NCBI RefSeq assembly: GCF_964213995.1
Contig: NC_135804.1
Span: 58,962,001-59,026,000, forward strand
Source of the DNA: Mustelus asterias
Taxonomy: Eukaryota
DNA: 64,000 nt
Direction: 5' to 3'
The notes beneath the pieces were generated by a model. It was not told where the DNA came from, did no database searches, and saw nothing but the letters and a program-made list of their open reading frames with translations. A program made the translations under genes and the position numbers. This document shows, piece after piece, positions 1 through 64,000 of this stretch. Positions within the stretch are counted from its first letter, which is position 1; the number at the start of each line of letters is the position of its first letter.

Positions 1-93
1 GAACTAATTAGGGATACAGTGGTGAAAATTATATCACTAAAATGTACTCATAATGCTATGGTGACATTGATTGGTGAAGAATAATGCCCATCT

Positions 94-432
94 CATAGAA
101 ATCATAGAAACCCTACAGTACTGAAAGAGGCCATTTGGCCCATCGAGTCTGCACCGACCACAATCCCACCCAGGCCCTACCCCCATATCCCTACATATTT
201 ACCCACTAATCCCTCTAACCTACACATCCCAGGACACTAAGGGCAATTTTTAGCATGGCCAATCAACCTAACCGGCACATCTTTGGACTGTGGGTGGAAA
301 CCGGAGCACCCGGAGGAAACCCACGCAGACACGAGGAGAATGTGCAAACTCCACACAGACAGTGACCCAAGCCGGGAATCGAACCCAGGTCCCTGGAGCT
401 GTGAAGCAGCAATGCTAACCACTGTGCTACCG
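94..432 (-). mobile_element. HE1-type tRNA-derived V-SINE
   Basis: A and B boxes, V-domain (gggtttcctccgggtgctccggtttcc) and CR1-like tail. Confidence 0.88.
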
Positions 433-1041
433 TTCTCAACTGTCCTCCCTTGTTGAATCCTAGCAATTGACTAGTTCTTTATCCCTAAGTACGAACGTCC
501 TGTTTACGCAGCGACTTACAGTGAATAACTTCCGAAGGAGTTCACGATGGGCATCATTGGAGCATGGGCCAATCTCCTCGCACAGGCGCAAATGAGTGTC
601 ACAGTTGTTTGTGATGTTTCCCGCCACTGCTACTGAAATTCGTCGGGGAAGAACAAAGCTGCATAACAATTTCCATTAGGAAATTTTCCAGCAGGTTCGT
701 CAGCAGTAAAAGGGACAATAACAGACTAGAGTTCAATGATTTCCCATGCAATAGTACTTTGGGGCTGATGAGATTAAAATACTAAATGTTGGAAACATAA
801 AATTAAATATAAAATATTGACCTTATAATGTCTGTAGAAAAATCAGTCACATTACAGTTGGCAGGTCTATTTTGGTGGGTTCATGCTGACTTGATCTTGT
901 GACGTCGCTCGTGTGATGCTTAATAACATCAGAACAAATTCGGCCATTTAGCTCTTTCAGCATGTTCTGCCATTCAGTGAGATAATAGCTGGTCTGAAAC
1001 CTAACATCTCATACCTGACATCCCGTCATGTGACATTTGCC

Positions 1042-1590
1042 GACTGCTAACAAATGTTATAAGAGCAAAACGTGCGGGTGCTGACAATCTGAAATAAAGA
1101 CAGGAAAGACTGGAAATGCTCAGCAGGTCAGGAAGCATCTCTGGAGAGAGAATCAGTAACGTTTCATGACTGATCTTTCAACAGAACTGGGAAAACGGTT
1201 ACAATGTAATATGTTTTGAGCAAAGGGAGAGTGGGGGGGATCGCAGGAGAGACTGAAAGACAGGCGAGTTAACCGTGTAGTGCCACAGGGAACCAGAAAA
1301 ATAAACAATGAGACGGAAGATGTGCCTGAAGCTGCTGTCCGAAAACAGGAAACTCCGAAATATGCAAAGAAAAGGAACAAAATGGGAGATCAGTATTTGA
1401 AATTGTTCAATTTAACGTTAAGCCGGGAAGGTCATAAAGTTCCTAATCTATAGATGAGATTCTGTTCCCGCAGCTTACATTAAGTTTTCAATGGACATAT
1501 GCATCAGGCCGCTCACCGACAGGTCAGCGTGTGAGCAAGGTGGAGAATTAAAATGACTTCTATTAGTAGCTCGGGGGCATGTTTGCAAAT
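1042..1590 (-). mobile_element. Old Penelope 3' remnant
   Basis: ctggaaatgctcagcaggtcaggaagcatctctggagagaga...aacgtttc terminal motif, also seen at about 8585-8670 and 26960-27065. Confidence 0.6.
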
Positions 1591-4500
1591 ATTATTGCAT
1601 TTCCATGAGCTGTGCTTCTTTCAATTACCTAGCCCAAAATAAAATATTTGTTTTATAGTGAAGATGTCAATTAATTCAAAAGTGAATGTTGGGTAACGTT
1701 TGAGTAAAAGCAGCTTTTGCTGTGTTCCTAGGGTAAATGGAGGAAGAGTAGGAAGTTCTTCTCGATTTCATAGCTAATATTTAAACCCCATCCAACATCA
1801 CTGAAATAAACCTGGCGAGTATCAGTATTTTGCGGGACTCTGCTGTGCACAAGCTGTGGATCATTTCCTACAACAGTATCTATACCTCAACAAGTACTTC
1901 ACTGGCTGTAAAACGCTTTGTGAGGTCCCATGGTCAAGAAAGGCGGTATACAAACGTTCTTTTCTTCAAATCTTACATATGTAATGGGTATTTTTCAATA
2001 AATTTGATGTGCAACACATCGCACCATCCTCTCTATAGCTTGAAACCTATCTATAAGAAGCATTGAATTGCTTATTGAAGACAGTGTGTGATGGTAGCTA
2101 TAACAGATGGAGATGTGTTTGAACCCTTGGAATAAACTCAATGTTATCTTTCTTTCCGCTACCTTGTTATGTCCTTAAGTCTTCCACAGTGTGTTACTCG
2201 GCTCAGATACAACTTGGGAGGCTAATTTAATATTAGATAGTCAAAATAGTAACATGATATGGAAATGGATCACAACAATAATCGATAAAGAGTTTTATAT
2301 TTCATTTTTATTTAAGTGACTATTTTGATAGTTTAGAGATCATTTTGCAGCGTTACTGTCACTCCTGAAAAGCCTTATTCCACATGTACTGATCAAGCCC
2401 TGTATTGTTGCAGGTGTTCTTCTTACAAAGGCCCAACAAACCATGGATCTTTGCATCTCGTCAGATGGATTGCCATAGAGTTCTCCTTTCTCCTGGCTAA
2501 CATTATTCCCCCCAACCAGCATTACTAATTGCTGATTATCATATTGCTTTTTATGTGACCTTTCGTTTTGCTAATTGTCTGTCATCTTTCTCTAGATTAC
2601 AACAGCTGAAAACTTTCAAAAGTACTTCATGGTTGAGAAGGCTCTGAGGAGTGGTTGTGTTGCTATACGAGTTGTTTTTTATTTTTCTAGTGCTATTAAT
2701 GGGATCTTGCGATTAGAAAATGTGTTTCCAGGTTTGTCTACTTCAAAAGCAATTAATGTGAAGCACATCGGGACATTTCAGAAGCGATGTAGTGTTGTGT
2801 TTCATATGAATGCAGGTCGTTCTATCTTTCATCACGGAGGCATAGCTGAAAAAAATGAAAAATTGACAAGAATTTGGAATTTCCAAGCATTCTTGGAAGT
2901 TAGTGAATCAAATGTTTGTTAAACACATTATGATGGTTCAGTCGCAGGTTCATGGTTGATGCCACAGCATTCAGCAACAAGCTTTTCTCACTGTCAAAAT
3001 AAAACTCCCACTTCTAATGTAAACCCAGAGCCCGGGCTCCACTGGATTCCAAAAAATGGATGGACGTTCCACTGCTGGGATTAGAGATTGCTTCCTCATT
3101 TGGGCGAGTTTAGGGCGAGGGGGCACTGTTTTGAAATTAGGGGTCGCCCTTTCAGGGCAGTGATTAGTTTTTTTGTCTCTCAGAGAGTTGTGCAACTTTG
3201 GAACTCCCTGCCTGAGAAGGAGGTGGTAGCGGGGTCAAAGACAAAGAACAAAGAAAATTACAGCACAGGAACAGGCCCTTTGGGCCTCCAAGCCTGCAAG
3301 GACTATGCTGCCCAACGGAAATAAAAACCCCTACTATTCCGGGGATTATATCCCTCTGTTCCTACCCTATTCATGTATTTGTCAAGATCCCCTTAAATGT
3401 CACTATCGTATCTGCTTCCACTGCCTCCCCTGGGAGCGAGTTCCAGGCACCCACCACCTTCTGTGTAAAAAACTTGCCTTGTACATCTCCTTTAAACTCT
3501 GCCCCACGCACCTTAAACCTATGCCCTCTAGTAATTGACTCTTCCAGCCTGGGAAAAAGCTTCTATCAACTCTGTCCATGCTACTCATAATCTTGTAGAC
3601 TTCTATCAGGTCGCCCCTCGACCTCTGTCGTTCCAGCGAGATCAAACCAAGTTTCTGCAACCTTACCTTATAATTAATGCCCTCCGTACCAGGCAACATC
3701 CTGGTAAATCTTTTCTGTACCCTCTCCAAAGCCTCCACATCCTTCTGGTAGTGTGGCAACCAGAAATGAACACTATATTCCAAGTGCGACCTAACTGAGG
3801 TTCTATGAAGCTGCAACATGACTTGCCAATTTTTAAACTCAATGCCCCGGCCGATGAAGCCAAGCATGCCATTTGCCTTCTTGACTACCTTATCCACCTG
3901 CGATACCACTTTCAATGACCTATGTACCTGTACATCCATATCCCTCTGCCTATCAATACTCTTCAGGGTTCTGCCATTTACTGTGTATTTCCCATCTGTA
4001 TTAGACGTTCCAAAATGAATTACCTCACATTTGTCTGGATTGAACTCCTTCTGCCATCTCACCACCCAAGTCTTCAACCGATCTATATCCTGCTGTATCC
4101 TCTGACGGTCCTCATCGCTATCCACAATTCCACCAACCTTTGTGTCATCTGCAAACTTACTAATCAAACCATTTTCCTCCAAATCATCTATATATATTAC
4201 AAACAGCAAAGGTCTCAGCACTGATTCCTGAGGGATGCCACTTGTCAGCGCCCTCCATTCAGAAACACACCCTTCCATTGTTATCCTCTGTCTTCTATGA
4301 CCAAGCCAGTTCTGCATCCACCTTGCCAGCTCACCTCTGATCCCGTGCGACTTCATCTTCTGTACCAGTCTACCATGAGGGACCTTGTCAAAGGCCTTAC
4401 TGAAGTCCACGTAGACAACACCCACTGCCCTACTCTCATCAATCATCTTCATCACTTCCTCGAAAAACTCAATCAAGTTAGTGAGACACAACGTCCCCAT

Positions 4501-4702
4501 CACAAAACCATGTTGCCTCTCGCTAATACATCCACTTATTTCCAAGTAGGAGTAAATCCTGTCTCGAAGAATCCTCTCCAATAATTTCCCTACGACTGAC
4601 GTAAGGTTCACTGGCCTGTAATTACCTGTATTATCCTGGCTGCCCTTCTTAAACAAAGGAAAAACATTGGTTATTCTCCAATCCTCTGGGACCTCCCCTG
4701 TA

Positions 4703-6546
4703 CAGTAAGAAGTCTCACAACACAGCTAGTGAAAAAGGTTGGATCTCATGGGATAAAGGGGGAGGTGGCTAGATGGGTGGAGAACTGGCTTGGTCACAGA
4801 AGACAGAGGGTGGTAGTGGAAGGGTCTTTTTCCGGCTGGAGGCCTGTGACTAGTGGTGTTCCGCAGGGCTCTGTATTGGGACCTCTGCTGTTTGTGATTT
4901 ATATAAATGATCTGGAAGAAGGAGTAACTGGGGTGATCAGTAAGTTTACGGACGACACAAAACTGGCAGGACTTGCAGATAGTGAGGAACATTGTCAGAG
5001 GCTACAGAAGGATATAGATAGGCTGGAAATTTGGGCAAAGAAATGGCAGATGGAGTTCAATCCTGATAAATGCGAAGTGATGCATTTTGGTGGGAATAAT
5101 GTAGGGAGGAGCTACACGATAAATGGAAGAACCATAAAGGGTGTAGAGACGCAGAGGGACCTGGGTGTGCAAGTCCACAGATCTTTGAAGGTGACGTCAC
5201 AGGTGGAGAAGGTGGTGAAGAAGGCATATGGCATGCTTGCCTTTATAGGACGGGGCATAGAGTATAAAAGTTGGGGTCTGATGTTGCAGATGTATAGAAC
5301 GTTGGTTCGGCCGCATTTGGAATACTGCGTCCAGTTCTGGTCGCCACACTACCAGAAGGACGTGGAGGCTTTGAAGAGAGTACAGAGGAGGTTTACCAGG
5401 ATGTTGCCTGGTATGGAGGGGCTTGGTTATGAGGAGAGATTGGGGAAACTGGGGTTGTTCTCCTTGGAAAGACGGAGGATGAGGGGAGACTTAATAGAGG
5501 TGTATAAAATTATGAAAGGCATAGATAGGGTGAACGGTGGGAAGCTTTTCCCCGGGTCGGTGGTGACGTTCACGAGGGGTCATAGGTTCAAGGTGAAGGG
5601 GGGGAGGTTTAACACAGATATCAGAAGGACATATTTTACACAGAGGGTCGTGGGGGCCTGGAATGTGTTGCCGGGCAAGGTGGTGGAGGCGGACACACTG
5701 GGAACGTTTAAGACTTATCTAGACAGCTATATGAACGGAGTGGGAATGGAGGGATACAAAAGAGTGGTCTAGTTTGGACCAGGGAGCGGCGCGGGCTAAT
5801 TGTTCTTTCTTTCTCGTTTCAAGGCTTCATTTTATGATCATCTTGCTGGTGCCAGTACAGAGCGAGACTGCGGATAGTTGGGAACCTGTCTCGGGGGCAG
5901 GGAATTCAGATGGTGTTCGTAAAGCAGAAGTGGAAATGAATAGGGTTGGGAAGCATTTTCTGATCAGGGCCAGTGTGATCTCCTGGACTCGTTTCGATCG
6001 CCTCAGGGGGTCGGAGAGGAATTTCCCAGATTTTTTTCCCCCATATTGGCCCTGGGGTTTTCACTCTGGGTTTTCGCCTCTCCCTGGAGATCACATGGTC
6101 TGGAATGGGGGGGGGGGTGGGGGTGAGTTAATAGGTTGTGATGAACAAAGCATCATAGCTGTGAGGGACAGCTCGGTGGATAGGATATTAGGATGTAGAT
6201 AGGCTGGAAAATTGGGCGGGGATCCTGGATTCAGGATTCAATCCTGGACCGGGGAGCAGCGCGGGCTTGGAGGGCCGAAGGGCCTGTTCCTGTGCTGTAT
6301 TGTTCTTTGTTGTTGTTGTTGTTGAACACCAGGTTAAAGTCCAACAGGTTTATTTGGTAGCACAAGCCACAAGCTTTTGGAGCACTGCTCCTTCATCAGG
6401 ACTCACAGGACTTACCTGTTGAAGGGGCAGTGCTCCGAAAGCTTGTGGCTTGTGCTACCAAATAAACCTGTTGGACATTAACCCAGTGTTGTGAGACTTC
6501 TTACTGTGTTTACTCCAGTCCAACGCCGGCATCTCCACATCATGAT
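4703..6546. mobile_element. Penelope-terminus palindrome split by the CR1 insertion
   Basis: cagtaagaagtctcacaacac...caggttaaagtccaacagg arm plus an inverted arm at about 6412-6506. TSD ctcccctg(t/c)a at 4693-4702 and 6547-6556. Confidence 0.85.
4724..6324 (+). mobile_element. Young 5'-truncated CR1 LINE with long 3' UTR
   Basis: Uninterrupted 347-aa RT C-terminal ORF (SGVPQGSVLGP, FTDD), (TTG)n tail, and TSD aacac at 4719-4723 and 6325-6329. Confidence 0.93.
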
Positions 6547-9500
6547 CTCCCCTGCAGCCAGTGAGGATATAAAGATTTCTCTCAAGGCCCCAGCAATTTC
6601 CTCCCTTGCCTCTCTCAGTATTCTGTGATATATTCCTTCAGACCCTGGGGACTTACCTACTTTAATGTTTCTGAAGAACCCCAATACCTCCTCCTTTTTG
6701 ATCTCAACATGATCCAAATTATCCTTCTCTTTGGTGAATACTGATGCAAAGTGGTCATTTATACCCCACCCATTTCCTCTGGCTCCACGTGTAGATTCCC
6801 TCCCCTGTCCTTGAGTGGGGCAACCCTCTCCCTGGCTACCCTCTTGCTCTTTATATATGTATAAAAAATCTTGGGATTTTCCTTAATCCTGCTGGCACAT
6901 AACTTTTTGTAACCCTCCTTACTCCTTGCTTAAGTTTCTTTCTACTTTCCTTGTATTCCCCATTTGCTTCGTGTGTTGCCAACCTCCCAGCCTTGACAAA
7001 TGCTTCCTTTTTTTTCTTTGACTAGGCTTACAATATCTCTCGTTATCCAAGGTTCCCAAAACTTGCCAAATTTATCCTTCATCATTACAGGAATGTGCTG
7101 GCCCTGAATTCCTATCAACTTACACTTGAAAGCCTGCCTCATACCAGCTGTTGATTTGCCCTCAAACATCTGCCCCTGATCTATATTCTTCAGTTCCTGC
7201 CTAATTTTGTTGTAATTAGCCTTCCCCCAATTTAGCTCCTTCACTTGAAGACTGCATTTATCTTTATTCATCAGTACCATAAAGCTTACTGAATTGTGGG
7301 CACTGTTTCCGAACTGCTCCCCTACCAAAACATTGACCAGCTGGATGGGCTCATTCCCCAATACTAGGTCTAGTATGGCCCCTTCCCTCATTGGACTATC
7401 TACATACTGTTTCAAGAAGCCCTCCTGGATGCTCCTTACAAACTTTGCCCCATCCTCGCTCCTAGCACAAAGTGAGTCCCAGTCAATATAAGGGAAGTCG
7501 TGTGCGGGTCATTTAATTTTTAAAATATATTTGTGTGTGGGCCATTTGGATCTTTTTAAGGTAGAGATAGATATATTCTTGTTAGGCAAGGGAATCAAAG
7601 ATAGATGGGAATGTGGAATTCGAAACACAAACTGGTCAACTTGTTGAATGGCGGAGCAGGATCGATTGGCTGAATGGCCTGCTCCATTTCGTATGCATGA
7701 GGTACTTGAGGACATTGATAATTACCCGTTGTCTGCCTTGTTTTACAGAAGATAACTGTGTGCATGAAAAGGAGAGATGGGTTCCTTATCATACGACCCT
7801 GCATCATATTATTTGTGTCCTGCCTACCATGCATGTGGGAATATGCTTGATTTCAATGAGTGCCTTACAATAGCAACGTGGTGTTGAGAAGTTCAGTGAA
7901 CCTGAATATAAAAGTTTAACACCGCCCCTCAACATGTTGCTTGTGTCCTTGCTTATATTTACCATTCAAACAACATCACTACAATAGATAATCTGTTTTT
8001 TATAATGTTTCTGTTTGTGGGACTTCGTTGTGTGCGGCATTGTTAGTACGTTTCCTATATTACAACAATGATGACATGTCGAAAATTGGTTGTAAAGCGC
8101 TTTGAGGCCTCAAGGGGTCGTGAAATGCGGTAAAAAAACCGTTTGTGAATTCACTTTACTATATTCTGCCATAACAAGACCACCCTTCTTTAGAGAAATA
8201 TAATCCAAAATACTGGACCACAATATGCACAATGTGAGCTTTCTGAATGATAACTCGAGAACAGCTGAGTATATTCGTCCATTTTCCCAAACAAGCCCTC
8301 ACTTGATGCAATCTATTTTACGTTGAGAGGACGGCACAGAGCGAGATATTTCTCCAGACCTTGTCATTTTTACAGTGATTGCTGTGAAAACAAGTCAAAT
8401 GATTGATTATACAGCGTGTTCAGAAAATAAATTGCACATCTCTAGTTAATTATATTTCACACTGACTATTAGCTGATGGGGCTTGTTAACTCAGTTGGCC
8501 AGCGAGCTAGTGTGTAGTTCAAAATAACACCAACAGCATGGGCTCGATTAGGTTTCTAGCTGAAATAAACTTGAGACTTTAAGACCAGAAGTGCTGGAAA
8601 AGCTCAGCAGGCCCGACTGCATCTGCGCAGCGAGCAACATGAGTCGAAATTTTGAGTCCAATATATGATTCTTGCTCGAAACGGCTGAGCCCTCGCCATT
8701 GAAAGTGGGAGGAGATGGCAAGGCGACCCACTTTCCATATCCTGTTACAATGGCAAAACCAGCGATTAACGAGCCAAGGACCTGCCTTCGGACAGAACAC
8801 TAACATTAATGATGATTTAGTTGATATCGGGGTGATTGCTTAATTTTTCAGAATCAGCATGCGCGGAATTGCTAAACATAGATTTCGCAGAACATCTATG
8901 GAAATGTTTGGATGACAGATACGGCATTTTAGCAAAATTTCTCAAATTCAGACCACCAAACGAAAAACAGCAAGTACTGTGAGACTTGCATGTCCTGAGA
9001 TGAGCGCAACCTCTAACCGCAAGTGTTTCCATTATGCCATTGGCAGAATCGCCGTGCAGTTCTATTCTCTGAGTGCAATGCATAGCTAAATAAGGAAATC
9101 AGCTACAAGATTAAATGTATTTTTATAGAAGTTGCAAAAGTTCAAGCTTGAGCAACAGCAATCGCATGTCAGAAACAACATTTAAAATAGATGTATCTGT
9201 GGCGAAAGGCCTTCATCAGAATGCAACACGTTACAAATAAGTATTTAAAAAGGAACAGAACACATGGAAGGGGAGGCAAACGCACGCATAAAAGACAACC
9301 ACACACAAACACACACGCACCATCAACAATAAGACACAACCAAACCACCTTCGAACAGTAAGGCATACATGGGCGCTTCACAGGGAACATTACGGAACAC
9401 ATTCTAACACTAAGCAATGTGAGATACAGGCAGCCAATAGCTTGTTCAAAGAGGTCAGCTTTAAACGAGGAGAAAGAGTTGGGTAGTTTTGGGATGGAAT

Positions 9501-9769
9501 TTCAGAATCATAGTTTGTGAACCACGCAGCTAAGACATGGCCGAGTGATCAAAATTGGAGGTGAATCAGGGGCCAGAATTGGAGGAGGAGCAAGATCCTA
9601 ACGGCATTTGAAAACACGGATGAAAATGTTAAAATAAATGCATTGGCGGATCAGATCAACGGTCATCGGGCGATAATTCAATGGGTATCAGCACCTGATC
9701 TGCACGTTCATAAACAGGCATACACATACGTATACTTAAGCACACACAGATACAAATACACGCACAGCG

Positions 9770-10200
9770 CAAAAAGGCCGTTCGGCCCATCAAGTCTGCA
9801 CCGACAAAAGTTAGCACTGAAGTCGCGCGAATCCTATTTTCCAGCCCTTGTCCCATATACTTGAATATTATGATGTTTCAAGTACTCATCCAAATGCTTT
9901 TTAAAGGTTGTAAAGTTTCTAGCCTCGATTATCTCCCTGCATTCCAGATTCCCACTACCCTCGGCACGATTTTTTTTTCTCAAATCCACTCGGAATCTCC
10001 TGCCCCTTACACTAAAACTATGTCCCCTCATGATTGACCCATCAACCAAGGGGAAAAGCTGCTTCCTATTCACCCTGCACATACCCGTCATAATCTTACA
10101 CACCTCAATGATGACCTCCTTCAGTCTTTTCTGTTCTTAGGAAAACAATCCAAGCCTATCGAGTCTCCCCTTGTAGCTGAAATGCTCCATCCCAGGCAGT
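9770..10200 (-). mobile_element. CR1 3' fragment
   Basis: RGHSFSVRGRRF and TFKKHLDEYL peptides plus CR1 tail. Confidence 0.8.
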
Positions 10201-10309
10201 TATAAACATCCGCGACAGAGTTCTGTATACACATAACACGTCAATAAATTGAGAGGGCAAGTGAAGAGGAAAATAAGACTGACACAGCGAGAGTATAAGA
10301 ATTGAATGT

Positions 10310-11935
10310 CAGTTATCAGAAAAGAGCACTCAAAGGTCTTATATTGGCCTGTAAATAGCAAGCAGATAGTAAGAGACCGTATGGGGCCTATCCGAGGGCC
10401 TATTAGAGTGATGTGTGTTTGGAGCTGTGGTGCTATACTTAATGAATACTTTGCCCCATGTTTAAAAAGAAGAGAATATTGACAAAACCTCGACAGAAGT
10501 GGAGATGGTAGAGGGAATAACGGGCGTGAAAACTCATTGCTAGAATGTACTGCAAATGCTGTTGACGCTAAGGTTGCTTGGTCTAGGTAACTTGTCCTTC
10601 AGATTGCTGAAGGAAGTAGAAATAAAGATAGCAGAAGACCTTGCCATAATCTTGAAACTTTCCCAGATACAGGGAAGGGGCCAAAAGTTGGTGAGTAGAA
10701 AACATGGCATCCTTATTCAAGAAAGTGGATAAGGGTCTGACTTGGAACTGATGGCTGGCCAGTTAACATTAGAAGTGGACAAAGTGTTAGAAATAATAAT
10801 CAATGAAAATTTAACAGGCACTTGGCGAAGTTAAGGGATCCAGATAGATATATAAAAGGCAGATCATGCTTGATTAATCTAATTGAAAATTTTTGATGAA
10901 ATAACAGAGCGGGTTCATGAAGGCAATGTGATGACAATTGTTTGTGTAGAATTTAAGAAAGCATGTGACAAATTACCATGTGAAAGGTTGGCTTCAGAGT
11001 TTGATGTTCATGGAATATGAGGATCATTAATTAGCCTGGGTAGAAAGCTGCCTTAAGGAAAAATAATACATTGTTTATATATGTATGTATTCTAGGATAT
11101 TGAAATGTAAAATTAAATTTCAACATTGTAGGTTTGGTAGACCATGGGAATAATACCAACCTCGTACAACAGGGCATGGATAGTCAAGATGAGTGGGCCA
11201 ACGAGGGGCAGAAAGAATTTAATGCCGAGGTGCGAGGTGATGCACTTTGGCAGAAAAGATAGAAAAAGCCAACATTGACTTTATGATTAAGTTCTGAAGA
11301 TTAAGCAGGGACAGAAATACTTGGAGTTTCCTATGCAGGACATATTTAGAGAGTAGTATGCAGAGTATATGGGATCTTGGGTTTCATAAATAGAGCTTTT
11401 GATTACAAAAGCAAGGCGGCTATGCTGAAAGATTTTAACACTCTGGTTGGGTGAGAATTAAAGTATTGCATTCAGTTCCTGTTACCATACATTCAGAAGG
11501 ATCTCTGATCCTTGTGAAGATGCAGAGGAGATTGATTAGAATGATCCCAAGGATGCAGAATTTTAGCTACAATGTTAGGTTGGATAAGCTGCAATTGTTC
11601 TCTTTGGAGAAATGGAAATGGAAGGGAGATCGGATAGAGGTATACAAGGTATGATAGGTATAGATCAAATAGATAAAACAAAGTTGTGTCGATTAGTTGA
11701 CAGAACAAAGACTGAGGGCACAGACTGAAGGTTTTGGGCAAGAGATGCTGGGGTATCTAAGGAAGAGCTTTATTGTGCAGTGAATGGTAATTGCCTGCAA
11801 CTTGCTATGCACAAGAGTGCTGGAAATGAAAATGATTAATAATTTCAAAAGGAGATTGGGTGTATTCTTGGAGGAAATAAGTTTGTAGGGCTTATAGAGA
11901 TAAAGTAGGGGGATAGGCCAGGTTTGATTGCCACA
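10310..11935 (+). mobile_element. Highly degenerate CR1 ORF2 fragment
   Basis: Remnants such as QRRLIRMIP and LFSLEK, with many stops. Confidence 0.75.
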
Positions 11936-12057
11936 ATATTTGGCATTCACACACATTCACAAATAAGGGAAGGCTTCCATTTATGTCTTTCACAATCTCT
12001 AACATCCCCAAAATATTTACAGCTAATGAAGTGTAGCCACTGTTGGAATGCAGGAAA

Positions 12058-12087
12058 TACACACACATACACACACACACACACACC
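12058..12087. repeat. (CA)n microsatellite
   Basis: Directly visible. Confidence 0.9.
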
Positions 12088-12203
12088 TATTTTGTCCTCT
12101 CTCCTCCCTTTGATCTATGGAATACAGTTTCACAAGGTGAGGGTAACCATGGCCCCCATCACTACACAGACTGCCTACCTGCCCACGTCTACCTTCGGAA
12201 TAT

Positions 12204-12512
12204 CATAGAATCCAGCAGTGCAAAAGGAGGACACTTGGCCCATTGAGTCAGCACGACTCTGACAGAGTATCATACGTAGGCCCTATCCCTGTAACCCATG
12301 TACTTACCCCATTAATCCCCATAACCTACACATCTTGAAGCAATTTAGCATGGCCAATCAACTTAACCTGCACATGTTTTGACTACGAGGAAACCTGAGC
12401 ACCGAGAGAACTCCCATGCAGACAGAAAGGACATGGAGGTGCCACACATAGCATCACCCAAGCCAGAATTGAACCCGGGTCCCTGGCGCTGTGAGGCAGC
12501 AGTGCTAACCAC
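12204..12512 (-). mobile_element. HE1-type SINE
   Basis: Diverged copy of the 94-432 element. Confidence 0.8.
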
Positions 12513-13299
12513 TCCATCCTCATCATATCTTAACCCCTTGCAGCTAAGACAGTTATGCGTACTAATGTTGACTTGCATCATTGATCAATGGGAGTTATAT
12601 ATGAAAAATACAGAAAAATGTAAGAGATTGCCAACCCATTTACACCACTGCATCTCATAATGACCTAATGAATTAAACAGAGGTATTCTTCGCTATCTCC
12701 CCCGTCCCACCAAATTTGTACTTACAAACTGCTTCTGCTCATCCAAAACTCTGCTGTCCATATCTTATCACACACCAAACTCCGATCTTCCTTCATCCCT
12801 AACCTGGCTGACCTACATTGAATCTCATTTCCCCAGTGCCTGGAATTTTTAATTCTCATCCTAATTTAAATTCGTACAATAAATATCTTGTCCTTCCCTC
12901 TCTTGGCAACTTGCCCAGCTAACTGCTCCCAAATTTCTTCATTTTCTTATCTGTGAAATATGCATTATGCAGCCCTGAATCCACTATTGCTTAGCCAACA
13001 TGCGATAAAATTCTCTCAAGCTCTCTGCTTTGACATTCCCTCTCCTCAATTATGATTGTCCTTGATAGCCACCTCTTTGATCAAACGTGCAGTTTCCACA
13101 TGGGCTACAGAAGTTCAAGAAATCTGCTCACCATCATCTTTTCAAGAACAACTAGCGATGGACAATAATTACTGGTCTAGACAGCAATGCTCGTCTCTTC
13201 TGAAAGAATAAAAGAAAATACATCTTTCTTTGACTGGGTGCATTTTTCTTTTTGGTTAGACTTTTGGAAAACACTTCTCGCTGCTTTAAAGGAGTTATA

Positions 13300-13558
13300 A
13301 AGTAAAAGTAAACTAAAGTTTATTAGTCACAAGTAAGGCTTATATTAACACTGCAATGAAGTTACTGTGAAATTCCCCTAGTCGCCACATTATGGCATCT
13401 GTTCTGGCCAATGCACCTAACCAGCACGTCTTTCAGACTGTGGGAGGAAAACGGAGCACGCGGAGGAAACCCACGCAGACACGGGGAGAACATGCAAACT
13501 CCACACAGTGATCCAAGCTGTGAGGCAGCAGTGCGAACCACTGTGCCACCGTGCTGCC
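13300..13558 (-). mobile_element. V-SINE with alternative tail
   Basis: V-domain plus tail ggcgactaggggattttcacagtaacttc, as at 39033 and 62258. Confidence 0.8.
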
Positions 13559-13697
13559 CATTATGCAAATATAAGTTTTCATTTGTAACTTCAGCTTTAT
13601 TTTTCAGTCTGCGTGCAGTATTAGGACTGAACCATTAACTAATCTTTTCATTTGACTGATGTTGATGGAGACACTTGCGGGGGGGGGGGGGGGCGGG

Positions 13698-16600
13698 GAG
13701 GTGATCTTACCGAAAAAAATCTAAGTGGCAAATGAGCGTAAGAACAAGAGAAATTCACGCCATTTTTTGGGCAAGTTAAATTTGTAATCTTACCTCACGC
13801 TATCAAAAATAATGAAGCCAAACCTCTTCTTCCCCATCAGAGGGTGAGGGTGGAGCCTAATCTCGTCGAAGGCGATGGAGAGCAGCAGAGGGCGCAATTG
13901 AGCATGCTCAGATCTCTATGCCCTGTGAACACAGAGATCTGTCATTCACTGCCTCCGCTAGCTATTGTTGGCCTACATGGCTGATTCCACACCCGCCACC
14001 CAGCCCCCACCCCCGCTACAGAGAGGTTGCTTGGCCAATTCCCCTCCTGTGCCAACTGATTGCCGCCCTCCCCCGACCGACCGTCACCACCTCCCGCATG
14101 AGCCGTCTAGTCCCCCCTACCCCCCTGCGTGGGCCTATCGTAGGACTCCACGGTCAACCTCCCCCGCTCCCCCCCCAGCCCCCACACACATGAACCGGCC
14201 AATCGCCGGCTGGAAAGCAGCAAGTGTGTCCCCCGTGATCGCTGTTGCCCTCTTTTTAGGTCAAACCAAATAAACAAACTCAGATTAAGTCAGGACAAAG
14301 TAAAAGGGGCAGCTCCCCAAAAAGGAGGGGGAACAGCCCGAACAGAAATCAAAGTACAAAGGAAACTTAAAAACATCAAATTAAAATGTGATTATTAGGG
14401 TTGATAACGCACCCCAACCCCTGTGGTGCCCAGCGGGCGCAGAAGGCGTCAACCGCGCCAGTGGACACCGCATGCTCCCTCTCCAGGGACACCTGGCCGC
14501 GAATGTAGCCGCGGTAGAGGGGCAGACAGTCAGGATGGACGGCCCCCTCGATCGCCCGCTGCCTGGACCGGTAAATGGCGCGTTTTGCCAGACCCAGGAG
14601 CAGGTTCACGAGGAGGTCGCCATCCCTCCCCTTCCTTCTCCGCACCGGGTGTCCGCAGATCAGGAGCATGGGACTGAAGTGCAAACAAAACATCAATAAA
14701 AGGTTCTTTAGGAAAACATAAAGGGAGTGCAGCCTCAGAAACACAACATAGACATGGTCCACGGACTCCACAAGGCCGCAGAAAGGGCAGTCTTCGGAGC
14801 CCGTGAACCAGTGAATCCTACGGTTGTGCGGAACTGCTGCATGCATCACCCTCCACCCCAGGTCCCCGACGTAATTGGGGGAGATCCCTCCGTAGAGGGA
14901 CCTCCAGCGGGGACCTCCGCCGCCCGGCGGCAACAAGGCCCGCCAAGGTGTACCCAGGCGATAGGCGAGGAGGCGGTAGTGGAAGGTGTGCAGCAGCAGC
15001 CCGCACAGGAAACGCCTCCGCGCGGCTGAAAAAGGCACGGAGGACATTTCCGCGAGACGGCTCAGGCTGTGGGGCACCTCACCCGAGGAGGGGGGTTGAG
15101 GTTTTGGGCCAATGTGGAATTCCGTCCGAACAGGGGAACACTCGGCCGGGATCCCACCGCACGCCTGCGCCGCCTCGAGTTTGCGTGCAGTTTCAGGGCC
15201 GAGCACGACCGTCCTAAGGTCTAGGATGGCTTTGGCCGCGCGCCGGACGGTCGTCCCCGCGCACTCAGCCAGCACGCGGGGACTCATCCAGCCCGCCCCT
15301 CCGCCATCGAGCACGTCCCCGATTCTGGTCACCCCGGCGTCCACAGCCCTCCTCTCCGCCAGCCACCTGAAGTCATACGGCTGGAGGAGTGGATTCCTGA
15401 GCAGCGGCTCTCGCACGAGAGCTGCTACTCCTGACAGGGGGGAGCTGCATCGCGAGGCGACCGTGTTCCAGACAGTGAGGAGGTCCTGGTAAAAGGCGGG
15501 CAACTCCTGCAGGGCGGTCGAAGCACGCCCCAGTTCGATATGCAGGAGCTGCACGTCATAATTGAGGTCGTGCCACTGGCGGAAGAAATACGTCACCATG
15601 GCACACCATTGTGGAGGGGGCTCAATGTAAAGGTACCTCTGCAGGGCCTGGAGGCGAAGGTCGCTATCTGAGTGCGGAGGCACACCAGACCTTGTCCGTC
15701 CTCCTCAAGCGGGAGATGCAGAACCGCAGCAGGGACCCAGTGCAGTCGATTGTCCCAGAAGAACCGCAGGAGGGTTTTCTGGATATCGGCAACAAAGCCA
15801 GGGGGAGGGGTCAAAGGGACCAGTCGGTACCACAGCATGGAGGCGACCAGCTGGTTTATGACGCGAACTCGCACCTCGTAGGACAGCACTCGGAGCAGTC
15901 CTGTCCAGCGATTCAGGCAGGCGGAGACTTTGGCCTCCAGCTCCCGCCAGTTCGCCGGCCAGGACTCTTCGGCTGGGCAGAGATGGGCCCCCAAGTAGAC
16001 AAGGTTGGTCCTGCTCCAGGTGAAAGGCCTGAGCTCCTCCGGAAGGGGGTCCGTCTCCCAAGGACCGACAAGGAGTCCGGAGCACTTGGCCCAGTTGATC
16101 CTGGCGGAGGACGTGGTGGAGTACACCGCCTGGCATTCTCGCATCCTCCACAGGTCAGCCGGGTCCGTGAACATGAGGAGCACGTCATCGGCGTAAGCTG
16201 ACAGGACCACCCCTACGTCCGGTCCGCGCAGGGCCAAACCCGACAACCTCCTCCGCAAGAGGCGCAGGAATGGCTCCACGCATACGGAATACAGTTGGCT
16301 GGACAAGGGGCAGCCCTGCCGTACTCCTCTCCCAAAGCGAAGGGGCGCCGTCAGGGACCCGTTAACCTTAATTAGACACTCTGCGGCAGAGTACAGTAAT
16401 CGGATCCGGGCGACAAAATGCGTCCCGAACCCGAATGCCCGCAGAGTCCCAAGTAAATACTCGTGCTTCACCCTGTCGAACGCCTTCTCCTGATCTAATG
16501 ACAAGAAGGCGCCCGACAGACCAGCCCTCTGGGAATGGTGGATTAGGTCCCGGACCAGGTGGAGGTTATCGTGTATGCAACGGCCCGGGACCGTGTAGGA

Positions 16601-17898
16601 CTGGTCAGGGTGGATCATGTGGTCCAGCACGGATCCAAGGTGTGAAGCCATAGCCTTGGCAAAGATTTTATAATCCGTGCTGAGGAGGGAGACCGGGCAC
16701 CAGTTCTTTAGGAGGTGGAGATTCCCCTTCTTGGGCAGCAGGGCAATGACGGCCCTGCGCCACGAAAGGGGCATCTCCCTGGTAGCGACGCTCTCCCCCA
16801 GGACCCCCGTGTAGTCGCTCCCCAGGACGTCCCAGAACGCCCTGAAGAACTCTACTGTCAGCCCGTCCAGCCCCGGGGCCTTGCCCCGGCTGAGGCCATT
16901 GAGGGCGCCGGTCAGCTCGTCCATGGTGGTAGGGGCCTCAAGCATGCCGACGCCCTCCGGGCTGACCTGCGGCAGATCCTCCCACACCGTGATCGCTGTT
17001 GCACAACAGGAGAACGTCTCCACCACCGATTGCTGCTGAAAAATGGCAGCGTGTCCCTCCGTCCCCCAGTTGCAGCTACAGAGCTGAAGCGTGTCTCTCC
17101 CATCGATCGCTGTTGCAGAGCGGCAGCGTGTCTCCCGTCTGATCGCTGTTGCAGAGCGCGTAGTATTTGTCTCTTTGACAGCCCATCCCAAATTATTCCT
17201 GCAATACTTTACAAGCACACTGTCCAGCGCACCTTTAAAAAATCCAAATGAAAGGCTCATCGATACCACCAATTTAAAAAAAGGCAGAAGGGGAAGGCAG
17301 AGGGGAGGCCGAGGGTGGGAAAGCTGGAACTCCACATTAGAGACTGGAATGCAGAGGGAGGGGATGTCCGCAGATGAACATCCCCCTCTCAGGCCTTGCC
17401 CCTCCCATAGGTCCTGCCCCCTCAGGCCCCTTGGCACTGCCTGGAGCCCGATGGGTTCTGCCAGTGTGGCAGTCTGGCAGTGCGGCATGCCTGGTGGGCA
17501 GTGCCAGTGTGCCAGGCTAGCTGTGCAAGGCTGGCTCTGCCCAAGGGGCAGCCCCCCAGTGGGATATCAATGGTCTTCGGTCCTACAGGTGAGGCCCTCA
17601 CAACTAGACTCCATTGATGGGGACCATACGTGATCCTCACAAGACCGCAGAGGTAAATGAGCCAGACGATTCCGTGCTGGGCTCACTTATAACATTTAAA
17701 TTCTATGTTGCATTGAATTTAGATATTACAATCAGCCTCCTGCCCTTTTCAGGCACAAGGCTGATCTTGTCCAATATCCACAACAGGTAAGATTGCGAGG
17801 TGCAAGGAATTGGACGTGAACCTGATGTCTCAGCTCTCTTCGATCTGAGTGCCTTGCCTCATTCATTGGCTGGTGAGATGCAATAGTAAGATTATGAC
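13698..17898. mobile_element. Harbinger-type non-autonomous element interrupted by a Tx1 LINE
   Basis: Ends gtgatcttacc and gtaagattatgac are roughly inverted. Subterminal tctaagtg and GC-rich body resemble 55818-56814. Boundaries approximate. Confidence 0.6.
14249..16986 (-). mobile_element. 5'-truncated Tx1-clade non-LTR retrotransposon (RT and C-terminal domain, one frameshift)
   Basis: KAPGLDGL, LDQEKAFDRV, GVRQGCPLS, AYADDV and CPFC...H motifs. 16-bp TSD ccgtgatcgctgttgc at 14233-14248 and 16987-17002. Confidence 0.92.
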
Positions 17899-18009
17899 CT
17901 GAATGTTTCCTTTATGTTCTGTTTCACATTACATAAAATTACATATAGTCTACAACTCAAAAAGTGGACCATTTGGCCCAACTGGTCTCTACTGACTTTA
18001 ATCTGCATG

Positions 18010-18950
18010 TAGATTGGGAGAGTCAAATTATCTCCAAATTTGCAGATGATACAAAGTTGGGTGGGGGGGCGGGTGGTGAGGGGCGAGCTGTGAAGAGGAC
18101 GCTTCAGTGTAATTTGGACAGGCTGAGTATGTAGGCAACTGCATGGCAGATGCAGTACAATGTGGATAATTGTGAGGTTATCCACTTTGGTAGCAAAATA
18201 GGAAGACAGATTATTATTTGAATGGGTGTAAATTGAGAGAGGTGGATACTCAATGAGATCTTGGAGCCCTTGTGCATCAGTCACTGAAAGTAAGCACGCA
18301 GGTAGAGCAGGCAAGAAGGCAAATGGTATGTTGGCCTTCATAGTGAGAGGATTTGAGTAGGGATGTTTTGCTACAATTGTATAGGGCATTGGTGAGACCA
18401 CATCTGCAATATTGTGCGCAGTTTTGGTGTCCTTATCTGAAGAAGGATGTCCTTGCTATAAAGGGAGTGCAGTGAAGGGTTACCAGGCTGATTTCGGGGA
18501 TGGCATGTCTGTCATATGAGAGACTTATTTGGTTAGGATTATATTCATTGGGGTTTAGAAGAGTGAGAGGGGATCACATAGAAACTTGTGAAATTCTAAC
18601 AGTTTTAGACAGGGTAGATTCAGAAAGAATGTCCCCAATGATCGGGGAGTCCAGAGCTGGGGTTATAGTTTGAGGATCAGGGGTAAACCATTTACAACTG
18701 AGGTCAGCAGAAATTTCTTCACCCAGAGGGTGGTGAATGTATGGAATTCATTACCACAAAATGTAGTTGAGGTCAAAACATTGTCTGATTTCAAGAAGAA
18801 ATTAGATATAGCTCTTGGGGCTGAAGGGATCAAGGGGTTTGGGAGGAATGGGGATCAGGATATTGAATTCGATGATCAGCCATGATCAAAATGAATGGCG
18901 GAGCAGGCTCAGTGTGCCTTTGGCCTACTTCTGCTTCTAGCTTTTTTGTT
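18010..18950 (+). mobile_element. CR1 3' fragment
   Basis: tccaaatttgcagatgatacaaag (SKFADDTK), RNFFTQRVVNVWNSLP and 3' UTR. Confidence 0.85.
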
Positions 18951-19424
18951 TCTAAGTTGATTGACATTTTTGCTTTGCTGAGCCCCATTCTGCAACTTTT
19001 CATTAGCTATATCAGCAATCTTTTTATTTGTTTCACCCAAACTTTCCCTTTCAATGCAATTCACCTCCACTACTCCTTTTTTGCACCCTCCACATTCTTG
19101 TAATTAATCGGTTTAAATTCTTGGATTCACTTTTGTATGTTTTTAATAACTTGCTTATGTTTTGCCCTCTAGTTTCGCACTCCCTCACAATTAGGAACAT
19201 TTTATCTCAGTCCACCCTTTACTAATTTCTAAAATATCAATCAGGTATTTGTGAGTCTTGGAGTGTTCAACTGTTCCTGATAAGTTTACATTTTCAGGTC
19301 TGGTGTCATCCTTTTTGGCTTCTTTGCACATTTTTTCTGTATCCCTTTTGTAATATGGAGACGTGGAACTCCCACACATCACTTCAAGTATGATCTAAAC
19401 AAGATTTTTCAAATAGAAATTTGC

Positions 19425-20015
19425 GGTATTGCTGGCTAGGCCAGCATTTTTATTGTCCATGTCTAATTTCCCTTGAGAAGGTGGTGGTGAGGTGAATCAC
19501 CTTGAACCGCTGCAGTCCATGTGATGTAGGTACACCCACAGTACTGTTAAGGTGGAAATTACAGGATTTTGATCCAATGACAGTGAAGGAACATAGTTAT
19601 TTTTCAAAGTCAGGATGATGTGTCGTTTTGAGGATGACCTACAGGTCGTGATTTTCCCATGCATCTGCTGCTCTTTTCTTTCTAGGTGGGAGAGGCCAAG
19701 AGTTTGGAAGATGCTGTTGAAAGAGCTTTGGTGAGTTGCTACAGTGCATCTTATAGGTGGTATACACTGCGGTCATGATCATTGGTGGAGAGAATAAATG
19801 CTGAAGCTGTTGGATGGGGTACCAATCAAGTGGGCTGCATTGTCCTTCAAGGTGTCAAGCTACTTGAATGTTATTGGCGTTGCATTCATTCAGGCAAATC
19901 ATACTCCTGACTTGTGCCTTGTAGATGGTGGGCTGGTTTTGGAGAGTCAGGTCCTGAGTTACTCTCCATAACTGTGACCTGCTCTTGTAGTCACAATATT
20001 TATTTGGTTGGTTCA
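19425..20015 (-). mobile_element. LINE 3' fragment (CR1/L2 group) sharing its tail with the second SINE family
   Basis: The gctggctag-gccagcattt-attg tail is also present in SINEs at 31620, 48600 and 60600. Confidence 0.6.
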
Positions 20016-21537
20016 TGCACGTTTAATGAAGTCTTCTTGGGAAATATAATTTTGGAATTGAATCGTTATTCCTGTTTTTCTCCCCACGGATGCTATCATT
20101 CTTGTTGACTTTTCCCCCAGCACTATCTGTTTTTATTTCATAAATATTTAACATCACCTCTCTTTTTATTTTTATTCATTGAGACACTAACTCCAATGCA
20201 TGTGTTAGCCTGCATTAATACCTTTACTGATTTGTGGTTTATAGCACCAGATTACTTTCCATTTTACCCCCATTTAGACTTGTTACTCGCACAATAGTTG
20301 GCCCGGTTGCAGCATGGTGGCGCAGTAGTCAGCACTGCTCCCTTCCAGCGTTAGGGAACGGGTTCGATTCCGATCTGGGGTCTGTCTATGTGGAGTTTGC
20401 ACGCTTGGACTGGGTTTTAGCCGGGTGCTCCGTTTCCTTCAACAGTCCCAAACGTGCGGGTTTAGGTAGACTGGCCATGCTAAATTGCTCCCTAGCTTGT
20501 GTGACTGCGGCTATACTTGATGTGGTGTAAAACCCTTCAAGTTATGAGCCCCTGGCGACACGTTATTGACGTGTTCCAGGAATAATTAGCTACAGAAACA
20601 GACATCCTCACGGTCGGGAATGGCTGAGAGAGATGTGGTCCGTTTAATCTTCCTACCGAAATACACGACCTCATATTTAACTATATTGAACTACAGTTAC
20701 CGATTACACAGGCATTCTGCAATTTTATTAGAATTTTCTTCCTTAGTATTAACCATAATCCCAATTCTGCTGTCGCCAGTCAGCTCGGCAATGCTACAGA
20801 TTCCTTAAATACCAAGTTAACGTTTCATCTTTTCTTCTTAACCGAGTTAAAATCCAAAAGAAAAGAATATCATTTCAACATCCAGGCCAGGCATTCAGAA
20901 GTGAAACCGAACATTTTTTAAACACAGAACCGCGTAGGAATCCAACACCCAAATGGCAGCATTGATCACCGTTGATCACATTGCAAAAACTACAATGTAT
21001 ACACCCGCCATCAATCTTATTCACTGGACATGTCTACACGTGTATTGGACTTCATATCGAAGTGTATCCTTAATGGTCAAGTAACTTTAGAGTATTGAAT
21101 TCTGAAAGTGTACTGGACAACTTCCGTCACACAGTTGGGGGAAACTCCCTGCATTTATTTTGACGTGGTGGCGTATGTGCACAATGGATCGCAAAACGAA
21201 TCTCTCTCAATGCCTTCATTGTGGACTTTGCAATCTGGAATGTGAAAATGAGTGCGTGAGGGAGCGGGGTTGATGCTCCATATCAAATATATGATATTTT
21301 ACTACGATCCCAGCTGCTGTTAATGCTTGACACGTCAGATCCCAGAGTGGAACCTGCTTGATGCATCGTAACTTTGTTTTCTTTTCATAAAAATGTGGAG
21401 GTCAGATACTGAACACATTCACAAGATTAAGGGAAGGCAATGGCCTAGTCGTGTTATCGCCGGACTATTAATCCAGAAACTCCGCTAATGCTCTGGCGAT
21501 CCGGGTTCGAATCCTGCCACGGTTTCATTTGATTTTG

Positions 21538-21822
21538 GGCGTCACGGTGGCACAGTGGTTAGCACTGCTGCCTCGGGTCACTGTCTGTGTGGAGTCTGCA
21601 CATTCTCCCCGTGTCTGCATGGGTTTCCACCGGGTACTCCGGTTTCCTCCCACAGTCCAAATATGTGCAGGTTAGGTAGATTGGCCATGCTAAATTGACC
21701 CTAGTGTCAGGAGGATTAGCAGGGCAAATGTGTGGAGTTACAGGAATAGGGCCTGGGTGGGATTGAGGTCGGCGCAGACTCGATGGGCCAAATGGCCTCC
21801 TTCGGCACTGTAAGGATCCTAT
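21538..21822 (+). mobile_element. HE1-type SINE
   Basis: gggcgtcacggtggcacagtggttagcactgctgcc head, V-domain and tail. Confidence 0.82.
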
Positions 21823-23384
21823 AACTCTATTTAAAACAACGAATGAAACGTTTATTAAAACAGGAAAATAAATTATATTACCCGAAATAAAAGGTTGGAA
21901 AAATTTCAATATAAATATCAGAAAAAGATTCAACCTCGCATCATTTCTTTTAGCTAGCAATGCCCTTACAGATATATTGTACACCACAGATCCTAACTTA
22001 AACATAGCTGGGCTCCAAATTTCTCGTACCTCCAATTGTATCATTAGAAGTTCATTTATAAAAAATATTCGCAGTAAACTGATTTTACCGTTTTCCTTTC
22101 AGGAGAAAAAGGAGGCAGATATTGACCTTGTGACATTACGAAATGTCTGATAACAAGATAGCACACCCGATCTGCAGCAATGAGACGGGATATAAGAGTA
22201 GACTCGCGATTTTACAGGTACGACACGTTAACTTTAAAAAAAATCAATTCAAGTACGATGGACGTTCTATTAAAGGAATATTTTGAAGTTCGGCTACAAA
22301 CTCCTGCACAAAGGAACGACCGTGTCTCGATAAAAATCAAAATGATAATAGTTGTGATAGAGTCAGTGAAGGCGAGCATTATAATTATTATATCTGGATA
22401 CCTGGTAATACAGAAAATATAATGTTTAGATCTTGACTTCGTGCGATAGTGTAAGGTGAATGACAGTGAGTTAGCAACACGTTTTATATTCCTCCTCAAA
22501 TTTTATTCCCATTGAACTATACTCCCAATCCCGTTGAAATAAAACTTCGGAGAGATGTAAAAGGTGCTGCGAGTTCTCTATCACGCTATTGCACAACGTC
22601 CAAACATCAAGGTTTGAGAGCCATACCCCGCAGAGAAAACCGATTTCGCAATTTTCTTGTGGTAATTTTCATCACAGTTTGTCATGTTCCGGACAGTTGT
22701 TTCCTGTGTGACCTACGAAAGAAGCATAACATTCGACACTAGCAGTGGATTGAAATATCGATTAGTTCCATTAATTATTGCAAGCTCCTAACCCCCACCA
22801 ATTTACCCATCCTCTTCCAAATTTGCTGATAAGCTTCCCTTCCAAGTCCGCACTCTGATATCTCACCCAACAGAGCAATTTTGAATGATAAGTCTAAACG
22901 GTAAGAGATATAAATTCATCCTGGGCGATGGTGCAACGCTCACGATAGCGAAGTGTTTTTGAATTTCGCCCGATTTGCTTTTCCACTTTCAATGAAAAAG
23001 AGTCAATCCGACGGAGTTTAAAACGAGCCACCGATTTGTTTATATCCCGAAACTTGATACTGTGCAAAACTAATTTCTATCTCTGAGTGTGAGCCGGGTT
23101 TTGCTCTCAGGTGGAAGGAACATCAATGCCTAACACTAGCCTGAACTCCACACATGAAGAGGAGTCACCAACTATTTAAGCAAGGTGTTTGACGCGGCTG
23201 ATTTCACCCTAACTGGATAAGAAAAATTAATGGGATCCTACTGCCCTACCCGCTGATCTTTTAGCATAGCCCAAGTATGGAATGTAAGACCTCGCCACTT
23301 TCCGCATACAACATTTGACAACAAGGCTATCAGTTATTGTGTTTTTTAAAACAAGAAACACCAAACACCTTGAGCACCAAAATC

Positions 23385-23735
23385 AAAGCTGATGCTCCAG
23401 TGCATCGCTGAGTGTGTACCGTACTGTCGGAGCTGATGTCTTTAAAGATGAGATATTAAACCGAGGTGGAAGAAATTGTTCAGAAGAGCACGATTTAGAA
23501 GAGCAGGACATCAATCTCTGGTGTCCTGGCTAATATTTAACCCTCCGTCTAAATCAGGAAAACAGACCCCCTGGCCATTATCATGTTGTTGTTTGTGGGG
23601 ATTCGCTATGGGCAAGTTGGCTGCCGTGTTTCCTATATTGCAACAGAGACTACTTTTCAAAATTACTTCATTAGCTGTAAAAGGCTTTCAGATTTTAAGT
23701 GATCATTAAAGGTGGTGCATAGATGCATTTTTTTC
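23385..23735 (+). mobile_element. Ancient Deu-domain-type SINE (SacSINE1/AmnSINE1-like); related remnants near 1740-1965, 2490-2680, 7960-8130 and 50320-50510
   Basis: gatgagatattaaaccgagg...ttggctgccgtgtttccta...gctgtaaa motifs recognised from memory of the family. Confidence 0.6.
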
Positions 23736-24487
23736 ATTTTGAATTTGTTTTGAAACAAATAATTGGCTCCAAAACGAACTCTCCTTTAATTACTGGGATA
23801 ATTTACCTCTGTTGTATCTGATAAAATCTTAAATGGTTTATTTTAAAGCACATATAGAATTATTTGAAAATCGGTGCAGGGGTAGACTATTCGGTCCATC
23901 GAGCTGTTCCGCCTTTATTAAGATAAAGGTGATTTGATTGTGGCCTTAGCTCCACTTTTCTGCCACCCACCCATCTCCCCACCACCCCAACCCGTCATAA
24001 CTTTTGACTCCCTTTTCATCAAAAATCTGTTTAACTCAGCCTTGAACATATTCAATGACCCAACCTCCGCTGGTTTCTGGGGAAGAGAGTTACAAAGACC
24101 AAAGTCCCTCTGAGTAAGACATTCCTCCTTATCTCCGCCTGAAAAAGGACACTTCTTTTAAAACTGTTCCCCCTATTTCTCCAGAACATAGATATCCTCC
24201 AAATATATTTACATCGTTGCTAACCAAGGCTAACCAGAGGAGTTCGTTGCCTTTTGCGAGGCATTGTTAGCCTGGAGATATAGTCGAGGGAGCTCTATAC
24301 TGGCTATTGTCCCGGGATAATATTCTATTACTTTCAATCTGCAAACTTTGGCCCAAATATTCACCTTCAAAGAACATTAATTTTCACTGCCTTTGGATTG
24401 ATGCGGAGTTATTTGCTGACTTACACCAGTGTTTTCTTTGCAAAACGACAATGCCTTCTGGTAATAATGGTGTATCTCACCTTTCAC

Positions 24488-25056
24488 CAGTGCCGGATTT
24501 AGACTTGGTGAGGCCCTAAGCTATATAAAGCTTGGAGGCCCCTTGTTAAAAAGTTACACCAAAAGATCTCACAATGTTGCGTACCAAAACAGGACCTTGC
24601 GTCGCCACAAAAAAATTGAAAACATAATTATGCCTTTTAATTATTTAATAGCAAGGTATTTAAAGTGAAAAATACAAATTATTTTCAAATGAATGCATTT
24701 ACTGATTATATATTTATCATTTGGCTGGCTTGATCTCTCTCATAGATTATAATATAGTATACCCTGGAAACAATACTTAAAGGTAATTAAAATAATTTTA
24801 AGATACATTAATATATATGCAAAATGCTGACAAAAGAAGTAATCAGGATCACTTTTATTAATATAAGTAATAATGAAAACTGTCAACTTTTGGTAATTTT
24901 TTGAGTTGCTCTTCAAGCTGGTGCTTTCTTTTTCTTTTCTGGTATCCGCTCTTAAATGTTCTCTTCATTGTAAACCTTCCGAAATTTTGTGAGGCCCCTG
25001 CGGATTGTGAGGCCCTAAGCTGTAGCTTGTTTAGCTTATGCCTAAATCCGGCACTG
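24488..25056. mobile_element. hAT-type non-autonomous DNA transposon (MITE)
   Basis: 15-bp TIR cagtgccggatttag / ctaaatccggcactg. 8-bp TSD cctttcac (24480-24487) and cctttgac (25057-25064). AT-rich non-coding interior with repeated tgaggccc motifs. Confidence 0.88.
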
Positions 25057-25172
25057 CCTTTGACAGTACCTCAGTTTAAAATAATTCCCAACGATGACCA
25101 CGAGCGCCATTATTATCAATAAAACCGCTAAATGTCGACACAGCAACAAGAAATTTGTGACTTCAGCAGCAC
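25042..25172 (-). CDS. IgSF VJ-C1 receptor, exon 4 (TM with Arg; read-through into MITE gives tail KLRYCQRQCRI-stop)
   Basis: cttttgcag acceptor in phase 1 gives GAAEVTNFLLLCRHLAVLLIIMALVVIVGNYFKLRYCQ. The ancestral exon end is at 25058. The TAG at 25044-25042 lies inside the MITE TIR. Confidence 0.8.
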
Positions 25173-25450
25173 CTGCAAAAGACGATCGAAAATGTAAGAT
25201 CCAGGGGTGTTAAGTTCAATTCAACCAGCAAGAAAAACCCAGAGACTGATGGGATCATGTAATCATGTAAATCTCTTTTTTTAAATATTCAAAATAAAAT
25301 GCCAACACATGAAACAATTCACAATCTGAACAATGAATCCTCACTGTAAAAAATGAATTGATCAAATGTTAACGTGTTTATCGATGTGTTTGTGTCTTCG
25401 GCAAAATGACAAACGGGATAACTTTTCTGAATTGAATGAATGAACGGTAC

Positions 25451-25750
25451 CTTCCAAGTTATAATTGACTTTAGCTGGAGTTTGAAGAGAAACATGAGAC
25501 ACTTGGCAGCTGTATGTCGCTCTGCTGCGGGTTGGCGCCATATCTTTGAGAGTGCTGAAAACTTCATACGTCCCCACCGTGGTTCGCTCTTTGGTAGTAT
25601 TGATCCCAGTTTCAATTTTTGCGTCGTCCTTATACCAAGTCACATTGAGATCTCCAGGGTAAAACTTAGTTGTTTTACACAGGAGAATCGGGGGAGTAGA
25701 TGGACGGATTTTGGACTCAACCAAGCTGATTGTCAGAGGAATGGGCCGAA
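25451..25750 (-). CDS. IgSF VJ-C1 receptor, exon 3 (C1-set domain)
   Basis: ttcctcccaag acceptor and G|gtaccg donor, 300 nt, phase 1-1. C1 hallmarks LLCKTTKFYPGDLNVTW and YSCQVSHVSL. Confidence 0.92.
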
Positions 25751-26959
25751 CTTGGGAGGAAAAAGAACATTCTTTATTGATTGAAAAGTTAATTTTTACA
25801 TTATTTCTATTCAGAACACGAATTTAAGACGGGGCCGTTTAATACCATGTGTCATTGGAATGTTTTAAAATATTATTAAACGTGAAGCAAGAAATTACCT
25901 GGCGTCCTTAATGGAAACATTAAAAAAGTGGTAATGTATATGATCAGAGAGTCAAGGAGTGCAGAAAGAAGCTATTCTGGCCATCGTATCTGTGTTAGCT
26001 CCACGAAAGAGTTAGGCCACTCCAGTGAACCTTCTTCTGACCAAAGTTTCCACTTTAAGTATATATCTAACCTTCCCTTCAGAATTACTAAGTACTCGCC
26101 TTGCTACCAGCTAATGACTTTCAAACCCTAGAATCTGCCGCGCAATACAATTTCTCTTCTCCCCCTTACCCTTTTGGCAATTAGCTTAAATCTGCGTCCT
26201 CTGGTTAGCGAATTATGTTTGTCTGGCTTTCGAGTCACACCACTTTACAATGATGCAGAAATGCATTTTGCTCAATATTCTGGTTTCTGTTCTGCCACAA
26301 TAATCCAGTTAGTCACATTGACATATTTGTCCAGTTCCCTTTAAAACAGTCAATATATTCTGTTCGCATCACTGTTTCTGAAAATGCACCCAATGTCGTA
26401 CCAATCCTGCCCTCCCTTCAGCTATTTAGACATTCCTGTCAGAACAGATGAGGCTTATTTTAGTTCTAATAGTTACATTGCAATACTTTAATAAACTCTA
26501 TTCATTTCCAGACATCGTGATCTTCATTGACCCTCCAGAACTTTCGCTAGAAGAGCCGCATGGGCTCAAGACAAACCTCAGATCCTCGAGGCCGAGGTTA
26601 GAGGAGTTGAGCGGGAGAATTCCCCCGTGTAAGTGTTGAGAGGAACCGTAATAAAGGATCCCTGTAGTTGCTTTGTGCAATGATATTGTAAGTCTATTTG
26701 TAAAAGTCCTTGTGGTTTTGAAATCATAACGTTGCTCCAAAAGAAAGACTTACTATCTCGAGAACAAACTTTCATGCCAAATCTAACTGAATTGGAGTGA
26801 CCCATCTAATGCTCTTCCGCAGCGGAAATTCGCTACGGTTTATGCTTCCTGCAAAATTATAGGAACTTGCTCAACAAATATTTGAACAGAAACAACGAGA
26901 GGAAATATTTCATCCAAATATCAGACCATATTTAGCACACATCGATTTTGTGTGCATCA

Positions 26960-27065
26960 ACACAAACAGAAAATGCTGGAAAATCTCAGCAGGCCTGACA
27001 GTATCTGTGGAGAGAGAATAGAGCCAACGTTTCGAGTCAGGATAACCCTTCGTCAGAGCTCTGAC
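26960..27065 (-). mobile_element. Short Penelope terminus in the V-C1 intron
   Basis: The minus strand reads CTGACGAagggttatcctgactcGAAAcg, a hammerhead-like core. Confidence 0.7.
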
Positions 27066-27396
27066 TTAATCTTCCACCGAAGTTGTAATCACCAACTTGC
27101 TGTCAACCTTTCTGCACAGCCCCACAAAGTCAGGTTCTACACATTGCCACGGAGGGAAGAAAATCTTCTCCCCTGTATTCTGCAGGGAAATAGTATAATT
27201 GACCACATTGCGCTGAACACATGTAGAAACGCCTCTCCGTAAATCGACGATCTCACCCCTCGAGTATCTTGAGGTTGACGCTGGATACACAAAAGTGGAC
27301 AGGTATTCCATTCCCACACCCTTCCCCACCTCTTTGGTATTTTAGCAAATATCCATTGCACAACTGACACCGGCACCATCCGCATCAGGAACTCAC

Positions 27397-27711
27397 CGAA
27401 CACACGGAGCTCCGAGCCAGTTCCATTCCCAATCATTTTTCCCCCACAGTACACGGAGCAGTAATAGCGGCCAGAATCTTTGAAACTCACATTCACAAGA
27501 TGGAGGACGGCCCTCCCTTTTTTCAAAAGCTTATATTGTCTGTTGTTCGATTCCCCATCGTCCGAAAACTCGTCCTCATCATGTCGCCACCAGTGAACCA
27601 TGACGTCTGATTCCTCTTGGAAGAATGGGAGTGTGCAATAGAAAGTAATGTTTGTTCCGCTGAGAGCAACTTTGAGTGGCGGGATTTGGCCGATTGTGGA
27701 ATTCCCAACAA
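27397..27711 (-). CDS. IgSF VJ-C1 receptor, exon 2 (V-set domain with J-like GNGTGSELRV)
   Basis: ttctgatag acceptor and G|gtgagt donor, 315 nt, phase 1-1. Contains B-strand Cys (TFYC), C-strand Trp (VHWW), DSGRYYC and a GxG J-like G strand within one exon. Confidence 0.92.
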
Positions 27712-27877
27712 CTATCAGAAAGCAATATAAACACAAAAAAATAAACATCTCATTGTACAGATAAAGATAGAAACGAAATTAAAAAGAACAATAAAGAACC
27801 ATAAATGGAGATAAATCAATTGATCAAATATCACTATACAAATATTTGTTCTCTCTGTCTACTAAATATTAAGGTAC

Positions 27878-27917
27878 CTGTGTATGCAATCCCCAGGATC
27901 AGTATACATGGAAGCAT
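27878..27917 (-). CDS. IgSF VJ-C1 receptor, exon 1 (signal peptide MLPCILILGIAYT)
   Basis: ATG at 27917, 13 mostly hydrophobic codons plus 1 nt, then CAG|gtacc donor. Phase 1 joins in frame to the V exon. TATAAAA lies about 70 bp upstream. Confidence 0.8.
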
Positions 27918-27982
27918 GTCAGACAATGGAAGATGAATGGATGTAAGCAAGCAAAGAACATCAGGTAGCTCGGACTGAGTGA

Positions 27983-28047
27983 TTTTATAAAAGGCCAGAG
28001 GAGAAATATGTCAGAGGCTGATGACATCACGTGCAAGTGATGTGGTT
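27983..28047 (-). promoter_or_regulatory. Putative proximal promoter of the IgSF receptor
   Basis: TATAAAA (minus strand, 27983-27989), CRE-like TGACATCA (28022-28029) overlapping E-box CACGTG (28028-28033), and RUNX site TGTGGTT (28041-28047). Confidence 0.55.
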
Positions 28048-28123
28048 TGAGTAAACCCATATCTTTCTTCAGATCAGATTTATAAAGACGCTTCTTGTGA
28101 CAATGGCCGTGTAAATCGCGGTG

Positions 28124-28250
28124 TCTAACCCGAAACTCTAACCCTTAACTTCAACCACTAGCCCAACCCCTAACATTAACCGCGAACCCTAAGACACGAA
28201 CACAAATTCTATCAAACTAACGCTTAATCTTAAACCACTACTAACTCTGC
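28124..28250 (+). repeat. Degenerate (CCCTAA)n-like tract
   Basis: ctaaccc, ctaaccct, cccctaac and accctaa units at roughly 6-bp periodicity. Confidence 0.55.
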
Positions 28251-28434
28251 TAAACAAACATGCTGGAAGAAAAACTAGATGGATATTGTTTATGTTTTTA
28301 AATCTAGAAATGCCTATTCTCTCATGTGGATTGCTGGCTAGTGACTACGATAAAACAGTACTGTTGGCTCCCTGTTGCTGTTCAGGTTTCAGTGGTACTA
28401 GGAATGTTGTTGCTCCACTTATTTCATACAAAAT

Positions 28435-28710
28435 TAATACTGGGATGTACTGCTGAGGCTTTATAAGGCTTTGGTCATACCACATTTGGAGCAATATCTG
28501 GGAGCAATTTTCGGTCCGTATCTAAGGAAGGATGTGCTGGCCTGGAGGAGGTCCAGAGGAGGTTTACGAGAATGAAAAGCTTGACGAATGACGAGCGTTT
28601 GAGGACTCTACCTCTGTACTTGATGGAATTTAGAAGGATGATGGGAGATCTCACTGAAACTTACAGAATACTGAAAGGCCCGGTTAGAGTGGATATGGGG
28701 AATATGTGAA
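28435..28710 (+). mobile_element. CR1 fragment
   Basis: Degenerate RPHLE...RKDVLALE...RRFTRM coding remnant. Confidence 0.7.
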
Positions 28711-29271
28711 TCCTTTTAGAGAGAGTTTCTTTGCTTAATTTTTAAAATCTTATTTGAGAGCATATTATGCTGGGGCTGAGTATTCGGGTTGGGAAAATAC
28801 TCTAGCACAATATGGGGTGCACTTCTAAGATTGGGGATGAGGTGAATGGTTGGGGGGAAAACAATTATTTTGGAGCTTGATATTTTTCACAGATCATTTA
28901 GCGTGGATAATCCACTTAACCTGCACATCTTTCATGTGGGGGAGGAAATCAGCACCCGGAGAAAGCCCACAGAGACACAGGGAGAATGTACTAATGTCAC
29001 CCAAGGCTGGAATCGAATGAGGGTCACAGGTGCTGTGGGGTAGCAGTTCTAACCACTATGCTGCTGGATATGAGTCACTACTCTGGGAATGCCTTGGATT
29101 AAAATTTTTCATCTTGCCAGTCCTCATTCAACTCTATCTTGCAACCCACAAGCCTCTGAGATCTCTGTGCTCCTGCAATTCTGGCTTGATATTCAACTTT
29201 GGGGCGCGTGTAAAATGTGCGATAGTATCAACCGCTTGTCACACACCCACTGATAAATCGGATGGGATATA

Positions 29272-30246
29272 GGGGGGAATTTTACCATTTTGAGTCTAAG
29301 TGCCGAATCCGGGTGTCAAATAGATCTGTGTCTGGAATCCACTTTCCAGCGCGCCCATACGCGTTTTGCCGGCTCCGGTCCAATTTGCGCTGTGGGCGGG
29401 GCTTAGCGCTGGCGGGCCGATCAGAGCTCTGAGCTGCGCATGCGCAGTTCGAAAAAAATCTGACAGAGCGTGCCCGGGTGCGAAAGAAAGAAGAAGCAGA
29501 AAGCGGAGAGAGCGGCTCTCTGACGGTCATCCACTGGTTGGGGGGGAGGGGGTGTGGCCGATCATCCCCTGGGGGGCGGGAAGGAGAGGGGGTGTGACAT
29601 CTTATCCTCTGGGAGGGGGTGGTGGGTGGGAGGGGAGGGGGTATGACGTCTCATCCTCTGGGGGGGGGGGGAAGGAGTGGGGTTGTGACGTATCATCCTC
29701 TGGTCAGGGGGGTTCCGCTGCCAGTCTGCGGCCGATCCCTCCTGCCGGAGTGGACGTGCGGCCATGCCATCCCACAAAACCTTCAAGGATGAAGCGATTC
29801 CTCGCTAAGAAGATGAAGCAGAACCGGCCAATTCCACAGTGGATCCGCATGAAAACTGGCTACAAGATCAGTACAAGTCCAAGAGGAGACACTGGAGAAG
29901 GACCAAGCTGGGCCTGTAAAGGGATACACCATCACGGGTACACTACCAGCCACAGATTACTCTTCCCTGCAGGGGCAAGAGAGTGGGAGAGATGGCTGTG
30001 GCTGGTAGTGTACCAGTGATGGTGTATCCCTTTACAGGGGTAGAGTTGGGCGCGCGGTTCATTCAGTTGATTTAAATGTATGCAAATGCCCGATTAGGGC
30101 GCGGGCCGGACCTGCGCCCGAATCGGGTGTCGGTAAAGCCGTGATCTGCTCGGATTCGGGTGCAGATCACGTTAAAGGCCCGATGCCCAACTTTACCATG
30201 ATTTCGCGCCCGAAAACGGGTGCGAAGTTTTGGTAAAATCAGGCCC
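29272..30246. mobile_element. Harbinger-type non-autonomous element containing the RPL39 copy
   Basis: Imperfect 16-bp TIR ggggggaattttacca / tggtaaaatcaggccc, 3-bp TSD ata, and subterminal tctaagtg shared with other Harbinger-type elements in the window. Confidence 0.75.
29764..29919 (+). pseudogene. RPL39: Intronless RPL39 (60S ribosomal protein L39) copy with two frameshifts
   Basis: MPSHKTF / [26 protein letters not shown] / [18 protein letters not shown], with a +1 and a -1 indel and no introns. Confidence 0.93.
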
Positions 30247-31619
30247 ATAATGTTGCACCTAGTTAAAGATGACTTTCATCCATTTTTTATGTCTTTCTTT
30301 AGCTATTATCATTTTAATACATGTCCGGTGCATGATGGATCCTCTTCATATTTTAATATTTGTCAGAAAGTTGGAAGTCACTATTGTGTACTAGGAAGGA
30401 TAGCATCCTTAAAAGGTTTCACCCTTGGTCAACATAATAAGAATACTAGATATAGGAGCAAGAGTAGGCCCTAAGGTCCTTCGTATCTGCTTTATCACTC
30501 AAGAATATGATGGTTATCATTCTACATTCAGCTCCACACTCCTGCTCCATCATCATATCCTTAGATTTTGTTAAGCACTGAAGGAATCCATCAAGCTTAG
30601 TCTTGAATATACTCAATGACTGAACCTTCTGGGGTAGAGAATTCAAAAGATGAAGAATTTTATCTCCATTTCCATCTGGTGCCTGAGCTGACATGATGGT
30701 GTTGTAACCTAGTACAGAAAAAGGCACCCAAACAGGATGCGATCGTTAAAGATTTATTAATCACATGAAAAGCAAACTGAAACATATAAATTGGATGGTG
30801 CTGATGCTTCCTTTACTTACGTCACTTGGCCAATGTTATAATTAGTATGGAAAGAAATCACATGATTGGCATGTCTACCATATTGGTGAGGCCATCAAGC
30901 AAGAATATTTTCTCAGTATTATGATATAATTGAGGGCACCATGACATCATTAAATATTGTTCTGATTGATCTGTCTTCAGATACATTCGGATATGTTCAG
31001 TAATCCTGTGCTCCTAGTACACAGCTCTCGAGTGGAGTTCATGTTGGATATAGTTTAACTGCAAGATTATTCAGTTCATGCTCCCTTTGAGTATGACTCT
31101 CTGCTAGGAGCAGTATCACTCAATTTCCCCTACAGTTAAATTATAGTAAAGCTTAGTAGGAGTACTATTTTTAAAGTAATTTGCATTTTGAGCATAAACA
31201 AATATTTGATAGTCTTTACAATAATCAGTTTTATTGCTGACCTTGAGTGAGTTTTTCCTTTTGATGGGTTGTTCCAGTGACGTTAATAAAGGCAGTGCCC
31301 AAAGATCAAACAGTAAGGAGCACAACATCACCTCAAGTTGAGGTTACCTTGAGCTCGATTATCCAGAAAGTAACACCACAGATTGGGAGTGCTGCTTTTC
31401 TACCTGAAGCGGGGTTTCCTGCAGCTCGGAGGCTTTAGGTAGTTGAGGTCAGATTTGAATCAGCTGAGGCTTCACCATTAACCAATGGGATAGACGCTCC
31501 TTGACTATGTTTACACCTCAAGAGTTATTGCTGGCACCCATAGGCAGCATTTTACGAGGGAAGGAGGAATGGAAAATAGAGATAAAAAGGATAAGATTTC
31601 TAAGTTTATATTTGTTTTT

Positions 31620-32120
31620 TAAATTTTTTCATGGGATGTGGGCATCGTTGGCTAGGCCAGCATTTCTTGCCCTTCCCTAATTGCCCTTAGGCTCAGTGGT
31701 TTGCAAGGCCTTTAAGAGTCAACCACGTTGCTGTGGGTCTGGAGTCACATGTAGGCCAGTTCACAGAATCATAGAATCCTTCCAGTACAGAGGGAGGCCA
31801 TTTGGCCCATTGAGCCTGCACCGACAACAATCCCACTCACACCCTATCCCCATAATCCCACCAGTTAATTAATATTTACCCAGTTAATCCCCCTGATATT
31901 AAGGGGCAATTTAGCATGGTCAATCAACCTAACCTGCACATCTTTGGAGTGTGGGAGGAAATCCACGCAGACATGGGAAGAACTTACAAACTCCACACAG
32001 ACAGTCACCAGAGGCCGGAATTGAACTTGAATCCCTGGGTCTGTGAGGCAGAAATATTAATCACTGTGCCACCCCAGGTAAGGGTGCAGATTTCTTCCCC
32101 TAAAGAACACTAGTGAACCA
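31620..32120 (-). mobile_element. Second-family SINE with nested HE1-type SINE (about 31765-32075)
   Basis: ggagtcacatgtaggccag is interrupted by an HE1-like copy and resumes at ggtaaggg...gatttcttccctaa. Confidence 0.75.
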
Positions 32121-32687
32121 GAAGGCAACAGTGATCAGTTTTTAGTTTTATACTTGAGATTTCATTCTTGATTTAAGTTGTGCCAATTACTGTGATGGTA
32201 TTTAAATTTTGTTAAACCTAATTGCTGTAGAATAGTGGATGAGAAAGTTCAGTAAGGTTCAAAATAACCTGTAAACTCCCTCAAGCCAGTGAAACAGCTG
32301 TCAGGAGAAGTTTGCGGTTTTCCATGGTTAACTCATTTGCAGAATTGAGTATTCATTGGCACAGATGCCATGACATAAATACAATTGGCTGCAATAGATG
32401 AAATTAGGAATGACAACCTTCATAAAAGATACTTCAACCTACATTCTTACCTTTTTGTCCTTCATGCTGGAAGTAAGGAGCAGTGCATGGTGCAGCGACT
32501 GACTGTCAGACAACTTCACTACATGTCTACCTTTGTCTCCAGTAGGTCCTTCTGGATTAAGCACCACACCAGCCTTCAAGCCCCCCTGGAGCAAATTGAG
32601 TTAAAGAGGCACAGACAGCTTTTACTAGAAAGATGGGCAGGCATATCATTTGTACCACGGGAAGTACAACCAAACATTCATAATGCT

Positions 32688-35600
32688 GGGCAGAATTTTA
32701 TGAGAATTTTTCTAAGTGTCCAGCTAGCTTGAAAATGGGAGCATTCCTGAACCGTTTTTTGGGTGAGTTTTCACACCCAATCTTATGCACTCGGTCTTTG
32801 AAAAAGTGGGCTAGACCGCATCTAGCCACTAGAGGCAGTGGGCAGGGCTTATTTCACCAGACAGCCTGCGCTCAGGTTGGAGCCACAAACTGCGTATGCA
32901 CAGAAAAAGCAAAAAAATAATGCAGCTCTCCTGGCACAACATCCCCAGGCCAGATACAACCTCCTCCTCCCCATCATGGACGTTGGGGACCACCCCCCCA
33001 ATGTTATTGACCCCCTTACCCCTCCAATCCCTGCTGGACCCCCTTGCACGTGATCCCTCATCACCCCACTCAGCCCCGATGGCTGACTGTCATGACCCCC
33101 TCTCTCCCCTACCCCGATCATCAGAGCCACAAATCCCACATCCCCCCTCCCACCTCCATGAACACATCTGCAAGTGCAGACTTGGTTTCCCTTCCATGGT
33201 AACAAGGCAAACTGCATTAAACTCACTGGAATGCTCCAACGGGTGCATGACTTTCCCAAACTGCCTGCAGCTGATCTGCCCTAAAAAGGGAAAGCTCCAT
33301 TAAAAATCCCCCAAGAATGAGCAGACAGTGCAGGAAGAAATGGCCTCCAGGAAGACAGCTCCCCATTTTTCTGAAGCAAATCTGGCCGGGTTGCTGGAGG
33401 CGGTGGAGGCTAGGTGGCATACCCTCTTCCTCCCCAGCAGGACACTGTTCCAAGTAAATGGAGTGGAAACGCAGCCTGGGATGTGATGGCAGCCAGCGTT
33501 AGTGCGAGGGCACTGGCCAGGAGAACTGGGAAGCAATTCCACAAAAAACTGAATGACCTAATCCAGGCAGCAAGGGTGGGTGTTTAACCTCATCCAACAT
33601 CTTCCCGCCAAAAATGACCCCAGACCACCCACACCCAGCATGCTTCCAGCCCCTGACTATCCCCAAGCACCTTCCTCCTCCCTCCCAAGAGTATCACAAC
33701 CCTTGTCCTATGAATGCCATCCTCCGATACCCTGCAGGACTCATGCCATCAGATTTTACATGGCTCCTTCTGTCCTCTCAGGAGAAGAATGCCCATAATC
33801 GCCAGGAGAGGGTGATGTGCCCAAGATTCAGCCCTCACCTCCTTTGAGAAGCAGGCACTGGAGCTTATGGGAGAGGAGGGAATGCGGACCATTAGTGACC
33901 CTTGCTGCCACCAGTCCTCCAGCACCTGGGTGGTGTCGTCATCCTCCTCTTGCCGCGTGGTCTCCTCCCCAATGATACCTAGCTGGTCGGCCTCCACATC
34001 TTCCACCTCCAAAAGGTCTCCTTGTTGCTGTGCCAGATTGTGTAGGGCACAGCACATGACCACAATGCAGGATGATATTAGGGGGGTTATATTGGAGGGC
34101 CCCACCAGAGCAGTCCATGCACATGAATTGCATTTTGAGGAGCCCTGTGCACCGCTCCACTATTGAACAGTGGGTCTCATTATATTGAGTCTCCTCATCA
34201 GTCTCAGGCCTCCGCACTGGAATCAGCCAAGTCCAAAGTGGGTACCCATGTCCCCCATGAGCCATCCCTGCACCCTGGGTTCCTCCTCAAAGACCTCTGG
34301 GACATCAGAACTCCTCAATATAAAACTGTCATGCACGCTGCCAGGGTGTCTGGCACAGACGTGCATGATGTTCAGCTGATGGTCACACACCAACTGTACA
34401 TTTCAATAATTCTATTCATGAATCTTCCTGGATTTTTCACCAGGGCCTTGAGGGCGATGTGGGTGCAGCCATCCCCCTGCACATTTGGCATCCTCGCGAT
34501 GGCCACGGACCCTGCAGGACCTGGTCAAATTTAATGTACTGGCCAGCCCGGGTATACAGGGCATCCATAACCTCCTTCACACACTTGTGGGTGGATGATT
34601 GGGAAATGCCACAAAGGTCTCCACTGGCGGTCTGAAAAGACCTGGTGGTGTAAAAGTTTAAGGCCATTCACAGCCACCAGAAGTGGGTGTTTCGAAAATA
34701 GCACAGGTGTCGCACTGTCTCAAAGCCTCAGTGGCACGTGATGGGCACTTGTGTGTGAAACTGCCATGGTCTCCATTCCCTCCTTCTCCTGCCTCTGCCC
34801 CTCCTCCCCCCTCCAGGATAAATGGCGGCCACCTCCTGCAGCTATCTCCCTCTACTGCAAGTGGTAAGGCCTGGGACTCCTGTGCCTGCAATTCATCCTC
34901 ATGCTCCTTCTCAGCTCCAGCAACATCCAAAAGAACAGAAAGATCAATGGGTTGCGCTGCAAAAACCATCTCAATCTGAAGAGTGGAGCAGGGGGCTGGG
35001 ATTTGGGGAAGGGGGGAGACAGATGGAGAGGTTGAAGAACTCTGCTTGCCCCAGCCCAGCGACACATATTCCCCATACCCCCCACAGACCCCAAACAACA
35101 CAGGCTCCCCGTACACCTCTGCAGCCCCCCAGGAAAGCAACAAAACTCCCCCCCACCAATCACAAGCACACACCCAGAACCCATGCAGCAGTGGCCACAG
35201 ACAGTGCTGCTTGACAAGTCCTGAGGCTGCAGCAATGCCACTTCAGAGAGTTTCCAGCCCATCCCCCACTAGCAAGTGTTTGCTGCTGCCACCACTAGGA
35301 CCCAGAGTCTGCGCGAAGACCCGAGATCAGTACTCTGACCTGGGTCCATCCTGAGAAGCCGAAGTTGGAGCCCCCACACACTCGTGGGCCCCCCAATCCA
35401 AAATGCAACATGGCTGCCATGAAACAACTCCCCGAAGCAGCACCGAGCAGTTTAAAAGCAGAGACTTACCTCCTCACTCACCCTCTGCTCAAGCACCTGA
35501 ATGCGACTTTTATACTTGGTGTTTGCCTGTCCAACCCAGCTGCGGTGAACGAGGTTGTAAAGGCAGGTGAGCAGGGACGATTGGGCATGAAGCTCACTAA

Positions 35601-35785
35601 ATGCATTGCTATGAATGCAAAAAAAATGCAAATTGACATTTCAACTGTTTTGGGCGGGGTCCTGATTGCGCCAATTTTTTCTTCTTGGTAAAATAGGAAT
35701 GGGCAGGGAAACAGGCACCATTCCCAACTTTTTGATTTTTTTCCCCTCTGCAAAACGGGCACGATGAGGTTGTAAAATTCTGCCC
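32688..35785. mobile_element. Degenerate PIF/Harbinger transposon (HARBI1-like transposase on minus, Myb/SANT gene on plus)
   Basis: TIR gggcagaatttta / taaaattctgccc. Minus-strand fragments ALNFYTTRSFQTASGDLCGISQSSTHKCVKEV, GHGYPL, IVERCTGLLK and CCALHNLA. Plus-strand Myb/SANT-like APHFSEANLAGLLEAVEAR...KKLNDL near 33340-33575. Many frameshifts. Confidence 0.88.
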
Positions 35786-36564
35786 ACTGAATCAGAATCT
35801 TTCACTGCAGCTACCCAGTCATGCAAACATTAATTCGTTTCACAGTTTCAAGTCATTTGTAACATCTTCCAGCAGCAATGAAAACCATCAAATCGCCATT
35901 AACGCTATTTTTCTCTCTCCACAACTCCTCAGGTACTGGAGAAATTTGTGTCTGCAATCAGGAAGACCTGAACAACATCCAGGCTTAGGCTTTTGGCAAG
36001 TGGCTATACAAGTGCCAGGCATTGGCCATTAAAGGAGCATTGAATTGAACAAAGAAAAATATAAGCATGAGTACAAACACTTAGAAGTTTAGATAGTGAA
36101 ACGTTGCATCCTAACAAAAGTTAAAATACAGTTGTCAGCAAAACTCAAGGAACTGTTTGAAGGTTTCTGTTTTTTAAAAAGTTGCTCAGTGAATTTGATT
36201 AAAACAAACTGCTTTAGGAAGGAGGAAAGGTAGAGTTAAAATCATAATATTAAATATAACAATGTAGATATATCAAGACTAGGTGAATGGATCTTTTGTC
36301 TCTGTTGCTTGTATTTAAACAAGTCAAAAATGAAGAGATTTTCTTCTCATCAGTCTGGCTGGATTCATACCCAGGTCTGTAAGGAAAGAATCAATCAGGT
36401 TGCTTTGAAGTCTTCAAATGTTACAAATCACAAGGCGGTCTCGCTTTATCCTTCTTACATGTATTTTTAATATATAGATGTAGTGAATCCTAAACTATTT
36501 AACTACAACTGACCTTAATACAGTAGTCAGTTTAAAAGCAGAGAGTTTTGTTTAATTGACATTA

Positions 36565-37042
36565 AGGGGTTCACTAGATTGATTCCGGAGATGAGAGGTT
36601 TGTCGTATGAAGAGAGATTGAACAGTTTAGGCCTATACTCTCTGGCATTTAGAAGAATGAGGGGAGATCAAATTGAGGTATACATGATGATAAAAGGCAT
36701 GGATAAAGTAGATGTGGAGCAATGTTTCCGCTGGTGAGGCATTCTAGCATGAGAGGTCATAATCTAAGGATAAGGGGTAGCAAATGTAAAACAGAGTTGA
36801 GGAGAAACTATTTCTCCCAAAGGGTTGTGGAACTGTGGAATTCACAACCCCAAAGTGCAGTGGATTCTGGGACAGTGAGTAAATTTAAGGAGGAGTTAGA
36901 TAGATTTTTAAATTGGTAATGGGTTGAAAGATTATGGGGAGAAGGCAGAAAAATGGGGGATGAGGAGCATATCAACTATGATTGAATGGCGGAGCGGATT
37001 CGATGGGTCAAATGGCCTAACTCTGCTCCTATATCTTATGAA
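36565..37042 (+). mobile_element. CR1 3' fragment
   Basis: RGHNLRIRG...RNYFSQRVVELWNS plus 3' UTR. Confidence 0.85.
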
Positions 37043-38310
37043 CATTAAATTCAGTAGAATGAACTAGATCTTTTATCATAATTAGGAGATTAAATTGTAT
37101 ATTGATTTATAATTATGTTTAACTTTGTAGATTTTTAAAATGGTTAGAACTCAATCATGGAGCAACAGAAAAGTTCCTTTTTTTGGAAGACCTTGAATTA
37201 AAAAAAACAAAAATCTGGAAGTTGGGAGTATAACAAGTTAAAATACATGGATCTCTGGCTATAAGTCCAGGACAATCAAACCCGTGTGAATCACTATGTA
37301 ATGCACATTCAAAACATGCAAAAGTTGACGAATAAGGAAGTGGTTGCTCTGTCTAAAAGTTCATTTTTATCATAAGTGCGGCTCTCTAGTTCACGCTTAA
37401 TTATGGAGAATCATAATCATTAATATTCATTACTAAATGAATCAGTGACTTCTGATATTTATATTCTATTATTACTACTATTCTGAAGAGAAAGTGATAA
37501 GAACATTAATCTTTTATTAGGACCTAGAGGTGCGAATAGTTACTGACTGTGATCTAACATACTGGCTAACCTCTGGTGTAACTTCTTTATTAGTCAATTT
37601 AAACAGGATTTGATGAACAGCTGCTGATTTGCCATTAAAAAAGCTGATATTGCTCACAACACTGGATTAAAGTTTATTACGTTTTGCTCATCATTTTATT
37701 TCTGTAACACAAGAACATATATTTAAAAAAAACAGAAGCAGGAGTAGACCACATGGCCCATCTAGCCTGCTCTGCCATTCAATACAATCACAACTAATTT
37801 TGGGCTTCAACTGCATTCTATAACCCACTCCTCGTATCCCCCTTAATTCCCTGAGACACCAAAAATCTGTCTATCCCAGTCTAAAATGCATTCAACCACA
37901 CCCACAACCCTTTTGGATGGAGAATTCCAAAGATTCCCAACACTTTGAAGAAATTTCTTTTAGTCTCAATCCTAAGTGATTGGCTCCTCATTTTGGGGTG
38001 GTGCAGTACTCAACTAAATCCAAATCAGAATGACTGGTGTGACAGGAAGCTAATTGTTAGGTAATGAGCAGTGTGACAGGAAGTTACTGGTTAGGTATTT
38101 TCGTATCCCTGCTGAAATAAATAACATGCCACTGAAAAAAAGTCAGTATCATTAAAAGTTGTTTGCAAATCATAGATTTGAATTTACAGCACAGAAGGAT
38201 ATCATTTAACCTGAAGGGTTGTCCAATTTAGTCCTACACCCCAGTTTTCTCTTAATTACTTGGCAGATTAGTCCTTTTCAAGGATGTGGTTAATTGCCAT
38301 TTAAAGTTTT

Positions 38311-39025
38311 AGACGCAAAAGCCCAGTCTGCAGGTACAACAGGTGATCAAGAAGGCAAATGGGATGTTGGCCTATATTGCGAAGGGGATAGAATATAAAA
38401 GCAGGGATGTCTTGATGCACCTGTACAGGGCATTGGTGAGGCCGCAGCTGGAATACTGTGTGCAGTATTGGTCCCCTTATATGAGGAAGGATATATTGGC
38501 ATTGGAGGGAGTGCAGAGAAGGTTCACCAGGTTGATACCGGAGATGAGGGGTTTGGATTATGAGGAGAGGCTGAGGAGATTGGGTTTGTACTCGTTGGAG
38601 TTTAGAAGGATGAGGGGGGATCTTATGGAGACTTATAAGATAATGCGGGGGCTGGATAGGGTGGAGGCGGAGAGATTCTTTCCACTTAGTAAGGAAGTTA
38701 AAACTAGAGGACACAGCCTCAAAATAAAGGGGGGTCGGTTTAAGACAGAGTTGAGGAGGAACTTCTTCTCCCAGAGGGTGGTGAATCTCTGGAATTCTCT
38801 GCCCACTGAGGTGGTGGAGGCTACCTCGCTGAATATGTTTAAAGCGCGGATGGATGGATTCCTGATCGGTAAGGGAATTAAGGGTTATGGGGATCAGGCG
38901 GGTAAGTGGTACTGATCCACGTCAGATCAGCCATGATCTTATTGAATGGCGGGGCAGGCTCGAGGGGCTAGATGGCCTACTCCTGCTCCTATTTCTTATG
39001 TTCTTATGTTCTTTCTTATGTTCTT
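38311..39025 (+). mobile_element. Young CR1 3' fragment
   Basis: Open 190-aa ORF2 C-terminus and (ttcttatg)n tail. Close relative of 57241-57990. Confidence 0.92.
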
Positions 39026-39032
39026 AAAGTTA

Positions 39033-39325
39033 GGATAGCACGGTGGCACAGTCTTTAGCACTGTTGTCTCACAGCGCCAAGGACCCAGTTTTGATTCCTG
39101 GCTTGGGTCACTGTGTGCGGATACTGGACATTCTCTGCATGGGTTTCTTCCGCATGCTCCGATTTCTATCCACAGTCTGATATATGTGCTGGCTAGGTGC
39201 ACTGGCAATGCTAAATTCTCCCTCAGTGTACCTGAACAGGCGCCAGAGCATGGCGACTAGGGGATTTTCACAGTATCTTCAATGCAGTGTTAATGCAAGC
39301 CTACTTGTGACACTAATAAAGAAAA
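39033..39325 (+). mobile_element. V-SINE with alternative tail
   Basis: tRNA head, V-domain and gtgacactaataaa tail. Confidence 0.78.
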
Positions 39326-39379
39326 TTATAGAATCTTGATTCCACCACCTTTTAGGTAACACATTGCAGGTGTTAAAAG

Positions 39380-42300
39380 AATCATACAGTGCAGAAGAGG
39401 CCCTTCAGCCCATCGAGTCTGCATAGACATGCAAGAACCACCTCCTTCTGCACTGTAGGAATTCTATGATAAGATTATGAGGGGCATGGACAGAGTGATA
39501 GCGGGCAGCTGTTCCCCTTAGGGTTAGTCATGAGGGCCTTTCAGCCCATCAAGTCTGCACTGACAAGAACCACCTAAACTACCTAACGCTAATCCCATTT
39601 ACCAGCACTTGGCTTTGAATGTTATGATGTGCCAAGTGCTCATCCAGGTACTTTTTAAAGGATGTGAGGCAACCTGCATCCACCACCTTCCCAGGCAGCA
39701 TATTCCAGATTATCACCACCCTTTGGCTAAAAAACAACTTTTCTTCATATCCCCCCTAAACCTCGAACTGGTCTCCCCTCGTGACTGACTCTTGAAATAG
39801 CTGCTCCCTATCCCTCTGTCCATGTCCCTCATAATCTTATCATAGAATTCCTACAGTGCAAAAGGCCATTCAAACCATTGAGCATGCACCGACAACAATC
39901 CCATCCAGACCCGACCCCCGTAATCCCACATATTTATCCTGTTAATCCCCCTGACACTACAGGGCAATTTAGCATAGCTAATCAACGTAACCCACACAAC
40001 ATTTGGCTGAGAGAGGAAAACAGAGCACCCAGAGGAAACCCACGTGGACAGGGGAGAACTCCACACAGACATTCACCCGAGGCCGAACTCTGGTCTCTGG
40101 TGCTGTGAAGCAGCAGTGCTAATCACTGTGCCACTCCAAATAAAAAGATTCAGACTTCTTGTACTCCTTGATCAGGTCACTTCTCAGTCTTCCCTGCTCC
40201 ACCGAAAACAACCCAAGTCTATCCAACCTCACTTCATAAATGTTCTATCCAAAGCAGCACCCTGGTGAATACCCTCTGCACCTCATCCAGTGCAATCACA
40301 CCCTCCCCACATTGTGGCGACCAGAACTGCACAGAGCACTCCAGCTGTGGCCTCATACAGCTCCAACATGATCACCTTGCTTTTGTAATCTATGTCTCAA
40401 TTGATAAAGGCATAGATATGTCTTTCTCACCACACAACTAACTTGTCCTTCTGAGAGCTATGGACAAACACACCAAGGTCCCTTTGTTCCTCAGAACACC
40501 CTAGTGTCATGCTGTTCATTAAATACTTCCATGTCAAATTACTCTCTCCAAAGTGTATCACTTCATGCTTTTCAGGGTTAAAGTCCATGTGCCACTTATC
40601 TGCCCATCTGTCTACATCTTCCTGTAGTCCAAGACACTGAATCGCACTGTTAACCACCTGGCCATCTTTGTGTCATCCACAGGCTTACTAATCCTATCCC
40701 CCACATAGTCATCTATCTCATTTATACAAATGATGACTAATAGGAGACCCATCACAGATCCCTGTGGCATGCCACTGGACACTGGCATCTAGTCACGAAA
40801 GCAGGCTTCTGTCTTCACGCTCTGTTTCCTACAACTAAGCCAATTTTGAATCCACCTCCTCAAAATTACTTTGCATCCCATGTGCATTTGTCTTCTTTAT
40901 AAGTCTTCTATGTGGGTCTTGTCAAAGGCTTTGCTGAAATCCATATCGACTACATCAACTGCACTACCCTCATCTACACCTGGTCACTTCAAAAAATTCA
41001 ATCAAACTTTTTAGGCAAGACCTCCCTCTGCCAAAGCCATGATGACTATTCCTGATCAAACCTTTCCTCACCAAGTGGAGATAGATTCTCTCCTTCAGGA
41101 TTTTCTCCAATAGTTTCCCTACAATTGACAAGAGACTCACTGGTCTGTAGTTCCCTGGCCTATCTCTACAACCCTTCTTCAATAGTAGAACAACATTAGC
41201 TATTCTCCAGTCCTCTGGCACCTCACCCACAGCTCAGAGGGGAATTAAATATTTGAGTCAGAGCCCCTGTAATCTCCTCCCACAGCAGCCTGGGACAACA
41301 TTCACCCAGAACTGAAGATTTGTACATTTTTAAGCCTGCCAACAACTCCAAAATCTTGTCACTCCCTATGTTAGTTTGCTCAAGAACCTTGCAGTCTCTC
41401 TCCTGGAGTCCCATACCGTCACCCTCATTCTCTTGCGTGAAGTCAAATGTGAAGTAGTATTTGTTCAACACTTTCCCAATGTCCTCTGGCTCCTCCTACA
41501 GATTGCCCCCTTGGTCCCCACTCTTTCCCTGGATATCCTCTTCCATTGATATATTTATAGAATATGTTGGGATATTCCCTACCTTTACCAGGCAGATTTT
41601 TCTCATATCCACTCTTTGCCTTGTTGAGCACCACCCTGCACTTTCTGTACTTCACTAATGCTTCCACTGATTTGCTCCCCTTGTACCTGCCAAAAGCCTC
41701 TTTTCCTTCTCATCATACCATGAATACCTCTGGTCATCCATGGTTCTCTGGGCTCATTACTCCTTCCATCATCCTAGAAGGAACATGTTAGGTTTGTGCC
41801 CTCCCCATTTCCTTTTTGAATGCCCTCCCACTGCTCTTCTGTAGATGCCCCTGCAAGTAGCTGTTTCCAATCTGCCTTGGCCCGATCCTACCTCTTCTTA
41901 CTAAACCCACTCTTCCCCCAATCCAAAATATTTACTGTTTTTACACACCTCTGTGAATTGTGCACATATTTGCTCCTCAATTTCTCGCTGCCAATCTGGG
42001 GGTCTATAATGAACACCTAGTAACGTGGCTGCCCCTTTTTTATTCTTATGCTCTACCCACAAAGCCTCTTTCGATGCCCCCTCCAAGTTATCATCTCTTC
42101 TTACTGCAGTAACTGATTCCTTAACTAATAATTCTCTTTTACCCCCTCCCCTAAATAGTCTATATCTTGGAATTTTGAGCTGCCAATACTGCCCTTCCCG
42201 GAACCACATCTACTACTAGATGTGATCGCTACTATAATACAATTCCACGTGTCAATCCTCACCCTTAAATCACCTGTAATACTCGTGACATTAAAGTAGA

Positions 42301-43150
42301 GGCCATTTAGCCTTGCCTTACTTCCTTGAAGCTTAATACAGTTCTACTCTCTCTGACTTGATTGTTTTACTGTATTATGCTGTTTCCCTATTCTGCTAAC
42401 AGTCTGTGTCCCCTCCCAATGCCAAATTAGATTAAACTCCTCCCAACAGCACTAACAAACCCACCGACAAGGATGTTAGTAATTGTGCTCTGGTTCAAAT
42501 GTAGACCATCTCATTTGTACAGGTCCCATCTTCTCCAGAAATGGTCCCAGTGATCGAGGAATCTAATACCCTCCCTCCTGCACCAACTCTTAAACCATGC
42601 ATTCATCTGTGCTATTCTCCTATTTTTGAGCTTGCTAGCATGTGCTACTCGGAGTAACCCAGAAATTACAACCCAACAAGTCCTGCTTTTTAGCCTACTA
42701 CCTAACTCCCGGTTTAAAAAAAACACAAGACTTCAGTCCTCTTTCTACCTGTATCATTGGCATCAACATGTACCATGACCTTAAGGGGACTCCTGAAATA
42801 CCTGGCTGTGTCTCTTGGATTGCCTGGTAGTCCCTCATTCCCTTCTTCCCTCAAGTCCTCCAGCTGCATTGTGACTACCTCCATAAACATGCTATTCATG
42901 ATGTTCTCAGACTCACAGATACTCAACAGTGTCCCCAGCCGATGTTCCTGCTCTGAAACCCAAGCTTCCAGGAGCTGTAGCTGGACACACTTCGTGCACA
43001 CATGTTGGTCCCAGGCACTGGAAATGTGCCCGACATCCCTCATAGAACAGAAGTAGCAGACCACAATTTTGAGCTCTCCTGCCTTAACTAAACCCTTCAT
43101 ATTTAGGGAACTTAAAACACAAAGTCCCGACCCTTGCTTAAACAATGACT
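39380..43150 (-). mobile_element. Long degenerate CR1 (ORF1 zinc finger/SGNH esterase and ORF2 remnants) with nested SINE
   Basis: CYFC...CTKC and VHVDAND motifs in ORF1, GVHYRPP endonuclease and NYRPVSL RT remnants in ORF2. Confidence 0.85.
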
Positions 43151-44342
43151 TACAATTTATATAGTTACCATTGGTTCCACAATACTTTCTGAACTCTGAT
43201 GTTAACTTGGAATGCCAATGTATGTCCCTGCACTATCACTAATTTACCATGCTGCTGAAAAGGTAAGTATTATAATCTAGTAACAATTACTCAGCCTCAC
43301 CCACCACTCAGTTCCCTACTCTCTCTGAGTTTATGAAGCTTTGCTACATTCCACTCCTGCCTAGACTGAGCTCCACACTCATTCTTTCAGCTTCGCATTC
43401 TCTGTCCATCCAAATCACTCTCATTTTACCAAGCAGCATTGAGGTTACCTCCATTTTTATAGACCCCAAAAACAATGATTTTGAAACTAAATTAAACCAG
43501 TTGTTCAGTTAACCAGCTTCAGCTGAGTGACTTAGCTGACTCCTGTTTCACAAATGCAACTCAACTGCACCCAATCAAAAAGAGCAGCTTTTAGTTACTA
43601 GATTAAAGAACTAATTTATCTAGAAATTAGTCCTGATGTTAAGTTTAAATTTTGTGTTTGAAAAAAAGTGTTTTCCTCATTTTCCCTCTAGTTTTTGCCA
43701 GTTATCTTAAATCTATTACCACTGGTCATTGACTCATGTGCCAGAGTATACAGTTTCTCTCTACTTTCTCAATCAAAACCCTGCCATTTTTGAGTATATC
43801 AATTAGATCTCCTCTTAACCTTCTCTATTCTAAGGTTCTGCATTCTCTCTGCATAACTAAAGCCTCTCATCCCTTGCATCATTGTAGCAAACCTCCTCTA
43901 CATCCTCTCCTTCCTAAAGTGTGGTGCCCAGAATTGTACTCAGTAATCAAGCTGATGTATAATCAGTGATTCTAAAAGGTGTAATATGATTTCTTGTTTT
44001 TTTTAATTTCATGATCTTATATACAAACTAAGCATCCCATATGCTTTCTTAATCACCATATCATTTTTTTGCCACCTTTAAAGATTTCTGAATATGCATT
44101 CCCAGATCCTTAAGCAATACACTCGCCTGGGAAATTCAAAAAAGGTGCAAGGCTTGAACATATTCCTTTTGTTTGCAGCAAATGTGTTCTTGCATATGAA
44201 ACTATTTCACCTTTGGCAGCCATAAATAAGCCACATTATGTGCTTGACTGATTATCTGAAATTGTGTTTTCCTGAATGCAAGACCAAAAGCATCGGCAAC
44301 ATATCTCAGTTCTGCAATCTTCTGCTGCTATTGTTAATAGTA

Positions 44343-47300
44343 CAGTAAGAAGTCTCACAACTCCAGCTAAAGTCCAACAGGTTTATTTGGTAGCACAAGC
44401 CGCTCCTTCTTCAGGTGAGTGAAGAGTTGTGTTCACAAACAGGGCATATATAGACACAAACTCAATTTACAAGAAAATGGTTGGAATGCAAATCTTTACA
44501 GGTAATCAAGTCTTTACAGGTACAGACAATGTGAGTGGAGAGAGGGTTAAGCAAAGGTGAAAGAGGTGTGAATTGTCTCCAGCCAGGACAGTTAGAGAGA
44601 TTTTGCAAGCCCAGGCAAGTCGTGGGGGTTACAGATAGTGTGACATGAACCCAAGATCCCGGTTGAGGCCGTCCTCATGTGGGCAGAACTTGGCTATCAG
44701 TTTTTGCTCGGCGATTCAGCGTTGTCGTGTGTCGTGAAGGCCACCTTGGAGAACGCTTACCTGAAGATCAAAGGCTGAATGCCCGTGACTGCTGAAGTGT
44801 TCCCTGACAGGAAGAGAACACTCCTGCCTGGTGATTATCGAGCGGTGTTCATTCATCCATTGTCGTAGCATCTGCATGGTCTCGCCAATGTACTCAGGAC
44901 ATCCTTTCCTGCAACGTATCAGGCAGGCAACGTTGGCTGAGTCGCAAGAGTATGTACTGTGTACCTGGTGGATGGTGTTCTCATGTGAGGTGATGGCATC
45001 GGTGTCGATGATCTGGCACGTCTTGCAGAGGTTGCTGTGGCAGGGTTGTGTGGTGTCGTGGTCACTGTTCTCCTGAAGGCTGGGTAGTTTGCTGCAGACA
45101 ATGGTCTGTTTGAGGTTGTGCGGTTGTTTGAAGGCAAGAAGTGGGGGTGAGGTGATGGCCTTGGCGAGATGTTCATCTTCATCGATGCCATATTGAAGGC
45201 TCTGGAGAAGATGTTGTAGCTTCTCTGCTCCGGGGAAGTACTGGACGACGAAGGGTACTCTGTCTGCCGTGTCCTGCGTTTATCTTCTGAGGAGGTCGGT
45301 GCGGTTTTTCGCTGTGGCGCATCGGAATTGTCAATCGATGAGCCGAGCACCATATCCTGTTCTTATGAGGGTATCTTTCAGCATCTGTAGGTGTCTGTTG
45401 TGATCCTCCTCATCTGAGCAGATCCTGTGTATGTGGAGAGTTTGTTCATAGGGAATGGCTTCTTTAACGTGTTTAGGGTGGAAGCTGGAGAAGTGGAGAA
45501 TCGTGAGGTTATCCGTGGGCTTGGGGTAAAGTGAAGTGCTGAGGTGACCATCCTTGATGGAGGTGTGTGTGACCAAGAATGCAACCGATTCCGGAGAGTA
45601 ATCCATGGTGAGTCTGATGGTGGGATGGAACTTGCTGATGTCATCATATAGTTGTTTCAGTGATTGTTCGCCATGAGTCCAAAGGAAGAAAATGTCATCG
45701 ATGTATCTAGTGTATAGCATCAGTTGAAGGTCCTGTGCGGTGAAGAAGTCTTTTTCAAACCTGAGCATGAAGATGTTGGCATATTGAGGTGTGAATTTGG
45801 TCCCCATGGCTATTCCGTGTGACTGGATGAAGAACTGGTTGTTGAAGGTGAAGATGTTGTGGTACAGGATGAAACGGATGAGTTGTAGAATTGCATCTGG
45901 AGATTGGCAGTTGTCAGTGTTGAGTACTGAGGCAGTTGCAGCAATGCCGTCATTGTGGGGGATGCTGGTGTAGAGTGCCGAGACATCCATTGTGACGAGG
46001 AGTGCTCCTGGTTGAACTGCTCCATGTGTGCTGAGTTTCCGTAGGAAGTCCGTAGTGTCATGACAGAAGCTGGGCGTTCTTTGTACAATGGGTTTCAGGA
46101 TGCCCTCGATGCAGTTGGAGAGGTTCTCACACAGGGTCCCATTGCCTGATACAATGGGACGGCCAGGTGTGTTAGCCTTCTGTATCTTTGGGAGGCAGTA
46201 GAGATCTCCAGTGTGGGGAGTACATGGGATGAGAGCATGGAGGGTGCTCTGAAGGTCCAGATCAAAGGTCTTGATCAGTCTTGAGTTGACGGGTGTGTTC
46301 TTTGATCGAATCTGCCGGTAACTGTCTGTAGTGTTCCTTGTTGTTCAGTTGTCGGTACACTTCTTTGCAGTAATCCATTCTGTTCAGTATGACAGTGGCT
46401 CTTCCTTTATCTGCTGGCCTGATGTCAATGTTGTAGTTGGTCTTGAGAGCGTGGATGGCATTGTGTTGTGCTTGGGTGACGTTCGGGGCTGTTTTATGAG
46501 TGCGGCTGATGAATCTCGTATTGATGCACCTCTTGACAGCTTGGGCATACATGTTGAGTTGAGGGCAGCGGCCTTCCAGAGGAGTCCAATTCAACTCTTC
46601 GGTTGCTGCACCGCGGATCTCTCTGTCGCCTGTTCATTGGCTGTCTCATTGTGTTCCAACCCCAAGAGGCCAACAGCAAACACAAGACGCGCTGGATCAT
46701 TGACATGGATGCCATCATCTCACGTGAGAACACCATCCACCAGGTACACGGTACATACTCTTGCGACTCGGCCAACATTGTCTACCTGATATGCTGCAGG
46801 AAAGGATGTCACAAGGCATGGTATATTGGCGAGACCATGGAGACACTATGACAATGGATGAGTGAACACTGCTCCACAATCACCAGGCAGGAGTGTTCTC
46901 TTCCTGTCGGGGAACACTTCAGCAGTCACGGGCATTCAGCCTCTGATCTTAGGGTAAGCATTCTCCAAGGTGGCCTTCACGACACAGCTGAATCGCCGAG
47001 CAAAAACTGATAGCCAAGTTCCACACACATGAGGACGGCCTCAACTGGGATCTTGGGTTCATGTCACACTATCTGTAACCCCCACGACTTGCCTGGGCTT
47101 GCAAAATCTCACTAACTGTCCTGGCTGGAAACAAATCACACCTCTTTCACCTGTGCTTAACCCTCTCTCCACTCACATTGTCTGTACCTGTAAAGACTTG
47201 ATTACTGTAAAGACTCACATTCCAACCATTATCTTGTAAATTGAGTTTGTGTCTATGTATGCCCTGTTTGTGAACACAACTCTTCACTCATCTGAAGAAG

Positions 47301-47411
47301 GAGCGACACGCCGAAAGCTTGTGCTATCAAATAAACCTGTTGGACTTTAACCTGGTGTCGTGAGGCTTCATACTGTGCCTACCCCAGTCCAATGCCGGCA
47401 TCACCACATCG
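44343..47411 (-). mobile_element. Penelope-like retroelement (RT plus GIY-YIG) with inverted terminal duplication
   Basis: MDVSALYTSIPH, GIAMGT, RYIDDIF and NIVYLICC...YIGET motifs. 46683-47375 is an inverted copy of about 44345-45027. TSD ttgttaat(a/c)gta at 44331-44342 and 47412-47423. Confidence 0.92.
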
Positions 47412-47632
47412 TTGTTAATCGTAGCAAAGGGCAAATAGGTGGCTGCAGTCTCGTTTGCGAACACTGGGGGTGCACCATCTCATCATTCCTGTGTCTTAGT
47501 GAGGAATGGCGCAGTTGCCATTGCAGTGATTATTCGTGATCTCCAACTCTGGCAGCACTGCCCCAGTCTGAACTTTAGGTGGTGCTAAAATAAAAGCAAA
47601 ATACTGCAAATGCTGGAATTCAGACAACATTT

Positions 47633-47966
47633 CATAGAAACCCTACAGTGCAGAAAGAGGCCATCTGGTCCATGGAGTCTGCACCGACCACAATCCCACC
47701 CAGGCCCTACCCCCATATCCCTACACATTTACCCGCTAATCCCTCTAACCTACGCATCTCAGGACACTAAGGCGCAATTTTATCAGGGCCAATCAACCTA
47801 ACCCACACATCTTTGGACTGTGGGAGGAAACCGGAGCACCCAGAGGAAACCCACGCAGACACGAGGAGAATGTGCAAACTCCACACAGACAGTGACCCAA
47901 GCTGGGAATCGAACCCAGATCCCTGGAGCTGTGAAGCAGCAGTGCTAACCACTGTGCTACCGTGCT
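47633..47966 (-). mobile_element. HE1-type SINE
   Basis: Near-identical to 94-432. Confidence 0.88.
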
Positions 47967-48247
47967 GTCAGAAAAACTCGTAGTTCTGTCACATCCATAG
48001 GGAGATAAAACTGAATTAACGTTTCAAGTCTTTTTGACTCTTCTTCAGAACTAAAAGGGAGGGAAAATGTGTTGGATATTATACTGTAAAAGAGGAGTGG
48101 AACAGCTAGAACAGTGATGGGTGAGAGCTGGGAGAGATTGCAACAAAAATGTCGCAAATTTAAGAACAAGAGACGGAAGGCCTGGGGAATGGGGGAACAG
48201 AGTCATTTTGTATTGAGATATATGGGATGAAAAAAAGAGATTAAGGT

Positions 48248-48615
48248 GGAGGAGATGGCCTAGTGATATTATTGCTAGACTATTAATCTAGAAACTCAGC
48301 TAATGTCCTGGGGATCGAGATTCGAATCCTGCCACAGCAGATGATGGAATTTGAATTCAATAAAAGATATCTGGAATTAAGAATCTACCAATGATCATGA
48401 AACCATAGCCTATTATCGGAAAAACCCACTCATGTCCTTTAGGGAAGGAAATCTGCCATCCTTACTGGTCTGGCTCCAGAGCCACAGCAATGTGGTTCAC
48501 TCTTAGCTGCCTTCTGAAATGTCCTAGCAAGCCACTCAGATCAAGGGCGACTAGGGATGGGCAATAATTACTGTCTCAGCCAGTGACGTCTATGTCCCAC
48601 AAATGAATGAAAAAA
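48248..48615 (+). mobile_element. tRNA-derived SINE, second family
   Basis: tggcctagtg...gattcgaatcc boxes, same family as 60595-60948. Confidence 0.78.
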
Positions 48616-49013
48616 GGTCACAGTCTAAAGTTGAGCTCAATGTTGAACCCTGAGATGCTGCTCCTCCAGCTTGCATTGGGCCTCACTGGAGCATTGCAGC
48701 AGACCAATGACGGACAAGTGGGCATGAGAGCAAGGAGCTGAGTTGCAATGGTGAACAACAGGCAGGTTGGGGGTCATGCTTGCGGATTGAGCAAAAAAGG
48801 TGTCCTGCAGTCACCCAGGCTGTGTTTAGTTTCCCCAATGTGGAGGAGATTGCATTTCGAGCAGCGAAAACAGCAGAAGAAGAGAAAGCTGGAGGAGGAG
48901 CATCACATCTTCCAACTAAGCACTCCACTGCACTCAGGATTGAACATTGAGTTCAAGAATTGTAGACCTCTCTCCATCTTCATGCCTCTTCCCGACATTC
49001 TTTGCTTTTCTTT

Positions 49014-49072
49014 AGATGGCGCTGTTGCGGGAGTTTCAGTGGTGAGCCGGGTGTTGCCGGGAAATGTAGTTC
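49014..49072 (+). promoter_or_regulatory. OGFOD1 promoter motifs (YY1-like and ZNF143/THAP11 SBS-like)
   Basis: agatggcg at 49014-49021. gccgggaaatgtagttc at 49056-49072 is the reverse complement of an ACTACAnnTCCC motif. Short CpG-rich island. Confidence 0.6.
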
Positions 49073-49128
49073 CAGGTGAGGCAGCGGCTGGCGGTGACAG
49101 GGTTTGGAACGGCTGCTCCGGGGTAGGA

Positions 49129-49282
49129 ATGAGCTCCAAGAGGTTACGGAGTGATCCGGAGAGTGGGATTGATGGGAAGAGATCGCTAAAGCAGCAGGAG
49201 CTTGCAGAACTCAACCCGCTGCTGCTGGAAGCGAAGGAGCGAGTGAGCGAGGCCTGGAGCAGGGGGCTCGAGTACTCACATG
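49129..49282 (+). CDS. OGFOD1: OGFOD1 prolyl 3-hydroxylase, coding exon 1
   Basis: MSSKRLRS...VSEAWSRGLEYSH resembles the OGFOD1 N-terminus (VAEAWSR). G|gtgag donor, 154 nt, CpG-rich context. Confidence 0.88.
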
Positions 49283-50025
49283 GTGAGGGTCAGCAAGGGG
49301 TACGGGGGCTGGGATAAGGGGCTGAAGCTCTTGGAAGATTGGAAAGCGGCCAGTCAGATAATCCAAGGCCGGAGAAATAATTCCAGTGTCAGTTTAGATC
49401 AGTTGTTGGGCTCTTGTGTTAATCAGGCGATCAAGGAGCGCATAATCTACTGGCAAATCCGTGCGGGAGCGAGGAAGCGCTGCATTGGCGGAGTGCCGTC
49501 TTTCAGAAGGCACGTTTGGCCCGATTTTTGGGATAGTAGTGGCAACTAAACTGTCAACATTAACAAAAACCATGTCTCTGAAATTAATGGCAATGTTTGA
49601 CATCCGTATGTGTGTAGTTAGTTATATGTGGAAATCCAAGAGTTGCTGTTACCGATTCCATACTTACCCATAGAGTGCGCTGTTGAAGTTCCCGAGCCTG
49701 TAATCAAATATAAATCGCTGAATCGACAGATTTGTACTTCTTTGGGATTCATCTTGCTGCAAAAATCTTTTACACCTTGTTGAATGAAGTGTAACTGGAG
49801 GTTCTATGGTTTTTTTAAGTTCAAAATTACTGCTGAACAATGTGGAAACTGATTTTATATTTATGGAATGTTAAATTTCTTTTTTATGATTAATATAATT
49901 TTAAATTGAAGAAGTTGATTATATTTCGGTTTCTATCTTAATCCTATGCCTATGTTCCAATCATTTATTTTGCCCTCGGTAAAGCTTTGGTCACTGCATT
50001 TTACTCCCTAGTTTGCTATTTGTGA

Positions 50026-50112
50026 TAAGTATCCAATCACAGTATCTATCCACTGTGGTAAGTGTAAGTATCCAATCACAGTATCCACTATGATTGGATA
50101 CTTACACTTACC
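50026..50112. repeat. Local direct repeat plus 26-bp hairpin
   Basis: taagtatccaatcacagtatc occurs twice. Arms 50057-50082 and 50087-50112 are complementary with one mismatch. Confidence 0.85.
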
Positions 50113-51232
50113 CTACTTAATGAAATCACTAATGTTGGAATCTCTGGAGATACTCTTGACTTAGTATCAGATTCAGACAGAGGTCGGCAAAACAGGAATT
50201 CACACCACAGCAGTGGGTAGTCTTTGTAAGTCGCTCTTTTTGAGGTCAATGGTGAGCATCATTGCTTCACCGCTGATCATGAAATCTGGATCATTAAACC
50301 AAAACTTCACTTCGTTGTGCAGGTGGAAGTAAAAGATCTGTTTGAAGTAGAGTAGTGGAGTTCTTCTAGTATTCTGATCAATATTTATCCCTCAACCAAC
50401 TCCACTAAAAACAAATTTAACTGGCCGTTCATCTCTGCAATCTTTTTGAGAGCTTATGGTGGGAAATGTTGTTTGACTACATAACAATAGTAACTATGCT
50501 ATGAAGATCATTTGTGTGGGGAGAGATAACAGGAAATTTTGCTAGCTGCACATCAATAAAATTGTTGGTTCTATTGTTTGTAAACTGTATTGACTGAAAG
50601 GATCGGGCATCATGGTGCAAATGCAACAGGCACTTGTGAATGGTGTAGTCTTAGGGAATTTCTGTACAGCAAATGGACCAGATATACTGAAGAAATGTAG
50701 GGCAAGAGAATCACTGCAGCAGAGAGGAATGGGCACACTGGAGTACAATGAAAGAAGGAAAAAGTTCACTTGCATTTATGTGATGTCTTTTCATACCCCA
50801 GAACATCCCAAAGTCTTTCACTGCCACTAAAGCAATTTTGAAATTGCACAGGAATTCTATAAGACCTCTTAAATATATGTCTAAACTTCAGCATTTTGAT
50901 TCAAATGCAAAGACGCTGTGAATGGACTGATTTGCACAATCTATACATTCAAACATTATTGGTCAAAAATACAGCTCTGTACATTCTGAATTGTTATCTG
51001 GTCAGAAGAATTCCAGACTAAACCAGGTAGCGTAAATGAGAGAACTTTTCTTTAATCGGTGTAGCAATATACAGATATTTCTTCTTTGTAGTTTTTAGAA
51101 TCTGACAATTCAACTCCCTTTTCACTCTTGCAAAGATGTGGAATGGTAAGCAAAATATTCTGTGTCTAATTTATTGTAGAAGAAGTGCTCCTTGCCAAGG
51201 TAATAACAGTGCTTTTCCTCTTTCCTCTACAG

Positions 51233-51381
51233 AGAAAGATTTGCTGGTGGGCAATCAGCCGTTCACACACTGTTTGATATCAAATTTTATCCAGAGTCAA
51301 ACATTCCTGAAAGGACTTCAGAATGAGCTTCTACAGCTGAACTTTCATGAAAAATCAAATGATCTGTATAAATTCAAGCAG
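51233..51381 (+). CDS. OGFOD1: OGFOD1 exon 2
   Basis: [41 protein letters not shown] with ag/gt boundaries. Confidence 0.95.
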
Positions 51382-51393
51382 GTGAGAAACTGA

Positions 51394-51539
51394 AGCCCAA
51401 CAACTGATCTAAACTGACACTGGAATTATTTCTCTGGCCTTGGATTATCTGACTGGCCGCTTTCCAATCTTCCAAGAGCTTCAGCCCCTTATCCCAGCCC
51501 TCATACCCCTTGCTGACCCTCACCATGTGAGTACTCGAG
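51394..51539 (-). repeat. Inverted duplicate of OGFOD1 exon-1 end, donor and intron-1 start (49267-49412)
   Basis: 146-bp reverse complement with about 3 mismatches by eye. Confidence 0.93.
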
Positions 51540-51553
51540 TACTAAAGGGAAGG

Positions 51554-51888
51554 TTTGTGTGGGGAGAGATAACAGGAAATTTTGCTAGCTGCACATCAAT
51601 AAAATTGTTGGTTCTATTGTTTGTAAACTGTATTGAATGAAAGGATCGCATATCATGCTACAAATGCAAACAGGTATTTTTGAATGGTGTAGTCTTTGGG
51701 GATTTGTGTACAGCAAATGGATCAGATATGCTGGAGAAATGTAGGGCAAGAGAATCACTGTGCAACAGAGAGGAATGGGCACACTGGAGTTAGATGAAAG
51801 AGGGAAAAAGTTAACTTGCATTTGTGATGCCTTTTCACATCCCAGAACACCCCAAAATCTTTCACTGCCATTAAAGCAATTTTGAAAT
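51554..51888 (+). repeat. Direct duplicate of intron-1 segment 50511-50844
   Basis: Colinear copies of about 335 bp starting tttgtgtggggagagataacagg, roughly 90% identical by eye. Confidence 0.9.
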
Positions 51889-52410
51889 ATTGTCACTGTT
51901 GTAATGTAGGAAGGCTCTTATGCGGCAGAATTCTTGGAAGGACACAGCTTGAGGTGATCCTAGTGCAGGAGCAATCCTGAAAAGATGTCAGGTGAGGTGA
52001 TGCCACCGGATAAGGTGATCCAGTGTGAAGGAGCCCTTCCAGAATGATATAGGACAAGTAAATTATTTGTCAATCCACTTACAATTGCAAATGTCAATTT
52101 AAGTCTCTTGGGATAGGTCATAGATGGCGCGCATCTTTTAATGTCTGAGTATTTATTGATGTAGTCAACAGAGACGGAGTGGGGAAAAAATAACCAACTT
52201 CCATTTTGTGATGCATGAAATCTATAGCTCTGGTAAGGTGTAATTATGGAAATAAATATTTACACTGAGCTGACAGAGGGTGATATTCAGAAATAATTGA
52301 GTTTCTAGACATCAGTAATCAAATGGAGCTAATGAGGGAAAGGTATATTTTTAGGCAGAGCTAACACATTGAGGTTCTAAGTATAAATATTGTGTTTTTT
52401 CCCTTCACAG

Positions 52411-52457
52411 TCTGATGACCTGCGAAAGGAAAAAGGATATCATATCTCAACATTAAG
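52411..52457 (+). CDS. OGFOD1: OGFOD1 exon 3
   Basis: SDDLRKEKGYHISTLR, 47 nt, cacag acceptor and gtgagt donor. Confidence 0.93.
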
Positions 52458-53339
52458 GTGAGTTTGTGTGAACCCATCTTCTCTGAGCTTGCTCAGGGCA
52501 TAATTTGAACCGGATTATTGGACTGAAAAATGTTGTGTTTTCATGCATGTTTCATTTGTTGCAGCACTGATTTTTAGTTGAGTTTTTTCGAGTGTGCTTT
52601 GTGTATGTTGAGCAGCTGAGGTGGACATCTTTGCGAGCAAGCTGCTGCTGCACACTTGGGTGAAATGTAATAGAAATAAGCTAGTTGCAAGATTCACTGG
52701 CAGAAAATGAACTCAACTTTTAAAATTGAACTCAACTAAGCCATCTTGCTGTGCGGAAGCATATTTATTGTTGTTTTTATTAAGTTCATGACTTCTGCAG
52801 GCTGACATTTACTTCTGTGCAAACTTGGGGAATCTCACGTAACTATTTCCTGCTTTTTTAAAGGAAAAGTTTTCTCCTTTTGTTTGCTCTCATTCTAGTA
52901 CTTTCTGTGTCTGAGACTGATTATAATTAAATTCTTCTCCATCATGCAGGTTCGTTTAACCCTTGCCCTTATTGCTGTTAGTATTTTTTTCTTTATTCTT
53001 TTATGGGATGTGGATTTGGATAGAAAGGCCAGAAGTTAATGTCCATCCTTAATCGTCCTTGAACTAACTAGCTTGCTAGGCCATTTTAGGGGCATTTAAG
53101 AGTCAGCATATTCCTGTGGATCTGGAGTCACATGTAGGTCAGACCAGGTAATGACATCAGATTTCCTTCTGCTAAAGGGCATTAGTGAACAGATGAGTTT
53201 TTACAACATTCAATGACAATTGGTGTGGGCACCAACTAGCTTTGCATTCCAGTTTATTAACTGAATATAAATTCCATCAACTGCTGTGCTGGGATTTAAA
53301 GCTATGTCCACTGAGTATTAGTCTGGGTCTCTGGATTAG

Positions 53340-53570
53340 GTAAGAGTTTTAACAACACCAGGTTAAAGTCCAACAGGTTTATTTGTTAGCAAACACCATT
53401 AGCTTTCGGAGCGCTGCTCCTTCGTCAGATGGAGTGGATATTTCCACTCCATCTGATGAAGGAGCAGCGCTCCGAAAGCTAATGGTGTTTGCTACCAAAT
53501 AAACCTGTTGGACTTTAACCTGGTGTTGTTAAAACTCTTACTGTGTTCACCCCAGTCCAACGCCGGCATC
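53340..53570. mobile_element. Penelope-terminus palindrome (about 99-bp arms) with hammerhead-like cores
   Basis: Arms 53340-53438 and 53443-53541 are nearly perfectly complementary. CTGATGA...GAAA at 53453-53477. Inserted into a SINE. Confidence 0.9.
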
Positions 53571-55164
53571 TAGATTAGTCCAGTGATGTGACCACTTGCC
53601 ACTGTTCCCCTTACTGATAGTGATTGTGGCTCTGGTCAAGCCTCATACATTTTATCATGATCTCTCCAAATGTTTGCTGACAGACCCTGAATCATATTTC
53701 CTTTTTGAAACATTCACTGATGGTCTCACTGCCGTGTTGTATTGTGTTCCTCCAACACTTTCAGTGAGTAAACTGTCCATAATACAAGGTAATGCAAAAG
53801 AAAATCCTTTCCACTTAGTCTGTGAGTACTGACCAGTATTTTAATGACTATAACATTTGTATTTCGCTGCCATTACCTGTCATATTATCAGAACATAAAG
53901 AAGTATTCATGAATGACTTTTCCACAGCACATTCTCTGACACATTGGGCAAAATTGTGGTGGTTCCGTGCAAGAAGGTTTGAAGGTGGCACTGGGAAGAA
54001 ACTTGGAAATTAGGACATCAAGTCAATGAGCCAACGTTTCCGAGGGGAGGAGGGTGAACATATGCAGCATCTACTCACCTAGTAGTGCTTCCAAGGATGC
54101 CTGTATTTTGAGGTGTCTTCAAGTTCACCTTTTTACCTGAGGAGCAACCACCTCTCCCACTGGGCCTTCTGGCCTTCCAAAGCTGCAGGCTGTCTAATTG
54201 GGCCTGTTGCCTCAGGAACCTGTCAGCCTGCAGGAGCCTGCAGACAATGAGGAGGACATCTCCTGGTAAATCACTCTGGACTGAGCACTGCAGATCCATG
54301 AGGGGGTCATGACCCAGAAATGGTCCCAACATCTGAAAATAAACAACCACTGGAAGATTCTGTCCATTATTTTGAGCAATTTGACAAGAATGAGGGAGCA
54401 TATCCAATACTTTTAATGATTGATAGATCCTCCTCTTCATTTGTTCCTTCATGGACCCTCTTATTTCTATTATATTTCATCCAAATGTGCAGCAGCAGCT
54501 TTCATTAGCCATCTTTGTCCACTTCTTGGCCCTGTCTGATGTATTCAGCAGGGAGAAAATGTAGCACATGATGTGATGCTAACTGCTGGTTAATTTAAGA
54601 TCATTGAGAAAGAAAGATGGCACAATACAGACAGCTTCATACCAAGTGAATTTGTTCTTGGTTTGGCAAGATAGGGAATTGTAGATGGTGTAGGATAGCT
54701 CTCTGACCAGCAGGGTAAATGTGCGCATTATCAATCACTTTCCAAATTGTTCATATTTGAAACTTCAGTTCTGTTCATTGGGATCATAAAATTACTGCCT
54801 CTTTAAATGGAATGAATGCTTAGTTTGACCACTTTGCACAATATTCATTCAAGATTTGCTAACGTTTATGTGCTGTAAAAACTTTGCCCTTCATTTATGG
54901 GGATGCAAGTCGGGAACTTGGCTGAACTTAAAATTTGCTGCACAGTATTCTTGTTTGTAAAAGGCATTGTATCATCCTTCACTGAGGTATCAATATTGGT
55001 GTAAGCCTTTGTTCTTAATTAGGTATGCAGTGAAGTAAAATACTTCAATTATAGACGGTATCTACAGTTCTGTAGAATGTTTCTCCCCGTTTAAATTTTG
55101 TAGAATTTGTAATCTAATTTTGGTTAACTATGATTCAATCATTCACTTGATTTTCTCTTTCCAG

Positions 55165-55265
55165 GAAGGTTCTCTTTGAAGACTTTCGTACATGGTTGTC
55201 AGATATTGCTGGTGTAAAACTGGAAAGTACAGTGGATTTGTCCTGTGCTAAATATGAATACACAG
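55165..55265 (+). CDS. OGFOD1: OGFOD1 exon 4
   Basis: [33 protein letters not shown], 101 nt, ag/gt. Confidence 0.95.
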
Positions 55266-55817
55266 GTATACAACATTAATTCAAAAACGTTTATGCATTG
55301 GATATATTGCATGCGTACCATTTTATTGGGGTACAGTATGTACTGTATTATACTGGTGTTATTGCACATGTGATGTCACCCTGGCACTTGTTTTATATTG
55401 GAGCGATTACATATGTGACATTTCACAGGCATCATGGTAGCCATAGGGGACATTATTGTACAAACAGTGTTACGTTAGAGATACTTCATCATGATATCAG
55501 ATATCACACTTGCAATGTCAAATACCCGGGGAATGCTGCATATCTGGTGTATGAAAACTATGGTATACACAAAAGATAATAGATGATATTCTTATGTTAA
55601 CCCAAAAAATATTGCAGACAATGAATTGATTTGTCTTAGCTGTAAAGGTGGTCTTTAATATTATAATTGTTTTCCTAGTTTATTTTGGATGCTATGTTTA
55701 ATGTATTAGATGTGTTTAAAGAAAAGTACAGTCCACATCTGATGCAGTTTTAATGTGTTCCTGATGGTTATAAATAACTGAATTCCAGAGGATTGAGAAA
55801 ACTTTTCGAGAGATATG

Positions 55818-56814
55818 AAGAGCGATTCTCCCAAAAAAAGTTCTAAGTGCTGAATTCGTGGGAAAACTCGTGTAAATCAGGATTATTTTTTCAGTGGGAG
55901 TTCAAACTCGAATCTCCCACACTCTGTGCACTGCAGAGGTCACAATCGTGAATATCATTAAAAGCTCGGGGGGTAGGGCCTATTCACGCCAGAGTCTGAC
56001 AGTTCCGGGCCTCTGCGCATGTACAGAGGCCCCAAACTGTCAACCTCCTGTTTGCTGGCCAGCGGTTGAGGAACCCCTGCAGTGCTGCCCCTCCATCCCC
56101 CCCCCTCCTCCTCCCCACAGCCCGATCGTGGCCCCCACAAGCATTCCCGGGCCAGCCCTGACCCTCCCCTGGCCTGGAGCGCCCGATCTCCAGGCCCGCC
56201 CCCAGCCTGCCTCGATCGCTGACCTCTCTCCAATCCCGACCAATCCCCATCCAGAGTGGCAGCGAGAACTCCCACCGCCACTGATTGCCCCTAGGCCTTG
56301 TCCCCTTGGCATTGCTCCATGCCCAGTGGGCAGTGCCAAGGTGTCCCCTGGGCATGGGCTCTTTGCCCCTTGGGCAGTGCCGGGGGCAAAGGCTGGCACT
56401 GGTAGGGTGTCCATGTCCGGGGCACCAACACCCCATCCGTCCAACTCCCTTGGGGGACCCCGCTTGCTCCCCCTTCACTCCAGCCTGGTCTCCCGCTAGT
56501 TCCCCGAAAGTGGGGAGCGACTCTAAACCCCACCCGATTGAAATTTGACTGGCGAGATGGGAGATGTTGTCAGGCCCAGAGACTTAAGTCCTGGGCCCAA
56601 TAATCACATTAAAATTACATTCAAATAAGATTAAAATAACTTATCTGCTGTTCCCGCCAGTTTCCAGCGTGGTCCCGAATGCGGCAAATATCCGTCGCTG
56701 GGAGATGCGCGCATGTCGGGAATGCATACACGAATCCGACAAATCGGTGCACACGTGATTCTCCCAGCCAGACCTGCCAAAAAATTAGCAGGTCGGGATG
56801 GGAGAATCGCAGCC
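55818..56814. mobile_element. Harbinger-type MITE in OGFOD1 intron 4
   Basis: TIR core gcgattctccc / gggagaatcgc, 3-bp TSD atg, subterminal tctaagtg. Confidence 0.75.
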
Positions 56815-57240
56815 ATGGTCTTGATTTATACAGCTCTCTATCATGTCCCTCGTAAATGTCACAAAATAATTTGCACGGAATGACTTACCTTTAAAGTGCA
56901 GTGAATTTCCATGCATGTAAATGCAATAACTATTTTACACATACCAGTGAGATGAATGACTGGTGAGTTTGGTTTTGGTGTTGGTTAAGTGGGAATAGCT
57001 GACCAGGACACTGTGCGTACTCTCTGTTTTGTTGTCCGTTAAACCCAGAGCCAGACCTCTGTTTGAAGTTTTGCTAGAGGAATATACTTTTGACAATGCA
57101 GCACCATTGCAAAGCTATACTGGAATATCAGCATGAATTTTGTAAAGAGTGCGACTTATTCTTATAATTTAAATCATAGATAAAAGTGCTGCCAGGTAAA
57201 GAGAGTTTATGCTGATGAGGGTTAGGAAAACCATGTTTAC

Positions 57241-57990
57241 ATAAGAACCTAAGAAATAGGAGCAGGAGTAGGCCATCTAGCCCCTCAAGCCTGCCCCACC
57301 ATTCAATAAGATCATGGCTGATCTGAAGTGGATCAGTTCCACTTACCCGCCTGATCCCTATAACCCCTAATTCCCTTACCGATCAGGAATCCATCTATCC
57401 GTGATTTAAACATATTCAACGAGGTAGCCTCCACCACTTCAGTGGGCAGAGAATTCCAGAGATTCACCACCCTCTGAGAGTAGAAGTTCCTCCTCAACTC
57501 TGTCCTAAACTGACCCCCCTTTATTTTGAGGCTGTGCCCTCTAGTTCTAGTTTCCTTTCTAAGTGGAAAGAATCTCTCCATCTCTAACCTATCCAGCCCC
57601 TTCATTATCTTATAGGTCTCTATAAGATCCCCCCTCAGCCTTCTAAATTCCAATGAATACAAACCCAATCTGCTCAGTCTCTCCTCATAATCAACCCCTC
57701 ATCTCCGGTATCAACCTGGTGAACCTTCTCTGCACTCCCTCCAAGGCCAATATATCCTTCCGCAAATAAGGGGACCAATACTGCACACAGTATTCCAGCT
57801 GCGGCCTCACCAATGCCCTGTACAGATGCAGCAAGACTTCTCTGCTTTTATATTCTATCCCCCTTGCGATATAGGCCAACATCCCATTTGCCTTCTTGAT
57901 CACCTGTTGCACCTGCAGACTGGGTTTTTGCGTCTCATGCACAAGGACCCCCAGGTCCCTCTGCACAGCAGCATGTTGTAATTTCTTTCC
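57241..57990 (-). mobile_element. Young CR1 3' fragment in OGFOD1 intron 4
   Basis: QRDLGVLVH...RNFYSQRVVNLWNSLP with one frameshift. Confidence 0.92.
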
Positions 57991-58475
57991 ATGGAAAGAT
58001 ATTTCTCCAGGGAAATCTTGCGAAGGCTGATCAAGAAGCATTCTTTATCCTGCTAAAGGTGTTACATGAGTGCTGACAACTGTCCAGTGCTTTGCACAAA
58101 AGGTTTCTCCTCACGTGAGGCAGGATGCATAGTATTAACAGGGTATTTGATCATTGGCCCATCACAGTTGAATGTGCTTTTGCATGTTCACTCTGCAGCA
58201 CGGGCCATTGAATTATATGCAAAGGCCAATTTGTTTTTGTCTGCCTACGACAACATTTGCCAGGATCAGCAAACTCAGTACAGATCAGTGATGGATTGTA
58301 GGACTTCCTTTGCCTGCGTAGCTTGGCGTACAAGATTTTGGATGTTACTCACTAAGCCATCAGTAGAGCCCTGGAGGAATACATTTTTAAAAATGCACAA
58401 ATTAACCAGTCAAAATTGCTAAACTGAAAATGAAATACTTAAGCTGTACTAAAATTTAAACCAATGCTGTTGCAG

Positions 58476-58592
58476 ATGTGTTACTCTGTCATGATGATGA
58501 GTTAGAAGGGCGGAGAATAGCATTCATCCTGTATCTTGTTCCTGAGTGGGGAGCTGGTGATGGTGGCACTTTGGACCTTTATGTAACAGATG
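58476..58592 (+). CDS. OGFOD1: OGFOD1 exon 5 (HxD iron-binding motif)
   Basis: [35 protein letters not shown], 117 nt, ag/gt. Confidence 0.96.
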
Positions 58593-59396
58593 GTGAGTAG
58601 GATTAACTATATATAACCGTATTCGCCGTGACTCAGTGCTTCTATCCAGAAGGTGTTGTTCTGACACTCAGCATAGTTGTGGGCATTAGTTTTGTGCCAA
58701 ACATGAAGCTACAATTCTTGACAATTAACATTATGAACATCCTGGTATACTATTAGATACTAGGCTAACTATTGTGTTACCACAATGCATCCGTGTACAT
58801 GCTAGCACTGTGCATTAATACTATTGGTAGGATGTGGGTGTTTGCAAACAGTGAGGCCACAGCTGGGTAAGTGGCTCTTGACGGTCTGGCCAATGTCTAA
58901 TGGTGGAACTCAGAATTAAAGTTACTATTGTGGCAGACCAAATTAAAATGAGGAAACACAAACTGCTTGTTGGATGTCAGGGAATCTCGTGTAGAAAATT
59001 AGAATGCCGCTGTCTGTAATGCAGGGGATTGTGTCAGAAGCCTCTTTTTCTTTTAGTTCTGTCCTACTATTAACCCAGCTGAGGTTTGAAAGATTAAGGT
59101 CTGCTCTTTTCAATGTAGGAAGGGTGAAAAACTAGCTCAGAGCTCTGTCCAATTTGAATCTCAATAATGCAATATAGCTGAAAAATGCAGCTGGTTAGGT
59201 TTCTTTCACTTGCAATCTGTAGTTCAAGGTTGGGGCAAATTTGGATGTGGGATGGTAGTAGTTTTAATTTGATGATTTTAATATGAAATGAACACAATTT
59301 AATATTGCAGTTTATAAATAGAAACTACATATATTTATCCTACATGCATGACTCTGAAACTCATGAATATGTAACTAACTTAATTGTCTTTTACAG

Positions 59397-59488
59397 AACA
59401 TTATCAGCCTCAGCAGATTGCCAAGTCTCTAACTCCATCATGGAACACATTAGTTTTCTTTGAGGTTTCCCCTGTTTCTTATCATCAG
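59397..59488 (+). CDS. OGFOD1: OGFOD1 exon 6
   Basis: [30 protein letters not shown], 92 nt, ag/gt. Confidence 0.96.
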
Positions 59489-59740
59489 GTACAGAAATTC
59501 AGAATATTCTGTAAATAGCGCTGAAAAATTAAGTGGTATCTGCACCTTATGAATTGATTTGGTTTCTGTGCCACGTAGCAGGATATATTAGGCATTGCTA
59601 TTCTTTGTTTTTTTTATGAGTGGGTGTTTGCTATTTATAAAGACATTTATCATTGGAATGTGATTTAATAAAGCAACAAATAGCTTATTCTCTGACTGAA
59701 TTCAATGCTTAATGCTGCTCTGCATACTTACCCTATTCAG

Positions 59741-59869
59741 GTGTCCGAAGTTCTGTCGGAGGGGAAATGTCGTCTTTCTGTCAGTGGCTGGTTCCATGGG
59801 CCATCATTGGAGAGGCCACCTCGCTACATTGAATCTTTTCCTCCTCGATTACCATATTTTGCAAGTGAT
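59741..59869 (+). CDS. OGFOD1: OGFOD1 exon 7
   Basis: [29 protein letters not shown]..., 129 nt, ag/gt. Confidence 0.95.
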
Positions 59870-60594
59870 GTAAGCTCAGATCCTACCATCTTGGCCACAA
59901 TTAGCTTACCAAAGTTTTGATTAGATTAAGATCATTAACCACTAGCTTTTGGGGATGGGAACTGAGTGCTGTTGTGAAATCTCATATAATCCTTTCACTT
60001 CTAAGACCTGGGTTTCTATCCAGTCCAAGACAGATGGGACAAAAGAGGGCTCTTCTTTTCTGCTGTTTAATATATGAAATGAGCTTAGGCTGTAAAGTAC
60101 AGTATCAATATGCACATCATTTGTGACAAATTGGCATTCATCAGAAAGGCCACAAAAATGGCTGGCATTGGAAATGGAAAGAATCATAAATGATACAGTA
60201 CAGGTTGATCTTCCAGAGTGGAGTTGTTGACCAGAGAAAGGAAGTTTTGCTCTGTGTCTAACCTGAGTTATATCTTATCTGTGAGTGCTTGATGGCAATG
60301 GTGGTTATCCAAATCAATGAAATCAATGTAAAGTTCACCAAAAGTACATTTCTAAAAAATTAGAATAACAATAGGCCATCTGTAGCCTCTTGATCTTGTT
60401 CTGCCATTCCAATAACTCATAACAATAACACCAACAACTTGTATTTTTACAGCAGCTTTAGCATTATAAAATATCTTGATACCCTTGCCTAACAAGAATA
60501 TATCTTTGTCTTTAAAATTACAATTTACCCATCAACAACATATCCTTTTGATGGAGAGAGTTCCAGAATTTCATTTCCCTTTGTGTTTTTTTAA

Positions 60595-60948
60595 AATTCA
60601 TTCGTAGGACATGGGCAATGCTGCCTGGCCAGCATTTATTCCCCATCCCTTGTTGCCCGAGGGTAGTTGAGAGTCAACCACATTGCTGTGGCTCTGGAGT
60701 CACATGTAGGCCAGATCGGATAAGGACAGCAGATTTCCTTCCCTAAAGGACATGAGTGACCCAGATGGGTTTTTCCGACAATCGACAATGGTTTCATGGT
60801 CATCAGTAGATTCTTAATTCTAGATATTTTTTATTGAATTCAAATTCCACCACCCGCCGAGGCGGGATTCGAACCCTGGTCCCCAGAACATGAGCTGAGT
60901 TTCTGGATTAATAGTCTAGCGATAATACCACTGATAATACCACCTCCC
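60595..60948 (-). mobile_element. tRNA-derived SINE, second family
   Basis: B box gggttcgaatccc on the minus strand and shared LINE tail. Confidence 0.8.
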
Positions 60949-62257
60949 CTTTGGGTGAAAATTGCTTCTTGTTTTCTAAATAGACCAGCTCTAATTTAAG
61001 GATTATGTCCCCACATACCCCCACTACCCCGCTTCCTGATTTCCCTCACAAAGGAAATACTTGTTTTGTTTCATTCCTATTCTGTTTGTTTAACATTTCA
61101 AGCATCTCAATCAGGTTACCCTTCAATCTTTTATTCTCCAGGGACTACAAGACATATTTATGCAACCTGTCCTCATAATTTCATCCTGTAAAGCTAATTA
61201 TCTTTTTGTGAATTACAAGTTTCAATTTTTGAGCTTGTGATGCAGCTTGATCTTGAGTAGCATGTTTCACATATGATCCTAGGGTACTTGTTGATTTTTG
61301 TATTATGTTAATAATTTGAAGATTCACTGAAGATCAATATCACACAAAACTATATTAAATACTATATTTTACTATTCAATGTAACCCTTTTTGCGAAGAA
61401 AGAAGGTGGAATTCCTGTGCCAAAGATCATTTTATGACTAAACATCCTCTAAATACTGCATCCTAGCCATTAGCCTACAAACAGGTCTGTTCATTCCATT
61501 CCCTGAGCTGTAGCCAGAACTGACTACAGCGTGGTGCGATACTAACTTCCACCACAAGAAGCCATTGCATGATTGACCAGAATTTAATGCCCTCCCACAA
61601 GCTGAGTTTGGTGGGGGACCCCATTTTCTTTCTGCATTCACCCAGAGTAAGTCTGTGGGAAGGCTTGTAGCTGGTTTTGCTACCCTGCCGTCAATTGAGG
61701 TTACTGAAAGGCCTCATCTGTCGCTGCCGGATGCTCTTTCTGCCACTACACCATAGCTTACTCCTGGTAAGAAATATGTTTCATTTTCCAAAAAAAATAA
61801 ATTACACAGCAAAGTGAGAACATGGTGCTATAAGAGGTGACGCTGGGTTCTCACTGGCTCGCCAGCCGGTGGGTGAGACCCCGGTAGTCTCCATTAAATC
61901 CAGCCCATTATTTCAGTAACAGGATACAGTCTAATCAGATAATTAAAACATTTTTAGTACCAAGTCTTATTGCTGTGTTATTTTGTTTTCTCTAAGTAAA
62001 CATTTTCCAACGTTACCAGGAGTAGGCTATCATGTAGTTGCAGAAAGTACATCCAGTAACAAGGACTTCCATTAACATAATAAAATGCTCCAAGGTTCTT
62101 CACAGAAACATTAGGTAACAAAATTAGATTGTAAGCTGTGTAATGAGACATTGGGACAGATGAACAAGAGCTCAGTCAAAGAGATATATTTTAAGAAGTA
62201 TCTTAAATGAAGTAGAACAAGTAGAGGGGTGGAGAATTCCAAAACTAGTAGCAAGTA

Positions 62258-62550
62258 GGCGGCACGGTGGCACAGTGTTTAACACTGATGCCTCACAGTG
62301 CCAGGGACCTGGGTTCGATTCCTGCATTGGGTCACTATGTGGAGTCTGCAAGTTCTCCTTGTGTCTGCGTGGGTTTCCTCTGGGAGCTCTGGTTTCCTTC
62401 CACAGTCCGAAAACGTGATGGTTAGGTGCATTGGCTATGATTATTTCTCCCTCACTGTACCCAAAAAGGCGCTGGAGTGTGGCGACTAGGGGATTTTTAC
62501 AGTAACTTCATTGCAGTGTTAATGTAAAACCTACTTGTGACTAATAAGTA
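62258..62550 (+). mobile_element. V-SINE with alternative tail
   Basis: ggcggcacggtggcacagtg head, V-domain and tail. Confidence 0.82.
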
Positions 62551-62694
62551 AACTGTAACTTTAAATACTGAATTAGAGCGCAGAACCAGTCCCATACCTA
62601 GAACAGAGCAGGAAGCTGATACTTTGGTGTCACTTGAATACTAAGATTGTTCTAATCAGATGAAATACATTTGTTTCTTTTTATCATGTTTCAG

Positions 62695-62808
62695 GAAGAA
62701 ATTCTTTATGACTGGATCAATCCAATTTACTTGGATGTTTCAACTCAAGTTCATGTCCAGGATGAGTTTGAGGAGAAATCTGAGATACTTCTAAAGAACT
62801 TTTTCAAG
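62695..62808 (+). CDS. OGFOD1: OGFOD1 exon 8 (gene continues beyond the window)
   Basis: [38 protein letters not shown], 114 nt, ag/gt. Confidence 0.95.
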
Positions 62809-62957
62809 GTGAAAACTCAGTCGGGGATTAGTTCAGTTGAATGGCAAGAGCCCTTTTCAAAAAATGTTTGTGGAACACGAACAGGGATTGGATGTGTTTC
62901 AATGAGAACAGCAATGGGAAGGCCCATGACGTGTATCAATTTCTTTGTTCAAATTGT

Positions 62958-63920
62958 TGTAGGGAAATATCCCTTACCAGTGCAGAATAGAAGTTGAGTC
63001 GCAAATCAAGGTTCAAAGCGTGTCTTTATTGTACAATTACTGGGATCCCAGGGAGACCCCCGTAGCCAGCTCAGAAACAGTGGCTTGGCCACGTTGATCT
63101 CAATTAAATCACATCAGCGGTGTATCTTTATAGAGTTTCAAATTCAAGCGGGAACATTTGATTATGCATTTTTACAATATGTATAAAGTGGTCTGTCAGT
63201 TTAAAAAGTCCCTAGGAAGTTTCATCGATTAGCATTTGTATGGTGTGTGTTCGTGTTAATGGGATTACTTGGTCCTGCCCCGGTGTCTAAATGCGTTTCC
63301 CATTATCTTCTCTATGTGTCCTCTTATCTGAATTGATCTTATTGTTTCGTGTCTGTGTTTCCTGCTTGTGAGATTGAGTGTTAATGTCATCCTGTCCTGT
63401 TGGATGTCTGGAGTATTTCATTCTAATCTTTTATTCTTGTATCTTAGTTTATCAGATTTTTATGTCTGCCTTGGCCGAATTGGTAATATTTCAGTGATAG
63501 CTTGGTTTTGATAGCCCACTCTATGTCTCGTTTCGTAGGGATCTTGATCGTCCTTGGCCAGTTTAAAATGCAGCTGCGCGCTGTTGCTAGGCAGATTAGG
63601 GATCTTCCGTAGTTTTTGAAATTCGTGAGTCTCTCAGCTGTGCAGGGGGGGACCCGATCGAATATCCATCCGGGGGTGCCCCTCTGCATTGTTGGCCCGT
63701 TATGAGTGGTGCCAATTAGTCCAATATGTAAATATGTTTGATGATACAAATATGGTTTTCTGGAAAATTTCCTCCTTCAAAATGTTGGTATGAAGTGTCC
63801 TCTTTTATTCACTGCTAATTTTTTCGTGATGTTTATCACATACAGATGTAATACATGATGGTGAATTCAGCTCTTGTGGGAAAGGAGAAGGCTGTCATTT
63901 TCTGGCTAACAATTGCCACA
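62958..63920 (-). mobile_element. Possible LTR-like repeat
   Basis: TG...CA ends. On the minus strand TATAAA (near 63130) precedes AATAAA (near 63028). No TSD confirmed. Confidence 0.35.
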
Positions 63921-64000
63921 AGAAGTCGTCTCACAACACCAGGTTAAAGTCCAACAGGTTTATTTGGTATCATGAGCTTTCGGAGCGCTGCTCCTTCATC
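63921..64000 (-). mobile_element. Penelope terminus, cut by the window end
   Basis: Same tcacaacaccaggttaaagtccaacagg...ggagcgctgctccttcatc sequence as the other copies. Confidence 0.85.

Follow-up and report, generated by a model that had tools for sequence, protein, structure and literature searches.

The stretch of Mustelus asterias DNA analyzed here (64 kb, hereafter the window) carries on its minus strand a receptor gene whose leader, V-type immunoglobulin (Ig), C1-type Ig and transmembrane (TM) exons have canonical splice sites and phase-1 joins (Table 1). Leader, V and C1 exons form 218 codons without a stop, and Pfam matches and exon phases agree on a single V and a single C1 exon. 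The leader N-terminus is similar, as judged by eye, to that of the horn shark ortholog. On translation, the Arg at the start of the hydrophobic stretch is encoded by the host TM exon. No paralog of the gene was found within the 64-kb window. Upstream of the leader ATG, TATA-like and E-box/CRE-like motifs were noticed by eye at 27916-28060 (minus strand; consensus matches only). The V exon is extended by 12 residues upstream in horn shark isoform X1, and the window frame is open and similar over 27711-27766 (minus strand); an alternative V-exon acceptor may be common to the two genes.

Table 1. Features of the receptor gene and of the transposon at its TM exon (window coordinates)
Feature	Position	Strand	Basis
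Leader exon, 40 nt, ends in phase 1	27878..27917	-	ATG; GT donor 7/9 consensus
V-type Ig exon, 315 nt	27397..27711	-	Pfam V-set above cut-off; 78% identity to horn shark P0001
C1-type Ig exon, 300 nt	25451..25750	-	Pfam C1-set E 2e-13; 73% identity to P0001
TM exon to its likely ancestral end, 115 nt, phase 1 to phase 2	25058..25172	-	Translation; Arg-type relatives; phases
Cryptic donor GAG/GTACTG, phase 2, 12 nt upstream of old exon end (GT 25069-25068)	25064..25072	-	5/9 consensus
Target-site duplication, exon-side copy	25057..25064	-	7/8 identical to other copy
Nonautonomous DNA transposon (MITE), hAT-like, 569 bp	24488..25056	.	Inverted ends; depth; ends of other copies
Inverted end, 15 bp, reading QCRI-stop in the TM-exon frame	25042..25056	-	Translation
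36-codon basic ORF inside element	24861..24968	-	Reading frame
AATAAA in element, 183 nt after new stop; candidate poly(A) signal for read-through transcript	24854..24859	-	Hexamer match
Second inverted end, 15 bp	24488..24502	-	Perfect match to first
Target-site duplication, intron-side copy	24480..24487	-	7/8 identical to other copy
Displaced donor AAG/GTGAGA (GT 24480-24479)	24475..24483	-	8/9 consensus, top among the gene's donors
Likely terminal exon, acceptor 22712	22502..22712	-	Horn shark C-terminus; frames; AATAAA 22507-22502; absent from original prediction

Other elements and repeats were noticed elsewhere in the window. A GC-rich non-LTR retroelement with a Pfam RVT_1 reverse transcriptase, presumably Tx1-like, occupies 14376-17566 (minus strand), and a reverse transcriptase followed by a stretch that resembles a GIY-YIG nuclease by eye (no Pfam match) lies at 44716-46344 (minus strand), an element that we take to be Penelope-like. 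The segment at 33749-34286 (minus strand) holds a broken remnant of a Harbinger-type transposase (DDE_Tnp_4) that falls short of the Pfam cut-off. At about 29790-29900 (plus strand), an RPL39 sequence that is intronless and broken in frame matches Pfam Ribosomal_L39 over model positions 1-31 of 42 and is likely a processed pseudogene. In X3, a DNA-like sequence run, two very high-copy repeats stand out, one within the V-C1 intron (26960-27060, depth of about 2 million) and one between the transposon and the terminal exon (23350-24176).

The protein closest to the window gene is a horn shark (Heterodontus francisci) model named "tapasin-related protein-like" (P0001/P0002; XP_067906048.1), with 75% identity over 202 columns. 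In a quick tree of 61 rows, from which isoform duplicates, rows shorter than 170 residues and five rows of other architecture were excluded, this ortholog is the sister of the window gene with support 100. The next relatives reach at most 44% identity. Word-index searches among proteins of 117-373 and 123-392 aa returned only the horn shark gene above 45%, and the cluster search used for the family hides members closer than 50%. Both horn shark isoforms lack a TM exon, the C1 exon being joined directly to a downstream exon that contributes six residues before the model ends.

Beyond this pair, P0003-P0157 make up a large V-C1 receptor family of sharks and elephant shark that includes ITIM-type long tails, Arg-type short tails and TM-less models. 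All ten relatives that were looked up come from sharks or elephant shark, and family members carry several unrelated annotation names. Arg-type members are interspersed with ITIM-type members in the ectodomain tree, as in paired-receptor families, and the ITIM-type relatives of the window gene are about 44% identical to it. Matches to solved structures (SIRP-alpha, SIRP-gamma, B7-H6, antibody chains and UrIg2; E 1e-12 to 1e-21) are all distant and leave the family unfixed. The gene does not fit the SIRP family, which has a V-C1-C1 ectodomain, whereas the window gene has one V and one C1 exon only. The literature searched yielded no description of the V-C1 receptor family or of the transposon insertion in the text available; what could be seen of PMC12227049 deals with a different gene.

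The transposon is well delimited. Its inverted end matches twice in the window versus 0.09 times expected, and none of 100 shuffles reached two. Summed contig depth over the element in X3 is about 30,000-49,000 versus about 19-22 in the single-copy flanks, a roughly 2,000-fold excess that is one of depth rather than a copy number, and pieces of other copies begin at 24487/24488 or end at 25056. The element was also found in sequence runs of other organisms; four of five runs were compared, X4 being excluded because it derives from the same sample as X3. We estimate the number of copies to be on the order of a thousand or more, and an occasional hit on a splice donor is therefore to be expected. 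Such an insertion would presumably survive more easily in a redundant immune family.

Class assignment is hAT-like, as judged only by the 8-bp duplication and the length of the ends. The ends and the inner ORF look Tip100-like to us, and by resemblance the 36-codon ORF may be a remnant of a transposase N-terminus; it has no match in Pfam, in Atlas or among transposases. The only protein match among two candidates for this ORF is another copy of the element within a Mustelus gene model. In that model (P0158, M. asterias CDKN2B-like), the last approximately 45 residues come from a MITE copy read in another frame, open for about 65 codons from the inverted end, which may be a real exonization or an annotation artifact. 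hAT elements are described, in the part of PMC3942097 available, as having short TIRs of 10-25 bp and 8-bp TSDs. Like nonautonomous hAT MITEs, the window element has 15-bp ends, an 8-bp duplication (7/8, at one site), a length below 600 bp, a high copy number and no transposase domain; unlike them, it has no identified autonomous partner. The window copy differs from nearly all of the X3 depth at 8 of 569 positions, and one base of the duplication has changed. The shark rate given in the accessible portion of PMC10587355 does not yield an insertion date because subfamily differences are inseparable from changes that followed the insertion.

Each 8-bp flank of the element comprises seven exon bases and the first G of a donor. 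The duplication thus spans the exon/intron junction of the TM exon, as originally predicted, although the two flanks agree at seven of eight positions, a mismatch that had gone unmentioned. The coordinates also bear out that the donor GT now lies 577 bp from the old exon end, and translation confirms that the inverted end supplies QCRI-stop in the TM frame. Scored over nine positions against the general donor consensus, the displaced site reaches 8/9, whereas the other donors of the gene score 6, 7 and 7. The predicted cryptic donor is present as well, in phase 2 and 12 nt ahead of the old exon end, and offers a plausible rescue; at 5/9 it comes first among the 10 GT sites of the TM exon and ranks below all used donors of the gene. 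A GC donor at the inverted end was considered unlikely (5/9, with a poor intron side).

Whether the site restored by removing the element (CAAAG/gtgaga) was a working donor is less straightforward than the original prediction implied, because the TGA of the empty site is an in-frame stop with either copy of the duplication, a fact that had not been weighed. The sequence alone is therefore ambiguous on donor status, and support came from the relatives. The last exon residue of the window gene aligns immediately ahead of a column in which 30 of the 54 TM-bearing relatives have Gly. In horn shark P0003, this Gly is an exon junction, as shown by the TM-skipping isoform P0004; the TM exon of relatives such as P0003 is apparently phase 1-to-1, one base off from phase 2 in the window. 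The in-frame stop could mean that the GT at 24480 never served as a donor and that the TM exon was the last one and ended at TGA, with the 22712 exon used for the soluble form only and the element merely adding four residues and a poly(A) signal. The splicing of horn shark C1 straight to the downstream exon agrees with this, and so does the end of some Arg-type relatives 4-9 residues past the junction column. However, a phase-2 intron that starts with GTGA yields an in-frame TGA automatically, no poly(A) hexamer occurs in the single-copy 300 nt below the element (24479-24180), and the site is the gene's best donor match at a family exon boundary. We hold a terminal TM exon to be improbable.

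Another possibility is that the upstream GT at 25069 has always been the working donor, in which case the element would have inserted 12 nt inside the intron and been of no consequence. This GT is in phase 2 with the downstream exon and is of the AG/GTAC type, like two used donors of the gene. Nevertheless, the empty site holds a stronger donor 12 nt downstream, and the family boundary coincides in the alignment with the insertion point rather than with a position four residues before it, which makes constant use of the upstream GT highly improbable. We regard the displaced GT as a probable donor because it has the best consensus, lies at the family exon boundary, leads to a likely shared terminal exon and is followed by no poly(A) hexamer in 24479-24180. 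As far as these comparisons go, the element likely displaced a true phase-2 donor.

The shared terminal exon, which had not been part of the original prediction, was located through the horn shark C-terminus. Read after a phase-1 donor, the exon at acceptor 22712 gives HTGNNCPEHDKL-stop, identical at five of six positions to the last six residues of the horn shark model. Among 8,358 AG sites on both strands, this acceptor is the best match to that C-terminus and the only one at 5/6; 11 of the 14 bases ahead of it are pyrimidines. Given the C-terminal match and the AATAAA at 22507, the gene likely has a terminal exon 1.8 kb below the element. Joined to a phase-2 donor, this exon adds nine residues (SHRKQLSGT-stop), and the reading weakly resembles the first cytoplasmic exon of relatives, ranking 27th of 1,716 site-frame combinations, with phase 0 close to it at 51st, so that this comparison carries little weight. 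The receptor before the insertion can thus be pictured, on inference, as one in which the TM exon was joined in phase 2 to the 22712 exon, giving 266 aa and a 19-residue tail with no ITIM/ITAM.

Tail length in the family follows the charged residue. Of the 54 TM-bearing relatives, 12 carry Arg at the aligned position of the window Arg; their median length past the junction column is 25 residues, and at least two Tyr motifs occur in 1 of these 12; in the other 42, the median is 90.5 residues, and 23 have at least two such motifs. As far as PMC3533184 could be seen, this division between Arg-type short tails and long Tyr-motif tails is the textbook one that sets activating paired receptors apart from inhibitory ones. 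When 3,562 six-frame pieces of the window were searched with a profile built from 24 Tyr-motif tails, no Tyr-motif exon was found (best E 4.3), while in a control three of four left-out 25-aa Tyr-motif fragments outranked every window piece. The predicted tails have 19 residues before the insertion and 14 or 15 after it, and none holds an ITIM/ITAM. Most likely, judging from the host-encoded Arg, the mostly short tails of Arg-type relatives and this ancestral tail, the receptor was short-tailed before the element arrived. The claim that the transposon created a short-tailed, adaptor-coupled receptor is therefore unsupported.

In its strong form, that claim has a long-tailed receptor turned by the element into a short-tailed, adaptor-coupled one, or sees in the element a regulated means, kept by selection, of switching between tail isoforms. 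Long ITIM-like tails are indeed found in many family members, the element does supply an in-frame stop and an AATAAA, and it is present at both junctions in X3 and so may be common or fixed. But the downstream exon adds only nine residues and the window yielded no Tyr-motif exon, the Arg lies in the host exon and is common to short-tailed relatives, and QCRI is simply the unchanged inverted end, with no sign of selection on it. We judge conversion or a selected switch very unlikely. What stands of the original prediction is the displaced donor, with cryptic rescue as a plausible consequence.

Our preferred account is that the MITE at the 3' boundary of the TM exon moved the real donor 577 bp away in an Arg-anchored, activating receptor that likely was already short-tailed, an account that we hold with somewhat more belief than doubt. 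Transcripts would now be divided among three routes. Use of the cryptic donor is predicted to give 262 aa with a 15-residue tail, four juxtamembrane residues fewer than before, and this product is the likeliest membrane form. Read-through would give 261 aa and a 14-residue tail ending in QCRI, with polyadenylation inside the element. Skipping of the TM exon, an outcome that the original prediction did not include, would yield a soluble protein of 231 aa that, as in the horn shark model, ends in the terminal exon read in phase 1. A stop far ahead of a junction makes nonsense-mediated decay of the transcript likely. Use of the displaced donor would create a 692-nt exon with a stop 561 nt before the junction, and its transcript would likely be degraded. 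The signaling class would be unchanged in any of the predicted products. Among 148 human events that followed splice-site or donor loss, skipping occurred in 70 (47%), cryptic site use in 44 (30%) and intron retention in 29 (20%), and half of the variants gave two or more outcomes (PMC9925382, as far as available). In the portion of PMC8964760 at hand, 99% of the human cryptic donors that come into use when the normal donor is damaged are found no more than 250 nt away. At human rates, a mixture of products is most likely here because donor loss often has several outcomes and nearby cryptic donors are used.

A stronger departure from this mixture would be that the insertion effectively removed the membrane form, so that the main product today would be the soluble, TM-skipped one or the gene would be in decay. 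Besides skipping being the commonest outcome of donor loss in the available part of the human survey (PMC9925382), the skip product corresponds to the one form annotated in horn shark, and the window copy has drifted. Its branch in the quick tree is 0.27 versus 0.078 for horn shark, it keeps 28 of 32 highly conserved columns versus 30 of 32 in horn shark, and of 51 differing columns, 30 depart from family residues in the window gene versus 16 in horn shark (p 0.039). These figures are uncorrected for lineage rate, and the extra drift of this copy fits relaxed constraint or decay or merely a faster lineage. The window also differs from X3 at eight single-copy positions, and at 27553 the other letter in X3 changes an amino acid in the V domain. 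On the other side, the 218 leader-V-C1 codons are open, the splice sites are canonical, the Ig core, the TM exon and its Arg are intact, and an in-frame cryptic donor is at hand. Decay of the gene is possible, and loss of the membrane form as a whole is an unlikely but appreciable prospect. The soluble form itself probably predates the insertion because the horn shark models lack the TM exon and the split between the two lineages looks far older than the element.

How widespread the insertion is can be gauged in part from X3, whose contigs enter the two element ends by 27 and 26 letters at about single-copy depth, against a bridging rule of 31 letters. An empty-site joint does not appear among the 15 listed of 52 joints, contigs being able to show presence but not absence. 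The contig pieces listed for two runs guessed to be RNA cover repeats only. The junctions in X3 would agree with an insertion that is common or fixed; since X3 could itself be the source of the window, it is not counted as independent.

Activating paired receptors associate with an ITAM adaptor, and the window receptor may do so as well. Activating paired receptors such as LILRA and DCAR combine a TM Arg or Lys with a short tail, and soluble LILRA3 is known besides (PMC3533184, in the part available). The likeness to these receptors, so far as that source covers them, extends to the charged TM residue, the short ITIM-free tail, the existence of inhibitory relatives whose ectodomains are similar and the occurrence of a TM-less form; the difference is that the window gene has a V-C1 ectodomain and belongs to a cartilaginous-fish family in which its nearest inhibitory relatives are only about 44% identical. 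As regards clustering, the ortholog and paralogs in horn shark are on contigs of one and the same length, 99,651,266. Its domain order is the same as that of the chondrichthyan V-C1 genes annotated as tapasin-related-like, SIRP-alpha-like or NCR3LG1-like (XP_067906048.1 and others), although the horn shark models, unlike the window gene, have no TM exon. It would be a speculative step, one we think improbable, to propose that a single insertion, fixed on the TM donor, shifted an activating paired receptor toward a LILRA3-like secreted decoy and left a minor membrane form whose tail is encoded by the transposon. Functionally, little seems to be at stake because no ITIM/ITAM is predicted to have been gained or lost. 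The insertion is real, but as an instance of splicing disturbed by a transposon it is ordinary, with a few residues likely swapped or a push toward the secreted form. The V-C1 family with its ITIM-type, Arg-type and TM-less members may matter more than the insertion.

Established transposon-derived isoforms of immune receptors include IFNAR2-S, IL18R1-Short and soluble PD-L1, the last of which stems from an L2 element, and splice sites and poly(A) signals can also come from DNA transposons (PMC13709765, in the text available). In these isoforms, as that text presents them, a transposon likewise provides a stop, a splice change or a poly(A) signal near the TM exon of an immune receptor; they are due to intronic retroelements that remove a signaling domain and have been shown at the transcript level. 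By contrast, the window case involves a DNA element on the donor itself, entails no predicted loss of a signaling motif and is known from DNA alone. If the proposed displacement is true, the locus offers a clean natural test, in a shark, of how an intact donor moved by 577 bp is handled (cryptic rescue, read-through or skipping), and it would add a cartilaginous fish and a DNA element to the transposon-made immune-receptor isoforms, which are so far known mostly from retroelements of mammals.

What the first reader, a model, noticed from the sequence alone, without database searches (positions are those of the whole stretch)
25042..27917. Non-rearranging VJ-C1 receptor with a charged transmembrane segment (antigen-receptor-like architecture)
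Seen: four exons splice in frame (leader, V, C1, TM; about 260 aa). V and a J-like GNGTGSELRV strand are joined in one germline exon with no recognisable RSS, followed by a true C1-set domain. The TM carries Arg-His near its N-terminus (FLLLCRHLAV). There is an acidic patch (HDEDEFSDDGES), an extra Cys in the CDR3-equivalent loop and several N-glycosylation sequons. Established: V plus C1 is largely restricted to Ig/TCR, tapasin, SIRP, B7-H6 and PRARP/VJC1-type genes, and a TM Arg couples NKp30/NKp46 and TCR alpha/delta to ITAM adaptors. Inference: an activating lymphocyte receptor resembling the proposed pre-RAG antigen-receptor ancestor, here next to OGFOD1 rather than in an Ig/TCR cluster.
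Basis: partly seen in the sequence, partly recalled or inferred. Interest (0 to 1): 0.85.

Follow-up and report, generated by a model that had tools for sequence, protein, structure and literature searches.

The report
Shark SIRP-like receptor with charged membrane segment
This is an apparently intact shark gene for a small cell-surface immune receptor, one member of a large cartilaginous-fish family that resembles mammalian SIRP on/off receptor pairs, so it is a useful family member rather than a unique relic of the antigen-receptor ancestor.

Summary
Four minus-strand exons with GT-AG borders, all phase 1, read in frame: leader, a V domain with a J-like G strand, a C1-set domain, and a transmembrane segment with Arg-His and a short tail.

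- **Family.** The gene is not a lone antigen-receptor-like relic. Its probable orthologue is a RefSeq model in Heterodontus francisci, auto-named "tapasin-related protein-like" (V 78%, C1 73% identity). Both belong to a family found in sharks, rays and a chimaera.
- **Two receptor types.** Of 36 family models with a membrane segment, 15 have a neutral segment and a long tail with ITIM-like motifs. 18 carry an Arg at one fixed membrane position, and 17 of those 18 have short tails. The window gene is of the Arg type.
- **Closest solved relatives of the family profile.** UrIg2, SIRP alpha and gamma, and Ig chains.
- **Tail.** The last four codons and the stop come from a high-copy MITE.
- **Limits.** No RNA data exist for this organism, so splicing, expression and signalling are inferred.

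First readers of this scan noted many similar VJ-C1 genes elsewhere in this genome; none has been followed up.

The parts
27983..27989 (-). TATAAAA motif 66 nt upstream of the ATG; a possible core promoter
   Evidence: Read directly from the sequence. Function not tested.
27878..27917 (-). Exon 1: ATG plus the first part of a split leader (MLPCILILGIAYT + 1 nt)
   Evidence: Colinear with the N-terminus of the Heterodontus model P0001 (MLPSILILLITHN). Donor CAG|GTACCT.
27712..27877 (-). Intron 1, 166 nt, phase 1
   Evidence: Acceptor ...CTTTCTGATAG|TT.
27397..27711 (-). Exon 2: end of the leader plus a V-set domain with a J-like G strand (NGTGSELRV), an acidic loop (HDEDEFSDDGES) and an extra Cys88
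   Evidence: Pfam V-set 30.4 bits, Ig_3 31.2 bits. 78% identity to P0001. AlphaFold mean pLDDT 82.6, with the G strand broken at G96-T97-G98. Family motif NGTGSxLxV.
25751..27396 (-). Intron 2, 1646 nt, phase 1; it holds a very high-copy repeat at about 26926-27124
   Evidence: Contig word depth 1.5e5 to 9.3e5 in that bin. No second C1 exon was found in it by tblastn.
25451..25750 (-). Exon 3: C1-set domain
   Evidence: Pfam C1-set E 8.6e-14. FYP, 13 residues Cys to Trp, and CQVSH. 73% identity to P0001. PDB sequence hits include Ig constant domains, UrIg2, SIRP alpha d3 and MHC II beta.
25173..25450 (-). Intron 3, 278 nt, phase 1
   Evidence: Acceptor ...GTCTTTTGCAG|GT.
25042..25172 (-). Exon 4: short stalk, membrane segment with Cys-Arg-His near its outer end, tail KLRYCQRQCRI, and TAG
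   Evidence: An HMM of the membrane region of 36 family models ranks this piece first of 2121 six-frame pieces in the window (E 0.0064). Candidate donors lie after 25070 (AG|GTACTG) and, before the MITE arrived, at AAAG|GTGAGA; neither has a known downstream exon.
24488..25056 (.). MITE with 15-nt perfect terminal inverted repeats; it supplies the last four codons, the stop and an AATAAA (24859) of the receptor gene
   Evidence: Inverted repeat I4. Contig depth 1e4 to 6e4 and loose ends exactly at 24487 and 25056. AATAAA position.
25057..25064 (-). Target-site duplication, copy 1 (gtcaaagg)
   Evidence: Matches copy 2 in 7 of 8 bases.
24480..24487 (-). Target-site duplication, copy 2 (gtgaaagg), followed by TGA, which was in frame before the insertion

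Best explanation
The locus is an apparently intact gene for a type I membrane protein of about 261 residues. It has a split leader, one V-set domain with a germline J-like G strand, one C1-set domain, a membrane segment with Arg in its outer third, and a cytoplasmic tail of about 11 residues. It is the probable orthologue of an uncharacterised Heterodontus francisci RefSeq model. It is a divergent member of a multigene family found in cartilaginous fish that is built like mammalian SIRP paired receptors. Some members have a neutral, Gly-rich membrane segment and long tails with ITIM-like tyrosine motifs. Others have Arg in place of one Gly and short tails without such motifs.

Proposed mechanism: the V domain binds an unknown ligand. 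The membrane Arg pairs with the membrane Asp of a disulfide-linked ITAM adaptor, which delivers an activating signal. The outer-third position favours the FcR-gamma/CD3-zeta type over DAP12; that rule is recalled from mammals.

Shown here: gene structure, domain types, family membership, the fixed Arg column and its link with short tails.
Inferred: expression, splicing in vivo, adaptor pairing, activating function and ligand.

A MITE landed in the last exon. It changed the C-terminus only from ...YCQR-stop to ...YCQRQCRI-stop, and it now carries the nearest poly(A) signal.
For: - **Gene structure.** Exons are in frame with GT-AG, phase-1 introns.
- **Domains.** Pfam V-set and C1-set both score above their cut-offs. 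The C1 sequence criteria are met (criteria from passages of PMC2785349).
- **Orthologue.** P0001 (XP_067906048.1) is colinear across the leader/V and V/C1 junctions, with 78% and 73% identity. It is sister to the window exons with SH-aLRT 100 in both the V tree and the C1 tree.
- **Family size.** 71 of the 203 proteins stored at that point match both exons. These reduce to 51 proteins with distinct V segments.
- **Taxonomic range.** 35 of 36 hits of the family profile are elasmobranch. Callorhinchus members also exist.
- **Two membrane types.** 36 of the 51 models have a membrane segment. 18 are Arg-type: 16 by script, and P0192 and P0196 added by eye. Of these, 17 have tails of 48 residues or fewer and 15 have no ITIM-like motif. 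15 are neutral with tails of 67-193 residues, and all 15 have at least one ITIM-like motif. 3 are neutral with short tails.
- **Coexistence.** Both types occur on the same chromosome-scale contig in Heptranchias perlo and in Heterodontus francisci.
- **Membrane exon.** The window's membrane exon aligns to the family membrane HMM and is its top hit in the window.
- **Closest solved relatives.** The family profile against the PDB gives UrIg2 at 3.6e-35 and SIRP alpha at 4.3e-31. SIRP alpha is colinear over V plus the first C1. SIRP gamma scores 8.9e-28, and Ig light chains 1e-25 to 1e-22.
- **MITE.** Supported.
- **No tail exons.** No ITIM-like exon appears in any of the six frames of the window.
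Against: - No RNA run of this organism is indexed, and the three runs laid were DNA contigs. No junction, 3' end or expression is shown.
- Both Heterodontus isoforms end ...NLEGHPGNN with no membrane segment. The membrane exon therefore has no orthologue support.
- The membrane-exon HMM hit is modest (13 bits), and hydrophobic segments match easily.
- 15 of the 51 family models lack a membrane segment. All are automated models, and at least one (P0119) looks chimeric.
- The window gene has no close inhibitory partner in the sampled data; the next V domain is only 45% identical.
- Relationship to SIRP is by profile similarity only. Tail homology to bony-vertebrate SIRP alpha was not found (2 hits, both Callorhinchus, among 172 candidates).
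- No phylogeny with named references was possible.
Confidence: 0.62

Rival explanations
1. One reading: the gene is a surviving relative of the non-rearranging V-J-C1 receptor that the RAG transposon invaded. On this view it is closer to Ig/TCR or UrIg ancestry than to innate paired receptors, and it signals like a TCR chain through its membrane Arg.
For: - The V exon is a single exon with a GxG(S/T)xLxV-type G strand, a split leader and a true C1 domain.
- UrIg2 is the best PDB match of the family profile and of the C1-only profile.
- The top Foldseek hits include TCR V-beta and shark VNAR domains.
- The nearest named Atlas cluster is 'putative antigen receptor'.
- PMC2785349 argues that V-C1 receptors such as SIRP may descend from the antigen-receptor precursor (passages).
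Against: - V-domain comparisons do not discriminate. PD-L1, PD-1, CD79b, NKp30, NCAM and titin score in the same range as TCR and Ig V domains.
- The family is large and has ITIM and Arg forms, the pattern of innate paired receptors.
- Multi-domain chains gain score from several C1 stretches, which inflates the rank of UrIg2 and Ig heavy chains.
- Linkage to the MHC or to the Ig/TCR complex is not shown. The only verified neighbour is OGFOD1.
Confidence: 0.12
2. The gene is decaying, or it encodes only a secreted V-C1 protein. On this view the membrane exon is not used, or the MITE has disabled 3' end formation.
For: - Both RefSeq isoforms of the closest relative lack a membrane segment.
- A MITE sits in the last coding exon.
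- There is no transcript evidence.
- 15 of 51 family models have no membrane segment.
Against: - All four exons are open, with canonical splice sites and no frameshift over about 261 codons.
- The MITE adds only four codons and brings an AATAAA.
- The membrane exon is the best match in the window to the family membrane HMM, and its Arg falls in the family's Arg column.
- Membrane exons are often missed by gene prediction, as PMC12227049 says of UrIg2 (section 7).
Confidence: 0.15
3. It is a B7-type ligand (NCR3LG1/B7-H6-like or CD276-like, as some relatives are auto-named) that is displayed to receptors on other cells, not a signalling receptor.
For: - B7 proteins are V plus C ectodomains with short tails.
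- PD-L1 V domains are the best single-domain PDB matches of the V exon and of the V-only profile.
- RefSeq names several relatives NCR3LG1-like or CD276 homolog.
Against: - The C domain fits C1-set far better than the CD80-like C2-set_2 model (52.1 against 24.4 bits).
- The PD-L1 alignments stop at position 91 and do not cover the J-like G strand.
- A conserved membrane Arg opposed to ITIM-tailed siblings is the pattern of a receptor.
Confidence: 0.07
4. It is a tapasin-related (TAPBPL-like) chaperone, as the RefSeq name of the closest relative says.
For: The automated name of P0001 and of several relatives. Tapasin has a C1-set domain and a charged membrane residue; the latter is recalled.
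Against: - The protein has only a 13-residue leader exon before the V domain. There is no room for tapasin's large N-terminal domain.
- No tapasin or TAPBPR chain is among the best 60 PDB matches of the family profile.
- Relatives carry ITIM tails.
Confidence: 0.02

Closest known systems
SIRP family (SIRP alpha, beta-1, gamma) of mammals
   Same: - A V-set domain followed by C1-set domain(s) in a type I membrane protein.
- A family split into ITIM-tailed inhibitory members and short-tailed members with a basic membrane residue.
- SIRP alpha (2wng) is the best non-immunoglobulin cell-surface receptor among PDB matches of the family profile. It is colinear over V plus the first C1 (profile 25-216 against chain 4-206, E 4.3e-31).
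- The C1 criteria are the same as those shown for SIRP d2/d3 (PMC2785349 passages).
   Different: - One C1 domain, not two. Only 1 of the 18 aligned relatives, P0047 from Amblyraja, shows a second C1.
- Arg in the outer third of the membrane segment, not the central Lys of SIRP beta-1 (the latter recalled).
- A shorter V domain with an acidic loop in place of a clear C'-C'' hairpin.
- An N-glycosylation sequon inside the J-like motif.
- No orthology, synteny or CD47 binding shown.
- The tail search found no bony-vertebrate SIRP.
UrIg / UrIg2, non-rearranging shark VJ-C genes (PMC12227049)
   Same: - A single-exon VJ domain, a split leader and C1-type domains, restricted to cartilaginous fish.
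- UrIg2 (9dmx) is the top PDB match of the family profile and of the C1-only profile.
   Different: - UrIg2 has nine to eleven C domains and forms disulfide-linked dimers, and it lies in the Ig/TCR complex; UrIg lies in the MHC (section 7 and passages).
- The window gene has one C1 domain, an Arg membrane segment, many paralogues with ITIM tails, and OGFOD1 as its verified neighbour.
Activating receptors with a membrane Arg (NKp30, NKp46, Fc-alpha-RI and similar)
   Same: An Ig-type ectodomain, Arg near the outer end of the membrane segment, and a very short tail. NKp30 (3noi) is among the Foldseek neighbours of the V model.
   Different: Those receptors lack a C1-set domain. Similarity to NKp30 is no better than to many other V domains. 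Adaptor use by those receptors is recalled, and adaptor use here is untested.
Heterodontus francisci XP_067906048.1 / XP_067906047.1 ('tapasin-related protein-like')
   Same: - Probable orthologue: leader, V and C1 are colinear, with 78% and 73% identity.
- It keeps the extra Cys in the CDR3-like loop and 5 of the 6 sequons.
   Different: The models end ...NLEGHPGNN with no membrane segment. It is an automated, uncharacterised model whose name does not fit its architecture.

Membership tests
IgSF C1-set domain | (F/Y)(F/Y/H)P at the start of the BC loop | tested here: met
   FYP in KFYPGDLNVTW. The criterion is quoted from PMC2785349.
IgSF C1-set domain | Exactly 13 residues between the strand-B Cys and the strand-C Trp | tested here: met
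   C-KTTKFYPGDLNVT-W.
IgSF C1-set domain | xVxH after the strand-F Cys, and a Pfam C1-set score above the cut-off | tested here: met
   CQVSH. PF07654 at 52.1 bits against a cut-off of 21.
Germline-joined VJ domain (non-rearranging) | V and a J-like G strand (GxGTxLxV type) in one exon, with no RSS | tested here: met
   G-T-G-S-E-L-R-V at the end of exon 2. The strand break at G96-G98 in the model is consistent with a bulge. 0 matches to heptamer-spacer-nonamer. Ser replaces the usual Thr.
Germline-joined VJ domain (non-rearranging) | Full V-set topology with C' and C'' strands | tested here: inconclusive
   Pfam V-set scores 30.4 bits against a cut-off of 26, but Ig_3 scores as well and I-set comes close. 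There are 58 residues between the Cys. Residues 43-56 are predicted as a loop, with pLDDT below 50 at 51-53.
SIRP family | V-C1-C1 ectodomain | tested here: not met
   There is one C1 exon. No second C1 was found in the introns or flanks by tblastn.
SIRP family | Orthology or phylogenetic grouping with SIRP, and synteny with the SIRP cluster | tested here: inconclusive
   Only profile similarity is available. No named reference sequences could be brought into a tree. The tail search found no SIRP. The neighbour is OGFOD1.
SIRP family | Binding of CD47 by the V domain | not testable with these tools
   No binding data exist.
Paired activating/inhibitory IgSF receptor family | Homologous ectodomains on ITIM-tailed members and on short-tailed members with a basic membrane residue | tested here: met
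   At family level there are 15 neutral long-tailed models, all with ITIM-like motifs, against 18 Arg-type models, 17 of them short-tailed. The window gene is Arg-type. No close inhibitory partner of this particular gene was found.
Paired activating/inhibitory IgSF receptor family | Association of the charged membrane residue with an ITAM adaptor | not testable with these tools
   Needs co-expression and co-precipitation.
Tapasin / TAPBPL | Large N-terminal domain before the Ig domains | tested here: not met
   Only a 13-codon leader exon precedes the V exon, and P0001 starts the same way.
Rearranging Ig/TCR | Separate V and J segments flanked by RSS | tested here: not met
   V and the J-like strand are contiguous. 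There is no RSS match.
B7 family (NCR3LG1, CD276, PD-L1) | V domain plus a CD80-like C domain, with a neutral membrane segment | tested here: not met
   C1-set scores 52.1 bits against 24.4 for C2-set_2. The membrane segment carries Arg-His. Similarity to the PD-L1 V domain is partial, covering positions 12-91.

The most novel reading that the evidence does not exclude
The cartilaginous-fish V(J)-C1 family to which this gene belongs is a living representative of the primitive V-plus-C1 cell-surface receptor that Hatherley et al. (PMC2785349) postulated as the common source of SIRPs and of rearranging antigen receptors. Its Arg-type members, including this gene, already use the charged-membrane/ITAM-adaptor signalling mode that TCR chains later kept. 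The family would then make the pre-RAG receptor experimentally accessible, including its ligands, dimerisation and adaptors.
Probability: 0.12. Interest if true: 0.8.

Novelty: new member of a known kind. Interest (0 to 1): 0.4.

Why it matters
V-plus-C1 proteins outside Ig, TCR and MHC are few, and they feature in arguments about how antigen receptors arose (PMC2785349, PMC12227049, PMC10751288). A family of V(J)-C1 receptors found across cartilaginous fish, with clear inhibitory and Arg-type forms, would push SIRP-like paired receptors back to the base of jawed vertebrates. It would also give outgroup sequences for V and C1 phylogenies.

The family currently carries at least five contradictory automated names in RefSeq, which hides it from comparative work.

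This particular gene adds two things. It is a divergent lineage, with V conservation (78%) at least as high as C1 conservation (73%) between two sharks. It is also a clean example of a transposon rewriting the C-terminus and 3' end of an immune receptor. Taken alone it is one family member, not a singular discovery.

Tried and rejected
**Transcript evidence.** The look-up of sequencing runs (kind rna) listed no RNA run for this organism. The three runs laid were DNA contigs. They confirmed the sequence and the repeats but showed no splice joints.

**Orthologue locus.** I could not see whether Heterodontus has a membrane exon or the MITE.

**Lost inhibitory tail.** tblastn with 28 family proteins and a six-frame motif scan found no ITIM-type exon anywhere in the window.

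**SIRP tail homology.** A search with the cytoplasmic region of P0079 gave only P0079 itself and one Callorhinchus paralogue among 172 candidates. This is uninformative.

**Assigning the V domain to a known V family.** Four approaches failed to separate Ig/TCR, PD-1, PD-L1, CD79b, NKp30 and NCAM:
- a single-exon PDB search;
- a V-only family profile, where multi-Ig proteins dominate because scores add over domains;
- an AlphaFold model with Foldseek;
- the ESM Atlas.

**Named references for a phylogeny.** The family-profile search returned 35 elasmobranch proteins and one weak lizard MHC-II-like hit. Only the 8000 candidates sharing the most words were scored. No SIRP, Ig light chain, TCR, tapasin or B7 reference became available as a stored protein, so the trees are within-family only. 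They are quick searches with many weak forks.

**Rejected readings.**
- Tapasin-related: no N-domain.
- B7 ligand: the C domain is C1-type and the membrane segment carries Arg.
- Rearranging segment: no RSS.
- Second 'fossil' C1 exon in intron 2: no hit.

**Literature.** These searches found no description of this family:
- 'UrIg';
- 'PRARP' (only unrelated uses);
- 'signal regulatory protein' / 'cartilaginous fish' / 'paired receptors';
- 'primordial immune complex' / 'antigen receptor' / 'shark';
- 'VJ-C1' (two papers, one relevant);
- 'SIRP' / 'elephant shark' / 'ITIM' / 'immunoglobulin superfamily'.

This covers only the held open-access library.
- The two papers most likely to mention such genes (J Immunol 2019, PMC6761025; J Immunol 2023, PMC10530332) are not held. 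What I say of them is recalled.
- I did not open the supplementary tables of PMC12227049 and PMC10751288. They may list such genes.

Full report

Yes. On the minus strand there are four open exons:
- 27917-27878: 13 codons plus 1 nt.
- 27711-27397: 104 in-frame codons.
- 25750-25451: 99 codons.
- 25172-25042: 42 codons plus TAG.

All three introns (166, 1646 and 278 nt) are GT-AG and phase 1. I searched each exon on its own. The total of about 261 residues is only a count.

The domain assignments hold:
- The V exon passes the Pfam V-set cut-off (30.4 against 26 bits) and the Ig_3 cut-off.
- The C exon is a clear C1-set domain (E 8.6e-14).
- The C exon also meets the three sequence criteria that Hatherley et al. 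list for C1-set domains. These are FYP, exactly 13 residues from Cys to Trp, and xVxH after the second Cys (passages of PMC2785349; checked).

A canonical RSS pattern has no match in the window.

OGFOD1 as neighbour is supported by an Ofd1_CTDD hit above the Pfam cut-off at 62671-62994 on the plus strand.

**2.

A MITE occupies 24488-25056.
- It has 15-nt perfect terminal inverted repeats.
- It has an 8-bp target-site duplication matching in 7 of 8 bases.
- In the DNA contigs its word depth is 1e4 to 6e4, and loose ends fall exactly at 24487 and 25056.
- Its first 15 bases supply the last four codons and the stop.

Removing it restores ...TGT SAA AGG TGA. The tail was therefore already short (...KLRYCQR-stop) before the insertion. 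The insertion added QCRI and brought an AATAAA at 24859.

Two donor-like sites lie in the last exon: AG|GTACTG after 25070 and, before the insertion, AAAG|GTGAGA. No family-type tail exon exists anywhere in the window.

A first-reader note (s1-891092) had flagged the MITE. I confirm the element, but I read its effect on the protein as small.

**3. Relatives**

The V exon has one close relative among 5.8 billion proteins: Heterodontus francisci XP_067906048.1, with isoform XP_067906047.1. RefSeq calls it 'tapasin-related protein-like'.
- It is colinear with the window exons across the leader/V and V/C1 junctions. This supports those two junctions.
- It is 78% identical in V and 73% in C1.
- It keeps the extra Cys.
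- Both isoforms end ...NLEGHPGNN with no membrane segment. The membrane exon therefore lacks orthologue support.

An exhaustive HMMER search with the C1 exon gave 776 hits at E 0.001 or better. Among the 203 proteins stored at that point, 71 match both the V and the C1 exon, typically at 30-45% and 35-52% identity. These reduce to 51 proteins with distinct V segments.

The relatives come from sharks (Heptranchias, Heterodontus, Carcharodon, Mustelus, Scyliorhinus, Chiloscyllium, Stegostoma). They also come from rays and skates (Amblyraja, Hypanus, Hemitrygon, Mobula, Pristis, Narcine) and from the chimaera Callorhinchus.

Their automated names are inconsistent: SIRP-alpha-like, SIRP-beta-1-like, tapasin-related-like, NCR3LG1-like, CD276 homolog, Ig lambda-like and MHC class II beta-like.

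A profile of 18 members found 35 elasmobranch proteins and one weak lizard hit. Only the 8000 candidates sharing the most words were scored.

**4. The family is a paired-receptor family**

The alignment shows these family hallmarks:
- WW(K/R)xGE.EFL
- DSGxYxC
- NGTGSxLxV
- VPPTPLK at the V/C1 junction
- FYPE..NLTWYKNG
- GLYEVSS
- YTCxVSH

In the membrane segment one column holds either Gly (..AGCAGGGL..) or Arg (..LRCAMGVL.., ..ICRSIGGG.., ..IYRSILG..).

Of the 51 models, 36 have a membrane segment:

| Type | Models | Tail length | ITIM-like motifs |
|---|---|---|---|
| Arg-type | 18 (16 by script; P0192 and P0196 added by eye) | 48 residues or fewer in 17 of 18 | none in 15 of 18 |
| Neutral, long tail | 15 | 67-193 residues | at least one in all 15 (LTYAALEL, VSYATLDL, TEYAQL and similar) |
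| Neutral, short tail | 3 | short | not assessed |

The remaining 15 models have no membrane segment and may be incomplete.

Both types occur on one chromosome-scale contig in Heptranchias perlo and in Heterodontus francisci.

On the V tree the two types are interspersed: 12 changes for 14 rows labelled Arg-short, against a shuffled mean of 12.5. That is the usual pattern for paired receptors. The tree is a quick search with many weak forks, however, and near-identical pairs within a species are hidden by the database clustering.

The window gene carries Arg in that column (LLLCRHLAV). Its membrane exon is the best match in the window to an HMM of the family's membrane region, first of 2121 six-frame pieces at E 0.0064.

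The window exons and P0001 form a long, fully supported branch in both trees. No close inhibitory partner appears in the data I could reach.

**5. Relation to known families**

Against PDB sequences the full family profile gives:
- UrIg2 (9dmx): 3.6e-35.
- An IgA1 heavy-chain entry (2rcj): 2.2e-33.
- SIRP alpha (2wng): 4.3e-31, colinear over V and the first C1.
- SIRP gamma: 8.9e-28.
- Ig light chains: 1e-25 to 1e-22.

No tapasin, B7-H6 or NKp30 chain is in the best 60. Chains with several C1 domains gain score, so the order among these should not be over-read.

The C1-only profile gives the same picture.

The V domain cannot be assigned:
- The V-only profile ranks multi-Ig proteins first, then TCR scFv and PD-L1.
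- The AlphaFold model of the V exon has mean pLDDT 82.6 and strands A A' B C D E F G. It shows a break in the G strand at G96-G98 and an unstructured acidic 43-56 loop.
- Foldseek neighbours are TCR V-beta, CD79b, VNAR, PD-1, NKp30, PD-L1 and NCAM. All have similar scores, with TM 0.68-0.79.
- The Atlas gives generic V-set clusters.

The best description is therefore a V-type domain with a J-like G strand and a shortened C'-C'' region.

SIRP is the closest characterised system by architecture and logic. The family differs in four ways:
- It usually has one C1 domain.
- It uses Arg near the outer end of the membrane segment.
- It has a sequon within the J-like motif.
- Orthology to SIRP is not shown. 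The tail search was uninformative.

**6. Mechanism**

I commit to an activating-type receptor. The V domain binds an unknown ligand, and the membrane Arg pairs with the acidic membrane residue of an ITAM adaptor dimer.

In mammals, Arg in the outer third goes with FcR-gamma or CD3-zeta, and a central Lys goes with DAP12. This rule is recalled and was not tested here. On that basis I favour the former.

The shown steps are the anatomy and the family-wide link between Arg and the loss of the ITIM tail. Expression, adaptor use and function are inferred.

**7. Papers**

- PMC12227049: I read the outline, all of section 7, and passages.
- PMC10751288: passages only. It names NKp30, PRARP and UrIg as VJ genes and says several VJ-C1-type genes exist in tetrapods.
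- PMC2785349: passages only.

None of these describes this family. Seven full-text searches found no paper that does.
- Two likely sources are not held.
- I did not open the supplementary tables. The claim 'not in print' is therefore limited to those searches.

**8. Verdict**

The finding is real and well observed. The gene is best filed as a new, divergent member of a SIRP-like paired-receptor family of cartilaginous fish. That family is already present as automated RefSeq models under misleading names.

First readers of this scan noted it many times elsewhere in this genome. Those notes are unchecked, and I used them as leads only.

It is of moderate interest. The stronger reading, a pre-RAG antigen-receptor relative, is not excluded, but nothing here specifically supports it.

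Noticed in passing
window 24488-25056 (TSD 25057-25064 and 24480-24487): High-copy MITE with 15-nt perfect terminal inverted repeats and an 8-bp target-site duplication, inserted in the last coding exon. It supplies QCRI-stop and an AATAAA at 24859. Before the insertion the frame ended ...YCQR-TGA.
   Followed up: yes
window 26926-27124 and 23941-24139: Two further repeats. The first, in the V-C1 intron, has contig word depth 1.5e5 to 9.3e5, the highest in the stretch laid. Many contigs join it to other places.
   Followed up: no
window 4018-4176 (-), 4783-5073 (+), 18018-18182 (+), 40568-40669 (-): Reverse-transcriptase-like fragments match residues 48-127 of the RefSeq model P0119 (XP_067905015.1). 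That model is therefore probably a chimera of a retroelement piece and a family receptor.
   Followed up: partly
window 59705-59917 (+) and 62671-62994 (+): OGFOD1-like exons: a weak 2OG-FeII_Oxy_4 hit, and Ofd1_CTDD above the Pfam cut-off. The gene runs head-to-head with the receptor, about 21 kb from its start if exon 1 is near 49.2 kb as a first-reader note says.
   Followed up: partly
window 55894-56548: A GC-rich stretch with long overlapping ORFs on both strands (up to 201 aa, rich in Pro, Gly and Ala). It looks like a compositional artefact or repeat rather than a gene.
   Followed up: no
window 57333-58041 (-): Two adjacent ORFs (111 and 116 aa) that look like the C-terminal part of a LINE-type retroelement protein. 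Similar pieces occur at 5353-5550.
   Followed up: no
P0001 / P0002 (Heterodontus francisci): Both isoforms of the probable orthologue end ...NLEGHPGNN with no membrane segment. Isoform X1 has 12 extra residues from an upstream acceptor in intron 1, and the in-frame end of the window's intron 1 reads similarly (..CFLIV against ..GCLIV).
   Followed up: partly
family alignment A1, membrane region: A Cys next to the Gly/Arg column is conserved in most members (AGCAGGG, LRCAMG, ICRSIG; window LCRH). Several Arg-type members also end the segment with Asp/Glu-His or Asn-His. The meaning is unknown; interchain disulfide or adaptor contact are possibilities.
   Followed up: no
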